Assembly: GCA_963675495.1 (NCBI GenBank)
Contig: OY776215.1
Location: 512,001 to 576,000, forward strand
Direction of reading: 5' to 3'
Source: an uncultured Methanolobus sp.
Lineage (GTDB): Archaea > Halobacteriota > Methanosarcinia > Methanosarcinales > Methanosarcinaceae
Length of the DNA stretch: 64,000 nt
The notes below the pieces were generated by a model that saw only the letters and a program-made list of their open reading frames with translations, had not been told where the DNA came from and did no database searches. A program made the position numbers and the translations under genes. The stretch's first letter is position 1. Each line of letters opens with the position of its first letter. Shown here in pieces: positions 1-64,000 of the stretch.

Positions 1-813
1 ATAATCTACATAGCCGATTGGCTCGGAGTTTATAGACCGGAATGCATCCCTTCTGGATGTGTGCATCTTACGTACCTTGGTTGCACGATGAATTGAACAT
101 TTATCGTCTGATGCTTCACTATGCATGACAACTGTAACCTCGGCAATGTCACTTACAGCAACCTTTGCAGCACATATTGCATTCATGGCATTGTCACTGC
201 TTGGCCTGTCAGCACTTCTCTGTGAACCTACAAACACAATTGGCACAGGAGTATCTATCATAAATGACAATGCTGCGGCAGAGTACATCATAGTGTCAGT
301 ACCATGGGCAATCATTATACCATCAGCACCATCTTTAATCTCTTCCACAACAGCCCGTGAAAGTTCCTGCCAGTACTCAGCCTTCATGTTCTCAGAAAGT
401 ATATTGTAGATAGCCTTTCCACTGAAATTTGCGATCTCAGTAAGTTCAGGAATAGCCTGCAAAATATCATCTGCCGAGAACTGTGAGGTCACAGCGCCGG
501 TCCTGTAATCGATCTTACTGGCAATAGTTCCTCCTGTGGATAGAATAGAAACTTTCGGAAGACCTTTTTTAGGTTTTATTTCCACTTCATCTGCAATTTT
601 TGAGGAAACTTCCATATCCTCTTTTAGTTGTACCACTGAAACAGTAGCACCTCGTGGATCAATACCTGCATTGTAACCACTGACCATCTTGATCACAATA
701 TGTCCGGTGGTGCTGGGCATTGCTATACCTTCATACTCAACACCATCTTTCTCAACCTTTACTCGGTCGCCTTCTTCAAATGTTCTGCTATGCAACATAC
801 AATTCTTTGACAT
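1..813 (-). CDS. gatD: Glu-tRNA(Gln) amidotransferase subunit D (3' end runs off the window)
   Basis: Manual translation from ATG at 813: [52 protein letters not shown]...[20 protein letters not shown] (asparaginase-like TGGTIAS), later HGTDTM. Not in the ORF track because it is truncated. Confidence 0.93.
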
Positions 814-838
814 GATATCCCTTCAATGATAACGATAA

Positions 839-2323
839 TTATTTTCCCTGCTGATCAATACATTCCTGCGCTGCTGCAAATAATCGATCAAGAGAATTCT
901 CGATCCTGTTGTTCAACTCAGCTATTGCAAACTTCTCTTCTTCAAGAATATCTTCACGTGCAGCGATCGCCCTGCTGATCTCATCCGGGGCTGGGCCGCC
1001 AGTCACACTTCTCTTATCAATATTCAGTATTGGATCCAGAGCTTCAGTGATCATCTCTGCAGTCAGGCCTCTGGAACTTAGACTTTCACCGAGAACATCC
1101 TGTGCGACTTCATCGATCTCAGCAAGAGAAGGATTTCCGTCACCCTTTGCAAGAACTCCAACTATCTGATGTGCGGTCCTGAATGGAATCCCAGCCCCCC
1201 TTACCATTGTGTCAGCAAGTTCTGTAGCAGTTGTGAAACCTGTACTTGATTGTGCTGCCATGACCTCAGCATTCACCTTCATAGTCCCGATCATTCCTGC
1301 CATGATACGAACAGCACTTCGAGTCGTTTCAACTGAACGCCATGCATTTGGAGTGGCTTCCTGAAGGTCTCGGTTATAGCTTAGTGGAAGACCTTTGCAA
1401 ATGGTCAAAAGTGTCATAAGAGAACCCACAGCAACACCTGATTTACCTCGCATGAGTTCGGCAGTATCAGGATTTTTCTTCTGGGGCATAATTGATGATG
1501 TAGAAGCATACATATCATCTAATTCTATGAAATTGAATTCTGTACTGGACCATATAACGATCTCCTCTGCCATCTTACTGAGATTTATCATGATATTGGC
1601 CATCACAGAAGCGGATTCTATTAGAAAATCACGGCTGCTCACAGCATCCATTGAATTTTCAATAATTCCTCCAAAACCAAGAAGAGAACAAGTTCGTTCC
1701 CTGTTCAGATCAAAACCAGTTGATGCAAAAGCTGCTGCTCCAAGAGGGCTTTTATTTACCCTTGAAAATGCATCTGAAACACGGGCTGTATCCCTTGACA
1801 GAGCATCAGAATGTGCGATCAGATGATGAGCCAATGTTGTTGGTTGTGCATGTTGCAGGTGTGTAAAACCCGGCATAAGAGTATTTATGTTATCTGCAGC
1901 TTTATCGATAAGAGAAGCACGCAATGCAGTCAGCTCTTCCATAAGAGAAAGCAACTCATCCCTTAATCTGATCCTCATACAAGTTGCAACTTCATCATTG
2001 CGGGAGCGACCAGAATGCATTCTGCCACCTACCTCTTCACCGACCATGTCAATAAGTCTGGCCTCAAGTGAGATATGAATATCTTCATAACTATAGTCAA
2101 GAGCCTCTATTCCTTCACCTTTAATCTTTAAAAGACCCTGAAGAATAGCACTGCAATCTTCTTCCTTGATAATTCCCTGCTCTTTTAGCATGATGCTATG
2201 TGCCATATCCACCAGAACATCAGCCTCAAATATCCATTTGTCAGCTGCCATTGAAGATGTAAAATCCATTATATCCTTATCAGGAGTGGAAGACAGGCGC
2301 CCTCTGCGTAAAATATCGCTCAT
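839..2323 (-). CDS. argH: Argininosuccinate lyase
   Basis: HSGRSRNDEV, PGFTHLQHAQP, STSSIMPQKKNPD and YNRDLQE signature motifs. Confidence 0.97.
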   Translation of the reverse strand: MSDILRRGRLSSTPDKDIMDFTSSMAADKWIFEADVLVDMAHSIMLKEQGIIKEEDCSAILQGLLKIKGEGIEALDYSYEDIHISLEARLIDMVGEEVGGRMHSGRSRNDEVATCMRIRLRDELLSLMEELTALRASLIDKAADNINTLMPGFTHLQHAQPTTLAHHLIAHSDALSRDTARVSDAFSRVNKSPLGAAAFASTGFDLNRERTCSLLGFGGIIENSMDAVSSRDFLIESASVMANIMINLSKMAEEIVIWSSTEFNFIELDDMYASTSSIMPQKKNPDTAELMRGKSGVAVGSLMTLLTICKGLPLSYNRDLQEATPNAWRSVETTRSAVRIMAGMIGTMKVNAEVMAAQSSTGFTTATELADTMVRGAGIPFRTAHQIVGVLAKGDGNPSLAEIDEVAQDVLGESLSSRGLTAEMITEALDPILNIDKRSVTGGPAPDEISRAIAAREDILEEEKFAIAELNNRIENSLDRLFAAAQECIDQQGK

Positions 2324-2538
2324 TTGAACCCTCGTGATTATAAAACATAGTAAAAAGTAATCCTGATTTGTAGCGTGCTATTGGTCTAAATACTTAAATA
2401 AGAATCGGTTTTTTAGACGTTCACAAACCATTTGCAGCATCCTTACAACTTAAGAGAATCTGTATATACTATTTACAATATAATAACACAAACATATAAT
2501 CAGTTGATTCATAAAGCAATCAATATTGAGGAAATGAA

Positions 2539-3381
2539 ATGAGAACAAGAAACATGTACTTCTTCATCCTGCTTATCTTTCTGTCAATTGTAGCAGGAGG
2601 GTGTATCAGTGAAGATAATGAAAACACCGAATCTGTGAATCAGGCTGCAGGTATCGATAATAAATCAAGTGATTTGGAAAACGATACATTATATCAGTTC
2701 TCTATAATAGATGCTCTCCTTGAAGGCGTATATGACGGAGAAATAAGCTGTGCAGAGCTCAAAGAAAAAGGTGACTTCGGACTTGGAACATTTGACAAAC
2801 TTGACGGGGAAATGCTGGAACTTGATGGCATAATCTATCAGGTCAAAGCAGATGGCCAGATATATGAAGTCGAAGATTCCGTAACATCACCTTTTGCAGC
2901 TGTCACTTTCTTTGAGACTGACATCGAAGATACAATAGATGAGCAAATGAACAGCCAGCAGTTAGCAGAACACATTAAAGCACTTTTCCCAGGCCAGAAT
3001 GTAATGTATGCTGTAAAGATAACAGGCAAGTTCGACTACATGAAAACACGTAGTGTAGCAGCACAGGAAAAACCTTATCCCAGACTTGTTGAAGTAACTA
3101 AGGATCAGTCTGTTTTCGAGTTCAATGATACTGAAGGCACAATAATCGGATACTGGATGCCTGAATACGTTGATGGCATAAATGTACCGGGTTATCACCT
3201 GCACTTCATCACACAGGACAGGACAGGAGGCGGACATATACTGGATTATACAATCAGTTCAGGAAATGTAGAAATAGACAGTACAGATAATTTCTATCTG
3301 GAGCTTCCAACAAACAATAATTATCTTAGCAAAGGTCTTTCACAGGACACAGAAGGTGAACTTGAAGAAGCTGAAAATTGA
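2539..3381 (+). CDS. budA: Alpha-acetolactate decarboxylase with lipoprotein-type signal peptide
   Basis: LYQFSIIDALLEGVYDG, GDFGLGTFDKLDGEM, GYHLHF and GGHILD zinc motifs; N-terminal hydrophobic stretch ending AGGC. Confidence 0.88.
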   Translation: MRTRNMYFFILLIFLSIVAGGCISEDNENTESVNQAAGIDNKSSDLENDTLYQFSIIDALLEGVYDGEISCAELKEKGDFGLGTFDKLDGEMLELDGIIYQVKADGQIYEVEDSVTSPFAAVTFFETDIEDTIDEQMNSQQLAEHIKALFPGQNVMYAVKITGKFDYMKTRSVAAQEKPYPRLVEVTKDQSVFEFNDTEGTIIGYWMPEYVDGINVPGYHLHFITQDRTGGGHILDYTISSGNVEIDSTDNFYLELPTNNNYLSKGLSQDTEGELEEAEN

Positions 3382-5270
3382 GCTTGCCTTAAAGGGACAC
3401 GCACATGAACTTTTGTCCCCTTCCCTTCTTTACTTTCAATCCATATTTTTCCATCGTGGTTTTCCACAATTATTTTGCTTATGTAAAGCCCAAGACCATT
3501 CCCACCATAATTCCTGGTTGATGAACTATCTATCTGATAGAATTTCTGGAACAGGTTTTGAAGATCCTTTTCGGAAATACCAATGCCAGTATCTTCTATT
3601 ACCACATGGACCTCCTTATGCTCTTTAAATGCCAAGAGATGGATCGCCCCATGATCAGGTGTGAATTTTATTGCGTTATCCATCAAACTGGTGAATACCT
3701 GAGGAAGATAGGTCCTGTCAGCATCAATTAAACATGTTTCAAAATCAACATCTGTGTGAATATGCATGTTTTTCTCTTTGATCGTATCAAAGAAAAGGTT
3801 CACAATGTTAGTTAGAAGAGAAGAAAGCTCGATCTGCTCGAAATTGTACCTTATAGTTCCGTTCTGGTTAGTACTTACAAAAAGCAGGGAATCAATCAAA
3901 TTCTGCAGCTTGCTTGATTTTGTCACAACACGCCCAATCGCATCCATTTGTCCATCGTTCAGTGAACCGAGAGTACCATCATACAAAAGCTCGCTGAATC
4001 CTTTTATGGAAGTAAGCGGTGTGTTAAGTTCATGTCGCAGGTTAGAAAGGAATTCATCCTTGAGCTGGTCAAGAGACTTTAACTCCTCATATGCCCGTTC
4101 TAATTCACTTGTTGACTGCTTTAAGGCATCCTCTGTTTCCTTGCGTTCGGTAATGTCACGTATGTGGCTCACAGCCATTATTACATCACCTTTTGTATCA
4201 TAGACAGGGAATATACGGAAATCCCTCACTTTGTTGTTAACGGAGTCAATGTGCTCGAATTCTTTCATGCTGCCTGTTGAGAAAACATCCTTTACAGGAC
4301 AGGGGTCACAAGGCATCAGATTATGGGTAAAACAGTCATAGATCTGTGGATGCATTTCTTCACTCTGCGGAGGAGAGATTATGTCACTCTTCCAGTTGCT
4401 GGTAACGATCTTCATTTCTCTGTCCACAACAACAATAAGGTCCTGCAAGGCATTGAAAGTGCTTGTTAGAAGTTCTTTCTGGTTTTGTAATTCTTCTTCT
4501 GAATTCTTGTTTGAGGTTACATCAGCAATAAGACCGATGCCACCATCTATAGTATTGTCTTTTGACCTCAAAGGAACATAATAAGATTTCAGATAGATCT
4601 CCCTGCCTGATACCCGTGCAGAGTATTCATTTTCATAAAATGGACTTGAAGACTCCAAATATCCGGCAAGAAGCTGATTTAAACGGTCATCATTTACAAA
4701 ATCAAAAATCTCTGCACCTACAACATCATTTTTTGAAACTCCAAAGATGTTGAGGAAACTTCTGTTGCAGTGGCTTATAGTCCCCTGTTGATCCATAAAT
4801 ATCCCAAGGGGAGAAACATCGAATATCATCCTGTATCTTTTCTCAGAATTAAGAAGAGCCTCTTCTACATGTTTTCTTTCTATAACTTTACAGAGACGTG
4901 ATGTTATTACATTCAGTAACCGTTGCTCATCTTCCAGAAATGGACCAATATCATGTAAAGGGCATTCCTCACGGTAAGATACACTAAGAAAACCACGTTT
5001 ATTGCCATGAACTATAATATTACTGGACAAGGATTGCTTGTTCTTTTCAAACATACTTGTTTGGTATAATTCCCCATCCAGACCTATACAAGACTCAGCA
5101 AGTTCAGCATAAATAAAAGCTGGTGGCAGTCTTTGTATTATACCTTTTAGAAGGGACTCGAGCGGTACATGCAGATCGAACAGATCTGATATACTATAGA
5201 TACATTCAAGTTCCCTTTCCCTCTTTTTCATAATGTCTATTTTTTCTTCGAAAGTAATGATCCACACCAC
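3321..5270 (-). CDS. Cytoplasmic PAS-domain sensor histidine kinase
   Basis: Two PAS-like regions, H-box LRHELNTPL, N-box DNAIKFT, DTGIGI, GGNGLGL; 3' end overlaps budA convergently. Confidence 0.92.
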   Translation of the reverse strand: MVWIITFEEKIDIMKKRERELECIYSISDLFDLHVPLESLLKGIIQRLPPAFIYAELAESCIGLDGELYQTSMFEKNKQSLSSNIIVHGNKRGFLSVSYREECPLHDIGPFLEDEQRLLNVITSRLCKVIERKHVEEALLNSEKRYRMIFDVSPLGIFMDQQGTISHCNRSFLNIFGVSKNDVVGAEIFDFVNDDRLNQLLAGYLESSSPFYENEYSARVSGREIYLKSYYVPLRSKDNTIDGGIGLIADVTSNKNSEEELQNQKELLTSTFNALQDLIVVVDREMKIVTSNWKSDIISPPQSEEMHPQIYDCFTHNLMPCDPCPVKDVFSTGSMKEFEHIDSVNNKVRDFRIFPVYDTKGDVIMAVSHIRDITERKETEDALKQSTSELERAYEELKSLDQLKDEFLSNLRHELNTPLTSIKGFSELLYDGTLGSLNDGQMDAIGRVVTKSSKLQNLIDSLLFVSTNQNGTIRYNFEQIELSSLLTNIVNLFFDTIKEKNMHIHTDVDFETCLIDADRTYLPQVFTSLMDNAIKFTPDHGAIHLLAFKEHKEVHVVIEDTGIGISEKDLQNLFQKFYQIDSSSTRNYGGNGLGLYISKIIVENHDGKIWIESKEGKGTKVHVRVPLRQAQFSASSSSPSVSCERPLLR

Positions 5271-5452
5271 ATATTGATTAAAAATATAATATTGTAATTT
5301 ATATTATTAATATTAATAGATTTTGTTTGGACATAACTTTTCAAATACCCGGAAAGAAATTGCTTATACTATGCTATTAAATAGATAGGAATCCATAAAT
5401 GAGTTCCATAAATGCCATATGGCACAAAAATGATTGGATAATAGGTGAATAA

Positions 5453-6610
5453 ATGTATTCTGACAGGATAAACTCATTGCCCCCGTATTTGTTTGCAACA
5501 ATAGACGAGTCTAAAGCAGCTATGAAAGCAAAAGGAGTAGATGTTATAGACCTGGGAGTCGGTGACCCGGACCAGCCAACACCTGCCCATATTGTTGATT
5601 CAATGTGCGAAGCTGTGCGCAACCCTGAAACTCACAAATACCCTTCATACGCAGGAATGCCTGCCTTCAGGAAAGCTGCTGCTGACTGGTGTAAAGAAAG
5701 CAGAGGACTGGATTTAGACCCTGCATCTGAGGCTCTTACCTTTATCGGATCAAAAGAAGGTATTGCACATATACCACTTGCTTTTATCAACCCGGGTGAT
5801 ATAGCACTTTGCCCGGATCCCGCATATCCCGTATACAAAATAGGAACAGAGTTCGCTGGTGGAGAAGCCCATATTATGCCGCTTCTCGAAGAAAATGGCT
5901 TCCTGCCTGATCTGGATGCAATTCCAAAGGACAAACTTGAAAAAGCAAAGTTGATGTTCCTGAACTATCCAAATAACCCAACAGCAGCAATTGCTGATAA
6001 CAAGTTCTTTGAAGAGGTTGTACAGTTTGCACGCGATAATGATATCGTTGTCGTACATGACAATGCTTACTCTGAAATGACCTACGATAACTACAAGGCA
6101 CCAAGTTTTTTGAGTGTCGACGGCGCAATGGACGTGGGAATTGAGATCTACTCCCTTTCCAAGACATATAATATGACAGGATGGAGACTTGCCTTTGCAG
6201 TTGGTAACAAACAAATAATATCCGGTATCGGAAAGGTCAAATCCAATGTGGACTCGGGGGCTTTCGACGCTATCCAGATGGCAGGTATTACAGCGCTTAG
6301 CAGCTCCCAGCAATGTGTTTCAGACATGAATCAGATCTATGTGAAAAGAAGAGATACCCTGTTAAAAGGACTTCACGAACTGGGACTTGATGTCAAGCCA
6401 CCTAAAGCAACATTCTACGTATGGGCACCTGTCCCTGATGGCTATGATTCAGTAGGATTTGCAAAACTGCTGCTTGAGACCGCAGGAATTGTGGCAACGC
6501 CTGGCGTTGGATTTGGAACTTACGGTGAAGGCTACATAAGGTTTGCACTTACACGCTCAGTTGAGAGAATTGATGAAGCAGTAGAAAGGATGAGCAAATT
6601 AAATATATAA
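5453..6610 (+). CDS. dapL: LL-diaminopimelate aminotransferase (PLP class I/II)
   Basis: [42 protein letters not shown]. Confidence 0.88.
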
Positions 6611-6868
6611 TGTTGCTTACCTTTTCCTCTATCTTTTTTATCCTTAGTTTTTTTTATTTTTAGCTTAACAGTACAATTAGTATCCCCATTATCGAAGAGA
6701 GATATCTATTTAGACTGAACAGCCAAATAAGGAGTATATATAAGTATATAATATAAAAATAAAATATATATTTAAATTGTATTTATGTTGCTGAAAATAA
6801 ATATATGAACATAACTCCCTAAAATAACTACATTCCACCAATATACATGAGCACACTTCTATGCAGGT

Positions 6869-7264
6869 ATGCTCTCCAAAAACATCAATAAAGAGTGGTT
6901 GCGTACAGAAGAGATATCAGACTTCCTGCATGATGCCAGATACATAATCCTGCTTTACATAGCAGGAGATTTCCTGACTACATTCCATGCACTCAACAAC
7001 GGATACGGGTTTGAGGAAAATGGTTTGCTTTCAGGCATAATGGCAGATAATGGGATCTGGTCATTGCTACTTATTAAAATGCTTATCCTGCTTGTAATAT
7101 ACTGGAATTACAGAGCAATAAAGACATCCGTACATTCCTATGCAAAGAAACTATGGGACTTTTCCAGAACAGGGATCAGTCTTTTCGGACTTATACTTGT
7201 GATCAATAACATGATGGTAATTCTTGTAAGATTAAGCCTGTTCGAGTACCTGGGCCTCTCCTGA
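6869..7264 (+). CDS. Small multi-pass membrane protein, DUF5658-like
   Basis: Three hydrophobic segments; GDFLTT...G.EEN..L motif. Confidence 0.6.
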   Translation: MLSKNINKEWLRTEEISDFLHDARYIILLYIAGDFLTTFHALNNGYGFEENGLLSGIMADNGIWSLLLIKMLILLVIYWNYRAIKTSVHSYAKKLWDFSRTGISLFGLILVINNMMVILVRLSLFEYLGLS

Positions 7265-8287
7265 AAGAGACTCTTTTAGATCAGTGGCTTTCATGTTTAT
7301 CACCATTTCAGCAATATCAGAACTATATTCAGCAATACGATGGAAGCTTGCAATTATTTTTCTTTTTCGTTCACCAGAAAGACAGTAGGTTTCCCCGGAA
7401 ACTTCAGACTTCTGACTAATCTTGTTACCAAGTGTAGAGATCATTCTGGATGTCCTTATTACATGGTTGGCAAGGTCAGTATTCATTTCCAGTAGAGACC
7501 TGAAGGAATCCTGGAATAGCTTCTGGGAAAGCAATCCCATCTCAACTACATCCTTATTTTCTTCGCTGTTACCGTCCATCTGAATAACAGTATTTGCTAT
7601 TTCCTGAACGTGATCACCTATACGTTCCATCAATTTAATGATCAAGCGATATCCAAGACAATCCTTGGAGTTCTCTATACCTATTTTCCGGGCAAGGTTT
7701 GAATCATCAAGAGCTGCTTTTATCTGCCTGACGCTTAATAGATAGAATTTATCAACATCATTATCCCTCTGGGCGATATCTCTGGCAAGTTCGATATCAA
7801 CTTCCCTCAAAGCAACAATTGAATCTTCCATCATGGAAAAAATAATACGGAACATGCTTTGCAGGGATTTTTCCAGGGTTATATCCTGGAACTTCAGAAG
7901 ATTTTGAAGTACTACTTCTGTCCTGGATTCTTCAACTATCTCAATTCCGATGAGACGTTTGCGTGCGGAATCCTTGAGATATTTGCGCTCAGCTGCCGTA
8001 AAACCTCTAGAAGAAACAACACGGATAATATCATATCCAACAAGATAATTCGCAACAAGGAATCTGAAATTCTCCTCTTGGTCGTCAGAAATGGTCATTT
8101 CTACCATTGAACGACGAGCCAGTTTCTTGTTACCTGAATCAGGAGTTATAGATAGCGAACGGTCTGGTTTTATATTAAGGAGAACAGTATCTCCTGCACC
8201 AAGTCCGCCCTCCCTTACCCACTCAATAGGAAGGGAAACTATGTATGTCGAACCGCCTGTCAACTGAATCTTTCTTTTATGAGATAT
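7232..8287 (-). CDS. AbrB/SpoVT-domain plus double PhoU-domain phosphate regulator (copy 1)
   Basis: KRKIQLTGGSTYIVSLPIEW AbrB N-terminus; RDNDVDKFY, MERIGDH and RIAEYSSDIAE PhoU motifs. The frame extends upstream of the called TTG (8263); the start at 8287 (ATA) is inferred. Confidence 0.9.
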   Translation of the reverse strand: MSHKRKIQLTGGSTYIVSLPIEWVREGGLGAGDTVLLNIKPDRSLSITPDSGNKKLARRSMVEMTISDDQEENFRFLVANYLVGYDIIRVVSSRGFTAAERKYLKDSARKRLIGIEIVEESRTEVVLQNLLKFQDITLEKSLQSMFRIIFSMMEDSIVALREVDIELARDIAQRDNDVDKFYLLSVRQIKAALDDSNLARKIGIENSKDCLGYRLIIKLMERIGDHVQEIANTVIQMDGNSEENKDVVEMGLLSQKLFQDSFRSLLEMNTDLANHVIRTSRMISTLGNKISQKSEVSGETYCLSGERKRKIIASFHRIAEYSSDIAEMVINMKATDLKESLSGEAQVLEQA

Positions 8288-8313
8288 GTATATCCATCCT
8301 TTATTTTGTGATC

Positions 8314-9444
8314 TTAAGAGATTGTCAGGTTGCCCGAAACATGACTGAGTTTGGAGGTCATACCGTCGTCATCTATAACCATCAGGTCAATAGTCAGATT
8401 GTTAGCAGTATTAGGATAATTAGTGATAACGGGCCTTACAACCATCCCAGAGAGACTAGTATAATTATAAATTTGATTAGAGTCTTCCCATATAGCCCAT
8501 CTGTAACCTGTTATGAAACCATCTGAATCCACTGAATCCGATGCATCCAGTATCCAATAATTTTTAATCGTGGGAGTTCCATTTCCATCGAGAATTGATT
8601 CCACTTTGAACTGCACTTCGGCCACCGGCATTGGTGGAGTGAAAAGCTCCCTGAATACGTTGATATAGGATGTTATCATTTCGATTTTAAGAGGGTCGTT
8701 TTCAGAAGGAGCATTTCCCACATATGAAAGGAAGTCAATTGTGTATGAGATATCGTAAGCAGACGTGTTTGTAAGACTGCCGCCAAAATCTGAACCGAAG
8801 AATGTTATCTGTCTGCTCTCATTATCTATCAAATAATTGCCTGCTTCGGTACATGTTGTTGAATTAACAGAATCGTTCACATGGTAATCGTAATGAATAT
8901 CGCCGTAGGCAGGCCATGGATGTTTTTGCAGTGAATATGTGAAATTAATGCTGTTATTAGTCCATGTAGAATTGTCTATGATTTCTGTGCCCTCTACAGT
9001 AATATCCGAAAAGTTAAGGTGAACGGTCTTGCTTTTTGTTGCAGGTATCTTTAACCTATGGTTTGCACTATAAACTGCAGGGTAGTTCCTGTAAACATCG
9101 AATGTACCTGGACTGTCATATGCTTTGAAATGTAGAAAATACCCGTTATTCACGCTTATTGAAGAAATATAGGAATCCTCAATATTGAGATTTAGTATTT
9201 TCAGGTCAATGGACTGCCATGTGGAACCATTGCCAACTGGATCCATAGAAACAATTTTAAGATCCTCGTTCTCAACAGATGTTTGATGGCTTTCAAGTTC
9301 CATAGCTTGTTTCTGCGTTGTAGAGATCATGTAAGCAACGCTTGAAGCGGCGATTATTGTAATTAGTATCAGAAGTAGCGTGCCAAATATGACTGAAACT
9401 CCACGTGTATCCTTTAAAAACGCTTTCATATCGTTACCAACCAT
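8314..9444 (-). CDS. Archaeal type IV pilin-like protein with class III signal peptide and C-terminal PKD-like domain
   Basis: KDTRG/VSVIFGTLLLILITIIAA prepilin N-terminus; C-terminal LDASDSVDSDGFITGYRW...LMVIDDDG. Confidence 0.85.
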   Translation of the reverse strand: MVGNDMKAFLKDTRGVSVIFGTLLLILITIIAASSVAYMISTTQKQAMELESHQTSVENEDLKIVSMDPVGNGSTWQSIDLKILNLNIEDSYISSISVNNGYFLHFKAYDSPGTFDVYRNYPAVYSANHRLKIPATKSKTVHLNFSDITVEGTEIIDNSTWTNNSINFTYSLQKHPWPAYGDIHYDYHVNDSVNSTTCTEAGNYLIDNESRQITFFGSDFGGSLTNTSAYDISYTIDFLSYVGNAPSENDPLKIEMITSYINVFRELFTPPMPVAEVQFKVESILDGNGTPTIKNYWILDASDSVDSDGFITGYRWAIWEDSNQIYNYTSLSGMVVRPVITNYPNTANNLTIDLMVIDDDGMTSKLSHVSGNLTIS

Positions 9445-9483
9445 CTGTGATGAGAAAGCCGATTACTGATTATATACTTTATT

Positions 9484-9500
9484 CCTATAATATATATAGG
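9484..9500. promoter_or_regulatory. Near-palindromic operator CCTATA-N5-TATAGG abutting the BRE/TATA of the pilin gene
   Basis: Minus strand reads CCTATATATATTATAGG-AATAAAG-TATATAA; 16/17 identical to 11100-11116. Confidence 0.55.
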
Positions 9501-9549
9501 CCACCATAATCTATTTACTTAGCATGATTATTCCAAAACCATTTAAGCA

Positions 9550-10245
9550 ATGATTACTTTTAGAGCTTTGATGGTGCTTACTAGCTTCGGTTTGAAAAAC
9601 GTACCTGCCAATGTGGTACTGTTAATAGAGGAAGATATAGGAGATGTAAAGAGTGTATTCTTCCGCAAGATAAGCTCCGATGCACTAACGCTCGGAAAAA
9701 AAGTACATTACATATCAACAAGAAGTTCCGGAAAGGATATTACGGCTGAACTAAGTGAATCTGCCACCACGAGCCTGTCGGAGAACTTTACAATCATAGG
9801 TAACTTTTCAGACCCTGTGGCATTGCTTGATATGTGTTACAGAAGACATAATCTATGCAATAGGCTTTATGGAGAAAATGCAGGCCCATTGCACAATATA
9901 ATCGATGCAGATGTTTGCATCATAGACATGTTCTCCTCACTTTTCATTCATGAGGAAATCGAGGTCATTTCCGAGGCAATTAGATCACTCATCAATATCA
10001 GCAGGGAAGCAAACATCACATTCCTGCTCTCGGCAGACATGGGCATACTTCCCGAGAGGGCTGAGAAGATCATCCGCTCCATGGTTGACGGCGTAATCCA
10101 GTTCAGGACAGAGTACACCGGGGACAAGATTAACAGATTCATAAACATCCCTAAAATGAAAGGCAGTCTCCCCCTGAATAAAATGATAGCCTACAATGTC
10201 ACCAGACAGGGAATCACCATGGATACAAGGGAAAGGGTTGGTTAA
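9550..10245 (+). CDS. KaiC/RAD55/FlaH-like RecA-superfamily ATPase, degenerate Walker A
   Basis: VVLLIEEDIGDVKS (P-loop position), VCIIDMFS (Walker B), VDGVIQFR...RFINIPKMKG C-terminal KaiC-type motif. Confidence 0.8.
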   Translation: MITFRALMVLTSFGLKNVPANVVLLIEEDIGDVKSVFFRKISSDALTLGKKVHYISTRSSGKDITAELSESATTSLSENFTIIGNFSDPVALLDMCYRRHNLCNRLYGENAGPLHNIIDADVCIIDMFSSLFIHEEIEVISEAIRSLINISREANITFLLSADMGILPERAEKIIRSMVDGVIQFRTEYTGDKINRFINIPKMKGSLPLNKMIAYNVTRQGITMDTRERVG

Positions 10246-10270
10246 TATTCCATGAAGAATTCTACCGGGT

Positions 10271-10750
10271 CTATGATTGTATACCTTGCTTTTCTTCCGC
10301 ATCATTGTATCTTATAAATGAGGGAGGGTTCAAACCATCCGTTGGATGGTAATTGATAGAGATGAACCTCATTATACTCAATACTAACAATAAAGCAGAA
10401 AAGACCAGCAAAACATCAGTCTTAAAATTATTACTGTATACCAGCACAGTGATCTCACGCATGATTGTCAGAATAGTAGCATCAGCCACATAGGTAAGCC
10501 TTATTCTCTCATGAACACGATAATCAGCGAAGGTCTTGAAGAGGTCAATGAGAACAAAGATCGTCAGAATACCGTATACTACCTGACTCAGATCACCTGT
10601 TTTCAACAATACATACCATATAGTCCGGAAAATATTGAACGTTTCTATGATTATTGCCAGCAAGAGTATGTAAAGTACTGTAACCGTCACTGCGTAAATT
10701 ACTTTTTTGTATATTTTATCATGTAATTGCATTTCGATTTTCCATGGCAA
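10271..10750 (-). CDS. Phosphate-starvation-inducible PsiE-family membrane protein
   Basis: Four TM helices; ILTIFVLIDLF...Y....RIRLTYVADATILTIMREI family pattern. Confidence 0.8.
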   Translation of the reverse strand: MPWKIEMQLHDKIYKKVIYAVTVTVLYILLLAIIIETFNIFRTIWYVLLKTGDLSQVVYGILTIFVLIDLFKTFADYRVHERIRLTYVADATILTIMREITVLVYSNNFKTDVLLVFSALLLVLSIMRFISINYHPTDGLNPPSFIRYNDAEEKQGIQS

Positions 10751-10848
10751 CCAGAATACAGTGTAAAAACAATTCTATTTTTCAAACAACAATTACAATC
10801 AACATCCAGATGAAGTTGGAAAATCAGTTAACCTGAATATTGAGAATC

Positions 10849-11013
10849 TCACTCCATTATCCCTTCGATCTTAGCACCATCATAATTGCAGCGGGTGTTG
10901 ATCACTCCCTGAAGGATGGGCTTATACTCTGCATCATCATCATCGTTTTGAACTTTGACGGAAGCGCTATACTCAGAACCATTTGTTTTTATCCATGTTT
11001 TTACTGATTTCAT
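10849..11013 (-). CDS. Unannotated 54-aa small protein
   Basis: MKSVKTWIKTNGSEYSASVKVQNDDDDAEYKPILQGVINTRCNYDGAKIEGIME*; GGAGG 8 nt before the ATG; below the ORF-track length cutoff. Confidence 0.65.
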   Translation of the reverse strand: MKSVKTWIKTNGSEYSASVKVQNDDDDAEYKPILQGVINTRCNYDGAKIEGIME

Positions 11014-11099
11014 TTTATTTCCTCCACATGTGAGTGATATTTATTACTCGTGGAATATTATATAGGATTTACACCAATATTTTAGTAGAACTATGATTG

Positions 11100-11116
11100 C
11101 CTATATATATTATAGA
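11100..11116. promoter_or_regulatory. Second copy of the CTATA-N5-TATAG operator
   Basis: CCTATATATATTATAGA, matching the reverse complement of 9484-9500 at 16/17 positions. Confidence 0.5.
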
Positions 11117-11312
11117 AAATAAAATTCATAGAAATCATGATTGGATAGAACCCCCCGATTCCCAGCCAGTAAAACAAGTTAACGATACGTTTAAGCATCC
11201 TTCTAATCATCAGGAATGACTGAGACGTTTGCCAGCTGATATTGATCGTTTTTCTACAGAGCCATAGTTTCACAGGGTTTTTTATTTTTTGAATACAAGC
11301 TGGAAGAGAGGA

Positions 11313-12698
11313 TTATTCACCCCCTCCATTAACTATTATCGTTGCTGTACCTTTTGATTCACCTGCCGTTGCGGTGACAATGTATGTCCCGGCATCTGAG
11401 CCCGGAATCGGCGTTATTGCTACCGTACCATCCTCTTCTGTCATGGAACTTGTTATCACACCATCTGGTGATATTGACATTTTGACAAAGGTACCAGAAA
11501 CAGGATTCCCATCCATATCAGTTACGTTGAATACGATAGGTTGCTGCAGTGGAATACCACCAAACACTTCCTGCCCATTACCGGAAACGACATTGAGCAT
11601 ATAAGAATCCCCGACACCTGCAGGCAACAGAAGTGTTACACATGCAACATAGCTAAGGATTATCAATAATGCTGAATGCTTGAACCCATGTTTTATCTCA
11701 CCTTCTGTGATCTGGCCGATAATAAGACCACCAAAAAGAGCGTTCAGTATGATCATGTGGAAAAAACCGCGCTCAAAATCAATATCTGAAAGACCTGCAC
11801 CCCCGAGCATTTCCATGCCCACACCCTGAATTAGTGGAAGCAGGGATGTAGAAAGGATGTACGTGAGCATCACAATGATACCCTGAGCAAGGTAGAAAAT
11901 GACAATGTACTGTTTCAGATTCGCCTCCTTTTCTTTCTGTATGTTTATTACCGCCCTCATATCCTCTGAAGTGCGAAACAGCAGGTCAGCAACATTTCCT
12001 CCTGTATATGCTGCCTGGACAACCACGTCGATATATCTGGCAACAAGGCGGCTTTTCATAGACTTTGACATCTTGTGCATGGATTCATCGAACGATTTAC
12101 CCAGCACCATTGAAGAAGCTGCATCCTGTGCATTCTTACTTATCACACCAAGATTGGTTTTTGAGAGATTAATGAACCCTTTTACAGGATCAATTCCTCC
12201 CCTCATGAGTTCTGAAAGCTTGTAAAGGAACTCACTGAAAGCCAGTTCCCTCTTTTGCAGAAGCCTTTTCTGAAGATATGAATCAATTGAAAATGGAATC
12301 AATGCCACCAGTATGGCAAATACCATTATGTGATCCAGATCGTCCCTGGCCTTATCCTCCTCAGATTCCAGTTCTATTTCCTCTTCTTCAACAGCTACGA
12401 CTTCACCCCTTTCTGCTGCCTCCGCAGCTTCCATCTCAGCCACAAGAGCTTCATATGCAGCCTGTTTTGAAGCAGCTTCATCGCTCACAGGAGTACTGCC
12501 CTGCGAATCATCAGTCACAAAAGAGTGACCGCCAAGAATAGCCATTAATATTATCATCAACGCGATAAAAATTGGAATACCAAGGGTTAGATACTCACGC
12601 TTGATATCATAGCGTATTGTCAATATCTGTACGTAACGTTGTATTGTAAGACGATATTTTTCAATATTCATAAAGTACTCCTTGAATATTTCATCCAC
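11313..12698 (-). CDS. Type II secretion/T4P membrane platform protein (TadC/GspF family) with C-terminal Ig-like domain
   Basis: FSEFLYKLSELMRGGIDP...AAYTGGNVADLL GspF domain; ALFGGLIIGQITEGEIKHGFKH; C-terminal VTDMDGNPVSG...GTYIVTATAG. Confidence 0.88.
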   Translation of the reverse strand: MDEIFKEYFMNIEKYRLTIQRYVQILTIRYDIKREYLTLGIPIFIALMIILMAILGGHSFVTDDSQGSTPVSDEAASKQAAYEALVAEMEAAEAAERGEVVAVEEEEIELESEEDKARDDLDHIMVFAILVALIPFSIDSYLQKRLLQKRELAFSEFLYKLSELMRGGIDPVKGFINLSKTNLGVISKNAQDAASSMVLGKSFDESMHKMSKSMKSRLVARYIDVVVQAAYTGGNVADLLFRTSEDMRAVINIQKEKEANLKQYIVIFYLAQGIIVMLTYILSTSLLPLIQGVGMEMLGGAGLSDIDFERGFFHMIILNALFGGLIIGQITEGEIKHGFKHSALLIILSYVACVTLLLPAGVGDSYMLNVVSGNGQEVFGGIPLQQPIVFNVTDMDGNPVSGTFVKMSISPDGVITSSMTEEDGTVAITPIPGSDAGTYIVTATAGESKGTATIIVNGGGE

Positions 12699-13585
12699 AA
12701 TAAAATCAGGAAAACAATGTTAATGAACGGTAGCATGAAGTAGACAAAGAACTGGAACATCTGTTTGGCTGTAAATGGTCCCAGATCAATACCAAGTGCA
12801 CTTGTTACCACTATCATCAGTACCACAAGTACAACGCTCATAACGACACCACTAAGGTAGCCTTCTCCATATACACCCAGAGATTCAACAAACTCCTGCT
12901 GCATCTGTCGCCTCATGTCCATGAGTTCCCTGGACTTCATATCAAGATACGTACGCAGACCTCCACCTGACTGCATGGAGTTGGCAAGATCGATACATAT
13001 GGTTCGCAGTGATTCGGAGGAAGTATTGCGAATAAGGTGATTCATAGCACTAACACCATCTTCCCCCAGAACATCCACACGGTACATTACCTTACCAAAT
13101 TCAACTGAAACATCACCATAATCCTCTATGGCAACTGTTCTGATAACATCCATAGGAGTTGAACCTGCACTCGCAAGGATAGTCATATATCCCAATGCGA
13201 AAGGCATCTCATGTTCAATGTTCATATCCTTGCTGGATATCTTATTGTAGAGCATAAAAGGAAAGCTACTCACGGAAAGACCAAATGTAATGAAAGTCAG
13301 GATACTGATGTAAACAAGCGGCGAAGAGGAAGTGCGAAAGAAAAGTAGAGAAAAGAGAAAAACTACAAATGAAGCAAAGGCAGCTGTTACCAGTGCAAGA
13401 GAAATAAACATACCAGGAGTCATCACCAAATCTGCCTGATAGAGTGATCTTGCAATCTCATCCTGCGGTTTTTTATCAATATATTTTCCAAATGCATAAC
13501 ACAACATTTTATATTTTTCAATATACTTGTTAGTATTTTCATCATTGAAAGCCTGGTGAACATCAACATTCTCGGTCTTGACCAT
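12668..13585 (-). CDS. Type II secretion/T4P membrane platform protein (TadB/GspF family)
   Basis: IEHEMPFALGYMTILASAG, YGDVSVEF, SGGGLRTYL, LGVYGEGY. Confidence 0.9.
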   Translation of the reverse strand: MVKTENVDVHQAFNDENTNKYIEKYKMLCYAFGKYIDKKPQDEIARSLYQADLVMTPGMFISLALVTAAFASFVVFLFSLLFFRTSSSPLVYISILTFITFGLSVSSFPFMLYNKISSKDMNIEHEMPFALGYMTILASAGSTPMDVIRTVAIEDYGDVSVEFGKVMYRVDVLGEDGVSAMNHLIRNTSSESLRTICIDLANSMQSGGGLRTYLDMKSRELMDMRRQMQQEFVESLGVYGEGYLSGVVMSVVLVVLMIVVTSALGIDLGPFTAKQMFQFFVYFMLPFINIVFLILLWMKYSRSTL

Positions 13586-15787
13586 TTAATGCGTCATCTC
13601 CAGCAGTTCATCTTTCTGCCTTGAGTATTTCCTGATGGCTTTTGCAACTGATTCATATTCATGAATACCGTCACGTGCCATACTTTCAAGGTACTTTGCC
13701 CTCAGATCCATTTCCCGGACAAGTTCAGCCGGATCGATACCGAATTCTTCATTTATGTCGTCAAAAAGAGCACTGCTGCCACTGAACTCATATTCATCGG
13801 TAACCGGATTCCATTTAAATACCGGGTTTGTTATCAAATCGCCACGTTCAGGATCAAGTTCTGCAATTTCCACAATCCTCAGTGCACGTCTGAGGAAGTG
13901 TTCACCAACCTTGATCATGGAATTGAAAATGACCATGTCCACACTGGCAAAAAGGTTCCTGGGCACATTCATAGGCTCAGATTCCACTCTTGAGAGCAGT
14001 TCATGTATGGAACCTGCGTGTATTGTACCCATACAGGGGTGACCGACGGAGATAGCCTGGAAGAGAGTGCCGGCTTCAGCACCACGAACCTCACCAACCA
14101 CTATGTATTCAGGTCTTTGTCTCAAAGCAGCCTTAAGCAGGTCGAAGAGTTCGATATCGCCTGCGGTTTTACCGCCTTCACTACCACCAAAACCAGCCCT
14201 TGTGATGGACTGGGTCCAGTTAGGATGCATGAGGTTCATCTCGGCAGTATCCTCAATGGAGACTATCTTATACTCCGGTGGAATGAACGCTCCAAGGGCA
14301 TTGAGTGTTGTTGTCTTACCGGAAGCAGTTCCACCTGCTGCCAGCACGGAACGTTTGTATTCCACCATGAGCCAGAAATAGGCGAGTACGGTTGAATCGT
14401 AGGTCTTGTAATTCATCAGGTCGATACAGGATACAGGATTTGATTTGAAACGCCTGATAGTAAAAGTCGAACCCCTTTTGGTAACCTCTTTTCCAAGAGT
14501 GAGGTTTGCTCGGCTCCCATCCACAAGGGTAGCATCCCTGATGGGCTCCAGCACGGAAATATGCCTGCCTGCTGCCTGTGCCATTCTCATGACGAAGTTG
14601 TTTAGCTCTATTTCTTCATAAATAACATCAGTAGCCACGGAACCATATACCCTGTGATTGACATACAGTGGCGTGAAAGGACCATTGCAAGTGATATCCT
14701 CAAGATAAGGGTCTTTCATAAGGAGATCCATCCTGTCAAATCCCATGTATTTTTTATGCAGGTAGTAGAAGAATTTGTCTTTCTGAGTTTCAGTAAGTTT
14801 CAAGCGATATATATCGACAATCAGATCAAATCTGTCCCTTAGAGCATCAACACGATCCTCTTCCTCTACTAGAAGGATCTCTGAGTGAGCCATTTTGTCA
14901 AATGCATTCTGTATGATGAAGAAAGCTTCCTTTTCAGTTTCACTTAAAGGAGGCTCAAGACATTGATATTGAAGGGATTCCCCATCAAATTCAATATGAA
15001 CATACTGGTTTTTAGGAGTTACTTCATAAGTAATATTCACTTCCTTTTGAGGAACTCCGGGAGCAGGAACAGACAGTTCACCAAAAATGAACTCAGCTTC
15101 TTCGATAGTTTCAGGTTTTGGGGTTATCATCTGCTCTATTTTTTTAAGAAGTAAAGAAGAGGAGGGCTCTTTTATGGACTCCTGTTCCTGCCCATTTACG
15201 GATGTGGATTCATCGTGATCTGTGATTTCAGTAGACGTTTTCTTGTTCTTTCGGAGATTTAAACCGAACTTCCGTTTCTTTTTAACGGGTTTGTTGTTCT
15301 GTTTTTCATCATCCAGTAGAGTACCTGCATCTTCTGATGTAGTTTTAGTTTGTTTATGCGGTTTTTTATCTTTGGAGGATTTCCTGTTTTTCTTCTTCAA
15401 GCTCAAGCCAAATTTTTTCTTTTTAGTAGGCTCTTCTTCCCCTTCAATTAAAATGGAAGAAAATTCATCTTCACCCATAACTTCATTGTCAGGAATTACA
15501 TCATTGACAGTCTGTTTACCAGATTTCTTATCAACATAGTCCAGACTATATCCAGCATCAACTTCATCCTCGTCTTTCAGGAGAGAGGTCAGTTCTTCTT
15601 TTTCTATGTGCCCGTTGCCGGAGATGAGATTGTTATCTACTCGTTCCCGGGTTTCTTCTCCGGCATGAACCGGCGTATCTTCGACACCGGTTTCTTCCGG
15701 AATGGACATAACAGGTTCAGAAGATGATTTTTTTCTACTGAACCTAGATTTTAATCGGAGTTTAGCCAATTCTGCGCCTCCAGACAA
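13586..15787 (-). CDS. Type IV pilus/archaellum-type assembly ATPase (FlaI/PilB/VirB11 family) with long N-terminal extension
   Basis: DPYLEDITCNG, GSTFTIRRF, Walker A GGTASGKTT, IEDTAE, ALRQRPEYIVVGEVRG, GHPCMGTIHA. Confidence 0.95.
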   Translation of the reverse strand: MSGGAELAKLRLKSRFSRKKSSSEPVMSIPEETGVEDTPVHAGEETRERVDNNLISGNGHIEKEELTSLLKDEDEVDAGYSLDYVDKKSGKQTVNDVIPDNEVMGEDEFSSILIEGEEEPTKKKKFGLSLKKKNRKSSKDKKPHKQTKTTSEDAGTLLDDEKQNNKPVKKKRKFGLNLRKNKKTSTEITDHDESTSVNGQEQESIKEPSSSLLLKKIEQMITPKPETIEEAEFIFGELSVPAPGVPQKEVNITYEVTPKNQYVHIEFDGESLQYQCLEPPLSETEKEAFFIIQNAFDKMAHSEILLVEEEDRVDALRDRFDLIVDIYRLKLTETQKDKFFYYLHKKYMGFDRMDLLMKDPYLEDITCNGPFTPLYVNHRVYGSVATDVIYEEIELNNFVMRMAQAAGRHISVLEPIRDATLVDGSRANLTLGKEVTKRGSTFTIRRFKSNPVSCIDLMNYKTYDSTVLAYFWLMVEYKRSVLAAGGTASGKTTTLNALGAFIPPEYKIVSIEDTAEMNLMHPNWTQSITRAGFGGSEGGKTAGDIELFDLLKAALRQRPEYIVVGEVRGAEAGTLFQAISVGHPCMGTIHAGSIHELLSRVESEPMNVPRNLFASVDMVIFNSMIKVGEHFLRRALRIVEIAELDPERGDLITNPVFKWNPVTDEYEFSGSSALFDDINEEFGIDPAELVREMDLRAKYLESMARDGIHEYESVAKAIRKYSRQKDELLEMTH

Positions 15788-16655
15788 TTAGACGTGTGAC
15801 AGCGTTTATTATCATGACAATCAGAATTAACACAAATGCGGCTGCGAAACCTTCTGAAGGTGACACCATACTTGGGAATTCAAATGCATGATACACAGTG
15901 ATTGGAAGTGATGCGACCAGATTCTGGAAAGGAGAAAAACGTATTCCAAAAAGAATACCTTCCTTTGCCGTCACACCAAATTCCGGCATGAACTGTGTGT
16001 ATCCTGCGGTCAAAACAACAACAGCTGATTCCTCGGCAGCTCTTCCTATGCTCAGAACTATACCGGTAACGATACCTGTCAGTGCATAAGGAAGAGTTAT
16101 CTTGCTCATTGTTTCCCATTTTGTAGCCCCCAGTGCATAGCTTGCCTCTTCCAGTTCATGAGGAACTGATTTTATAGCCTCTTCCGAAGCACGCTCAATC
16201 ACAGGAATTATCAGAATGGTAAGGGCAATAGCACCTGAAATAAGAGAAAAACCGCCTGTTATGAAACGCATATGATATACAAGGAACATTAATCCGAATA
16301 TCCCAAGCACGATAGAAGGAGTTCCGGAAAGTACATCTATCACAAAACTGAAGGTGCTTACCAGACGCTCGTTCTTTGCATATTTTTTCATGTATATTGC
16401 AGTCCCTACAGCCAACGGAGCTGCCAGAATTGTAGAAGTAAGAGACAGCAAAATAGTGCCTATAATTGCATTGGCAATTCCACCTCCAAAGCCTTTCGCC
16501 TCGTTTTCAGGAGTAAAGATAAATTCGGGTGTCAGGCTTGGAAGAGCTTCAAAGGCAATTTTACCAAGAATACCGAAAAGAGTAAGTGTTGCAACTGTTG
16601 CTGAAAAATAGCACAGGAATATATAAAATGTTTCTTTCATCTTTCTATGATTCAT
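15762..16655 (-). CDS. pstA: Phosphate ABC transporter permease PstA
   Basis: GGIANAIIGT, PSIVLGIFG, EEASYALGATKWET (EAA loop), IGRAAEESA. Confidence 0.93.
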   Translation of the reverse strand: MNHRKMKETFYIFLCYFSATVATLTLFGILGKIAFEALPSLTPEFIFTPENEAKGFGGGIANAIIGTILLSLTSTILAAPLAVGTAIYMKKYAKNERLVSTFSFVIDVLSGTPSIVLGIFGLMFLVYHMRFITGGFSLISGAIALTILIIPVIERASEEAIKSVPHELEEASYALGATKWETMSKITLPYALTGIVTGIVLSIGRAAEESAVVVLTAGYTQFMPEFGVTAKEGILFGIRFSPFQNLVASLPITVYHAFEFPSMVSPSEGFAAAFVLILIVMIINAVTRLIVWRRRIG

Positions 16656-17650
16656 TTACTGCCCCCCAATGACCTTGAAACAGCAACAAATATGATCTCT
16701 ATTGCAAAAAGTACTGCTGCAATTCCAAAAAGTGCAGCTCTTGGCTCGGGTTCTGAAAAGTGGTGACCTATATCATTGAGAATCTTTGAGGTCATTGCAT
16801 AGCCCGGAGCCATTATAGAAGACGGGATACAGTTGGAATTACCCAGTAACATGACAATGGCCATTGTTTCACCCATTGCACGCATCATGCCAAGTACTAC
16901 TGCAGACATGATACCACCTGATGATGCTGGCAGCACAACCCTTCTTATGGTCTCCCATCTGTTAGCTCCCAGAGAATAAGAAGCATGCCTGTTCTCAATA
17001 GAAACCGAGCGGATAGCATTTTCGGAAATAGTTGTGATAGTGGGGAAAACCATAATAGCAAGAACTGTGGAAGCCAGGAGTACCCCAACACCGGAACCAG
17101 GATTCACATCGACAAATATAGGAATAAAACCCAGGAGTGAATCGATTAGTGGTTCAATGCTGTTCTGAAATATGTTTTCCAGGACGAACAAACCAAATAT
17201 CCCGTAAACAACCGAAGGTATGCCCACCAGTAGTTCTATAAAAGGCCTGATCGTGGATGCCAGACGAGGAGATGCAATTTCCGATAGGAAAATTGCTGTG
17301 AAAATGCTTAACGGGACTGCCATTATTAATGTTACGACCGTCATTATAATGGTACCGGATATATAGGTCCTGATGCCGTATATGTTTTTACCGTAGTTCC
17401 ATTGATCACCGGTTATGAAATACAGACCCTGACTTTTAAAAACCGGTAATGCCGTGTAAAAGATGAATCCTACAAAGAAAATTACAATGAATGTTATGAA
17501 TATACTGCACATTAGAAAGAGCAGTTTTGTTGCAGTATTGTACAGTCCTCTCTGATTTGAACTGTAAGAACCGAATCCAAAAGTACTAAAAGTTTGATTC
17601 CAGGATGATTCCTTATTTGTAATCTGTTCAAAAAATTCTCTGCTGCCCAT
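16652..17650 (-). CDS. pstC: Phosphate ABC transporter permease PstC
   Basis: ELLVGIPSVVYGIFG, ASYSLGANRWET, RAMGETMAIVM. Confidence 0.94.
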   Translation of the reverse strand: MGSREFFEQITNKESSWNQTFSTFGFGSYSSNQRGLYNTATKLLFLMCSIFITFIVIFFVGFIFYTALPVFKSQGLYFITGDQWNYGKNIYGIRTYISGTIIMTVVTLIMAVPLSIFTAIFLSEIASPRLASTIRPFIELLVGIPSVVYGIFGLFVLENIFQNSIEPLIDSLLGFIPIFVDVNPGSGVGVLLASTVLAIMVFPTITTISENAIRSVSIENRHASYSLGANRWETIRRVVLPASSGGIMSAVVLGMMRAMGETMAIVMLLGNSNCIPSSIMAPGYAMTSKILNDIGHHFSEPEPRAALFGIAAVLFAIEIIFVAVSRSLGGSK

Positions 17651-17654
17651 GATA

Positions 17655-17699
17655 ATCGTTGTAAAAATAAAAGATAGATTTGTGCATCAGCACAAATCT
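17655..17699 (-). terminator. Intergenic stem-loop/partial terminator between pstS and pstC
   Basis: Perfect 10-bp stem AGATTTGTGC-ATCA-GCACAAATCT (17676-17699), followed on the minus strand by ATCTTTTATTTTT. Confidence 0.6.
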
Positions 17700-17717
17700 T
17701 TATTCAGATTTTCAGGC

Positions 17718-18701
17718 TTAACTGAAGTCAATGATTGAGAAGTATCCTACTTCTTCGAAGTATTCCATTGATGCTGGAGACTTTGCGAAGTTGATGAAGG
17801 ACTGCTCAATTGAGGATGGGTTTCCGTTTGTAAGGTAGTTGAGTGGTCTTGTAAGGTCGCTCTGGTAGGTGTCCTCACCTGAGAGACAGTCAAGTATTGC
17901 ATCTTCATCTACTACATTGTATCCATCTACACCAATGATTACTACTGCATCTGAGGAAGCTGCAAATCCATAGTCAACAAATCCGATTGATTCTGTTGTG
18001 TCTTCCACTGCTGCAAGCACACCAGCATTTCCTACTGCACCTGTAGCTTCAGAATCGTCAACATCCTTTGCGCTCGCGTAGTCGCCACCAAGGTACTTTG
18101 CGAATGTCTCTTCTGTACCACTTGCTTCTGATCTCTGGTAGACTGTGGTTACTGTACCTGATGCCTGAGTGATGTTTCCACTAGAAATTGCTACATCTAC
18201 TGTACCATCAGTACAGTTACCGTATATGTTGAAAAGCTCAGTCTGTGTAATGTTACCACCAGCGATATTGCTGTTTGCGTTGGTGATTACTACTACAGCG
18301 CTTCCACCGATCTGGTGTGCCTGGAGTGTTGGATAGTCAGTGACTGTGTCAACTTCTTTGGATGCTGAACCGATGTCAATGATGTCGAGTTCGGTTGATG
18401 TGATACCTGCACCGGATCCACCGCCCTGTACTGTTACCTTGATACCGTTGTGGTCTGCCATGTATGCTTCTGCGAGAAGTTCAGAGACTGGCTGAACTGT
18501 GGTTGAACCTGCGATAAGAAGTTCGGTTGATGCTGCAGATGTTGCGTCTGATGCACTTGCGGAGTCTGAAACGTCACTTGAGAATGATCCCATGATCGTA
18601 CCTACAGCTGCTGCACCAGCGATTGCTACCACTACTAAAACGAGGGTTGCAACGATTGGAGAAACACCAGCTTCATCGTTGAAAATTTTCTTTAAATTCA
18701 T
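17718..18701 (-). CDS. pstS: PstS-family phosphate-binding protein with type IV pilin-like (class III) N-terminus
   Basis: MNLKKIFNDEAG/VSPIVATLVLVVVAIAGAAAV; PstS motifs AGSTTVQP, GGGSGAG, RSEASGTEETF, IGFVDYG, LTRPL. Confidence 0.92.
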   Translation of the reverse strand: MNLKKIFNDEAGVSPIVATLVLVVVAIAGAAAVGTIMGSFSSDVSDSASASDATSAASTELLIAGSTTVQPVSELLAEAYMADHNGIKVTVQGGGSGAGITSTELDIIDIGSASKEVDTVTDYPTLQAHQIGGSAVVVITNANSNIAGGNITQTELFNIYGNCTDGTVDVAISSGNITQASGTVTTVYQRSEASGTEETFAKYLGGDYASAKDVDDSEATGAVGNAGVLAAVEDTTESIGFVDYGFAASSDAVVIIGVDGYNVVDEDAILDCLSGEDTYQSDLTRPLNYLTNGNPSSIEQSFINFAKSPASMEYFEEVGYFSIIDFS

Positions 18702-19009
18702 ATTTATCGTACACCAATTTTGTTTATGTTCCTATTTGCGAGCGGGGTTTAATCGCTCTGGCATCTAATTGGATGGTGAATATATAATACTTATACAAAT
18801 GATGTATATAGGCAAATAATCAATATAGATTTCTTTTTTCTCTATATACAAGTGCATATACAACAATGGATTTTACTTAAGTGTTGAATGATAAACAAAT
18901 ATAATAAAAAATAAAAGTTAGCAATCAAAAAAGAGCTAAACATAACGATAAATGTTATTGGATTGAAAACTAAAAAGAAATACAATAAAGTATTTGCGAA
19001 CTACAGTAA

Positions 19010-21058
19010 TTACTTTGCAATCAAAGTATAAGCAAGCGAAAATACAGTCAGTGCAATAACAATAATTATCAAAAATAGATAATTTTCAACGGCATTTACA
19101 GCAGCATTTTCAACCAGGGAAAACAATGAAAGTATACCATCTAACATCCCTTCAAATGGACCAGTGACAGCTCGTTGCCCTTTGTCAAAAATAGTTCCAA
19201 TATCGTCTGCTTTCTCTGAGAAATAATTACGTGTTGCAGGTAACTGATACACATCTGAGGATTCATCAGTAATATCTTCATTGATAGAATACAGAGCTTC
19301 ATCACCACTATTAACTTCTTTCTCAGATCGTACAGCAATTGGAATTTGGGCTGCTACATTATCAATACCATCAGTATCAGAAACCCACCCACTATCAAAA
19401 GGACTCCAGTATTGTTTAATCTCCTTACCACTATCATAATGTGAAGACTGTGCTTCCCCATCATAACCTCCAATCCCCCTGAACTCACATACTGCAGGGG
19501 GAAGGTCAGGTGCATTAGAAGAGCTGAAATCATAGCCAAAAGTAAGTGTTGAGCCTGGCGGGAGAAGTACCCCCTCTACAGAGACAATTTGTGTACCATT
19601 GACCCTTGAAACGCTAAGATCCCATTCACTTAGCGGCAAATCGCTCCCTTCCAGGCTCTTTTCCAAACTACCACCCACATAGCTTAGTTCATCGGGAATA
19701 ATATCTGTCAGGTTTACCCAGGATGCACGGTCTCCATCATTGTACGCTTTAAGAGTGACCGAGTAATCAGTGCCTGAACCAGACAGAGATTTGGACAGGA
19801 TCACATGAGGACCATGGACTGTTATACTGCCTGATTCGGAATTCCAGGTGAATTCCTTTCCAAAAAAATTTGCAGTGGCAACTACGCTGTCAAAAGAGTA
19901 TTCACCCTGCCTTATTGGAATCAGCTTTTGCCCGAGATAATACTGTCCGTCAGGAGCCATTCCATTATAACTACCAGACTCATATGTTTCATAGATAACA
20001 AATTCATCAGGTACCTGTGTAAAGTCTATAGTCAGATCATCAACTGTGTACAGACCTGTATTGTAAACATGGGTCCGGAGGAATGAATACTCCCAGGCAT
20101 CCCAAATCTCATAGTCTTTAGAGTTACGGTTATCAATACTACTTTCAAATTCCTGGACATACCAGGAAGTCATATTGATCTCTTCATTCACGATTTTAAA
20201 AACAACCTTTATATCAGGCTCTGTACAACCAAATGAGTAGGAATTATTGGCATCAAAGTAACCATCTTTTATGTCATACCCACCAGCCGTTGCGTTGACA
20301 TAATAGATAAGGTCATAAGGAGATGTCTTACCATCCCATTCAGGTGCAACTATAGTAAAATTGATGCTGGTAGTATCACCGACTTCAAGGCAGCCAAGGT
20401 TCTTTTTTATAATTCCATCCCTGTACTCAAAATCCCCTTTAGCTTTAAGTCTGAACTCACCAATATCAACATTAAGGATTGCATTCTCAATCCAGGCTTC
20501 GCCAGTATTTTTCACTTCCACATCAATGTGTTTCTCTTCACCCGGAGCGTATTGTTCTGATGAGACATCAACATCATCGACCGTCTCAGAACTTGCTTCA
20601 ATAATTATTTCAAGTTCCGGCCATCCTCTTGAAAAGATTTCCACATGAGCAGAAGGTGTTTTCTGACTATCTTCTGTGATATCAGTGAGTTCAACTTTAA
20701 CCTCATTATCCCACTCGAACCACTTTCGATCGTAATCACCATTCAAAAAAAGGAATTCTCCCCTGACAACTCCGGCTTTCTCGATTGATATCAAAGCTGC
20801 ACTCAGATCTTCATCGAAGTCATCTGCCCTGAAAGTATAATCGATACCGTTGACTTCTATATTTTCTATTTGTCCCCACTGGATACTAAGTGAACCTTCA
20901 CTGACCCACTCCACGCAGGTATCAAGGTCATCACATGGACAATTGGTATTTGCAGATGCAAAAGGAAGGCATGAAGAGAATAGTAATACCAGTGCTGTGA
21001 GGTAGAACAGACTAAGTATATGTCCAGACGTTTTTTTCACTAAGCCCACTCTCCACAA
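19010..21058 (-). CDS. Membrane-anchored cell-surface protein (S-layer/BatD/DUF11-like beta-sandwich domains)
   Basis: Sec signal peptide; VEVKNTGE; LSKSL...VTLKAYNDG...NLTDIIP DUF11-like pattern; C-terminal TM helix. Confidence 0.7.
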   Translation of the reverse strand: MWRVGLVKKTSGHILSLFYLTALVLLFSSCLPFASANTNCPCDDLDTCVEWVSEGSLSIQWGQIENIEVNGIDYTFRADDFDEDLSAALISIEKAGVVRGEFLFLNGDYDRKWFEWDNEVKVELTDITEDSQKTPSAHVEIFSRGWPELEIIIEASSETVDDVDVSSEQYAPGEEKHIDVEVKNTGEAWIENAILNVDIGEFRLKAKGDFEYRDGIIKKNLGCLEVGDTTSINFTIVAPEWDGKTSPYDLIYYVNATAGGYDIKDGYFDANNSYSFGCTEPDIKVVFKIVNEEINMTSWYVQEFESSIDNRNSKDYEIWDAWEYSFLRTHVYNTGLYTVDDLTIDFTQVPDEFVIYETYESGSYNGMAPDGQYYLGQKLIPIRQGEYSFDSVVATANFFGKEFTWNSESGSITVHGPHVILSKSLSGSGTDYSVTLKAYNDGDRASWVNLTDIIPDELSYVGGSLEKSLEGSDLPLSEWDLSVSRVNGTQIVSVEGVLLPPGSTLTFGYDFSSSNAPDLPPAVCEFRGIGGYDGEAQSSHYDSGKEIKQYWSPFDSGWVSDTDGIDNVAAQIPIAVRSEKEVNSGDEALYSINEDITDESSDVYQLPATRNYFSEKADDIGTIFDKGQRAVTGPFEGMLDGILSLFSLVENAAVNAVENYLFLIIIVIALTVFSLAYTLIAK

Positions 21059-21253
21059 TTATGACTTACTAGATACTTTTTTAGACAGAATATATATCAG
21101 CAGGGCATACCCGGACAAAGTAACAAAAACAAAGGGTACAGCCATATTAAAGAAAGACGATGGAGTGTACCAGCATGTCGAATAGAAGGTATACAGGGAA
21201 AGTACCACTGCTGCCAGCAAACTGACTATTCTCTTCATGGTGGGTAAAATCAC
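21059..21253 (-). CDS. Small two-TM membrane protein
   Basis: Two hydrophobic helices; stop codon abuts the start of the 19010-21058 gene. Confidence 0.5.
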   Translation of the reverse strand: MILPTMKRIVSLLAAVVLSLYTFYSTCWYTPSSFFNMAVPFVFVTLSGYALLIYILSKKVSSKS

Positions 21254-21347
21254 AGTTAATCATATATCCCTTTCACAAAGGAAATACATACTGCACTTTT
21301 AACTATTGGGAACTAAATAGAATATGTGAAAATATGAAAAGATAATT

Positions 21348-21782
21348 CTATCCTCTTTTCAGCACTTCATATCCAAATACGGATATCGCTATTATAATAG
21401 ATGTCATGGAAAGCATGAATATCATGTTGGAATACATTTCTTCCAGAACGAACCATGAAAGACCCCCCAAGACATGCGTGACGCTCATAAGTAAGATAAT
21501 AAAAACACCAATTGGATAGATTTCTTCATTCTCCAGGAATTTGAGAATGGTGTAACCCATGACATAATAGAAAATGACAGTTAAAGCCAGGTACGGGATA
21601 ACAATTCCATTTTTCACTGCAAATACCAATGTTGGACTGAACTCGTGTGCAAGTATATTCTCTATGCTACCGGCAAAATAGAATGTAAAGGAGTAATCAA
21701 TGATCACTCCCACGCAGAGAAAAATAGGAATGAGCCTATAATTGTGATAGATCGATCGCAGACTCTGCAATATTTGACGCAT
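21348..21782 (-). CDS. Multi-pass membrane protein, distantly DUF5658-like
   Basis: Four TM helices; IDYSFTF...HEFSP motif; directly downstream of phoU copy 2. Confidence 0.65.
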   Translation of the reverse strand: MRQILQSLRSIYHNYRLIPIFLCVGVIIDYSFTFYFAGSIENILAHEFSPTLVFAVKNGIVIPYLALTVIFYYVMGYTILKFLENEEIYPIGVFIILLMSVTHVLGGLSWFVLEEMYSNMIFMLSMTSIIIAISVFGYEVLKRG

Positions 21783-22698
21783 AATCTTTTATCCTGCTAA
21801 AACTGTCAATTATCAACTCAACGGAATCCTCGGTCGGCAACTGGCTGGCCTGGATTAGTTTTTCGTTGAACTTTTTTTCCCTGCCAAGGACATCATTTGC
21901 AAGCTCACTGTTGGATTCCCTGAGTGCTTCGGTGCTGTCCATGAAGAGAGATCGGCACTCCTGACATAATTCTACCAACATAGAAAGCACACTTTCTGGC
22001 AACGTGATATAAGAAAAATGTAATGATATCTTAGATATGTGATCACCAATACGCTCTATATCATTTGCAGCAAGACGATAATAGAAAGACTCAACAAGAT
22101 TCAGATTATCATGCTTTGAAGGTTTTTTCAGATTCAGGCGTTCCACATGTTGCCTGGATACAAGAAGGAACATACGGTCCAGATCATCGTCACGGGATAT
22201 TATATGGCCACACATTTCCCGATCATTTTCCATAAATACAGTAGCAAGCTCATCAAGCATGAGATAGACAAGCGAGGACATCCTTTTGAGACCCTTTTCG
22301 ATTGTGAAATCCTCAGTATCAAGGAAATTCTTTATCACTATTTTCTTATCACTGCTTTCAACGATCTCAAGTCCCACAAGACGATGACATAATTCTTTGA
22401 TCTCGCGGCGTACCTCTCCAGAGATATCATCGCCAATAAGTTCTATTGCCTGATAGTCCTTAACAATATAAAGGCCCACTATATCCCTTATTATATGATC
22501 TAATTGCTTGTTTAACTTTATTTTTTTAGCCTTCTTTGAAGGCTTTGCTGCAGGAGGTTTGAGGAGTAAGGAACCATCATCCTGGTAAAAAATAGAGATA
22601 TGAGAGCCAGCTTCAAGTTTTGAGTTAAGCGCCCATTTCTTAGGCAGGGTCATAACATAAGTGGATTTGCCTGTTATCTGCACTTTTCTGCTATCCAT
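21736..22698 (-). CDS. AbrB/SpoVT-domain plus PhoU-domain phosphate regulator (copy 2)
   Basis: MDSRKVQITGKSTYVMTLPKKW; RDDDLDRMF; IERIGDH; RIKDYASNIAE. Confidence 0.92.
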   Translation of the reverse strand: MDSRKVQITGKSTYVMTLPKKWALNSKLEAGSHISIFYQDDGSLLLKPPAAKPSKKAKKIKLNKQLDHIIRDIVGLYIVKDYQAIELIGDDISGEVRREIKELCHRLVGLEIVESSDKKIVIKNFLDTEDFTIEKGLKRMSSLVYLMLDELATVFMENDREMCGHIISRDDDLDRMFLLVSRQHVERLNLKKPSKHDNLNLVESFYYRLAANDIERIGDHISKISLHFSYITLPESVLSMLVELCQECRSLFMDSTEALRESNSELANDVLGREKKFNEKLIQASQLPTEDSVELIIDSFSRIKDYASNIAESAIDLSQL

Positions 22699-22762
22699 GT
22701 GTTTTCACGTTCCAATGGGATGTTAAGACTATTGAACCGGAATTTGGCTATAAACTTTATCT

Positions 22763-22776
22763 CTATACATCTATAG
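22763..22776. promoter_or_regulatory. CTATA-N4-TATAG operator abutting the BRE/TATA of phoU copy 2
   Basis: Minus strand reads CTATAGATGTATAG-AGATAAAG-TTTATAG, the same architecture as the 9484 site. Confidence 0.5.
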
Positions 22777-22852
22777 CTTCTATGTAAAATATATAGTCGA
22801 AGCAAGAGCAAATATGACAGAGTGAAAAATTCCTTGTAGAAACACAGGAAAA

Positions 22853-24667
22853 TCATTCATTTCCTTTATTCTGACAAGGTACACTAAAATAAAATGTGCT
22901 TCCTTCTCCAAGCCTGGATTCCACCCACAGTTTGCCTTCATGCTGATCGACAATGTGCTTTGCTATAGATAATCCCAGACCATTTCCTCCAAACTTTCGA
23001 GTTGAAGTACCATCAACCTGGTAGAACTTCTCGAATATATGCTCCAGGTTTTCCTTGGGAATGCCTACTCCGGTATCTTTAACGTAGATTACGCTTTCTT
23101 GTTCATTGGGTATTGTACCAATCTCAACATAACCACCTTTGTCGGTGAATTTTAATGCATTGTCTATGAGTTTCGTAAGAGCATATGCAAGCTTTTCGGG
23201 GTCTGCTTTCACAAGCTGGTCCTTCTCGAGTTTTTTAACAACATCCACACCTGAAGTCTCAAGTTTTCCATTAAAAGTTTTACAGGCAGTTTCCACAACT
23301 CCATTAAGACTTGTTTTTACCAGATCCAATGTTCCCAGCTCATCTTCACTCCGGGCAATTTCCAGAAGGTCCTGGATCATCCAATTCTGCTTTTCAAGAG
23401 CTTGCAGTGATTTACCAAGATAAACACTTCGTTTTTCATAATTGGCCTCATCCATGGAAATCTCCACATATCCTTTCATAATATTAAGAGGAGTGCGCAA
23501 TTCATGCGAGATGTTGGAAATAATGTTGCGTTTCATTTGTTCAAGTTTCTTTACTTCCGTCATATCTTTGGCAACAGCCACATATTTTACCTCGTCTCTG
23601 TATTCCACGCTGCCCATACTCATTATAACGGACTTCATTTTACCACTAGAGGTAATGAAACTTAGCTCATGTATAAAATTGACATTGCCACCATCGGGGT
23701 TGTTGAAAACTGATTTCAGGTTTTCATCTTGTTCTTTAAAGAAGGAGTAAATATCATTACCTATGATTTCATCTTTCTGTGACTCGGCGATTTTTATGAA
23801 TGCCTCATTGATAAATTCGATCTTCCCTAAATCATCGGTAACAATAATCCCATCAAGACTGCCAGAAACTATTTTGATGAGATAGTTCCTTGTATCAAGT
23901 ATTTCCTTTGTGTTTTTTTCTTTCTCTTTGATAAGATAACCTATATGTTCTGCCATATCGTTAAAAGAACTAGCAAGTTGACCTACTTCATTTCTGGATT
24001 GGATCGTGACTTTGTGATCAAGATTTCCTTCGCCGAATATTTTCACACCTTCCTTCAATTCCAATATCGGCCTGGAAACAACAGAACCTGCAAAATATGC
24101 TACATTAGAACCCACAAGCATAAGCAAAAGAACGAACAGTCCCAGAGAGATCGTGAACTTGTCAACTGTAGTCCTTATACTTTCCTGGGACATACCCACA
24201 TGAACTTCACCTGCCGTTCCATCAAGTATAGGATATGAAATATCCCTGACAGAGCCCATTTCAGTATCAAGTAAAAGGCTACTGCTTTTTCCAATGGAAG
24301 GGTTTATCCCCTTAAGATCTATGGGAAACCCACCTTTGAAAGTATGGACCATGACCTCACCGCGTTCATCAACTATAAAAACGTACACCACTTCAGCTTC
24401 ACTTTCCTTGATCGTTTCCACAAACCATTGAAGTCGAACCTGATTATCCGTAAGAATTGGGTTCACGCTATTTTCCGCCAGATTACGTGTAATAGAGATA
24501 CCTTTTTCGTTTAATTCCGTCTTCATCATATTTGTCTGCACTACATTCAGATAAGAACCCATTAAAACACCAAGTATCAGAATAATACCTACCACAGTAA
24601 GTATCAGTTTGGCTCTGATGCTAAAATTATCAAAATTTGAAATAATGTTTTTTAACGTTTTTTGCAT
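22853..24667 (-). CDS. Membrane sensor histidine kinase (TM-extracellular domain-TM-HAMP-PAS-HisKA-HATPase)
   Basis: Two TMs, HAMP (RPILELKEG...NEVGQLASSFNDM), SHELRTPL, DNALKFT, DTGVGI, GGNGLGL. Confidence 0.93.
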   Translation of the reverse strand: MQKTLKNIISNFDNFSIRAKLILTVVGIILILGVLMGSYLNVVQTNMMKTELNEKGISITRNLAENSVNPILTDNQVRLQWFVETIKESEAEVVYVFIVDERGEVMVHTFKGGFPIDLKGINPSIGKSSSLLLDTEMGSVRDISYPILDGTAGEVHVGMSQESIRTTVDKFTISLGLFVLLLMLVGSNVAYFAGSVVSRPILELKEGVKIFGEGNLDHKVTIQSRNEVGQLASSFNDMAEHIGYLIKEKEKNTKEILDTRNYLIKIVSGSLDGIIVTDDLGKIEFINEAFIKIAESQKDEIIGNDIYSFFKEQDENLKSVFNNPDGGNVNFIHELSFITSSGKMKSVIMSMGSVEYRDEVKYVAVAKDMTEVKKLEQMKRNIISNISHELRTPLNIMKGYVEISMDEANYEKRSVYLGKSLQALEKQNWMIQDLLEIARSEDELGTLDLVKTSLNGVVETACKTFNGKLETSGVDVVKKLEKDQLVKADPEKLAYALTKLIDNALKFTDKGGYVEIGTIPNEQESVIYVKDTGVGIPKENLEHIFEKFYQVDGTSTRKFGGNGLGLSIAKHIVDQHEGKLWVESRLGEGSTFYFSVPCQNKGNE

Positions 24668-24693
24668 GTTTGTACCTGATCATTTACAAATCA

Positions 24694-25620
24694 TCATTCT
24701 TGGACAGCATATACACCGTGGTCCATCTCAACGAACATGTTGAACTGCATGTTTTTCAGAATATTTCTTCCTTCAGGGGAATCATGCATACTGAATAAAG
24801 AGGACTTAAGCTTTCCCTCCAGTTCCCTGTCAATTTCCGGATGTACTGCAATTACAGGAGCAAGCTGAGGAGGTGATGAATAGATTATTTTCAAATTTGA
24901 AGAATAATCAAGAGAATCTTCCACAATATATTCCCACATGGTACAATCTATCTCGGCACCATCAAGTGTTCCCTGAACGATCATATCAATAAAATTATCC
25001 TGGCTGTTGCTATAAATATAGTTGGAAAAGAAAGAATCCGGAGACCCATTAATCGTCACTCGCATGTATTCAGGGACGACCTCCCCCTGCTCAAAACGAT
25101 AACTGTTGAATGCAACCCTTTTGTTTCGTAGATCCTCCAGCGAGTCGATATCATCATCAGATCTTGTAATTACATAAGAATAATAATGTATATCGCCATG
25201 AATAACAGGAATTGCTATGATATCCATTCCAAAGTCATCATGACCTTTTAGATAATCATCTTCCCTCACAAATACTGCATCCAGATATTTTGTTTCCAGC
25301 AGATAATTTAGCTCTTTCGGATTGTCCCTCTGGACTAGTTCAAAATCAAGCCCCGTATCCTCTGAAAGGTAGCCAATGAAGTCCTGATAGTAGCCCATGG
25401 TCGTTTTAGGAGATGCCATTGCAAAAACACCAATGCGGACTGATTTGTTGTTAGTATCCAAATTTTCCAGGGCCTCTGTTTTTTCAAGAGATACTGCTAA
25501 AGCCTCCTCTCCTTCAAAGCATCCGCTTGAAGCCGTTATCACTACAAAAGATAAAAGCAGAGGGACTAAAAAAAAGTATTTACCATAATGTAACATTCGT
25601 TTTTTCATTCTTTGGCTCAC
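24694..25620 (-). CDS. PhnD/SsuA-like substrate-binding lipoprotein (degenerate ligand motifs)
   Basis: Lipobox SSGC; YYSYVITRSD..I.SLEDLRNKRVAF PhnD-type fold pattern. Confidence 0.78.
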   Translation of the reverse strand: MSQRMKKRMLHYGKYFFLVPLLLSFVVITASSGCFEGEEALAVSLEKTEALENLDTNNKSVRIGVFAMASPKTTMGYYQDFIGYLSEDTGLDFELVQRDNPKELNYLLETKYLDAVFVREDDYLKGHDDFGMDIIAIPVIHGDIHYYSYVITRSDDDIDSLEDLRNKRVAFNSYRFEQGEVVPEYMRVTINGSPDSFFSNYIYSNSQDNFIDMIVQGTLDGAEIDCTMWEYIVEDSLDYSSNLKIIYSSPPQLAPVIAVHPEIDRELEGKLKSSLFSMHDSPEGRNILKNMQFNMFVEMDHGVYAVQE

Positions 25621-25758
25621 AACAACATCATTTTTACTTAAGCATATCTACCTAATTATGATACATAAGCCACTTAGTATATATAAATTGTTCATCATAA
25701 ATAAATAATGCATAGATATATATGTACGTGATATCACTACATACATTGGTGGATAGAT

Positions 25759-26685
25759 TTGAATTCAAAAAACAAATACATATTAATTATTAGTGTTTGT
25801 GCATTATTGATTTCTGTTTTGTTCCTGGTGGGTCAGTTAAATTCCCATGAAAAGGACACATTTACAAAAGGGAATGCACTCCTGATATCGACAACAACAG
25901 ACGAACCTGAAAATCCAGACCTGACCGTAAGCAAGATATTCATCAAAGGATCGGACACAATTTTGCCGGTATCTATTGCAGAGTCCGAGGCTTACATGGA
26001 ACTACACCCACAAACAGAGATTATTGTAATAGGTGGTGGGTCGTCACTGGGAATTGCCAGTTTTATAGAAGGCGAGGTTGAGATAGCAATGGCCTCCAGA
26101 AAAATAAAAGAATCAGAACTTGCAAGTGCAACAAGTAATGGAATCAATCCTGTGGAGAGTGTCATCGCCTGGGACGGAATATCCATAATTGTAAACGAGG
26201 ACAATCCGCTGGAGAGTTTAAGCATCGAGCAACTCCAAAGTATCTATATGGGAAAAATTACAAATTGGAGTGAACTTGGAGGAAGTGACGAAGAAATTGA
26301 AGTCTTAGTGCGTGACAGCAGCTCAGGAACCTACGGATTCTTTAAGGAGCATGTGCTGCAGGATGAAGAATACACATTAAGTGCGATCACAGAACCAAAT
26401 ACGGAAGCTGTAGTTGGAGACGTGGCATCAAACAGCGCTGCTATCGGATATATAGGGCTTGCCTATATGGATGACAGTGTCAAGATGCTCGGGCTTGGAA
26501 CACCAGAAAACTTCTTTTATCCTGAGTCTGAATCCATCACAAACGGAAACTACCCGCTTTCCAGGCCGCTTCAGTATTATACAAACGGACAGCCTGAAGG
26601 AACTACGAAAGAATATATAGAGTTTGTATTGAGTAACAGTGGACAGGAAATTCTTACTGAAGTGGGATATCTTCCGGTTAGCTGA
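25759..26685 (+). CDS. pstS: Second PstS-family phosphate-binding protein, N-terminal TM anchor
   Basis: KGSDTILP, GGGSSLG, MASR, IAWDGI, RDSSSGTYGFF, AIGYIG, YPLSRPL. Confidence 0.92.
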   Translation: MNSKNKYILIISVCALLISVLFLVGQLNSHEKDTFTKGNALLISTTTDEPENPDLTVSKIFIKGSDTILPVSIAESEAYMELHPQTEIIVIGGGSSLGIASFIEGEVEIAMASRKIKESELASATSNGINPVESVIAWDGISIIVNEDNPLESLSIEQLQSIYMGKITNWSELGGSDEEIEVLVRDSSSGTYGFFKEHVLQDEEYTLSAITEPNTEAVVGDVASNSAAIGYIGLAYMDDSVKMLGLGTPENFFYPESESITNGNYPLSRPLQYYTNGQPEGTTKEYIEFVLSNSGQEILTEVGYLPVS

Positions 26686-26762
26686 ACAATAAGATCAAAA
26701 ACGATATATAAATCATGGGACCTGGCTGGAAACGAAAGCAAAAATAAGAAAGAACGGAGCGC

Positions 26763-27860
26763 TTATCCCAACAATGAGTCAGGACCTATACGCCCACTCT
26801 TCACCATATGATCCGCAAGCACCAATGCCATCATAGACTCTGCCACAGGCACCATTCTTGGAGGAATTGTCGGGTCATGTCTGCCATGGACTTCAAGATC
26901 GATCTCTTTCATTGCAGCCATGTCAACGCTCTTCTGGGTCTTTGAAATAGAAGGTGTGGGTTTTACGGCTATCCTGCAGATTATTGGCAGCCCTGTGGAT
27001 ATACCACCTATCATACCACCGGCGTTATTAGTACTTGGAACTACCTTGCCATTTTCAAGTATGAATGGATCGTTCATCTGGCTACCCTTCATCCGGGAGC
27101 ATTCAAAACCAGCGCCTATTTCAACACCTTTCACGGCACCAATTCCCATCATCGCACAGGCAATATCAGCATCCAGCTTGCCGAATACTGGTTCGCCAAG
27201 ACCTGTAGGTACGCCCGTGGCTATTATTTCCACGATTCCACCAATACTATCACCTTCAAGACGGGCAGTATTCACCTGATCAAGCATCTTTTCAGCAGCT
27301 TCAGGGTCAGCACAGCGGACAACATTTTTTTCCACGTTCAAGCGTATCTCATCAAAGGAAAGCTGCTTTGCTTTTACACCACCAAGCTCAACAACATGGG
27401 CAAATACCTCAATACCTGCCTGAGAGAGGATTTTTTTGGCAACAGCACCTCCGGCAACCCTGCCAATGGTTTCCCTGCCGGATGACCTTCCGCCACCTCT
27501 GTGGTCACGGATTCCATATTTCTCAGAATAGAAGAGGTCGGCATGCCCCGGACGAGGGATGTTCTTTATGTAATCGTATGCGCTGGATTTAGCATTCTTG
27601 TTCCATACAAGCATGGATACGGGCATTCCCGTTGTAACGCCATCGATCACACCGGACAATATCTCCACTGAATCGGATTCTGAGCGGGGTGTGGATACTT
27701 CACTCTGCCCCGGACGACGGCGGTCGAGGTCTTCCTGAATATCAGCTTCTGATAATTCAAGTCCTGCCGGTACTCCATCAACAACAACTCCCAGGGCTTT
27801 ACCATGGGATTCACCCCATGTAGTTATCTTGAAAGAGTGTCCAAATGTATTTCCTGGCAT
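26763..27860 (-). CDS. aroC: Chorismate synthase
   Basis: [36 protein letters not shown]. Confidence 0.97.
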
Positions 27861-27885
27861 AATCGTATAGAGTTCCTGATAATAT

Positions 27886-28770
27886 TTATATCGACCGTGT
27901 GTGAGCCGGTTCTATGTGTACCAATACATCCTCAATTCCTTCAAAGTTTTCCTTGATCCGGTACTGGACGATATGAGAAATTGTGTGAGATTTATAGGTA
28001 GTCATATTAGGATCAACTTCGACATGAAGGTCCACGTAGACACTCCCCGGAGGACCACGTGTGCGTATATTGTGACAATCCATGACACCTTCTATATTAT
28101 GGACTACCCGAGCGATATCTTCCGGATCGATCCGAGATTCATCAATCAGGATAGAGATACTGCGGAATATTATTTCTGCACCTGCATGAAGTATAACTAA
28201 GGCTATCAATATCGAAACTACAGGATCAATGACAGGATAACCGAACCGGATAGCTATCAGGCCTATAATGACAGAAAGTGAAACGTATATGTCACTTTTG
28301 GTATGAGCAGAATCAGCAAGGAGTAACTCGCTGTTTAATTCTTTACCTTTTTTGCTTTCATAGGTAGTCACTGAATAATTGACTAACATTGTTCCAAGCA
28401 TAACTGCAAAACTGATTACAGTTACCTCCGGATGACTGCCATTTCCAAAACGGGTAAATGCCGAATGGACTATTTCAAAGGCAACAATGGCCAATATCAC
28501 AGCGATCATTATAGAAGCCAATGTTTCGAACTTACGATGCCCGTAAGGATGCTCCTTGTCAGGAGGTTTGGCTGCTATTTGGATTCCTATGAGACCCACA
28601 ATGTTTGAAACACCATCAAAAAGAGAATGAAAACCATCTGACTGCATACTGAGCACATTGGTATAAAAGCCGTACGCAATCTTGGCAAATGAAACAGCCA
28701 AATTCAGGAAAAGCACGTAGACCATCACTTTTCGTATTTGTCTGAAACGTGAGTCTATGTCATGCATCAA
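27886..28770 (-). CDS. Cation diffusion facilitator (FieF-like) metal efflux protein
   Basis: [45 protein letters not shown]. Confidence 0.93.
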
Positions 28771-28890
28771 TAAGAATATTGAACATCAACAATATAAAGT
28801 ATATGATTTTTATGTCTAAAAAAAGAAGGTTAGCCAACAATCGTTAACACTAAGTGCTTTAATATATTAATAAATACATCATGTATTCAG

Positions 28891-29616
28891 GTGATATTTT
28901 TGGCTCGCAATACAAAGAAAGCTTATTTATTGATTTCATTATTACTCATTATTTCCCTGGGCTCAGGATGTCTTGAAACTCCCCGGGCAACTCCTGCAGC
29001 TATCGATGAGAATGCATTGCTGGCCTACGGATGGTCACAATTATCCATTGAGGAAAACTCATTGGAGCACACAGTTACCGATTCAACAAGCATAGTTCTT
29101 AATTCCACGACTGTAAAATATCATAATGACAGACTTACAGCAGATATCAATGATCAAGTGCTTTATTTTAAAGAATCCAATAACCTGCCGGTTTCCATAG
29201 ATATACCTGAGAGTCTGAGTGCCCAGATAATCACGTATCGTCTATCTTTGCCTTCCGGAGCGAAACTACCTACAGAACTTGTTTCCAAAATAATGGAAAG
29301 CAAGATCGATGAAATGGAAGAAAATAATGATGTCACAAGCGTAGAGGAAACAAGCACAAAAAAACTTATACTTAATGATGGGACGGAGACAATTGTGAAG
29401 ATATTCTCCGCAGCTGGCAATTCAACAGATTCAGGAATGAGGATGTTGGGTTTTGTCACTGCCTTTGAAAATGAGGATACAAGCACTATTGTTATTGGAA
29501 TTGTACCGGATGGAGAGTACAATATTGATGCCGGAATAGTAAATGGCACACTATTTTCAATTGATGGGAACAGTGAACTGGACGAAATGCTGGAACTTGT
29601 AAGTACCATAGAATGA
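28891..29616 (+). CDS. Hypothetical lipoprotein
   Basis: Hydrophobic N-terminus ending LGSGC; 241-aa acidic ORF. Confidence 0.7.
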   Translation: MIFLARNTKKAYLLISLLLIISLGSGCLETPRATPAAIDENALLAYGWSQLSIEENSLEHTVTDSTSIVLNSTTVKYHNDRLTADINDQVLYFKESNNLPVSIDIPESLSAQIITYRLSLPSGAKLPTELVSKIMESKIDEMEENNDVTSVEETSTKKLILNDGTETIVKIFSAAGNSTDSGMRMLGFVTAFENEDTSTIVIGIVPDGEYNIDAGIVNGTLFSIDGNSELDEMLELVSTIE

Positions 29617-29737
29617 GCAGATCTATGAAGTATATATTTCACTTCAAAATACAGGCGAAATATAGTATAATATAGAGAACTGTAAGGAATACAAATTCAA
29701 TAGAATACCTTTTTATACGATTTTTTGAATCGAGTGA

Positions 29738-30571
29738 TTGGTGTTCGATTTGAGAAGCCCGTTAAAAAAATATATATCAAAAATGCTACCGGTTTTTCTT
29801 GTATTCATTACAGTAATCCTTTTTTCCGGCTGCATTGCCGACGAAAGCGTACAGATGTCCGAAAATCTCAACAACTCGATAGGAATGGAATTCGTGCTCA
29901 TTCCTGCCGGTGAATTCTACATGGGCTCGGATTCAACACCTATTGTAGCCTTTGATAATCCCCTTCATAAAGTGACAATAAGTAAAGCGTTCTACATGGC
30001 AAATTACGAGGTAACACAGGCACAATGGAAAATCATTATGGGAAACAACCCTTCGTTTTTTGAAGGAGATGAACTTCCTGTTGAACAAGTTTCCTGGTAC
30101 GATGCACAGGAATTCATAGACAAAATGAATGAAATCGAAAACACCGACATGTACAGGCTTCCAACAGAGGCTGAATGGGAGTATGCATGCCGGGCAGGAA
30201 CAACAACTGATTTCTCGTTCACAGAAGAGGCCACCAATCTGGATACATACGGATGGTCCGATGAACATGGATGGTGCGCTATTAACTCAAACAGCACAAC
30301 GAACCCGGTGGGTCAGAAAGAACCTAATTCATGGGGTCTTTATGATATGCATGGGAACGTATGGGAATGGGTTCAGGACACATGGAATGGGAACTATGAA
30401 GGAGCACCTGTTGATAACACTGCATGGGAAGAAGGTGACCCGAGCAACAGAGTTGGACGTGGAGGAAGCTGGATGGATGGCCCCAACATTTGCGAAAGTG
30501 CTTTCCGCGGGAGCCTTGAAGCAGACAGTACATCCAACGTCCTGGGGTTCAGAGTAGTGAAAGATATCTGA
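29738..30571 (+). CDS. Formylglycine-generating enzyme (FGE-sulfatase/SUMF1) domain lipoprotein
   Basis: Lipobox FSGC; RLPTEAEWEYACRAG, NSWGLYDMHGNVWEW, RGGSW, LGFRVV. Confidence 0.92.
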   Translation: MVFDLRSPLKKYISKMLPVFLVFITVILFSGCIADESVQMSENLNNSIGMEFVLIPAGEFYMGSDSTPIVAFDNPLHKVTISKAFYMANYEVTQAQWKIIMGNNPSFFEGDELPVEQVSWYDAQEFIDKMNEIENTDMYRLPTEAEWEYACRAGTTTDFSFTEEATNLDTYGWSDEHGWCAINSNSTTNPVGQKEPNSWGLYDMHGNVWEWVQDTWNGNYEGAPVDNTAWEEGDPSNRVGRGGSWMDGPNICESAFRGSLEADSTSNVLGFRVVKDI

Positions 30572-30660
30572 ATATCCATGAACAAGAGAAAAGGAAAGTA
30601 TGAACACAATTTACCCGTGCAACCGGAAAATATAATTCATATAAATTCTCAGTTCTGAGC

Positions 30661-31431
30661 ATGGTAAAAATTGCAGTCACAGGAAAAGGTGGAGTAGGCA
30701 AGACAACACTGTCCGGAACTCTTGCAAGAATGCTGGCAAGGGACGGATATGACGTGCTTGCCATTGATGCTGATGCCGATATGAACCTTGCTTCCTCCCT
30801 GGGAATAGAAAAAGCTCCGGAACCACTCACTGACTATCAGGATCTTATTGAAGAGAGAGCAGGAGAAAAGGGAGGAATGTTCAAATTCAACCCGAAAGTC
30901 GATGATATTGTAGACAGGTTCGGTGTTGTTGGCCCCGATAATGTGAAAATGCTTGTCATGGGCACAGTTGAAACAGGCGGAAGTGGTTGCATGTGCCCTG
31001 CTTCAGCATTCCTGAAAGCTTTCCTTAGACATGTGGTGCTAAAAGATTCCAGTGCAGTTATACTGGACATGGAAGCAGGTATAGAGCATCTTGGAAGAGG
31101 CACCACCCGTGGGATAGATCTTATGATAATAGTTGTTGAACCTGGAATGCGGTCAATTGAAACTGCTCAGAGGATTAAGCAGCTTTCCGAGGGTATTGAT
31201 GTAAAGCATCTTGCTGCAATCATCAACAAAGGCACTTCCGCAAACATAAAACCAAAACTGGAAGAACTTGGCATTCCTGTTCTCGGAGAAATACCATATG
31301 ATCCTGACCTCATGGAAGCTGACTTCAATGGTCTTGCACCGATTGATGTAGGAGGCAAGTGGGTGGATTATGTCACAGAGATCAAGAACAGCATGCTTGA
31401 AATGATAGCAAGTTTTGAGAAAGAAAAATAG
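30661..31431 (+). CDS. cooC: CooC/AcsF-family nickel-insertion ATPase (CODH/ACS maturation)
   Basis: GKGGVGKTT, DADADMNL, GSGCMCP (CxC), DMEAGIEHLGRG. Confidence 0.88.
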   Translation: MVKIAVTGKGGVGKTTLSGTLARMLARDGYDVLAIDADADMNLASSLGIEKAPEPLTDYQDLIEERAGEKGGMFKFNPKVDDIVDRFGVVGPDNVKMLVMGTVETGGSGCMCPASAFLKAFLRHVVLKDSSAVILDMEAGIEHLGRGTTRGIDLMIIVVEPGMRSIETAQRIKQLSEGIDVKHLAAIINKGTSANIKPKLEELGIPVLGEIPYDPDLMEADFNGLAPIDVGGKWVDYVTEIKNSMLEMIASFEKEK

Positions 31432-31810
31432 ATTTTTGATATCCATGATGCTCAAGACTTCCTGCAAGACGGCAGAATCCTACATCACAAAAGATGGTTC
31501 ATCGATCAGGGAACTGATGCATCCTCTTGTGCATGGTAACTCTGCACAGAGTCTCGCTGAGGCCACAGTACCTGCGGGAAGCACAACACTTTTGCATCGA
31601 CACAACGTTACAGAAGAGATATATCATATCCTGTCTGGCTGTGGTCTGATGACACTTGGGGATGAATCTATTTACATGGAAGAAGGAGATTCTGTCTGCA
31701 TCCACCCAGGAACTCTCCATAATATCAGAAATACCGGAGAAGAAGAACTCAGATTACTGTGTTGCTGTTCTCCTGCATATTCGCATGATGACACTGAGCT
31801 ATTTGAGTGA
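31415..31810 (+). CDS. Cupin-domain protein
   Basis: TKDGSSIRELMHP, LHRH...EEIYHIL, PGTLHNIRN, LCCCSPAYSHDDT; true start probably a few codons downstream. Confidence 0.88.
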   Translation: MRKKNRFLISMMLKTSCKTAESYITKDGSSIRELMHPLVHGNSAQSLAEATVPAGSTTLLHRHNVTEEIYHILSGCGLMTLGDESIYMEEGDSVCIHPGTLHNIRNTGEEELRLLCCCSPAYSHDDTELFE

Positions 31811-31874
31811 GATATGGGATGTCAGAATCGTAAAAGTAGTGAAAGAGTTAGTTCCTGTTGCATGGGAACAACTC

Positions 31875-34187
31875 TCAAATATAGTCATCCAAATTTATCG
31901 TTTTTTCTGCATTTATAGAGACAACAGTATTGGGAGTTCCATCGTTAAAATGAAAAGTATACTCTCCCGGCATTAACTGCATTCCATCTGAAAATGTTCG
32001 CCATCCACCGGAATAGTAATGCGTGCAGAGGCCGGAATTGCATATCACTTTGCCTGTTGTGAGCACAACAATTTGATCAGAACCGACATTCTGGACCTTG
32101 TCATCCGACCCGTAGTTGTAGTTGAGATTAAAAGTGTAAGATTTTGGGAGCAATTCTTTGCTTATTGAACCATCATCTGTATATCCAAAGGTTCGCCAGC
32201 CTCCTGAATAATATTTCACCAATCCGGAATCGGTATCTATAAGTTCCCCGGCACTGTCAAGCAGCTTCACTGTAACATGAGTCGTCTGGAAGAAAACGTC
32301 ACGATCGTTTGCAATATTCTGAGCTTTTTCAAGAGAGGCATATTCATAGCTCATACTGAAAGTGTAGCTATTTGGTAGAAGTTCTTTCTGAACAATACCA
32401 CCACTAGTAGTGCCAAAATCACGCCAGCCGCCACTGTAATATTTTACAATGGAAGAATCAGTATCCATGATAGAGCCACTACTATCCAGAAGCTTCACTG
32501 TAACAAGAGTTGTCTGGAAAAAAACATCACTATCGTTTGCAATATTCTGAGCCTTGTTAAAGGATGCATATTCATAGTTCATGCTGAAAGAGTAACTATT
32601 GGGGAGAAGTTCCTTCTGAACAATACCATCTTGAGTAGTACCGAAATTACGCCAGCCACCGCTGTAATATGATACAGTGGAAGAATCAGTATCCATGATA
32701 GAGCCACTACTATCTAGAAGTTTTACAGTAACAGGAATTGTCTGGAAGAGAACATTACTATCATTTGCAATATTCTGAGCCTTGTTAAAGGATGCATATT
32801 CATAGTTCATGCTGAAAGTATAAGTTCCTGGGAAAAGTTCCTTCTGAACAATACCATCTTGAGTAGTACCGAAATTACGCCAGCCACCGCTGTAATACGA
32901 TACAGTGGAAGAATCAGTATCCATGATAGAACCACTACTATCCAGAAGTTTTACAGTAACAGGAGTTGTCTGGAAGAGAACGTCACTATCATTTGCAATA
33001 TTCTGAGCCTTATTTAGAGAAGCATACTCATAGTTCATGCTGAAAGTATAAGTTCCTGGGAAAAGTTCTTTCTGAACAATACCACCACTAGTAGTCCCAA
33101 AGTTGCGCCAGCCACCACTGTAATATTTTACAATCGAAGAATTAGCATCCATGAGGGAACCATGACTATCCAGAAGTTTTACAGTAACATGAGTTGTCTG
33201 GAAGAGAACGTCACTATCATTTGTAATATTCTGAACCTTGTTAAGGGATGCATATTCATAGTTCATGCTGAAAGTATAAGTTCCTGGGAAAAGTTCTTTC
33301 TGTGCAACACCACGAGAAGTTGTGCCAAAATTGCGCCAGCCACCACTGTAATATGATACAACAGAAGAATTTGTGTCAATAATAGAACTATTACTATCAA
33401 ACAGACTTACATTTACAAGAGTGGTTTGGAAATCCACAATAGCATCGGCGGTGATATTCTGGCTTAGTTCAGAATAAGCATAATTGTAACTTATTCTGAA
33501 AGTGTATGTGCCGTTGTCCAGCGAATTGATAGCTAAACCATTGATGTCAGTTGTACCAAACTCCTTCCATGAACCCTGATAATATGTAACAACGCCTCCT
33601 GACAGCGGAATACCATCGCTATTTGTGAACCGAACTGCTGTTCCGGACATATTTAGAAGTTCTTCTAAAATAGTGTCATTAACGTAAGAACCGTTGTATT
33701 CGGAATCCTGATCTTGTTCCGTGTCTGATTCAGAACCGTGGGTTAAGGTCACTTCCTCTTCCAGAAGAATGGTTTCTTTAGAATCTATTATTTTGATGAT
33801 AATGGTATCTCCAGGGGACAGGTTTGCTATAGGAGTACCATCGTTATCTACCAGATCTATCTCTATGTCATCCCCCGGATCAAAATGATCCAATGAAGGC
33901 GTATCAAGCTCATATGTTTCCTCTTCAGCAACGACCAGGACCCTCACATCTTCACTGAATCTCAGGTTATCCCCGCCTCTGTGACTTATTTTCAGAGAAC
34001 TACCGTCACCCTGGCTTACATCAAGATTGACCATTGGGGGCATTCTCGGTTCAGAGTAGTGAACGTAGAGAACAGAACCCACAATTATCGAGGTCACGGA
34101 AAGAAGACATATTAAAATTACAACACCAAATATTGGAGATATTGCAGACTCGTTTTTTAGGATACCTACTTCCATAAAAGTCACCAA
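31875..34187 (-). CDS. Type IV pilin N-terminal domain protein with tandem 76-aa beta-repeats (putative adhesin)
   Basis: KNESA/ISPIFGVVILI class III signal; ISHRGGDNL (DUF1628-type pilin); repeated YYSGGWRNFGTT units. Confidence 0.85.
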   Translation of the reverse strand: MVTFMEVGILKNESAISPIFGVVILICLLSVTSIIVGSVLYVHYSEPRMPPMVNLDVSQGDGSSLKISHRGGDNLRFSEDVRVLVVAEEETYELDTPSLDHFDPGDDIEIDLVDNDGTPIANLSPGDTIIIKIIDSKETILLEEEVTLTHGSESDTEQDQDSEYNGSYVNDTILEELLNMSGTAVRFTNSDGIPLSGGVVTYYQGSWKEFGTTDINGLAINSLDNGTYTFRISYNYAYSELSQNITADAIVDFQTTLVNVSLFDSNSSIIDTNSSVVSYYSGGWRNFGTTSRGVAQKELFPGTYTFSMNYEYASLNKVQNITNDSDVLFQTTHVTVKLLDSHGSLMDANSSIVKYYSGGWRNFGTTSGGIVQKELFPGTYTFSMNYEYASLNKAQNIANDSDVLFQTTPVTVKLLDSSGSIMDTDSSTVSYYSGGWRNFGTTQDGIVQKELFPGTYTFSMNYEYASFNKAQNIANDSNVLFQTIPVTVKLLDSSGSIMDTDSSTVSYYSGGWRNFGTTQDGIVQKELLPNSYSFSMNYEYASFNKAQNIANDSDVFFQTTLVTVKLLDSSGSIMDTDSSIVKYYSGGWRDFGTTSGGIVQKELLPNSYTFSMSYEYASLEKAQNIANDRDVFFQTTHVTVKLLDSAGELIDTDSGLVKYYSGGWRTFGYTDDGSISKELLPKSYTFNLNYNYGSDDKVQNVGSDQIVVLTTGKVICNSGLCTHYYSGGWRTFSDGMQLMPGEYTFHFNDGTPNTVVSINAEKTINLDDYI
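32090..33630 (-). repeat. Intragenic tandem repeat, 228-bp period, about 7 copies plus a truncated one
   Basis: GCCAGCC anchor at 32195, 32423, 32651, 32879, 33107 and 33335, each exactly 228 apart; outer bounds approximate. Confidence 0.92.
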
Positions 34188-34304
34188 TTAGAAGATAACA
34201 TGCCATATTGTTTTAATAATATATATAATCAAACAATATTAGTAATATAGTAAAGTTTATTGTTTGCAACAAGCAGGATGCCTGAATACCAGTAGCTAAA
34301 CAAT

Positions 34305-35651
34305 TTAAATAAAATACAAAATCACGGGCAACAGTATCACTCCCATTGCATGACTCTTTTTTACCTCCAGAAATGGTGCAAGCATCCCTATGGGAATTGC
34401 TATTACAAACACCAGCAATCCGAATAACCCTGTTGACAGCAGCACCATGGTTGCAAGGAAGAAAATAATCCCGTAGCAAAGTTTCGGGTAGTCAAGTTTT
34501 TCCAGCACATGGTGGATGTTATTACCAAGATAGATAGTGGAAAAATATGCTAGTAATGATGTTAGTAGTATTGCACACAAAAAAAGCACCACCAATGAGA
34601 TTTCAAGAGAAACACCGCCTATCAGTTCGTTTATAGCAACCATGGCCCCACTTCTTGTCTTACCAACAAATGCAAGTGCCATCAAACCGAAAATTGCGTT
34701 GCTTGTATTGACACCGGAAATGGACACAATAAACTCTTTTGAAGAACTGAGGAAAGCCTCATTATTCCCATATCCGGAATTGGAACTCTTTTCTTCCTGC
34801 TTAACAAAAAGACGTGCAAACACTGTTGCTATAGATGAAGATATTCCAGGCAACCATGCAACAATGGAACCAAAGATACTGCCGGTAACCAGGCCCCTGA
34901 AGATTTTTCCTGTTTCCAGATCAGGCTTGGAATCATATTGTGTCGGGATCATTGGATCAGAGAACAGGCTTACTACAAGTTGTGATGCTCCAAAGAGTCC
35001 GCTTAGTAATGGGAGTAATATTGAACCCTGACCCCAATCAATTACCGGAACGGCAAGATAATCCATTCTGAATGCAAATATTCCTAAAAAGCCGCTCATG
35101 CCAAAGAGCAAAATGGCATAGACTCGTTTCCTCCAGACTTTTTGTCGTCCTTCGCCATGGAAATACTCACCTTTTTCGGTCATGACCATTACAAATACTA
35201 CGAAAATGAGTATGAGGGCCATATTTTCCTGGATGAGAGCATAACTTTTGACAAACAGAAGTGAAAGAGGGATCACAGTAAACATGGAAAACACTACTGA
35301 ACCTGCACTTCCCAGTGCTGAAAGACGAATAGCCTGTGCACCCTGACCTTCAAGCAATAGTGTATGACCGGGAAGCACTGCAAGTGCCGTATCCTCTCCG
35401 GGTGCTCCAAGAAAGATCGATGGAATGATATCATGAAAAGTATGTGAGATAGCATTTGATAGGATCATTACTGCAATACAGACGACCGGTAATCCATTTT
35501 CAAATAGAAACGGAGAGAACGCAAGCAGTATGAGTGCAAAATTATTGGTATGGATACCCGGCACAAGCCCGGAGATCACGCCTAAAAGGTAGCCTGCAAT
35601 CACAGATACCAGAAATGCCCACATGGGGACATCTGTCAGCACACTCATCAT
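34305..35651 (-). CDS. TctA-like tripartite tricarboxylate transporter permease (DUF112)
   Basis: GLVPGIHTN, IPSIFLGAP, VLPGH..LLEG.G..AIRLSALGS, WLPGISS, GKTRSG. Confidence 0.85.
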   Translation of the reverse strand: MMSVLTDVPMWAFLVSVIAGYLLGVISGLVPGIHTNNFALILLAFSPFLFENGLPVVCIAVMILSNAISHTFHDIIPSIFLGAPGEDTALAVLPGHTLLLEGQGAQAIRLSALGSAGSVVFSMFTVIPLSLLFVKSYALIQENMALILIFVVFVMVMTEKGEYFHGEGRQKVWRKRVYAILLFGMSGFLGIFAFRMDYLAVPVIDWGQGSILLPLLSGLFGASQLVVSLFSDPMIPTQYDSKPDLETGKIFRGLVTGSIFGSIVAWLPGISSSIATVFARLFVKQEEKSSNSGYGNNEAFLSSSKEFIVSISGVNTSNAIFGLMALAFVGKTRSGAMVAINELIGGVSLEISLVVLFLCAILLTSLLAYFSTIYLGNNIHHVLEKLDYPKLCYGIIFFLATMVLLSTGLFGLLVFVIAIPIGMLAPFLEVKKSHAMGVILLPVILYFI

Positions 35652-35881
35652 CGTTTTCCTTTACGTTTTGTTCAGGAATATTTGATTAGTACTTAATTTT
35701 TGCTGTTTGGTTTTAAAATAAATATCACTTAATAATTTCAATGTAGTGATCTATGACCCTGTAACTAAACTATAGAATATTTGAAGAAAAACGTACCGAA
35801 CATTTCCCTATTAACAGATACAGACCGGTGGTCTGGAGAAATATGACTTAAGTAATTTTGAAAAATTATCAGAAAATTGTA

Positions 35882-35959
35882 TGGTGCTCCGGCCGGGATT
35901 CGAACCCGAGTCTTCGGCTCGAAAGGCCGGAATGATTGGCCGGACTACACTACCGGAGC
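35882..35959 (-). tRNA. tRNA-Glu (anticodon TTC), CCA encoded
   Basis: GCTCCGGTAGTGTAGTCCGGCCAATCATTCCGGCCTTTCGAGCCGAAGACTCGGGTTCGAATCCCGGCCGGAGCACCA folds as a cloverleaf with a GTTCGAAT T-loop. Confidence 0.96.
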
Positions 35960-36040
35960 ACGTTGTTTTTGCTTTAGTGAAGCGACTCCAACATAACAGA
36001 CATAGTTATTAAACCTATGCATCCATAAATTGAATTTCAA

Positions 36041-37021
36041 TTGATTTTTGCATATCTGGTCACTAATGTTTATATAATAAGATTCCATGTCCTAAAAGTA
36101 ATGGATACCGAAATGATCAAATGCAGTAAATGTAACAATGATGCCATTATTTTTCAGAAATACTCAGGCATGCACCTGTGCAGGAAGCACTTCATCGCAG
36201 ACGTTGAACGTAAGATCAAGCTTACCATCAGGAAGCATTACAGCGTCAAGAAAAATGAGGTCATTGCAATTGGTTTAAGTGGCGGTAAGGATAGTAGTAC
36301 TACCCTTCATATATTGCACCAGATATTTGGTAAAAGACCGGACATCGAATTAGTAGGTATTTCCATTGATGAAGGTATTGATGGTTATCGTCCCAGTACA
36401 ATAGAATCAGCAAAAGAGCTGACTGAAAAGCTTGGCATCAGGCATATAGTTCGCTCATTTAAAGATGAATATGATACAACCATGGATGAGATTGCACCGC
36501 AGCAGAGAGAAAAAGGTGCATGCAGCTATTGTGGTGTCCTGCGTAAATCCCTGCTTAACAAGATAGCACTTGAAATTGGTGCTACAAAACTGGCAATCGG
36601 ACATAATCTTGACGATGAAGCACAGACACTTCTCCTGAATCACCTGAAAGGTGATGTTTCACGCATGGTAAGACTTGCTCCCCCAAAAGAACTGGAAGGA
36701 CTGGTGCTTAGAATGAAACCTTTGCGGCATATTCCTGAGAAGGAGGTCGCACTCTATGCTTACCTGAATGACCTACCGTTGGGTTTTGGAGGATGTCCAT
36801 ATGCCCATGAAGCAATGAGAAGGGAAATAAGGGTCATGCTTAACGAATTTGAAGTCAGGCACCCAGGTACAAAATATGCCCTTTTGAGTGGGTTTGACAA
36901 AATATCAGGCATTCTCGGACGTGAATTCCCGCAGGAAGGACTTTCAAAGTGTAGTATATGCAGACAGGCATGTACAGAAGATGTATGTCAGGCCTGCAAA
37001 CTCCTTAAAAGAAATCAGTAG
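36041..37021 (+). CDS. tRNA 2-thiolation protein (NcsA/TtuA/CTU1, TIGR00269 family)
   Basis: CSKC...LCRKHF zinc finger, PP-loop SGGKDS, CSYCGVLR, GHNLDDEAQ, CPYA, C-terminal CxxC-CxxC; real start probably ATG near 36101-36113. Confidence 0.9.
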   Translation: MIFAYLVTNVYIIRFHVLKVMDTEMIKCSKCNNDAIIFQKYSGMHLCRKHFIADVERKIKLTIRKHYSVKKNEVIAIGLSGGKDSSTTLHILHQIFGKRPDIELVGISIDEGIDGYRPSTIESAKELTEKLGIRHIVRSFKDEYDTTMDEIAPQQREKGACSYCGVLRKSLLNKIALEIGATKLAIGHNLDDEAQTLLLNHLKGDVSRMVRLAPPKELEGLVLRMKPLRHIPEKEVALYAYLNDLPLGFGGCPYAHEAMRREIRVMLNEFEVRHPGTKYALLSGFDKISGILGREFPQEGLSKCSICRQACTEDVCQACKLLKRNQ

Positions 37022-37923
37022 TCCAACATATAATCCTCAAAGGAGTAAAGTTTCTTCTCTGTCCTGTTAAGGTAGAAACGTGTAAGCCATACGACGATCA
37101 AAGGCTGTATTACGATAGTGCTGAGGATGAATTCTGCAAACGACCATAGCTGAGCTACTACATCCACATAGGACGTTGCTTCTCCTATCAGAGTTAACGC
37201 CACAGTTATTCCAACTACCCAAAGCCACATCAGAAAAACAGAAAACATATTGTTCCTGAAGACAGAGATCCCTTGTTCAATTGCACCGATGGGGTCAAGG
37301 CCATCAATAACTAAAGCATGATCTACAAGGAAAAAAAGAAGACTCAGGCTAATTATGTATAGAACCCATGCCAACATGCCTATCGTCAGTATTGTAACAC
37401 CTGCAACCGCACTGTCAGGATTTGCCAGGAAAATGCTTACATCACCTATTGAGATGATACCCGGAACAAGGAATACCAGGCCTGCAATCGCAAGCAAGGA
37501 AACAAGTACATTTACAAGGAAAAGGTTAAGGAAATTCTCCCGGCCTGCGTTGAACATATCCCCAAGATCTGTATTTCCTTTTTCAGAAGCTGCCCTTGCC
37601 ATTCCTATGGCCCCGGCTGCGAAAAAGGACTGTACCAGCATGTAAAGCAGGAAAATTATAATTCCCACAAAAATCAGCAACCACATATTTTCCAAAAATA
37701 CGTCCGAAAACATGCTCAGCATTTCTTCCGGGGATAAATTATCCGGGTCAATATTCTGCTGTGAAACGACCGGAATGATAAATATCAATGTGAAAATAAG
37801 CAATGAAAAAACAAAGAATGCAATCGCTGTTATCATTTCAAGTATAAACGGGACACAGATATTGAGATTCTTTGTCCAGGTACCAAAACCTTTGCTAATA
37901 ACCGTTCCAATGTCCTCAGCCAT
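37015..37923 (-). CDS. Multi-pass membrane protein of unknown function
   Basis: About six TM helices; FFAAGAIGMA and ALVIDGLDPIGAI patterns. Confidence 0.75.
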   Translation of the reverse strand: MAEDIGTVISKGFGTWTKNLNICVPFILEMITAIAFFVFSLLIFTLIFIIPVVSQQNIDPDNLSPEEMLSMFSDVFLENMWLLIFVGIIIFLLYMLVQSFFAAGAIGMARAASEKGNTDLGDMFNAGRENFLNLFLVNVLVSLLAIAGLVFLVPGIISIGDVSIFLANPDSAVAGVTILTIGMLAWVLYIISLSLLFFLVDHALVIDGLDPIGAIEQGISVFRNNMFSVFLMWLWVVGITVALTLIGEATSYVDVVAQLWSFAEFILSTIVIQPLIVVWLTRFYLNRTEKKLYSFEDYMLDY

Positions 37924-38074
37924 TAATATAACTCCAGAGGGAGTTTCTATGCCTCACTAATATTTATTTGCATCCCATAGGAAAAAAACCGACACTTTGT
38001 ATATACAAAGATGAGCAAATTAAAAATACATGATCAAATCATAAACCTTAAATACCATAGTGACTTTTCATGTG

Positions 38075-38185
38075 TGTTATTGCACGGGTGGCTCTTTTCA
38101 TACATTAAACCCACTCCCACACTTAAACCCCACTCCCCAAATACATTATAACCCACCCGTGCAAAATGGGTTCTTTGTTTTTCTA
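38075..38185 (+). ncRNA. Putative small RNA with 12-bp closing stem and C-rich repeated loop
   Basis: TTGCACGGGTGG (38080-38091) pairs with CCACCCGTGCAA (38153-38164); AAACCTTAAATA promoter-like element at 38043-38054; T-rich end. Confidence 0.55.
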
Positions 38186-38588
38186 CATAAAGATCATTAT
38201 GTTGTTACTGCATGGAAAGCAAGAGGATTTGGAAAATTCAATTCCTGAATTTCTTTTTTTTAACATCGTTTTATAAAGGACAGTACAAACTGTCAGATTA
38301 AAACATTATAGGCAAACCAGACATTCACCAAATTATAAAATTAGTTAATGTTATTAATATGTGAGGATTGACCAGTCTGGCATCCTGTGGAAAAAATAAG
38401 CATCTATTGACAATTTCCCCTATTTTATTTTCCAACTTATTTATCCCTTAAACTTTCTTGATCGAGAAATTTGATCTATTTTTAAGTCTATTTTTTTCTA
38501 TAATTTAACGAATAGAATATAAAAAAATACGTAACTTCTATGTGAGAACAAAAATAGCGCAGTGTGAAATAGATCAAAAAATAAAGGT

Positions 38589-38606
38589 TTCCGGCTTTTG
38601 CCGGAA
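38589..38606 (-). terminator. Hairpin terminator downstream of hppA
   Basis: TTCCGGC-TTTT-GCCGGAA, followed on the minus strand by a T-run. Confidence 0.6.
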
Positions 38607-38622
38607 ATTGAACTTGTTTGTT

Positions 38623-40641
38623 TTAGAATATTCCTGCGCCTATGAACAGTGTTGAGAACAGGATCGCAACCATGTTCACTACTTTGATCAAAGCATTGAG
38701 TGCAGGTCCGGATGTGTCCTTGAATGGATCACCAACAGTATCACCGACGATAGCTGCCTTGTGAGCATCGGAACCTTTTCCACCATATTCTCCGTCTTCA
38801 ATGAGCTTCTTTGCATTATCCCATGCACCGCCACCATTGTCCATTGTAAGTGCGAGCAAAAGCCCACAGACAATGATACCGATAAGCAGACCACCAAGAG
38901 CTGCAGGACCAAGTACAAGTCCCACGAACAGTGGAGTAGCAATAGCAAGGAAACCAGGAATAGCCATCTCACGGATAGCTGCTGCTGTGACGATGTCGAC
39001 ACACTTACCATATTCAGGCTTTCCAGTTCCTTCCATGATACCAGGTATCTCACGGAACTGGCGACGAACCTCGTTCACGATCTCAAAAGCTGCTTTACCT
39101 ACAGCGCGCATTGTAACTGCACTGAATACGAATGGGAGCAGTCCACCAATGAAAAGACCTACAAGAACAAGTGGCTGGTCAAGACTCAGGTCAGCACCAC
39201 TGAGGTCGACCTTGTGTCTGTAATCTGCAAAGAGAGCCAGAGCACCGAGAGCTGCAGAACCTATTGCATATCCCTTGGTAACTGCCTTTGTGGTGTTACC
39301 TACTGCATCAAGTGCATCGGTGATCTTACGGACATTGGAAGGCATACCAGCCATTTCAGCAATACCACCTGCATTGTCAGTGATAGGGCCGTATGAGTCA
39401 AGTGCTACGATCATTCCGGTAGTTGAGAGCATTGCAGCTGCTGCAATTGCGATTCCATATATACCAATAGAAGGATCTGCTGCTCCGCCTACAACGTAGA
39501 ATGAAGCAAGGATACCAGCAACGATGATGACCAATGGAAGTGCAGTACTTTCAAAACCAATTGCCAGACCGGAAATTACGTTTGTACCTGCACCTGTTTC
39601 AGATGAAGCAGCAATTGTCTTTACCGGACGGTAAGATGTTGAAGTGTAATACTCTGTGAAAACCACCATGAGCACCATGATAATAATACCAACGAGTGCT
39701 GCATAGAAGAATGTCAGACCACCCATGAGGGAATTTGTAACGAAATAGAAAGCAATAAGACTCAATATTGCAGAAACTGCAACACCCTTGTACAATGCTT
39801 TCATTATCTTGCCATCACTACCTACCTTGACAAAGAAGACAGATATGATGGATGCAAAGATCGCTACTGCACCAAGAATGAGTGGATAAAGAATTGCGTT
39901 TGGGAATTTATCAAGGATAAGTGATCCCAGAAGCATTGATGCAAGAACTGTTACTACATATGTTTCAAAGAGGTCAGCACCCATACCGGCACAGTCACCT
40001 ACGTTGTCACCTACGTTGTCAGCAATTACACCTGCATTACGTGGGTCATCCTCTGGAATACCAGCTTCGATCTTACCGACAAGGTCGGCACCGACATCAG
40101 CTGCTTTTGTGAAAATTCCACCGCCAACTCTTGCGAAAAGACTGATAAGACTGGCACCAAACCCAAATCCTATTACAAGATCCACATCACCGTAAAGGAT
40201 GTAGAAAGCGCTTGTACCAAGAAGTGCAAGACCTACCACGGCAAGACCTGTGACCGCACCACCGCGGAATGCAACAGACATTGCCTTCTGCAAACCTTTT
40301 GATGCAGCTTGTGCGGTTCTTACGTTTGCTCTTACGGATACGTTCATACCGATATATCCTGCTGCTGCGGAACTGATAGCACCAACAAGGAAACCGATTG
40401 CGATCTTAGCTCCGTCATCTCCAAGGAGAACGAAGATCAGCACAGCAAGAATGACAGCTACTACTGCGATTGTTTTATATTGGCGATTCAAATAAGCCAT
40501 CGCACCTTCCTGGACGGCACTTGCTATTTCCTGCATCTTTTCTGAGCCAGCATCCTCTTTGAGAACACTGCGTGCAAAAAAGCCAGCAAATAACAAGCTA
40601 ACGAGACCAGCAAGAGGGGCAAGATAAATTAAAGGTTCCAT
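38623..40641 (-). CDS. hppA: Membrane-bound ion-translocating pyrophosphatase, probably K+-independent H+-PPase
   Basis: [49 protein letters not shown]; GNTTKA with Lys marks the K+-independent type. Confidence 0.95.
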
Positions 40642-40847
40642 ATTAAAACTCCTCTCAATATAATTTATTTCAATGTTAGATTCTAATTAACTTTACTTTT
40701 ATGAATATTCATAAAGTAGTAAATCATCGATAAAATGACTTACTACATAATTGTAACCACGTCGGGTATAATACAGATATATACTATATAAAAGTAGGCT
40801 GCAATAGGACACACATAATATGAATGTGTCGATAGAAAGGGTAATGG

Positions 40848-41303
40848 TTATATCCCGCCTCCTATCTGCATAAGCTCAAAGTCAATTGAATCAGGCACAT
40901 CTACCCTAAAGACAAAAACATTGTATCGGGACCGTCGTGCAGAGGATATAGAAGCTTTCTCATCAGGCGTCAGATATCCATCCGTACTTGCTATACATAA
41001 TGATTTTTTAGTATCCTTTACAAGGAAATCAAAATGCTGACCGTAAGCATTGAGAAACTCCACAAGTTCACTCAACTCATCCCAGTTCTCACACATATGA
41101 ATACTTTTGGTGGCAGAGTTGCTTACATACCAATCCCTGCTCATATAAGGATAAGCAGCATACTGGTCCCTGAGATCATCATATGCCTTGTGTATCTTTG
41201 AGACCTCGGTATTCAGGTCTATCCACTTCCATCCCTGTTCGGAGAAATAACGGGACGCAACTATTGATACTATCCCATCCTTATCTTTTTGTTCGAGCTT
41301 CAT
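40848..41303 (-). CDS. Hypothetical protein
   Basis: 151-aa ORF with GGAGCAGGTG RBS. Confidence 0.75.
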   Translation of the reverse strand: MKLEQKDKDGIVSIVASRYFSEQGWKWIDLNTEVSKIHKAYDDLRDQYAAYPYMSRDWYVSNSATKSIHMCENWDELSELVEFLNAYGQHFDFLVKDTKKSLCIASTDGYLTPDEKASISSARRSRYNVFVFRVDVPDSIDFELMQIGGGI

Positions 41304-41468
41304 TTTAACACCTGCTCCCTATAATGAAGCTAATAACATTTAATTATATATCTGCGATCATCCAAAAAAAGAAGTGCGTTAATAGTTGGCCGAAAATTAT
41401 ATGCACAATTCAACTCCTGCAAGACTACGACTACCTGTGTATTGTGCGTCCCAGTCGAACCATAAAGT

Positions 41469-41909
41469 TTACTGGTCAAAATAGGGTATTGTTTGCGTAG
41501 ATGAAACATTTACATAAACAATAGGTTCCAGCTCCATAATTTCTTCCTTTGACACATTTTCAGTGTAAAGCTCAATAGTTCCCTCAACTGTTATAGAAGA
41601 CCCCGATACCACAAGTTTATTTAGTTGCTGACGAAGAGAATCCGTTGATGAGACAATATAAGGACTTTGTGCAGGTACAGGCTCAACAGTAGTTACATAA
41701 ATATCGGGCCCACTATTGAAAAGGGTAAAATTGTATTTGTAAAGATTGCTGGAATTATTGCCATCAGAAGAACCGATCGAAGATGACCCATCGACAAGGA
41801 ACAGACCTTCTACAGGAACAATTCCGCATGACCACATGTTTGCACCGGCTCCGATTATAATGCCAGCAGCAACAATCAATAACACCAAAGAAAGACCTTT
41901 TTCCATCAC
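41469..41909 (-). CDS. Hypothetical membrane-anchored/secreted protein
   Basis: N-terminal TM, beta-rich body, GAGGA RBS. Confidence 0.65.
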   Translation of the reverse strand: MMEKGLSLVLLIVAAGIIIGAGANMWSCGIVPVEGLFLVDGSSSIGSSDGNNSSNLYKYNFTLFNSGPDIYVTTVEPVPAQSPYIVSSTDSLRQQLNKLVVSGSSITVEGTIELYTENVSKEEIMELEPIVYVNVSSTQTIPYFDQ

Positions 41910-42350
41910 TCATTCCTCTTTATGAAAACAATACATCCATTTCATTTCATATTGTTGCTTAGGTGTCCTGGATTCGATCAGAAATATTCTCCTTACTATT
42001 CAAAAAGTAAGTAAAAAGTTATCCATTGCTAGCTTACTCTAAAATATATGGAATATGATGCCAACATATTTCAACTTATATAATTCATATTTTTGAACTA
42101 GCTCCTGAACATAAGAAAAAATCATGAATCACGTTTCATGAGGGCAAACTTATTTATTCCAATGCAGGTTTTTATTCCCTAGTCTCACCACCCTGAATAC
42201 AAGTTACTATTATAGTTATTATGGACAGGGAAGATATGTGAATGGATAGGAGTGCCATACGGCACAGGTACTAAACAATTCCGACAGAAAGGTCGGTTTT
42301 GATCTTATATGAATATCATAATTAAATATTGCATTTGAATAGGTGAAATT

Positions 42351-45134
42351 ATGACATGTGATGATTTTAAAGACCCTTTCGGATCCAAACAGACCATCAA
42401 TATAGCTGGTAAAGAGGTAACGATCTATAGTTTGAAAAAACTGGAAGAGGCTGGAATAGCCAACATTTCCAGGTTACCTTACTCGATCAGGGTCTTGCTT
42501 GAAGCATTATTAAGGAACGTGGATGGAAAGGTAATTACCGAAGATGATGTAAAGAATCTTGCCAGCTGGAGTCCTGAAGGGGTTCCTGCATTGGATATAC
42601 CGTTCATTCCTTCAAGAGTTATAATGCAGGATTTCACTGGTGTACCTGCAGTAGTAGATATTGCTGCCATTAGATCGGCCATGAAAAGGCTTGGTGGTGA
42701 CCCGTCAACAATTAATCCTGTAATCCCTGCTGACCTTGTGATCGATCACTCCATTCAGGTTGATTACTACGGCACATCCTATGCACGTAACTGCAATGAG
42801 AAATACGAGTTCCATCGCAATAAGGAAAGATACGAACTGCTGCACTGGGCCCAAAATGCTTTTGATAATTTAAGAGTAGTCCCTCCTGCAAGTGGTATCA
42901 TTCATCAGGTCAACCTTGAGAACCTGGCATCTGTTGTCCACCTGAAAGAAAAGTGCGGAGAACTTATCGCTTATCCTGATACACTTGTAGGTACTGACTC
43001 ACACACAACCATGATCAATGGACTTGGTGTCCTTGGATGGGGTGTTGGCGGTATCGAAGCTGAGGCCGTTATGCTTGGCCAGCCTTACTACATGCCTATT
43101 CCTGAAGTAGTGGGCTTTAGACTCACCGGCGATCTCAGGGAAGGTGTCACATCCACTGACCTTGTACTTACTGTGGTTGAGATGCTCAGGGCTCATGGTG
43201 TTGTGGGTAAATTCGTAGAATTTTACGGACCCGGCTACAAAGCATTGGAACTGACCGACAGGGCAGTACTTGCTAACATGGCTCCAGAATATGGCGCTAC
43301 AATGGGATTCTGTCCAGTAGATGAAGTAACTCTTGACTATATGACCCTGACAGGCAGGGAAAAAGAACATGTTGACAGAGTAAGACAATACTGCAAGGAA
43401 CAGAACCTGTTCCTTGAAGAAGGAATGGCAGACCCTGCATTCACTTCAACTCTGGACCTTGACATCAGCACGGTAGAACCATCCCTTGCAGGACCCAAGA
43501 GACCACAGGACCGCATACCAGTTCCGGATATGTCAAAGGCATTCCATCAGACCATGAAAGACGTTTTCGCTGCAAAAAGTGGTAAACCTGCCAATGGCGA
43601 TGACCTTGATTACAGTCGCTGGCTTGGAGAAGGCGGATACAGCGTTTCAGAGATCACACATCCTCACCATACAGGCATTACAAAAATAAAGTGTGCAGAT
43701 GATGTCGTTGCAGTTACACATGGTTCTGTCGTTATTGCATCCATCACATCCTGCACGAACACATCCAGTCCAGCTCTTATGATCGGGGCCGGATTGGTTG
43801 CAAAGAAAGCTGTCGAAAAGGGACTTAAAGTAAAACCTTTCGTAAAAACAAGTCTTGCGCCTGGTTCCCGTGTAGTTACAGATTACCTCGAGGAAGCGAA
43901 TCTTATGCCATATCTCGATGCACTTGGTTTCCATCTTGTAGGCTATGGTTGTCTGACATGCATAGGAAACAGTGGCCCTCTCAAGGAAGCAGTTTCAAAT
44001 GTGATAGAAGAGAAGGACCTCACAGTTGCAGCAGTTCTCAGCGGTAACAGGAACTTCGAGGGCAGGATCAACTCCCAGGTAAAAGCCAACTATTTAGCAT
44101 CACCAATGCTGGTGGTTGCCTACGCACTTGCAGGTACAGTCGATATAGACCTTATGAAAGACCCTATAGCCTGCGACCCTAACGGTCAGCCGGTTTACCT
44201 CAAGGATATCTGGCCAGGTAAGGAAGAACTCGATGAATATATCCATAAATCCGTAACCCCTGAGATGTTCAAGGAACAGTATGCCAACATCTACGAAGGT
44301 ACAGATCTCTGGAGAAGTCTTGATGCTCCAGAGGGCCTACTCTATGATTGGGATAATCTTTCCACATACATACAGGAACCACCATTCTTCAAGAATTTCC
44401 CACCTGAAGTGGCCGGATTGGCCAATATTGAAGGAGCAAGAGCTCTTGCCCTGGTTGGAGACAGCATAACAACTGATCACATATCACCAGCTGGCTCGAT
44501 CCCGACAAGCTATCCTGCAGGCCAGTACCTTATCTCAAAAGGTGTCGATGAGAAAAATTTCAATTCATATGGCTCCAGGCGTGGTAACCATGAGGTTATG
44601 ATGAGAGGTACTTTTGGAAACGTACGTCTTAAGAACAAACTTGTTGGAAGCAAGGAAGGTTCATGGACCATACACCAGCCTGATGATCAGGAGATGCCTA
44701 TCTATGATGCTGCAATGAAGTATATGGAAAAGGGAACCCCACTTGTCATAATTGCAGGAAAGGAATATGGTACCGGAAGTTCACGTGACTGGGCTGCAAA
44801 GGGTACCCAACTACTTGGTGTGAAAGCAGTAATTGCAGAATCATATGAAAGAATACACCGCAGTAACCTTGTGGGCATGGGTGTTCTACCATTACAATTC
44901 AAGAACGGGGAATCTGCTGAAAGCCTTGGACTGAGTGGAAAGGAAACTTTTGACATCAAAGGTATCGATGTGCTCAAACCGTTCGGTGAAGTCACAGTGG
45001 TCGCTAGATCAAAAACAGGTGAAGACAAGACCTTTGATGTCCTTGTACGCCTGAACTCTGATATTGAAATAGAGTACTACATGAATGGCGGCATACTTCA
45101 TAAGTTCCTGAGAGACGGCATAAAGGGAGAATGA
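42351..45134 (+). CDS. acnA: Aconitate hydratase A
   Basis: QDFTGVPAVVD, GTDSHTTM, ITSCTNTS, GYGCLTCIGNSG, TTDHISPAG, GSSRDWAAKG. Confidence 0.97.
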   Translation: MTCDDFKDPFGSKQTINIAGKEVTIYSLKKLEEAGIANISRLPYSIRVLLEALLRNVDGKVITEDDVKNLASWSPEGVPALDIPFIPSRVIMQDFTGVPAVVDIAAIRSAMKRLGGDPSTINPVIPADLVIDHSIQVDYYGTSYARNCNEKYEFHRNKERYELLHWAQNAFDNLRVVPPASGIIHQVNLENLASVVHLKEKCGELIAYPDTLVGTDSHTTMINGLGVLGWGVGGIEAEAVMLGQPYYMPIPEVVGFRLTGDLREGVTSTDLVLTVVEMLRAHGVVGKFVEFYGPGYKALELTDRAVLANMAPEYGATMGFCPVDEVTLDYMTLTGREKEHVDRVRQYCKEQNLFLEEGMADPAFTSTLDLDISTVEPSLAGPKRPQDRIPVPDMSKAFHQTMKDVFAAKSGKPANGDDLDYSRWLGEGGYSVSEITHPHHTGITKIKCADDVVAVTHGSVVIASITSCTNTSSPALMIGAGLVAKKAVEKGLKVKPFVKTSLAPGSRVVTDYLEEANLMPYLDALGFHLVGYGCLTCIGNSGPLKEAVSNVIEEKDLTVAAVLSGNRNFEGRINSQVKANYLASPMLVVAYALAGTVDIDLMKDPIACDPNGQPVYLKDIWPGKEELDEYIHKSVTPEMFKEQYANIYEGTDLWRSLDAPEGLLYDWDNLSTYIQEPPFFKNFPPEVAGLANIEGARALALVGDSITTDHISPAGSIPTSYPAGQYLISKGVDEKNFNSYGSRRGNHEVMMRGTFGNVRLKNKLVGSKEGSWTIHQPDDQEMPIYDAAMKYMEKGTPLVIIAGKEYGTGSSRDWAAKGTQLLGVKAVIAESYERIHRSNLVGMGVLPLQFKNGESAESLGLSGKETFDIKGIDVLKPFGEVTVVARSKTGEDKTFDVLVRLNSDIEIEYYMNGGILHKFLRDGIKGE

Positions 45135-45308
45135 CCTGTTCATTCTCCTTTACTTAAAATATTGTGATTTTTATTTAATTTTGTTTTTTTATATAAATAA
45201 TATATAAAAACCATATAAATCCAGTAAACTTTATATATGGACAACAAAAAGATAATATTGACCATATTTTACCAAAACGTATACTTCGATCCATTGGGGG
45301 ATTTTTAA

Positions 45309-46406
45309 ATGGAAGATATGAAAAAAGGCCTTGAAGGCGTAATAGCTTTGGATACCAAAATATCCTTTATTGATGGTATTCAGGGAATCCTGAAGTACAG
45401 AGGGATTAAAATAGAGGATCTTGTTGATTTCCCTTACGATGCAGTTTCCTATTTACTGATCAATGGAAAGGTCCCCAATGAAAACGAGCTATCCGATTAT
45501 TCCCAGGAACTTAAAAACAACCGCTGTATCAATGGAAAACAAATAGAAGTACTCAAGGAATTTGATTTTGGAATCGAAGCTCTTGACGGTTTGAGAACTG
45601 CCATTTCCTGTACAGCTCATTTTGATCTTGAAAATAACCATCATTCGTCAGATGCCAATAAAAACAAATCAATAAGACTTGTTGCAAAATTCCCTACTAT
45701 TGTTGCAGCTTTACATCGTGCAAGCTATGGCCAAAAAACCATTGAGCCAAATGATGAACTGTCCCATGGTGCTAATTTCCTTTACATGCTAACAGGTAAA
45801 ATCCCAACAGAACTTGAAGCTGAAGCAATGGAAAAGGATCTCATACTGAGTGCAGAGCATGAACTAAACCCCTCTACATTCGCTTTGAGAATTGCAGCAT
45901 CAACCCTCTCAGACCTCTATTCTGCTGTTATATGTGGTCTTTGTACCTTAAAAGGGCCTTTACATGGTGGTGCAAGAAAGGGTGTAATGGATATGCTTGA
46001 TGAAGTTGGCAGTATAGAAAATGTACAAAATTATGTTCTTGAAAAACTTGAAAAGAAAGAGAAGATAATGGGTTTTGGACACCGAGTTTATAAGACATAT
46101 GATCCAAGAGCAAGGATATATAAAGATATTGCCAGAAGATTAGCCCTCGAAAATGGAGATACAATCTGGTTTGATTTAGCAGAAAGAATAGAACATATTC
46201 TTTACCATGAATTCGTAGAAGTTCGCGGAAAAACAATCTATCCTAATGTGGATTTCTATTCGGCTGTTGTGTATAAATATCTGGACATCCCTGCTGAACT
46301 TGCAACTTCCATATTCGCAATCGGAAGGGTTTCAGGATGGATGGCTCACTGTATGGAACAATATGCAGATAACAAGGTAATCAGGCCAAGGGCACATTTT
46401 ATCTAA
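45309..46406 (+). CDS. Citrate synthase (dimeric/methylcitrate synthase type)
   Basis: KGLEGV, AEHELNPSTF, KGPLHGGA, MGFGHRVYKTYDPRA, YPNVDFYS. Confidence 0.95.
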   Translation: MEDMKKGLEGVIALDTKISFIDGIQGILKYRGIKIEDLVDFPYDAVSYLLINGKVPNENELSDYSQELKNNRCINGKQIEVLKEFDFGIEALDGLRTAISCTAHFDLENNHHSSDANKNKSIRLVAKFPTIVAALHRASYGQKTIEPNDELSHGANFLYMLTGKIPTELEAEAMEKDLILSAEHELNPSTFALRIAASTLSDLYSAVICGLCTLKGPLHGGARKGVMDMLDEVGSIENVQNYVLEKLEKKEKIMGFGHRVYKTYDPRARIYKDIARRLALENGDTIWFDLAERIEHILYHEFVEVRGKTIYPNVDFYSAVVYKYLDIPAELATSIFAIGRVSGWMAHCMEQYADNKVIRPRAHFI

Positions 46407-46849
46407 GTGGTCCTCTTTTGTTTTTCACATTCTTTTTTTAGGTTTTTGTTCATACTTTCGAAACCCTGTCTGGTCTTTGCACCAACAATATGCAGTATGA
46501 ACGATGCAAGGATGCCCCTGAACCTTTCACACTGTATGAACCTTGTCCGGTCATTTTCAAGTTCTTCTATCCTAAAGACATGTTCACCATCAAATACGCC
46601 TTTTACCCATAAATTGCCCATCCACCTGTACTCATGCACAGGCTCTACTTTTGTTAGAACAGGAGTTAAGTTAATAGCTTTCATGCCAGCTGGCTGCATA
46701 TGAACATCTAGCTTTGAACCAGGTTCAAGTTTTCCTTTTATACTTGTGATAAATGGATTCCAGCGTTCAAAACCTTCAAAATCTGTTAGGAGGTCCCAGA
46801 CCTCGTTAATAGGAGCTTCAATTATGATATCAGTACAAATCTTATGCAT
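46403..46849 (-). CDS. SRPBCC/polyketide-cyclase-like protein
   Basis: IEAPINEVWDLLTDF..F..WNPF, FDGEHVF, RFIQCERF.G. Confidence 0.88.
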   Translation of the reverse strand: MHKICTDIIIEAPINEVWDLLTDFEGFERWNPFITSIKGKLEPGSKLDVHMQPAGMKAINLTPVLTKVEPVHEYRWMGNLWVKGVFDGEHVFRIEELENDRTRFIQCERFRGILASFILHIVGAKTRQGFESMNKNLKKECEKQKRTT

Positions 46850-47212
46850 TGTGAGGTAAACCTCCGATAAAAAGGAAGTTGGAAGAAAAAAATGATATAT
46901 TGTTCACGCTAATTCCCTGCTTTTCTATGCAACTGCTTTAGCGCTTATTAAATATATAATTATAGACACTATGGAAATAGAAAGCATAAAGAATAAGATC
47001 ACCTGCAAATAGGAAAAGGATGAATAAAGTGTTTAGTTGTAAGCATTTATATCGTCGCCTATATCTGCCTAAGGTTTGCATGGATTAAAAGTTTTACTCT
47101 TAAACATGAAATATACAGGAATCTTTTGGACAAAAATAAATTCTGGTAAGTGCTTTTATACGTCATAATTCATTTTAGGTTACAGTTATTGATCCAATAT
47201 AAAGGTAATATT

Positions 47213-47419
47213 ATGAGCAGCAATCAAAAATATGGCGTCCCAGCACTATTATCATTTTTCATACCGGGACTGGGACAGATAATCAAAGGTGAATTATTCA
47301 AGGCAATAGGTATATGGGCGGTTCTGGTCATTTGCATTATATTAGAATTCATTCTCATAGGTTACTTATTGGGAGCTATTGTCTGGATATGGCAGATCTA
47401 TGATGCTTATAACAATTAA
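47213..47419 (+). CDS. Small membrane protein (TM2-like)
   Basis: MSSNQKYGVPALLSFFIPGLGQI...WIWQIYDAY; ATG at 47213 preferred over 47150. Confidence 0.75.
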   Translation: MSSNQKYGVPALLSFFIPGLGQIIKGELFKAIGIWAVLVICIILEFILIGYLLGAIVWIWQIYDAYNN

Positions 47420-47930
47420 TTGAAACAACATGTTAATATCTCGTAGAAGTCTTTGCCCATTTAAAATCAGAACTACAGATAATAAATGCATCAGAAATCT
47501 GTAAAAGAGAATGTGAAAGCTGGTTAATCTAATGTAGGATTTCACAGATATTTTTTTTATTTTTTATACCATTCATTGTTTTTTACAAAACATCCGCATA
47601 CCTCTTAGTATTTAAAAATCCAGCCAAATTTTCATATGAATCATCATTTTTTTTCCTACAATCTGGCTATCCAACATAGAATCGTCCATCGTTTTTTAAT
47701 AAAATCTTGTGCACATCCGTGTTTTTTAAAAAAACATAAATATATAATATATTAACATAAATATAGAAGATATAATACAGAAATCCTTAAAAAATTTCAA
47801 ATCCAGCAATAGATGGGATACAAAAATACCACACATATACCATTTGTAACTGCAATTCATACTTTTCGATTTTTCAGTTACACGATTCTGTACACTTATG
47901 ATTACTATAGCTTAAAACGAAGGTGAACCA

Positions 47931-50837
47931 TTGAAAAATAAAACCACCCTACCAATTGTTATTTTACTAATACTCCTCTTTGCCTTTGCACCAACTGCAC
48001 AGGCAGCAACCACACTGACAACTTCGAATAGTTCTGTGAATTATACTGAAAATGATGATATGTATATAGACCTCGGAATGAACATAACCAGTAATACGAC
48101 CTTTACATCAGCCAGAGTTTACATTGGAGATGGCTATGTAAATAACCAGGATTACCTAAGATATTCAACCAAAGGTAATATTACCGGAAGTTTTAGTACA
48201 TCCACGGGAGTCCTAACACTTACAGGAAGCGGGGATGCGGATGCATATCAGGCAGCCCTCAGGAATGTCCGGTATGAGAATACAAATGAAAATCCCAACA
48301 CAGCTGACAGAAACGTCACATTCGTCATTGGAGGGAATGCACTCTACTTCGAAAGTACAGGCCACTATTATGAATATGTATCATACCACTCAACCTGGGC
48401 CTCAGCTAGAACAAATGCAGCAAGCAAGGAACTGGATGGGATGCAGGGATATCTGGCAACCATCACCTCTGAAGAAGAAAACAATTTCCTGAAAGAGAAG
48501 ACACAAGCTGATGCCTGGGTAGGAGCCAGCGATAGTGCTGTGGAAGGTGAGTGGCGATGGGTCACAGGTCCGGAGGGTACAGAAGCTGCAGGAGCTGGCA
48601 GATTGTTCTATCAGGGAAATGGTCTGACTGGTTCAGTTGTAGGCAGTGAATACAATAAATGGAATGGTCCGATATGGGGCGGTTCCGAGCCAAACAACGC
48701 AGGAGACGAAGATTATGCCCAGATGTATTCAACTAATAATGGAACATGGAATGACCTTCCAGGCACCTATTCACTAAATGGATATTTGCTTGAGTTTGGT
48801 GGAATGACAGGAGATCCGGAAACACCCCCGCAACTCACAGCCACCATCACTATAAATGTAAATTCAGTAAATGACGCACCGACAACAGCCGGAATATTCA
48901 CAACACCAACAAGCGGACAGGTCAAGCAGGGAGGCAGCTCTATGACAGTATCCTGGGGTTCATCTACAGATGTGGAAGGAGACAGTGTGAAATACGACCT
49001 GTGGTTCTTCAATGGAAGCTGGACACAAATAGGCAACCTGCTAAGCAGTACTAGTATGGCTTTCACCCTGCCTGAAGACAATACTGACAGCGCAATGTTC
49101 AGGGTATACGCTAATGATACTCAGGATAACTCTTCTGCAAGAGATGTTAGTTTCACCATCGATTCTGCAGCTCCTGTTTACACATGGATCCAGAAAGTCC
49201 TCAACGCAAGCACAGGTGAGAATGCCACTGTAATAATCAATGCGACTGATGTTTCTATCGATGTGCATAACATTACTGTGGATGGAGTGGACTACGTGAT
49301 GAACGAAAACTCAGGTAATTATTTCTGGAACATTTCCATTCCTTCAAGCAACTCAGCTACAGTCCCAAGTTCTATGACCTATAATTGTACTTTCAGCGAT
49401 GTTCTGGGTAATACCAACATCACAGGGGATGTACTGCTTAACATAACTATTCTACCACATGCAGATTTCAGCTCAAATGTAACAAGAGGAATAGCGCCTC
49501 TTGCTGTGAACCTTACTGATAATTCATCATATTCGAACAGCTATCATTGGGATTTCGGAGATGGAGATACTTCAACCGAGCAAAATCCAATACATATATT
49601 TGATGCAGGGAGTTACACAGTAAACCTCACAGTAAGCAATCCAAATGGCACATCTACCAAACTCCTGAATATAAGGGCAGCTCCTGAACCAGAATATACT
49701 CCTGGACCAAATGAGACTGAACAGATATCAGTATATGGTGAAGAATTTAATTTCAGTATTGAAAGTACACTCAATTCAAGTTTTGCATGGTACATGAACG
49801 ATAATCCGATCAATGGTTCCGGTGTCACGCTATACTCTAACAACAATGATTCAAGTATGAAATCCTATTGTCTCATCAATACGAGCCAGTATATCAACCA
49901 GAGTGATTTCTTCATGGAAACATATAACGTGTCTGTTGCCGCAAGCAATGAAAGTGTAGGCAGAACAGACACACACTCATGGGAATGGACAGTGACAAAT
50001 TCATCTATTGCAAGTAATGCTACAGATATTGCTTTTGTTATGGAGAAAAGTCCTTCCGTAAATACCACAGGTAATGTTTCATGTGTTCAGTTCAACACCA
50101 CTGACAACAGCAGAACGGACAATGATGGCCTGGCGGGAAGCATTGTTGCAGTATCGTTCAACACTTCATCCAATACAACCGGGCTTATGCTGAAGATAGA
50201 AGTGCTTGATAAATCTACCATCAACGAGTCAGAAACCGGTTTTTCAGCTGATTCAGTATACCAGTATATGGATATCAGTGTCAATAACAAAACCCTGGCA
50301 AACAACATGGGTTTCAACAGAAGTGTAGAGTTCAGAGTATTGAATGAACTTAATGGAGAAACACTTATCGTAAACTCTGTTAGCCTGAAACACAAGAACT
50401 CGTCTACCTGGGAAAGCTATGTTCCTGAACTCCTCGATAATGATGGAACCTATTCGTACTACATTGTACGCAGCGTATCCGGATTCTCACCTTTTGCAAT
50501 TAGTGCTAACTATAATCAAAACAGTGCATCTGTATCAAGTTCGGCCGATGATGGTATGCCTTATTACTTGAAACAATTGCTTCTGGAAAAAAGAGAACAG
50601 GCAATTTCAGAAGAAGAGGATACTGTAAATGAACCAGTAAATGCCGGCAGTTCTTCAAACCCGGAAGAAGCTGGTGATTTCCAGAATATCGAGGAAACGA
50701 TAGATGTAAAGAATAACGCAAATACAGCACCTGAAGATGACTACAATGACAAAAAGAGCAATGGAATATTATTCCCGGCACTAATATTGCTTGCTATCGT
50801 TGCAACGCTGTTCTTTGCAAGACAAGCAAAAAAATAG
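47931..50837 (+). CDS. Cell-surface protein with C-type lectin-like, PKD and PGF-pre-PGF-like domains
   Basis: Signal peptide; GHYYEYV..W..A....GYLATITSEEEN...WVG.SD...EGEWRW...EPNN...WND lectin pattern; PKD WDFGDG; SGFSPFAI; C-terminal TM plus basic tail. Confidence 0.85.
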   Translation: MKNKTTLPIVILLILLFAFAPTAQAATTLTTSNSSVNYTENDDMYIDLGMNITSNTTFTSARVYIGDGYVNNQDYLRYSTKGNITGSFSTSTGVLTLTGSGDADAYQAALRNVRYENTNENPNTADRNVTFVIGGNALYFESTGHYYEYVSYHSTWASARTNAASKELDGMQGYLATITSEEENNFLKEKTQADAWVGASDSAVEGEWRWVTGPEGTEAAGAGRLFYQGNGLTGSVVGSEYNKWNGPIWGGSEPNNAGDEDYAQMYSTNNGTWNDLPGTYSLNGYLLEFGGMTGDPETPPQLTATITINVNSVNDAPTTAGIFTTPTSGQVKQGGSSMTVSWGSSTDVEGDSVKYDLWFFNGSWTQIGNLLSSTSMAFTLPEDNTDSAMFRVYANDTQDNSSARDVSFTIDSAAPVYTWIQKVLNASTGENATVIINATDVSIDVHNITVDGVDYVMNENSGNYFWNISIPSSNSATVPSSMTYNCTFSDVLGNTNITGDVLLNITILPHADFSSNVTRGIAPLAVNLTDNSSYSNSYHWDFGDGDTSTEQNPIHIFDAGSYTVNLTVSNPNGTSTKLLNIRAAPEPEYTPGPNETEQISVYGEEFNFSIESTLNSSFAWYMNDNPINGSGVTLYSNNNDSSMKSYCLINTSQYINQSDFFMETYNVSVAASNESVGRTDTHSWEWTVTNSSIASNATDIAFVMEKSPSVNTTGNVSCVQFNTTDNSRTDNDGLAGSIVAVSFNTSSNTTGLMLKIEVLDKSTINESETGFSADSVYQYMDISVNNKTLANNMGFNRSVEFRVLNELNGETLIVNSVSLKHKNSSTWESYVPELLDNDGTYSYYIVRSVSGFSPFAISANYNQNSASVSSSADDGMPYYLKQLLLEKREQAISEEEDTVNEPVNAGSSSNPEEAGDFQNIEETIDVKNNANTAPEDDYNDKKSNGILFPALILLAIVATLFFARQAKK

Positions 50838-50862
50838 TTATTGAAGCTTGAATAAGCAAATG

Positions 50863-50883
50863 AGGTTCTGTTAAACAGAACCT
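50863..50883. terminator. Hairpin between convergent genes (likely bidirectional terminator)
   Basis: AGGTTCTGT...ACAGAACCT followed by a T-run. Confidence 0.55.
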
Positions 50884-50896
50884 TTGTTTTTTTAAA

Positions 50897-51301
50897 TCAA
50901 AATATATCTTTTATTCCAGTAACCTTCTCACTCTTTGCACCCTGAGCAGTTGCTTCAAACTCCTTGAATTTGGGAACACCAGTGCCACCGGTCTCATCAG
51001 GAACAAGAGCATTGGACCATGGGCAGTTCACCATATAGGCAATTCCGGGATGTTCTTTTTCATAACCCGACCTCTGTGCTTTGACAACCACTTTTCCAAA
51101 ACTGTTCTTTAGGATCACTGTGTCGCCTTCCTTAATGGTAAGTTTTGAGATGTCCGTCGAATCGAGTTTGATAACCGCTGAGAGATTCTCATACTCCTGG
51201 CCAAAACGTGAGGATTCCTGGGCAGTGTTCTGGAACACATCCCTGTAAGTGCTGATCTTCAGTTTGATTTCCGGTGCAGTAAGGAATTGTCCGAACCCCA
51301 T
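50897..51301 (-). CDS. fwdD: Formylmethanofuran dehydrogenase subunit D (molybdopterin dinucleotide-binding)
   Basis: GKVVVKA...PGIAYM..PWSNAL...T.GTGVPKFK; follows fwdB. Confidence 0.8.
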   Translation of the reverse strand: MGFGQFLTAPEIKLKISTYRDVFQNTAQESSRFGQEYENLSAVIKLDSTDISKLTIKEGDTVILKNSFGKVVVKAQRSGYEKEHPGIAYMVNCPWSNALVPDETGGTGVPKFKEFEATAQGAKSEKVTGIKDIF

Positions 51302-52551
51302 TATATCGCCTCTGTAATTCGTATAAGTATTTCCTCATCAGACAGATTATCAGTTTCAACTATCTTTTTCAGTTCTATCTCCACACCATCCATACGAACG
51401 GCAGTGCCGCCGGATTCAACCCCACCAAGCGCACATGGAATTGTGACGGTCGACCTTGTTGCTGTCAGGTTCTGGCATGGATCAATGGTGATGAGTGGTA
51501 TCTCTGCAAGATAGCGGGCAACTGAGAGCGGCAGACTTGATAGGGGATCGGAGCCTATTATAAGTGCAGCATCCACAGACCTATTTCGCAGAGCTTCGAC
51601 CACTGAATACTCAGCTCCGTGTTCAGCATCACCTGTTTCATCGTTGAACTTCAGGCGGTTGATGTATCCCGTTTCTGCAAAGAGGTTCTGGTTAAAACCT
51701 CTCATGTTGTACTGACCCACCATGGGTATCAAGTGGAAATTGGAAACTTCATTGAGCTTTTCCATCAATTTGAATAGGGGTTCAAGTTCCTCAAGAGAAT
51801 AGACAAGCCCAAGACCAACACAGATCACACCGAACTTAGCTTTCTTCATTACATTTGCAAGTTCCAGTATCCTCTTCTTGTCGAAATCAAAGGAAGTTTT
51901 AGGAACCTTGCTTGACAGGGCACTTACAAGAGCCTCCATAAACTGGGCATCTTCACCCATGGGAATCTGGTAGAACCGTGTATCCCGACAGATCTGGGCA
52001 GTGGAGGATTTCCTGACGTCGATGGCTATTGCGGTCCTGTCCTCTTCCCATCCTCTCTGGCGCTCCTCACCTCTTGGAAAATAGGAATATCTCGAAAGGT
52101 GACGTGGATGTGAGTTGGAAGGATCGGCTCCCCAGAAAATTATAACGTCAGCCTTGTGCCTGATATCATCAAGGGTGCATGTTTTAAGTTTATCCTGAAG
52201 TATGGCCTCTATTATTGGCCCCTGGCAGAACGATGAAGTATCATCGATGTATGCACCTGTTCTCTTTGCAAGCCCGATGGATATTTTTTGCGCTTGAGAA
52301 CTTGAATTGCCATGACCGAATATCAGCGGGTTTTTGGCATTTTTCAATATAGCAGCTGCTTTTCCAATAGCTGAATCAACATCAACTTTCTCTCCGTCCA
52401 CTGTGCACTCCAGAGGATCACTGCAACCTTTCATGCGTGCAACACCTTTAAGGCAGGCAGCATGTACTTTGGTCAACTTGTTGGCTTCTGTTTCAACCTC
52501 AATATCATCACATAGAAGAGCACAACCCGTACAAACATAATATTCACTCAA
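51301..52551 (-). CDS. fwdB: Formylmethanofuran dehydrogenase subunit B
   Basis: CTGCALLCDD, SSFCQGP, ADVIIFWGADP..SHPRHLSRYS, GGTAVRMDGV. Confidence 0.92.
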   Translation of the reverse strand: MSEYYVCTGCALLCDDIEVETEANKLTKVHAACLKGVARMKGCSDPLECTVDGEKVDVDSAIGKAAAILKNAKNPLIFGHGNSSSQAQKISIGLAKRTGAYIDDTSSFCQGPIIEAILQDKLKTCTLDDIRHKADVIIFWGADPSNSHPRHLSRYSYFPRGEERQRGWEEDRTAIAIDVRKSSTAQICRDTRFYQIPMGEDAQFMEALVSALSSKVPKTSFDFDKKRILELANVMKKAKFGVICVGLGLVYSLEELEPLFKLMEKLNEVSNFHLIPMVGQYNMRGFNQNLFAETGYINRLKFNDETGDAEHGAEYSVVEALRNRSVDAALIIGSDPLSSLPLSVARYLAEIPLITIDPCQNLTATRSTVTIPCALGGVESGGTAVRMDGVEIELKKIVETDNLSDEEILIRITEAI

Positions 52552-52587
52552 ATCATCACCACGCTTAAAAATAAGAATAAAGACAGA

Positions 52588-53058
52588 TCAAACGAATTCG
52601 ATTGCCTTTGTAGGACATGTATCTATACAGGCAACACAGAGGATCTTATTCTCTCCGAATCGGCGACATTCCTGTACGTTCCTGGCCTTTACAACTCCAT
52701 CTTCGACCTTGAAGATGACCTTATCAGAGGTCGGTGCCTTTCCGCTTCCTGCGCCAAATGGATCGTTGGCCACATTTACAGGACATGCGACAACACAATT
52801 TCCGCAACCTATACACTTATCGTCGTGAACTATAAGGCCTGTTTCCGTAACATCACCAACAGGACCGATCATCTCAGAGAGCTTCTCGTAGTTGGCCTTA
52901 TGTTTTTCCTTGTTCACAAGTGGAGGACAATCCTCCACCTTTACCTTACGTCCAAGGAGATCAACCGCAAATGCCATACATGTGGCTTTTCCACATTCCT
53001 TACAATTAGTTTTTGGGAGTAGCTGGTATATTTCCATCACATTTGCCATTATTGTCAC
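52588..53058 (-). CDS. fwdG: Fe-S protein, FwdG-like (N-terminal FeS domain plus ferredoxin)
   Basis: LPKTNCKECGKATCMAFA; CIGCGNCVVACP; CVACIDTCP; lies upstream of fwdB. Confidence 0.75.
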   Translation of the reverse strand: MTIMANVMEIYQLLPKTNCKECGKATCMAFAVDLLGRKVKVEDCPPLVNKEKHKANYEKLSEMIGPVGDVTETGLIVHDDKCIGCGNCVVACPVNVANDPFGAGSGKAPTSDKVIFKVEDGVVKARNVQECRRFGENKILCVACIDTCPTKAIEFV

Positions 53059-53122
53059 CTTTTGGAACTAAGTTAAGTATTATGCCACTTACTGCAACAA
53101 TCGTTTTTACTCCAGAATACAT

Positions 53123-53407
53123 TCAGACCTTGAAGAACAATGAACAATGGCAACTACCATCGTTTTCAATTTCATCATGGTGATAGATACATGGACAGAT
53201 GATCTTACGATCCTGCTCATCATCACCAGTCCTTATTCTGCATGGACAATATTGTTTCCCATGTTCATTCCTGTTCCTGGAAAGACCTTCAATGACCGCA
53301 TTAAGCATTTCTTTATCAGGATTCAGGATAAAACCCTTTTTCTTTGCATAGTTTGAAGCCCATTCATGTGTTTTTTCCATTATTGGTGCAAGTTCGGTCA
53401 TAGACAA
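53123..53407 (-). CDS. Ferredoxin-thioredoxin reductase catalytic subunit-like protein
   Basis: YCPCR...ICPC...CHC.LF motifs. Confidence 0.9.
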   Translation of the reverse strand: MSMTELAPIMEKTHEWASNYAKKKGFILNPDKEMLNAVIEGLSRNRNEHGKQYCPCRIRTGDDEQDRKIICPCIYHHDEIENDGSCHCSLFFKV

Positions 53408-53620
53408 TCTCCTGTATAATTAAGTAAAAGTATCAATAGTATATTCAGGATATCATTATTTATGTACTTCGGTTTTTGTAATAATTATACGAAAATTAAA
53501 CCTTATACAAAATGCAAATGCTGTCTATCAGGACAGATCAGACCCAAGCTTAGTCCTCTGGATGATACCACGTTTTTAAGCGCTAAAAAAGAAAAAGTTA
53601 GAATACCGGAGATCTCCGGC

Positions 53621-53959
53621 TTACATCATTTTAGTCTGCTCGGTCTGGCGTGGCACTTTTACCACCATGAAACGGAAAAGACTATCACTTTCATTCATCA
53701 GTCTGTGAGGGATCTTTGCAGGGCTTTCTATAAGCATATCCTTAGTGACGGTTTGCTGTTCATCACCGATCTCTACGATTCCCTCGCCTTCAAGGATGTA
53801 AAAGAACACGTCAACAGGAGTTGAGTGTTTCTTTAGTGCATCACCCGGTTTGAGTTGCATGTGCATTACCTGTGCATGCTCAGTGTCATAGAGCTTGTGT
53901 ACAATGACTCCATGAGGATTGTCTTTCTTTTCTGAATCCTTGTAACTTGTTATTATCAT
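53621..53959 (-). CDS. Cupin-domain protein
   Basis: LKPG...KHSTPVDVFFYILEGEG...PAKIPHRL.N. Confidence 0.88.
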   Translation of the reverse strand: MIITSYKDSEKKDNPHGVIVHKLYDTEHAQVMHMQLKPGDALKKHSTPVDVFFYILEGEGIVEIGDEQQTVTKDMLIESPAKIPHRLMNESDSLFRFMVVKVPRQTEQTKMM

Positions 53960-54019
53960 CTGGTCACTTCCTAATAAAAAAAGAAAAAAGGGTTTTTAGC
54001 AGTTTTTCCGTTTAAAGGT

Positions 54020-55717
54020 TTAAAGAAGGACCTTGAGGTCTTCTTCAACTGTGGAATTTGGCATTATATTGAAATTCTCAACCAGAACATTGAGAACATT
54101 CGGCGAGACAAATGCTGGCAGTGTTGGTCCAAGCATGATGTTCTTTACACCAAGACTGAGCAGTGCAAGCAGGACAAGACATGCTTTCTGCTCGTACCAT
54201 GCTATATTATATGATACTGGCAGGTCGTTGATATCATCAAGTCCGAATGCCTTTGCAAGTGCCTGTGCTATGACAACCAGTGAATAGGAGTCATTACACT
54301 GTCCTGCATCAAGAACCCTTGGAATTCCACCGATATCTCCCAGGTCAAGCTTGTTGTAACGGTACTTTGCACATCCTGCTGTGAGGATGACAGTGTCCTT
54401 TGGAAGAGCTTCTGCAAAGTCTGTGTAGTAACTTCTTTCTTTATGCCTTCCGTCACATCCGGCCATGACAACGAATTTTTTGATCTGTCCTGCCTTTACA
54501 GCATCAACTATCTTATCAGCAACAGAGAGTGCGGCTACATGTGCAAAACCGCCCATGATGGTGCCTTCCTCAAGCTGCTCAGGGGATTTGCATGTCTTTG
54601 CCTGTTCGATGATGGATGAGAAGTCTTTGCCACCGTCTTCACCTGCATTGATGTGGGTTACACCGTCAAAACCAACTATTCCCGTTGTGTATATCCTGTT
54701 GATGTAGGATTCTCTTGGAGCAACGATACAGTTTGTGGTCATGAATATAGGACCATTGAACTTCTCGAATTCCTCCTTCTGCCTCCACCATGAACCGCCA
54801 TAGTTTCCAACAAAATTATCATATTTCTTGAATGCCGGATAGGAATTTCCAGGCAGCATCTCACCGTGGGTGTAAACATCAACACCTGTTCCCTGTGTTT
54901 GTTCAAGGAGCTGTTCAAGATCACGCAGGTCATGTCCGCTTATGAGGATCCCAGGATTATCCTTTACACCAATGCTTACTGCGGTTGGCTCCGGATTACC
55001 ATAGGTTGTGGTGTTTGCCTTGTCAAGCAATGCCATGGTAGCAACACCCTGTGAACCACATTCGAGTACCAGTGGGACAAGCTCATCGACACCCATCTCG
55101 TCGTCCATTGTTGCCAGGAGCGCCTTCTCAAAGAATGCCATAATGTTATCATCCTTGTATCCAAGGACACTTGCATGATGAGCATATGCAGCCATACCTT
55201 TGAGACCATAAACAAGCAGTTCCCTGAGGGAGCGGATATCCTCATTCTCAGTTGCAAGTACCCCTGTGTTTATGTTGGCAATGCTCTGCGCTGTGACCTT
55301 TGCCATTATTGGAAGTTCCTCACCTGCGTTTGGACTTGCACCAAGGAGTTTCTCTTTGATCCACCTTGGGAAAGATGAGCCGGAGTTCTCATTGAGAACC
55401 TTTGCATCCAACAATTTCTTTTTTATGCCGTCCTTTAGTTCAAAGCCTTCGTTGATCATTCTTTCGAAGTCAACTTTGCTGAAGTTGGTATTTGTAATAG
55501 TTGCAAAAAGCCCGTCAAGGATGAACTGATCGGTCTTCGCATCGTTGAGATTGTTTGCCCTTGCCTTTGAGTTGTAGAACGCGATACTTTTCAGGACATA
55601 GATAAGATCATCCTGAAGGTCTGCAACTTCTCCTTTCTTTCCACATACGCCATTCTTTGTACAGCCAGTGGCATTCATTGTTTCTTCACATTGATAACAG
55701 AACATTTTATTCACCAT
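54020..55717 (-). CDS. hcp: Hybrid cluster protein (hydroxylamine reductase)
   Basis: MFCYQCEET...[39 protein letters not shown]. Confidence 0.96.
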
Positions 55718-56049
55718 GTTTACTACATATGATATCTTTAAGATACTGCTATATATGGGATACTAGCATATAAGGAGAAGAGTTTCCAGGTGGATACCCG
55801 TGCTCGAAAAAAATAAAATGTCATTTACAATGATCGGATTATCATCATTGTCACTCACAAGCTACTTTTCATAAGTACAGATGTCACTGTCCATTCCCTA
55901 CATTTACCCAATTGAACGATTAGTTGTCCAGACTTTATAAGTCTATCTTATGAGATAGTGGGTTTTATGATATTTCCTTGTATAGAATCGGAAAAACTCA
56001 AAAAAATGAACTAGAAAACAGAATTAAGAAAAAAAAAGCTAGAGGAGTT

Positions 56050-57471
56050 TTACTCCTCTTTTCGTCTGTTGATGATAAAGGCAAGTCCTAGTATCGCTAC
56101 TATTGGAAGAGCAACGGTTGGGAACTCAGGGATCTGCTCAGATGGTTCATCAAGTTCATCAGTTACTTCAATTTCCCAGATTTTTGTAACCTTGTTGGAG
56201 GTAACGGTTTCCTGCTGGCTGTCAACAAAGCTGGCAATAATAGTATCAGTCCCTTCATCGGCACCAATGTACGTGAAAGTTGCTTCACCATTGCTGTCAG
56301 TGTATGCTGAAGTGTTCATTCCTGCGTGTGGTCCTGTAACTACCTCAAAAATAACTTCCTTTGATTCTACAGGGTTACCTGCATCATCCTGAACAGTTGC
56401 TGTCACCGTATGGGAAGTTCCAACCAGGTTTGTTGCTGATGCCGGGCTGAGAACTATTCCTTCTCCCACTACAGCTACAGTTGATTTAAGGTCGAAGTAT
56501 GCAAAGAATATGTTGTCATCGTTTGAAGGATTTTGTGTGTGCACAGTGATTGTGCTATCCCCATCCTCTACAAAGTCAAGGATGTTGTACAACTCATCAT
56601 CCAGGCGAGGGTCTGAGTAAGCGGTTTGATTTGGGTCTGCAGGATTTGCATTGCTGTCATCCAGACCACCTACTGTGATCAATTCACCGTTTGAAGATTC
56701 GCCATCATCTTCTCCACCAGCTGCAGAAGTAAGTCTCTGTCCATTCACATTGACTATACTGTATTGGCTGTCACCTGACTGGTAGCTGAAGGATATACCA
56801 AGTCCCATATCAAAACTCATATCAGGAGTACTTGTGTCTATAGGTTCTGCAAGGAGCAGGTTGAATGTGTCTCCGTCAGTGCTCTGTGCACCAAAGAGAA
56901 GAACGATGGTGTTATCGTCTACCTGATCAGGGTCATCAAAAATGACCACCAGTACTGTTCCATCAACGTAGTATGCATCACTTTCGGTTATTGTGAAGTC
57001 TACCCTTCCTGTCGAAGCGCCGTCGATCTTTGCTTTTACAAGGGGTGTGACATCTGCCCAGTGGTTGTAAGTATATTTATTGACAGAGAGATCCCAGTTA
57101 ACAGGTTGACCGTCTATTGTCACTTGGCCATCTGCTATTGGACCAGCGTTCCAAAGAGACACACCAACCATGTATGCTGATCTTACGGTTGCACCTGCAG
57201 GTTTTTCTACCTGAATGATACCAGCTCCATCTGTTCCAAGTCCGTCAACTGAAAGACTGATCTTCCCTGTCTCCGTGACTACTGGAGCAAGACTTGTGGA
57301 TACAGGTGCAGCCAGAGCCATAGGTGCCACTGATGCTGTCCTCAGTGTTGTTTCTTCACCTGTACCAGGTGTTGTTTCAGCTGCACTTGCTGCCATCATA
57401 AAAGCTGATGACAGAACAGCAAAACATAGGAAAATGGTCATTATGTTTTTAATTTGTTTTTTTGCTATCAT
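56050..57471 (-). CDS. PEF-CTERM-sorted surface protein with Ig-like (Big_1) domain
   Basis: Signal peptide; HTVTATVQDDAGNPV...TDSNGEATFTY Ig repeat; IPEFPTVALPIVAILGLAFIINRRKEE. Confidence 0.88.
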   Translation of the reverse strand: MIAKKQIKNIMTIFLCFAVLSSAFMMAASAAETTPGTGEETTLRTASVAPMALAAPVSTSLAPVVTETGKISLSVDGLGTDGAGIIQVEKPAGATVRSAYMVGVSLWNAGPIADGQVTIDGQPVNWDLSVNKYTYNHWADVTPLVKAKIDGASTGRVDFTITESDAYYVDGTVLVVIFDDPDQVDDNTIVLLFGAQSTDGDTFNLLLAEPIDTSTPDMSFDMGLGISFSYQSGDSQYSIVNVNGQRLTSAAGGEDDGESSNGELITVGGLDDSNANPADPNQTAYSDPRLDDELYNILDFVEDGDSTITVHTQNPSNDDNIFFAYFDLKSTVAVVGEGIVLSPASATNLVGTSHTVTATVQDDAGNPVESKEVIFEVVTGPHAGMNTSAYTDSNGEATFTYIGADEGTDTIIASFVDSQQETVTSNKVTKIWEIEVTDELDEPSEQIPEFPTVALPIVAILGLAFIINRRKEE

Positions 57472-58035
57472 ATAATACCACCCTTACTTTAGTACTTTCT
57501 CAAGTAAACAAGTAAGTCTACATGAACATATGAACAGTTAATATATAAATATATTTTTTTATCTACTTTTTTAAATAATTGATCAGCACGAAATCATAAT
57601 GATAATGAGATACAAGCAACCTAGTAACAGTTGATTAAATATTGATAAGTAATGTTTTAAGATGTTTTATTAGATCAGAGACTTCACGCCAGATGTTTCC
57701 AGAGTACCGAGGAACCAGTCTGTAAACAAAGAATATAAAGTCTATATTTTCAAAATTATAGAAAATATACGATTGCACAGGCTTATAATGAACAATGAAT
57801 CAAAAAACAACATTTCCTAATGTTTTAATCTGTGCAATGAAACGACATATCAGCACATTATTTGACTTTTAGAATACATCTGAATATTATCCAATAAATG
57901 ATGCAAATATATATGAAATCCGTAATTTTTTACCAAATATGAATCCTGCAAAACCCGGTTAAATGGTTTTTCACCAATCATCCAAAACTATATCACCCCG
58001 AAAGTCATTTTTTCCTGCAAAAAGGAGCCAACAAT

Positions 58036-60390
58036 ATGCGAATCGGAGTATACATATGTCATTGCGGACTGAATATCGCGCACACCATAAACGTAGAGTC
58101 ACTCAGGGACAAGGTTAGTGAGCTTGATGGCGTTGAGGTGGCCAAGGACATACAGTTCATGTGTTCCGATTCGGGACAGGAATCTATAGTTCAGGACATA
58201 ACAGACCTTGATCTTAATCATATACTTGTGGCTGCCTGTTCTCCTCACCTGCACGAGCAGACATTCAAGAGAGTGCTTGAAAAGGCGGGTCTAAATCCCT
58301 TCATGCTGGAAATGGTCAACATCCGTGAACAATGCTCATGGGTGCATATGGAAAACCCGCAGATGGCAACCCAGAAAGCGTGCGACCTTATACGAATGGG
58401 TATAGCCAGGCTTAAACTGCTGGACCCATTGCAACTTAAGAAAGTGCCTGTAACAAAAGACGTACTTATTATTGGAGGCGGTGTTGCCGGAATAGAGGCT
58501 GCACTTACCCTTGCTAACTCCGGTTACCACGTCCATATGGTTGAGAAAGAGCCCACTATCGGTGGGAAGATGGCGCTGCTCAACGAAGTGTTCCCAACCA
58601 ATGACTGCTCAATCTGTGTGCTGGCCCCAAAGATGACAGACGTGAACCAGCACCCGAATATCGACCTTATAACGCTTGCAGAAGTTACCGGGGTCATGGG
58701 TCCTGTTGGAAATTTCCAGGTAACAGTAACAAAAAAGCCCAGATATATCATAGAAGACAGATGCAAGGGCTGCGTGGACGAATGTGGTCGTGTCTGCCCG
58801 GTGGAAATACCCAACAGGTTCGACAGTGGACTTGGAAAGACAAAAGCCATCAATATGCCGATCCCACAGGCAGTACCGCAAGTGGTCTATATCGACAACG
58901 AATTCTGCGTGGGCTGCGGACTGTGCAAACAGGCATGTCCGGCCGATGCGATCGATTACCATCAGAAAGAGGAAACTATTGAGTTCACAGTGGGTGCGAT
59001 CATCCTTGCAACAGGATACGATCATTTCGATGCATCCCGCAAGCAGGAGTACGGTTATGGCATCTATCCTGACGTTATTACGAACATGGAACTTGAGCGC
59101 CTGCTCAACGCTTCCGGCCCCACAAAAGGTAAAGTGCTCTCCCCGTCAACGTTGGAAATACCAAAGAAAGTTGCTTTCATACAATGTGTCGGTTCAAGGG
59201 ATGAAAAGGTCGGCAACCCCTATTGTTCAAGGGTCTGCTGCATGTCCAGCATGAAGAACGCACAGCTTCTCAAGGAACGCTATCCAGATATTGACATTAC
59301 CATTCATTACATAGACATCCGCGCATCCGGTGAGATGTACGAGGAATATTATACACGCACTCAGGAGATGGGCATCAATTTCGTTCGCGGTAAAGTGGGT
59401 GAGATCCTGCAGGACGGACTGGGAAAACTGAACCTGCGTTATGAAGATACTCTTAGTGGCGAGATTTACGAGGAATCCTCTGACCTTGTTGTCCTTGCAA
59501 CAGGCATGGAGAACGTCAAAGATGCTGACAGGATATCCAGGGTACTGAACCTTACAAGACGCAGCGACCGTTTCTTCTCCATAGCTCATCCAAAGATGCG
59601 ACCTGTTGACTCACATGTAAAAGGTATATACATCGCAGGCTGTGCGTCCGGTCCCAAGGAGATACAGGTATCCATAGCACAGGGAAGTGCTGCTGCTGCC
59701 AAGGCAATACAGCTTCTGGCAAAGGGCGAGATCGAAATGGACCCGCTCTGCGCTCATGTGAACCCGGATAAATGCATCGGCTGCGGTATATGTGTGGATG
59801 TATGCAAATTCAACAAGATCAGTCTTGTTGACCGCAAAGCAGTGGTGGACGAACTGTCGTGTATGGGTTGCGGTGCATGCAGTGCATCATGTCCGGCTGA
59901 TGCCATATGGATGCGCAATAGCACCGATGAGCAAATAATCGCCCAGATACACGCCGCCATCGAAGTCAAGTCAGAATTCCCCCTCATTATCGCATTCCTA
60001 TGCAACTGGTGTAGTTACACATGTGCAGACCTTGCCGGTACATCAAGGATACAATACCCCACTAACATCCGTGTCATTCGCGTCATGTGTGCCGGACGTG
60101 TGGACCCGTCATTTGTTCTTGAAGCACTTGAAAGCGGAGCAGACGGAGTGCTCGTTGCAGGATGCCGACTTGGGGAATGCCACTACACTTTCGCGAATTA
60201 TAATGCAAAAAACAGGATGGAAGCCCTGAAGGAAGTACTTGCAGATGTAGGCATAGACCCTGGACGCCTTAACGTGGAATGGATATCTGCCTCCGAAGGT
60301 GAGAGATTCGCCAGTTCTATTGAAGGATTTGTTGAATATCTTGAAAAGATAGGGCCTATAGGCTCTGAACTCACGGGGGCAAAACAGTGA
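58036..60390 (+). CDS. hdrA: Heterodisulfide reductase subunit A fused to MvhD
   Basis: GVYICHCG, NIREQCSWVH, GGGVAG, FPTNDCSIC, YCSRVCC; C-terminal MvhD FLCNWCSY...RVMCAGRVD...GCRLGECHY. Confidence 0.95.
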   Translation: MRIGVYICHCGLNIAHTINVESLRDKVSELDGVEVAKDIQFMCSDSGQESIVQDITDLDLNHILVAACSPHLHEQTFKRVLEKAGLNPFMLEMVNIREQCSWVHMENPQMATQKACDLIRMGIARLKLLDPLQLKKVPVTKDVLIIGGGVAGIEAALTLANSGYHVHMVEKEPTIGGKMALLNEVFPTNDCSICVLAPKMTDVNQHPNIDLITLAEVTGVMGPVGNFQVTVTKKPRYIIEDRCKGCVDECGRVCPVEIPNRFDSGLGKTKAINMPIPQAVPQVVYIDNEFCVGCGLCKQACPADAIDYHQKEETIEFTVGAIILATGYDHFDASRKQEYGYGIYPDVITNMELERLLNASGPTKGKVLSPSTLEIPKKVAFIQCVGSRDEKVGNPYCSRVCCMSSMKNAQLLKERYPDIDITIHYIDIRASGEMYEEYYTRTQEMGINFVRGKVGEILQDGLGKLNLRYEDTLSGEIYEESSDLVVLATGMENVKDADRISRVLNLTRRSDRFFSIAHPKMRPVDSHVKGIYIAGCASGPKEIQVSIAQGSAAAAKAIQLLAKGEIEMDPLCAHVNPDKCIGCGICVDVCKFNKISLVDRKAVVDELSCMGCGACSASCPADAIWMRNSTDEQIIAQIHAAIEVKSEFPLIIAFLCNWCSYTCADLAGTSRIQYPTNIRVIRVMCAGRVDPSFVLEALESGADGVLVAGCRLGECHYTFANYNAKNRMEALKEVLADVGIDPGRLNVEWISASEGERFASSIEGFVEYLEKIGPIGSELTGAKQ

Positions 60391-61718
60391 GCGAAGAATG
60401 CAGGGAAAGCTCGCTCTGTGTCGAGAAAGACATGGACATCGACGGTTCCCACTTCATCTATCGCCAGATAAGCAACCAATCTGTGAAATTCCTTGATTAC
60501 GATTACAAGAGATGTGTGGGCTGTGGTATTTGTGTTGGCCTCTGTCCCACAATGGCTCTGGAACTAGGACCCATGCAGGAGATATCCACAGGACTGGATG
60601 CTCCACCTGTAATGATGGACCTTGATAAGTGTACTTTCTGTTCCATGTGTGCCAACTTCTGCCCAGTCCACGCCTTTAAGATGAGCGAAGAAGGTGATTT
60701 CCCGGATAACGATGAATTCCCAACATACGATTCCTATGTAAGGATGAACGAGAAATGCCTGCCATGTGCGCTTTGTAAGGCTGCATGCCCCGAGGATGCC
60801 ATCGATGTAGAGTTCAGCTTCCTAAAAAAAGAGGACATCGCGCCCTTCAAAGAAGATGTTGAGGGCGAGATAGAGATAGATACTGATAAATGCAACTTCT
60901 GCGGCCTGTGTGCAGAGTTCTGTGAAGCATTTCTGCTTGTAGAAAAAGAAACTACTCCAACTGACCCGCAGCCTTTTGAACTGCTGCTGGTAGACGAGGA
61001 TAAATGCGACTACTGTGTGCTCTGCCAGGATCTGTGTCCTGAGGATGCCATAAAGGTCACTGGAGAAAAAAGAGGCAAAGCTCCTGAGATCGAAGGTATT
61101 GTCACTGTAGATGACGATAAATGTACCCGATGTACCTGGTGTCAGGTTGTCTGCCCCTACGAAGCGGTTGATCTTAGGAAGCAGTTTGAGGGCGAACTTG
61201 CACTTATAGAAGTAAATGTCGATAAATGTGACCCGCAGGGCTGCCACGGTTGTTTTAATGTGTGCCCTTCCCACCTCTGGTATGTACCTGAGGACGGAAC
61301 TAAGATCGCGATAAAGGAAGATTATTGCACCTACTGTGGTGCCTGTGTCAATGCATGCCCCAAGGATGTGATGAAAGTCACCCGTACGAAGGTTCACCAC
61401 ACGGAGATCCCTGAATCACCATGGGCAGAACAGTGGAGAAATGCAGTGGATTCCATGGTCACCGGAAAGAGAGAGCACCCGGATATTTCCAGGACCCTTG
61501 TTGTGGAGAAGGAAGAACAGAAGGAACATGTGGAAGTGGAACTGCCACAGATCGATGGCTCACTCCTCAAACTCGCAAAAGAACGTCTTGAGAAGGCAAA
61601 GCCCTTGCTTGACAATGTAAAAATAAGGAAGATGCTTGAGGATAGTCCTTCTGAAAAGCAGAAGGAAGAGTTCCGTAAAAGGATAGGAGCAGATGCAAGC
61701 AATAAGTCCAAACAATAA
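60387..61718 (+). CDS. Polyferredoxin (FwdF-like)
   Basis: About eight CxxCxxCxxxC(P) ferredoxin motifs; overlaps the hdrA stop by 4 nt. Confidence 0.9.
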   Translation: MSEECRESSLCVEKDMDIDGSHFIYRQISNQSVKFLDYDYKRCVGCGICVGLCPTMALELGPMQEISTGLDAPPVMMDLDKCTFCSMCANFCPVHAFKMSEEGDFPDNDEFPTYDSYVRMNEKCLPCALCKAACPEDAIDVEFSFLKKEDIAPFKEDVEGEIEIDTDKCNFCGLCAEFCEAFLLVEKETTPTDPQPFELLLVDEDKCDYCVLCQDLCPEDAIKVTGEKRGKAPEIEGIVTVDDDKCTRCTWCQVVCPYEAVDLRKQFEGELALIEVNVDKCDPQGCHGCFNVCPSHLWYVPEDGTKIAIKEDYCTYCGACVNACPKDVMKVTRTKVHHTEIPESPWAEQWRNAVDSMVTGKREHPDISRTLVVEKEEQKEHVEVELPQIDGSLLKLAKERLEKAKPLLDNVKIRKMLEDSPSEKQKEEFRKRIGADASNKSKQ

Positions 61719-61819
61719 CTATATACATGCGTGTGCGTTTTCTTGTGTAGATATCCACATGTTGATTACTAAATTACGATCAATCAATTACTATCAATTC
61801 AAATTATTCATTTATATCG

Positions 61820-63733
61820 GTGAGATTTTCCATGAGTGATAAATTCAACTATGCTGAACTGGGTTTGAAATGCGGTCTTGAGATTCACCAGCAACTTGAT
61901 TCAAAAGAGAAACTTTTCTGCAGGTGTCCTACACGAATAAGGAACATTGAAGAATCCAACCACGAATTCTTCCGCTATCTCCGACCCACAGCAAGTGAGA
62001 TGGGAGAAACTGACAGGGCTGCCCTGGAACAGTCCAAACTCAAACGTAAATACGTTTACAAGGCATACGATAGCACCTGCCTTGTGGAAAATGATGACGA
62101 GCCTCCCACTGAGTTAAACAAGGAATCCCTTGACATCGCTCTTAGCATCACAAAGCTCCTGAACATGGTACCTGTTGACCAGATACACATGATGCGCAAG
62201 ATAGTTGTCGATGGTTCCAACACATCCGGATTCCAGAGAACCGCTTTTCTTGCAAAGGACGGTCATCTTGACACTTCGGTCGGTCCTGTTGGTGTCGGTG
62301 TACTATGCCTTGAGGAAGAGGCATGCCAGAAGATAGAGGACAAGGGAGATTCTATAATATACTCACTTGACCGTCTGGGAATCCCGCTGGTCGAGATAGG
62401 CACAGACCCTGATATCATTTCCCCGGCACATGCAAAGGAAACCGCACAGCAGATAGGTATGCTGCTGCGTTCCACCGGAAAGGTTAAGCGTGGACTTGGA
62501 ACCATACGCCAGGACGTAAACATATCCATCGCAAGAGGTTCACGTATTGAACTGAAAGGTGTTCAGGCTCTGGATATGATAGAGACCATGGTCGAGCGTG
62601 AAGTTGAGCGCCAGGTAAATCTTCTTACAATGATGGATGAACTGCTTGAGCGCGGTGCATCCGTATGTGATACTATTTTTGATGTTACGGAACTCTTCAT
62701 GGAAACAAAGTCCAAGGTCATCAAAAAGACAATCAAGAAGGGGAAGGTATATGCCGTTCTTCTGCATGGATTTGACGGATTCGTGGGCAGGGAAGTTCAG
62801 CCCGGCAGGCGGCTTGGTACCGAGTTCTCAGACCGTGCAAAAACATCCGGTGTCGGTGGTATATTCCACACAGACGAGCTTCCAAGTTATGGGATAAGCG
62901 AAGAAGAGGTCCATGCACTGCGCACAGAAGTTGGTGCTGTTGAGAATGATGCTGTTGTAATGGTTGCAGACCGTGAGAAACGTGCGTGGGGTGCAATGGA
63001 AAGTGTGATCATCCGTGCAAAGGAAGCTCTTGAAGGTGTTCCTGAAGAAACACGCAGGGCACTCCCGGACGGTAATAGCTCATACCTCAGACCGCTCCCA
63101 GGTGCTGCAAGGATGTACCCTGAGACAGATGTCCCTCAGGTGAATATCTCCGGTGATTACTTCGATGCTATAGAAATACCAGAGCTGTTAACTGAAAGGG
63201 CAAAGCGTTTTGAATCGGACTTCGGGCTCCACAAAGAACTTGCCGAGAAGATAGCTTACTCCACATACCTCCCTCTTTTTGAAGAGATAATGCAGATGCT
63301 TGATGACAATGATAATGTCAACGCAACCCTTGTGGTTAGAACACTTACAGGAACACTGCAGGAACTGAAACGTGACGGTGTGGAGATCGATAAACTTGAG
63401 GACAGGAATCTCATAGATGTGTTCAGTTTCCTTGCCGAAGGTGGCGTAGCAAAAGAAGCGATCGATGGTCTGCTTCGTGCTATTGCTGGTGAACCGGGCC
63501 TGTGCGCAAAGGATGCGGCATCAAAGATGGGACTTGGAAACCTTGATATCTCTGAGGTCGAGAACATGGTCGATAAGATCATTGATAAACGCCAGGATTT
63601 CGTTAAGGAAAAGGGGCTTGGAGCTGTTGGTCCACTCATGGGTGTAGTAATGGCCGAAGTTCGCGGAAAGGTTGACGGAAAGGTTTTGAGCGAGATATTA
63701 AAACAAAAGATTAATAAATATATAGATACATAA
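61820..63733 (+). CDS. gatE: Glu-tRNA(Gln) amidotransferase subunit E
   Basis: [65 protein letters not shown]; real start probably the second Met. Confidence 0.96.
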
Positions 63734-63743
63734 TATATTTTTG

Positions 63744-64000
63744 ATGTGCTTGTCTTTTACTATCCGGTTTGGAAAAACTGTGAGCAGAGGTTTTCTCCTG
63801 CTTACTTTTCTGATTTTATTTGTATCATCTGTATCTGCTTCTGTGACAATAGAAAGCAATGAGAAACTAAGCAATATTACGAACGCCAACCATCCATCGT
63901 GGAGTCCGGATGGGGAAAAGATCGTATTTGCTGCCAACCAGGCAATATGGATCATGAACAGTGATGGTTCCGGGCAAAAAAAACTATATGACGGAATGGC
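63744..64000 (+). CDS. Secreted TolB/PD40-repeat protein (partial, runs off the window)
   Basis: Manual translation: signal peptide, then [33 protein letters not shown]. Confidence 0.75.

What the first reader, a model, noticed from the sequence alone, without database searches (positions are those of the whole stretch)
11313..18701. Candidate phosphate-scavenging pilus ('phosphate bindosome'): pilin-signal PstS co-operonic with pstCA and a T4P assembly machine
Seen in sequence: six co-oriented genes in the order pstS, pstC, pstA, FlaI/PilB-type ATPase, TadB-like, TadC-like. They are tightly coupled: pstC/pstA overlap 4 nt, pstA/ATPase 26 nt, ATPase/tadB are adjacent, and tadB/tadC overlap 31 nt. 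The PstS has no lipobox. It starts MNLKKIFNDEAG/VSPIVATLVLVVVAIAGAAAV, an archaeal prepilin/archaellin-type N-terminus, followed by a Ser/Ala linker and intact phosphate-binding motifs (GSTT, GGGSG, RSEASGT). Established: Sulfolobus sugar-binding proteins carry class III signal peptides and need the Bas ATPase/platform system (bindosome). Inference: here PstS itself is the pilin, polymerised or displayed by a dedicated T4P machine to capture phosphate beyond the S-layer and feed PstCA. I know of no experimental description of this for phosphate in methanogens, though comparative surveys of archaeal T4P loci may list similar gene neighbourhoods.
Basis: partly seen in the sequence, partly recalled or inferred. 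Interest (0 to 1): 0.92.

Follow-up and report, generated by a model that had tools for sequence, protein, structure and literature searches.

The report
Phosphate-binding protein tied to pilus machine
A methane-producing archaeon encodes a phosphate-capturing protein with a pilus-type front end in one gene string with its membrane channel and a dedicated pilus-building machine, an arrangement kept across several orders of methanogens and methane oxidisers, which points to an untested filament-like device for harvesting phosphate.

Summary
On the minus strand of this Methanolobus window lie pstS, pstC, pstA, a FlaI-like ATPase and a split TadB/TadC platform, with the stated overlaps.

The PstS has a PstS fold, a flexible linker and a 31-residue N-terminal helix. 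That helix is 88-100% identical across 24 relatives, while the binding domain is only 33-80% identical. It aligns in register with the neighbouring pilin's class III signal.

The linkage is not chance:
- All 20 Methanolobus genomes with contig context keep it.
- 21 of 28 loci fetched by the PstS N-terminal motif also carry the pilus genes. They come from ANME-1, ANME-2, Methanosarcina, Methanoculleus, Methanoregula, Methanolinea and Methanocellaceae.
- The linked ATPases form one clade (100/99), next to the archaellum FlaI.

Best reading: a bindosome-like, phosphate-specific type IV filament system. Cleavage, assembly, co-transcription and uptake are untested. I rate it a new variant of a known kind.

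The parts
17718..18701 (-). [quoted passage not shown]
   Evidence: PBP_like_2 5.1e-18. AF2 mean pLDDT 89.4 with a PBP fold. The listed Foldseek rows down to rank 40 are all phosphate-binding proteins. 42 of 42 family members hit TIGR02136 and 31 of 42 hit TIGR02537.
18666..18701 (-). Predicted class III leader, residues 1-12 (MNLKKIFNDEAG), with inferred cleavage G12|V13
   Evidence: The cleavage site aligns with G16|V17 of the neighbouring pilin family (hhalign). Cleavage itself is untested.
18567..18665 (-). Mature N-terminal hydrophobic helix, residues 13-45
   Evidence: 88-100% identical to the window's sequence in 24 homologs, against 33-80% for the binding domain. AF2 predicts a helix at 15-45.
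18702..19009 (-). pstS upstream region: conserved AT-rich promoter-like block with an inverted repeat (18823-18848) and a conserved hairpin-forming 5' leader
   Evidence: Alignment of 16 Methanolobus upstream regions. The inverted-repeat pattern occurs once in the window, against 0 expected.
16652..17650 (-). PstC permease
   Evidence: TIGR02138, 280 bits, over the cut-off.
15762..16655 (-). PstA permease
   Evidence: TIGR00974, 264 bits, over the cut-off.
13586..15787 (-). FlaI-like type IV filament ATPase with a variable, roughly 240-residue low-complexity N-terminal extension
   Evidence: T2SSE 4.6e-32. FlaI model 421 bits, below the 550 cut-off; BasE 186 bits against 1000. Belongs to the pst-linked clade, support 100/99.
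12668..13585 (-). Platform protein, first half (TadB-like / N-terminal half of FlaJ)
   Evidence: T2SSF 8.6e-12. Its best NCBIfam match is to positions 7-239 of the 555-position ArlJ/FlaJ model.
11313..12698 (-). Platform protein, second half (TadC-like / C-terminal half of FlaJ), with a C-terminal Ig-like domain
   Evidence: T2SSF 1.5e-14. Big_1 1.1e-6, below the cut-off, at residues 389-454. Matches the C-terminal part of the ArlJ models.
9550..10245 (+). FlaH/ArlH-like single-domain KaiC-family ATPase, divergently oriented
   Evidence: KaiC Pfam 1.3e-8. FlaH 51 bits and ArlH 49 bits, both below cut-off. Kept in the cluster in all Methanolobus loci that reach it and in other orders.
8314..9444 (-). 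376-aa class III pilin with a C-terminal tail whose motif recalls PKD domains (my recall; no PKD model was matched); likely structural filament subunit
   Evidence: TIGR02537 22.5 bits, over the cut-off of 20. The family alignment shows a conserved (T/D)RG|VSV leader and helix. Co-conserved with the cluster.
19010..21058 (-). 682-aa surface protein with an N-terminal signal-like segment and a C-terminal membrane anchor, DUF11/CARDB-like (a lead only)
   Evidence: Atlas feature hits 0.84-0.86 to DUF11/CARDB/BatD archaeal clusters (lead only). Lies directly upstream of pstS in Methanolobus and in several other lineages.
21348..21782 (-). 144-aa membrane protein of no known family, overlapping the upstream AbrB-PhoU gene by 47 nt
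   Evidence: No Pfam or NCBIfam hit. Co-conserved, with the same 47-nt overlap in every Methanolobus locus that holds both genes (13 of 13 gene pairs, in 12 loci plus the window). A homolog is also present in clusters of Methanoculleus, Methanoregula and others.
21736..22698 (-). AbrB/MazE-PhoU fusion regulator (upstream flank)
   Evidence: PhoU 3.1e-22 and MazE_antitoxin (AbrB-type) 4.1e-8.
7232..8263 (-). AbrB/MazE-PhoU fusion regulator (downstream flank)
   Evidence: PhoU 1.4e-22 and MazE_antitoxin 3.4e-7. Conserved at this position in Methanolobus.
10271..10750 (-). PsiE (phosphate-starvation-inducible E family); an accessory insert
   Evidence: PsiE 1.6e-8. Seen at this position intact in G023 and in two adjoining fragments in G008, among the Methanolobus loci examined.

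Best explanation
This is a phosphate-specific, bindosome-like type IV filament system of Methanolobus.

Shown:
- The PstS homolog has a PstS-fold binding domain, with conserved residues at the motif positions I recall as phosphate-binding.
- The domain is tethered by a flexible Ser/Asp/Ala-rich linker to a roughly 31-residue hydrophobic helix, preceded by a 12-residue leader of the archaeal class III type.
- Its gene is locked, across several orders, to pstC and pstA and to a dedicated machine: a FlaI-like ATPase, a split FlaJ/TadBC-like platform, a FlaH-like ATPase and a large pilin.

Inferred:
- The genome's single A24 prepilin peptidase removes the leader at G12|V13.
- The ATPase and platform lift the helix out of the membrane.
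- PstS is built, probably alongside the 376-aa pilin as structural subunit, into a short filament or envelope-spanning array. This would hold many phosphate receptors in or beyond the S-layer space.
- Bound phosphate is passed to PstCA, which is energised by the only PstB in the genome, encoded in trans in the canonical pstSCAB-phoU operon.
- Expression is under phosphate control. The flanking AbrB-PhoU regulators, PsiE, a histidine kinase and further phosphate or phosphonate binding proteins point that way.
For: 1. Class III N-terminus.
- The mature helix (residues 13-45) is 88-100% identical to the window's sequence in 24 homologs whose binding domain is only 33-80% identical. That fits a helix that packs with partners, not a plain anchor.
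- The family profile aligns in register with the neighbouring pilin family: probability 87.5%, E 3.6e-6.
- 31 of 42 family members hit TIGR02537 at E<=0.01.
- Of the best 150 representatives, 113 carry the motif, and some have Lys/Arg at -2.
- The genome's other pilin-like N-termini also lack a basic residue at -2.
- One PF01478 peptidase is present.

2. Structure. The AF2 model (pLDDT 89.4) shows a helix at 15-45, a low-confidence linker at 46-58 and a PBP fold. The listed Foldseek rows down to rank 40 are all phosphate-binding proteins.

3. Linkage.
- The ATPase ortholog is present in 24 of 35 other Methanolobus genomes.
- In 20 of those 24, pstA-pstC lie directly upstream on the same contig. 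In 4 the ATPase lies at a contig edge. There are no counter-examples.
- 11 of 35 lack the ATPase ortholog. PstS was also searched in 9 of these 11 and has no ortholog there.
- 21 of 28 loci fetched by the PstS N-terminal motif carry the T4F genes within about 10 kb. They come from ANME-1, ANME-2, Methanosarcina, Methanoculleus, Methanoregula, Methanolinea and Methanocellaceae.
- In one Methanocellaceae locus, PstS is followed directly by ATPase-TadB-TadC-pilin (L091).

4. Dedicated machine. The 16 pst-linked ATPases form one clade (100/99), apart from 16 paralogs of five genomes. In 4 of 4 other genomes the pst-linked copy is the best hit, with a clear gap to the paralogs.

5. Start-stop overlaps (pstC/pstA 4 nt, pstA/ATPase 26 nt, tadB/tadC 31 nt) fit one transcript.

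6. Precedent. The Sulfolobus bindosome, and the 2026 proposal of widespread class III binding proteins (PMC13705601: abstract and sections 11, 12, 14-16 and 18 read in full; passages of sections 4, 7, 17 and 21 seen).
Against: - There is no experimental or expression evidence. No RNA run holds the stretch.
- The window's own N-terminus scores below both curated pilin cut-offs.
- Its leader has no basic residue at -2 and no net positive charge next to the cleavage site.
- The disordered linker between helix and globular domain is unlike classical pilins. It argues against a PstS homopolymer.
- The locus has no pstB, so transport needs an ATPase shared in trans.
- In 7 of 14 Methanolobus loci, longest-ORF calling leaves a 105-500 nt gap between pstA and the ATPase gene, room for a separate promoter.
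- One Methanosarcinales MAG locus (L068) has class III PstS-PstC-PstA with no T4F gene within about 8-10 kb.
- How a filament-bound PstS would dock on PstCA is unexplained.
Confidence: 0.6

Rival explanations
1. The genes are co-regulated but physically independent. On this reading PstS is simply a membrane-anchored binding protein whose class III-type N-terminus serves, cleaved or not, as a transmembrane tether. The neighbouring T4F machine builds a phosphate-starvation adhesion pilus from the 376-aa pilin, and the genes sit together only because both belong to the phosphate regulon.
For: - The region is a phosphate island: two AbrB-PhoU regulators, PsiE, a histidine kinase, a PhnD-like protein and a second PstS.
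- A dedicated pilin exists, so PstS is not needed as a subunit.
- Gaps of 105-500 nt between pstA and the ATPase gene occur in 7 of 14 Methanolobus loci.
- L068 has the pst part without T4F genes.
- Archaeal binding proteins are often membrane-tethered (PMC3387779, passages).
Against: - A plain anchor would not be held at 88-100% identity while the functional domain drifts to 33-80%.
- The N-terminus matches pilin profiles in register with the neighbouring pilin.
- The ATPase lineage is found only next to class III PstS wherever context is available.
- In L091, PstS sits at the head of the T4F genes with no pstCA.
Confidence: 0.2
2. The PstS domain acts as a sensor or adhesin rather than an uptake receptor. 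It would be displayed on a pilus to bind phosphate minerals or to report external phosphate to the cell, for example through PstCA/PhoU-type signalling. Bulk uptake would run through the canonical PstSCAB.
For: - No pstB in the locus, while a complete canonical pstSCAB-phoU exists elsewhere.
- Two PhoU-domain regulators and a histidine kinase flank the locus.
- The partner pilin has a tail whose motif recalls PKD domains (my recall), and the surface protein is DUF11-like (a lead only). Both are domain types I associate with adhesion proteins.
Against: - pstC and pstA are intact and score over their curated cut-offs.
- Both keep EAA-type coupling loops. I read this from the translations, and the motif is recalled.
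- They are conserved with the cluster in most lineages, which is costly if there is no transport.
- The binding-site motif positions are conserved across the family.
Confidence: 0.12
3. The FlaI-like ATPase has taken over the role of PstB and powers PstCA directly.
For: - pstB is missing exactly where the FlaI-like gene sits, overlapping pstA by 26 nt.
- In all five complete genomes or MAGs checked, only one PstB exists, beside the other PstCA pair.
Against: - T2SSE/FlaI hexamers share no fold or docking surface with ABC nucleotide-binding domains (established knowledge).
- The ATPase comes with its own platform proteins and a FlaH-like partner.
- Some lineages encode PstB inside or beside the cluster: L081, L083 and L087.
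Confidence: 0.02
4. The adjacency is chance, or the N-terminus is a mis-called start.
For: The window's N-terminus alone is below the curated pilin cut-offs.
Against: The N-terminus and the gene order are conserved across a genus and at least four orders. A conserved promoter-like block and ribosome-binding site lie upstream of the called start in 16 genomes.
Confidence: 0.01

Closest known systems
Sulfolobus/Saccharolobus bindosome (BasEF ATPase and platform, BasABC pilins, class III sugar-binding proteins GlcS/AraS/TreS)
   Same: [quoted passage not shown] The function is to improve substrate capture at the envelope (PMC13705601 passages of section 17; PMC4371748 passages).
   Different: - The machines are not orthologous: BasE model 186 bits against a cut-off of 1000, BasF 27 against 1300.
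- The substrate is phosphate rather than sugar, and the lineage is Halobacteriota methanogens and ANME.
- There is one large 376-aa pilin instead of three small ones, a FlaH-like ATPase is present, and the platform is split in two.
- Binding protein, permeases and machine lie in one gene string. In Sulfolobus the binding proteins sit with their transporters, away from bas.
Archaellum motor core FlaH/FlaI/FlaJ (ArlH/I/J)
   Same: These are the closest sequence relatives of all three core proteins (best NCBIfam hits). The pst-linked ATPase clade neighbours the clade that holds this genome's verified archaellum FlaI, with 98/98 support for that split.
   Different: - Scores are below every archaellum cut-off: FlaI 421 against 550, ArlJ 61 against 550, ArlH 49 against 215.
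- There are no archaellins and no ArlF, ArlG or ArlCDE in the locus.
- FlaJ is split into two genes.
- The genome has a separate complete archaellum operon.
Canonical PstSCAB-PhoU phosphate ABC importer
   Same: The PstS fold and motifs are present, and PstC and PstA score over their curated cut-offs. The surrounding genes belong to the phosphate regulon.
   Different: - No pstB and no single-domain phoU in the locus.
- PstS has a pilin-type N-terminus instead of a lipobox or Sec signal.
- PstC and PstA are only 38-44% identical to the canonical pair of the same genome.
Class III signal-peptide substrate-binding proteins surveyed by Sivabalasarma & Albers 2026 (PMC13705601), and the earlier FlaFind predictions as cited in PMC3387779
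   Same: This is the same protein class: a binding domain behind a class III leader and hydrophobic helix. The same hypothesis applies, that binding proteins functionalise a type IV filament.
   Different: [quoted passage not shown]
- Its main text holds no 'phosph', 'pst', 'permease', 'KaiC', 'ANME' or 'Methanomicrobi'.

Membership tests
Archaeal class III signal peptide / type IV pilin-like protein | Short leader ending in Gly/Ala, followed by a hydrophobic stretch of about 20-30 residues, at the extreme N-terminus | tested here: met
   Leader MNLKKIFNDEAG, then VSPIVATLVLVVVAIAGAAAVGTIMGSF. AF2 predicts a helix at 15-45.
Archaeal class III signal peptide / type IV pilin-like protein | Match to a curated archaeal pilin/archaellin N-terminal model at its cut-off | tested here: inconclusive
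   The window protein scores 17.9 bits on TIGR02537 (cut-off 20) and 16.6 on Pilin_N (cut-off 25.2). 31 of 42 relatives match TIGR02537 at E<=0.01, best 9.2e-8. hhalign to the neighbouring pilin family gives 87.5% probability.
Archaeal class III signal peptide / type IV pilin-like protein | Basic residue at -2 (FlaFind rule, recalled) | tested here: not met
   Position -2 is Ala. Four of this genome's five other pilin-like N-termini also lack Lys/Arg at -2; the neighbouring 376-aa pilin has Arg. Some PstS relatives have Lys/Arg there.
Archaeal class III signal peptide / type IV pilin-like protein | Cleavage by a PibD/FlaK-type prepilin peptidase and assembly into a filament | not testable with these tools
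   One PF01478 peptidase gene is present in the genome. There are no processing or assembly data.
PstS phosphate-binding protein | Type II periplasmic-binding-protein fold closest to solved PstS structures | tested here: met
   AF2 pLDDT is above 90 over the domain. Foldseek gives 4exl at E 2.4e-20, and the listed rows down to rank 40 are all phosphate-binding proteins. phmmer against the PDB gives 25 sequences at E<=0.001: 23 are named as phosphate-binding or phosphate-transport proteins and 2 have generic names; the second best (1twy) is titled a phosphate transport receptor.
PstS phosphate-binding protein | Curated family score cut-off | tested here: inconclusive
   Pfam PBP_like_2 scores 66 bits, over its cut-off of 27. 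NCBIfam TIGR02136 scores 105 bits, under its 206.6 cut-off.
PstS phosphate-binding protein | Conserved phosphate-ligand residues (Ser/Thr after strand 1, Ser in the GGGSG loop, Asp, and Arg...SGT; residue roles are recalled from E. coli PstS) | tested here: inconclusive
   S66, D109, R190 and G195 are invariant or nearly so in the family alignments. The motifs align with those of solved PstS proteins. No ligand modelling was done.
Complete Pst ABC importer (PstSCAB) | PstC and PstA permeases | tested here: met
   TIGR02138 at 280 bits and TIGR00974 at 264 bits, both over cut-off.
Complete Pst ABC importer (PstSCAB) | PstB ATPase encoded with the permeases | tested here: not met
   There is no PstB in the window locus. 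The genome has one PstB over cut-off, at 1,501,163-1,501,933. The next best hit is GlnQ-like. The same one-PstB pattern holds in 4 other genomes.
Sulfolobales bindosome (Bas system) | BasE/BasF-type ATPase and platform | tested here: not met
   NF053672 scores 186 bits against 1000, and NF053673 scores 27 bits against 1300.
Sulfolobales bindosome (Bas system) | Binding proteins with class III signals served by a T4P-type machine | tested here: inconclusive
   The class III-type N-terminus and the conserved genetic linkage are shown. Functional dependence is untested.
Archaellum | FlaI/FlaJ/FlaH at curated cut-offs, plus archaellins and ArlF/G | tested here: not met
   All three score below cut-off. 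No archaellin or ArlF/G was found in the locus. The real archaellum operon lies elsewhere in the genome.

The most novel reading that the evidence does not exclude
An old offshoot of the archaellum motor core (FlaH/FlaI/FlaJ-like) was repurposed into a dedicated nutrient-harvesting filament. This would have happened before or during the split of Methanosarcinales, Methanomicrobiales, Methanocellales and ANME-1. PstS itself would be a filament subunit presented outside the cell envelope, and its own PstCA channel would borrow the cell's single PstB. That would be the first phosphate 'bindosome', the first bindosome outside Sulfolobales with a defined machine, and a direct genetic handle on how binding proteins ride type IV filaments.
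Probability: 0.35. Interest if true: 0.85.

Novelty: new variant of a known kind. Interest (0 to 1): 0.7.

Why it matters
The bindosome idea has rested on one Sulfolobus system since 2007. A 2026 survey widened it to thousands of class III binding proteins, but it could not tie them to any particular filament machine.

This locus supplies that tie for one substrate. Binding protein, permeases, ATPase, platform, accessory ATPase and pilin lie in one conserved module. The machine lineage was found only beside class III PstS wherever context was available.

That turns an open question into a set of ordinary knock-out, uptake and imaging experiments: do binding proteins really ride type IV filaments, and what for? 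The lineages involved drive methane production and anaerobic methane oxidation, often in phosphate-poor sediments.

It also raises a transporter question. Two PstCA pairs appear to share one PstB.

Tried and rejected
- Expression. The look-up of sequencing runs listed four runs holding the stretch, none on record as RNA ('no RNA holder listed'). Read laying was therefore not used, and co-transcription could not be tested.
- Complex prediction. PstS(13-327) with the 376-aa pilin(17-376) gave no verdict: score 0.00, and the controls were not run. This is not evidence either way.
- Second PstB. The candidate at 2,709,034-2,709,786 turned out to be GlnQ-like, in an amino-acid ABC operon.
- Small membrane proteins. 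The 144-aa membrane protein is not a paralog of the DUF5658-like 131-aa protein beside the other AbrB-PhoU gene (BLASTP E 0.48).
- Shared operator. The pstS inverted repeat is unique in the window. A loose 14-mer search gave 24 matches against 14 expected. Genome-wide regex searches showed no copy at the canonical pst operon. A palindrome upstream of the pilin gene recurs near 11,100, but I could not link it to pstS. No shared operator is claimed.
- Protein atlas. There was no usable hit for the pilin and only sub-0.9 leads for the 682-aa protein.
- Literature. No description of a pst-linked T4F locus was found in searches. The same holds for the papers read.
  - PMC13705601: outline, abstract and sections 11, 12, 14-16 and 18, plus find passages.
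  - PMC4858521, PMC3387779, PMC4371748 and PMC6864096: find passages only.
- Rows dropped or set apart.
  - In one search, 7 of the 28 loci showed no T4F gene.
    - L071, L074 and L090 are short or cut contigs.
    - In L089 the ATPase lies just beyond the fetched end.
    - L080 is a second PstS paralog in a genome whose main cluster lies about 30 kb away.
    - L068 is a real exception.
    - L093 (Haloarcula) is only a 99-residue N-terminal match with no pst gene.
  - In the tree, L072 (ATPase in two frames), L085/L091 (represented by L096/L098) and most Methanolobus copies were left out.
- Not used: the search for homologous proteins, the listing of cluster members and the phage, plasmid and E. 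coli collections.

Full report
**What is there.** The window is C1:512001-576000 of a complete 2.87-Mb genome. Related records place it in the genus Methanolobus (record titles).

On the minus strand, one search lists:
- pstS, 17718-18701
- pstC, 16652-17650
- pstA, 15762-16655
- a 733-aa ATPase, 13586-15787
- two platform genes, 12668-13585 and 11313-12698

Family scans agree with the names:
- PstC and PstA pass NCBIfam's curated cut-offs (280 and 264 bits).
- The ATPase is a T2SSE protein whose best model is archaellar FlaI (421 bits, below the 550 cut-off).
- The two platform proteins each hold one T2SSF domain. They match the N- and C-terminal halves of FlaJ/ArlJ.
- PstS passes Pfam PBP_like_2 but not NCBIfam's PstS cut-off.

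**The PstS protein.** An AlphaFold2 model built on 42 relatives has mean pLDDT 89.4. It shows a helix at residues 15-45, a low-confidence stretch at 46-58, and then a confident binding-protein fold.

The listed Foldseek rows down to rank 40 against the PDB are all phosphate-binding proteins, led by 4exl at E 2.4e-20. A sequence search of the PDB gives 25 sequences at E<=0.001, of which 23 are named as phosphate-binding or phosphate-transport proteins. The other two have generic names; one of them, 1twy, the second best, is titled a phosphate transport receptor.

The motif positions S66, D109, R190 and G195 are invariant or nearly so in the family. Their roles as phosphate ligands are recalled from E. 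coli PstS, not tested here.

**Is the N-terminus a class III signal?** Taken alone, residues 1-50 fall just short of the curated models: TIGR02537 scores 17.9 bits against 20, and Pilin_N 16.6 against 25.2. Four other results make the case.

1. Across 24 homologs (20 orthologs and 4 paralogs), residues 13-45 are 88-100% identical to the window's sequence. Residues 61-327 are only 33-80% identical. A signal or anchor that is more conserved than the functional domain is what a helix packing against partners would show.

2. The family profile aligns in register with the family of the neighbouring 376-aa pilin, putting G12|V13 on G16|V17 (hhalign probability 87.5%, E 3.6e-6). That pilin passes TIGR02537 (22.5 bits).

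3. 31 of 42 diverse family members hit TIGR02537 at E<=0.01, and all 42 hit the PstS-family model.

   - Four of this genome's five other pilin-like N-termini found by my regex also have no Lys/Arg at -2; the neighbouring 376-aa pilin has Arg.
   - Several PstS relatives do have Lys/Arg there.

The genome holds one A24 prepilin peptidase gene. Cleavage itself remains an inference.

**The family is large.** A full HMMER scan of 1.84 billion representatives found 1943 proteins at E<=0.001 and 112 at E<=1e-30. Of the best 150, 113 carry the class III-like motif within the first 60 residues.

**The linkage is conserved.**
- Orthologs of the ATPase (>=72% identity) occur in 24 of 35 other Methanolobus genomes. 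The other 11 have only paralogs of about 40% identity.
- In 20 of the 24, pstA-pstC lie directly upstream on the same contig. Class III pstS follows in 19, and in G022 it is cut off by the contig end.
- In the remaining 4 (G008, G011, G043, G046) the ATPase lies at a contig edge. I saw no case with another gene upstream.
- Of the 24 genus genomes searched with PstS, the 13 with a PstS ortholog all have the ATPase ortholog. Of the 11 without, 9 lack it too. The other two are fragmented assemblies where the locus meets a contig end.

The conserved module is larger than the six genes: AbrB-PhoU, a 144-aa membrane protein, a 682-aa surface protein, pstS, pstC, pstA, the ATPase, tadB, tadC, a divergent FlaH-like gene, the 376-aa pilin and a second AbrB-PhoU.

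**Beyond the genus.** A scan of one genome per species with patterns from the PstS N-terminus returned 28 loci. Of these, 21 carry T4F genes of this type within the fetched flanks:
- ANME-1 (L067) and ANME-2 (L076)
- Methanosarcinales MAGs (L070, L072)
- Methanosarcina sp. T3 (L079)
- Methanoculleus (L069, L073, L078, with a rearranged order)
- Methanoregula (L082, L083) and Methanolinea (L087)
- other Methanomicrobiales (L084, L088, L092)
- Methanocellaceae (L085, L086, L091)
- three Methanolobus records
- one contig filed under a deltaproteobacterial MAG (L081)

In L091, PstS is followed directly by ATPase-TadB-TadC-pilin with no pstCA.

The 7 loci without T4F genes break down as follows:
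- three short or cut contigs
- one where the ATPase lies just past the fetched end
- one second paralog (L080)
- one genuine exception (L068)
- one Haloarcula N-terminal match that is not a PstS

In an even draw of 400 other genomes of the phylum, 21 hold an ATPase ortholog at E<=1e-150. These fall in 9 of 121 genera, so the system is patchy.

**A dedicated machine lineage.** In four further genomes, the ATPase next to class III PstS is the best match to the window's ATPase (52-65% identity), with a clear gap to the other paralogs at 39-48%.

I built a maximum-likelihood tree of 32 ATPase cores: 16 pst-linked, and 16 paralogs from five genomes. It puts all pst-linked copies in one clade (100/99) on a long branch. 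The order inside that clade roughly follows taxonomy.

Their neighbour in the unrooted tree (98/98) is a clade holding this genome's true archaellum FlaI. I verified that gene inside an ArlF-G-H-I-J operon. With the FlaH-like and FlaJ-like partners, the machine looks like a relative of the archaellum motor core rather than of the Sulfolobus Bas proteins (BasE 186 bits against 1000, BasF 27 against 1300).

**The missing PstB.**
- No pstB lies in the locus. The genome has a single PstB over cut-off, in a canonical pstS-pstC-pstA-pstB-phoU operon at about 1.50 Mb. The next best candidate is GlnQ-like.
- In Methanoculleus palmolei, Methanosarcina sp. T3 and a Methanoregulaceae MAG there are two PstC/PstA pairs but one PstB, always beside the pair not linked to T4F.
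- A Methanocellaceae MAG has one intact pair, with PstB, plus fragments.
- Three other lineages encode a PstB inside or beside the cluster: L081, L083 and L087.
- Both permeases keep EAA-type loops. I read this, and the motif is recalled.
- The simplest reading is that PstB is shared in trans.

**How it most likely works.**

Shown: the domain architecture, the conserved pilin-type helix, the conserved module and the dedicated ATPase lineage.

Inferred:
- leader removal by the A24 peptidase
- extraction and assembly of PstS by the ATPase, platform and FlaH-like machine
- the 376-aa pilin as the likely structural subunit, because the disordered linker in PstS makes a PstS-only filament unlikely
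- presentation of many phosphate receptors in or beyond the S-layer space
- hand-over to PstCA, powered by the shared PstB
- phosphate-starvation control through the flanking AbrB-PhoU regulators

The upstream region of pstS is strongly conserved in 16 Methanolobus genomes. It carries an inverted repeat and a hairpin-forming leader. I could not show a shared operator.

**What is known.**
- The Sulfolobus bindosome is the functional precedent (PMC4371748 and PMC3387779, passages).
- Sivabalasarma and Albers (PMC13705601, October 2026) screened archaeal genomes and found 4397 candidate class III binding proteins. They proposed that these functionalise type IV filaments. [quoted passage not shown]
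- Their main text contains no 'phosph', 'pst', 'permease', 'KaiC', 'ANME' or 'Methanomicrobi'.
- The main text of Makarova et al. 2016 (PMC4858521) contains no 'phosphate', 'ABC' or 'transporter'. It notes KaiC-family ATPases co-transcribed with VirB11/TadC genes in Methanomicrobia.
- Seven literature searches found no description of this locus.
- Supplements were closed and may list it.

**Verdict.** Processing, assembly, reach and transport are untested, and PstS is more likely cargo or a minor subunit than the sole pilin.

The concept is known. The phosphate specificity, the lineage, the archaellum-like machine, the one-string organisation with the permeases and the absent PstB make it a new variant of a known kind.

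No result for expression or for the predicted complex bears on the claim either way.

Noticed in passing
window 18702-18900 (minus strand, upstream of pstS): This is a strongly conserved promoter-like block in 16 Methanolobus genomes. It has several CTATATA-type boxes, an inverted repeat at 18823-18848, a conserved GAGCG...CGCTC hairpin in the leader, and a GGTG ribosome-binding site before the ATG. It is a candidate operator for the flanking AbrB-PhoU regulators.
   Followed up: partly
window 9484-9500 and 11098-11113: The same near-palindromic element (CCTATA...TATAGG) lies upstream of the 376-aa pilin gene and again between tadC and psiE. Genome-wide, the loose palindrome pattern occurs at only 4 sites. 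Its function is unknown.
   Followed up: partly
window 10849-11013 (minus strand): A 54-aa ORF with a GGAGG ribosome-binding site lies between tadC and psiE. No family search was done, and conservation was not checked.
   Followed up: no
window 31875-34187 (minus strand): A second large (770 aa) protein has an archaeal pilin N-terminus (Pilin_N 26.4 bits, over the cut-off) and a leader of the type NESA|ISP. It lies about 13 kb from the locus and is not part of the conserved module.
   Followed up: no
window 22853-26685: The phosphate island continues here: an sCache-HAMP-PAS histidine kinase, a PhnD-like phosphonate-binding protein, and a divergent second PstS (50% identical to the canonical PstS) with an ordinary hydrophobic N-terminus. 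The same genes flank the module in several Methanolobus species.
   Followed up: partly
L040:3433-4608, L042:5562-6653, L045:16856-17944, L049:6684-7808: Four Methanolobus genomes carry a second class III PstS paralog, 37-42% identical overall but 88-97% identical in the mature helix. It lies next to an extra AbrB-PhoU gene, and the window's genome lacks it. This suggests one machine may serve more than one binding protein.
   Followed up: partly
G051:C10:33790-35970; L072:5265-7021; L088:1074-3067: Some carriers show signs of decay: an in-frame TGA in one Methanolobus ATPase gene, an ATPase split over two frames in a Methanosarcinales MAG, and fragmentary tadB/tadC matches in a Methanomicrobiales MAG. 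These could be sequencing errors or pseudogenes.
   Followed up: no
L081 (JAGGRV010000077.1): A contig filed under a 'Deltaproteobacteria bacterium' MAG carries this archaeal module, including a PstB (69% identical to the window genome's PstB) between the pilin and AbrB-PhoU genes. It is probably a mis-binned archaeal (ANME-like) contig.
   Followed up: no
window 13586-15787, residues 1-240 of the ATPase: The N-terminal extension is rich in Lys, Glu and Ser and of low complexity. It varies widely between species, with whole-protein lengths of 641-826 aa. Only its first residues are conserved, and only in some species. Its function is unknown.
   Followed up: partly
window 11313-11510 (C-terminus of the TadC-like protein, residues about 389-454): The second platform half ends in an Ig-like domain (Big_1 1.1e-6, below the cut-off). 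That is unusual for a platform protein, and the domain may contact the filament or the envelope.
   Followed up: no
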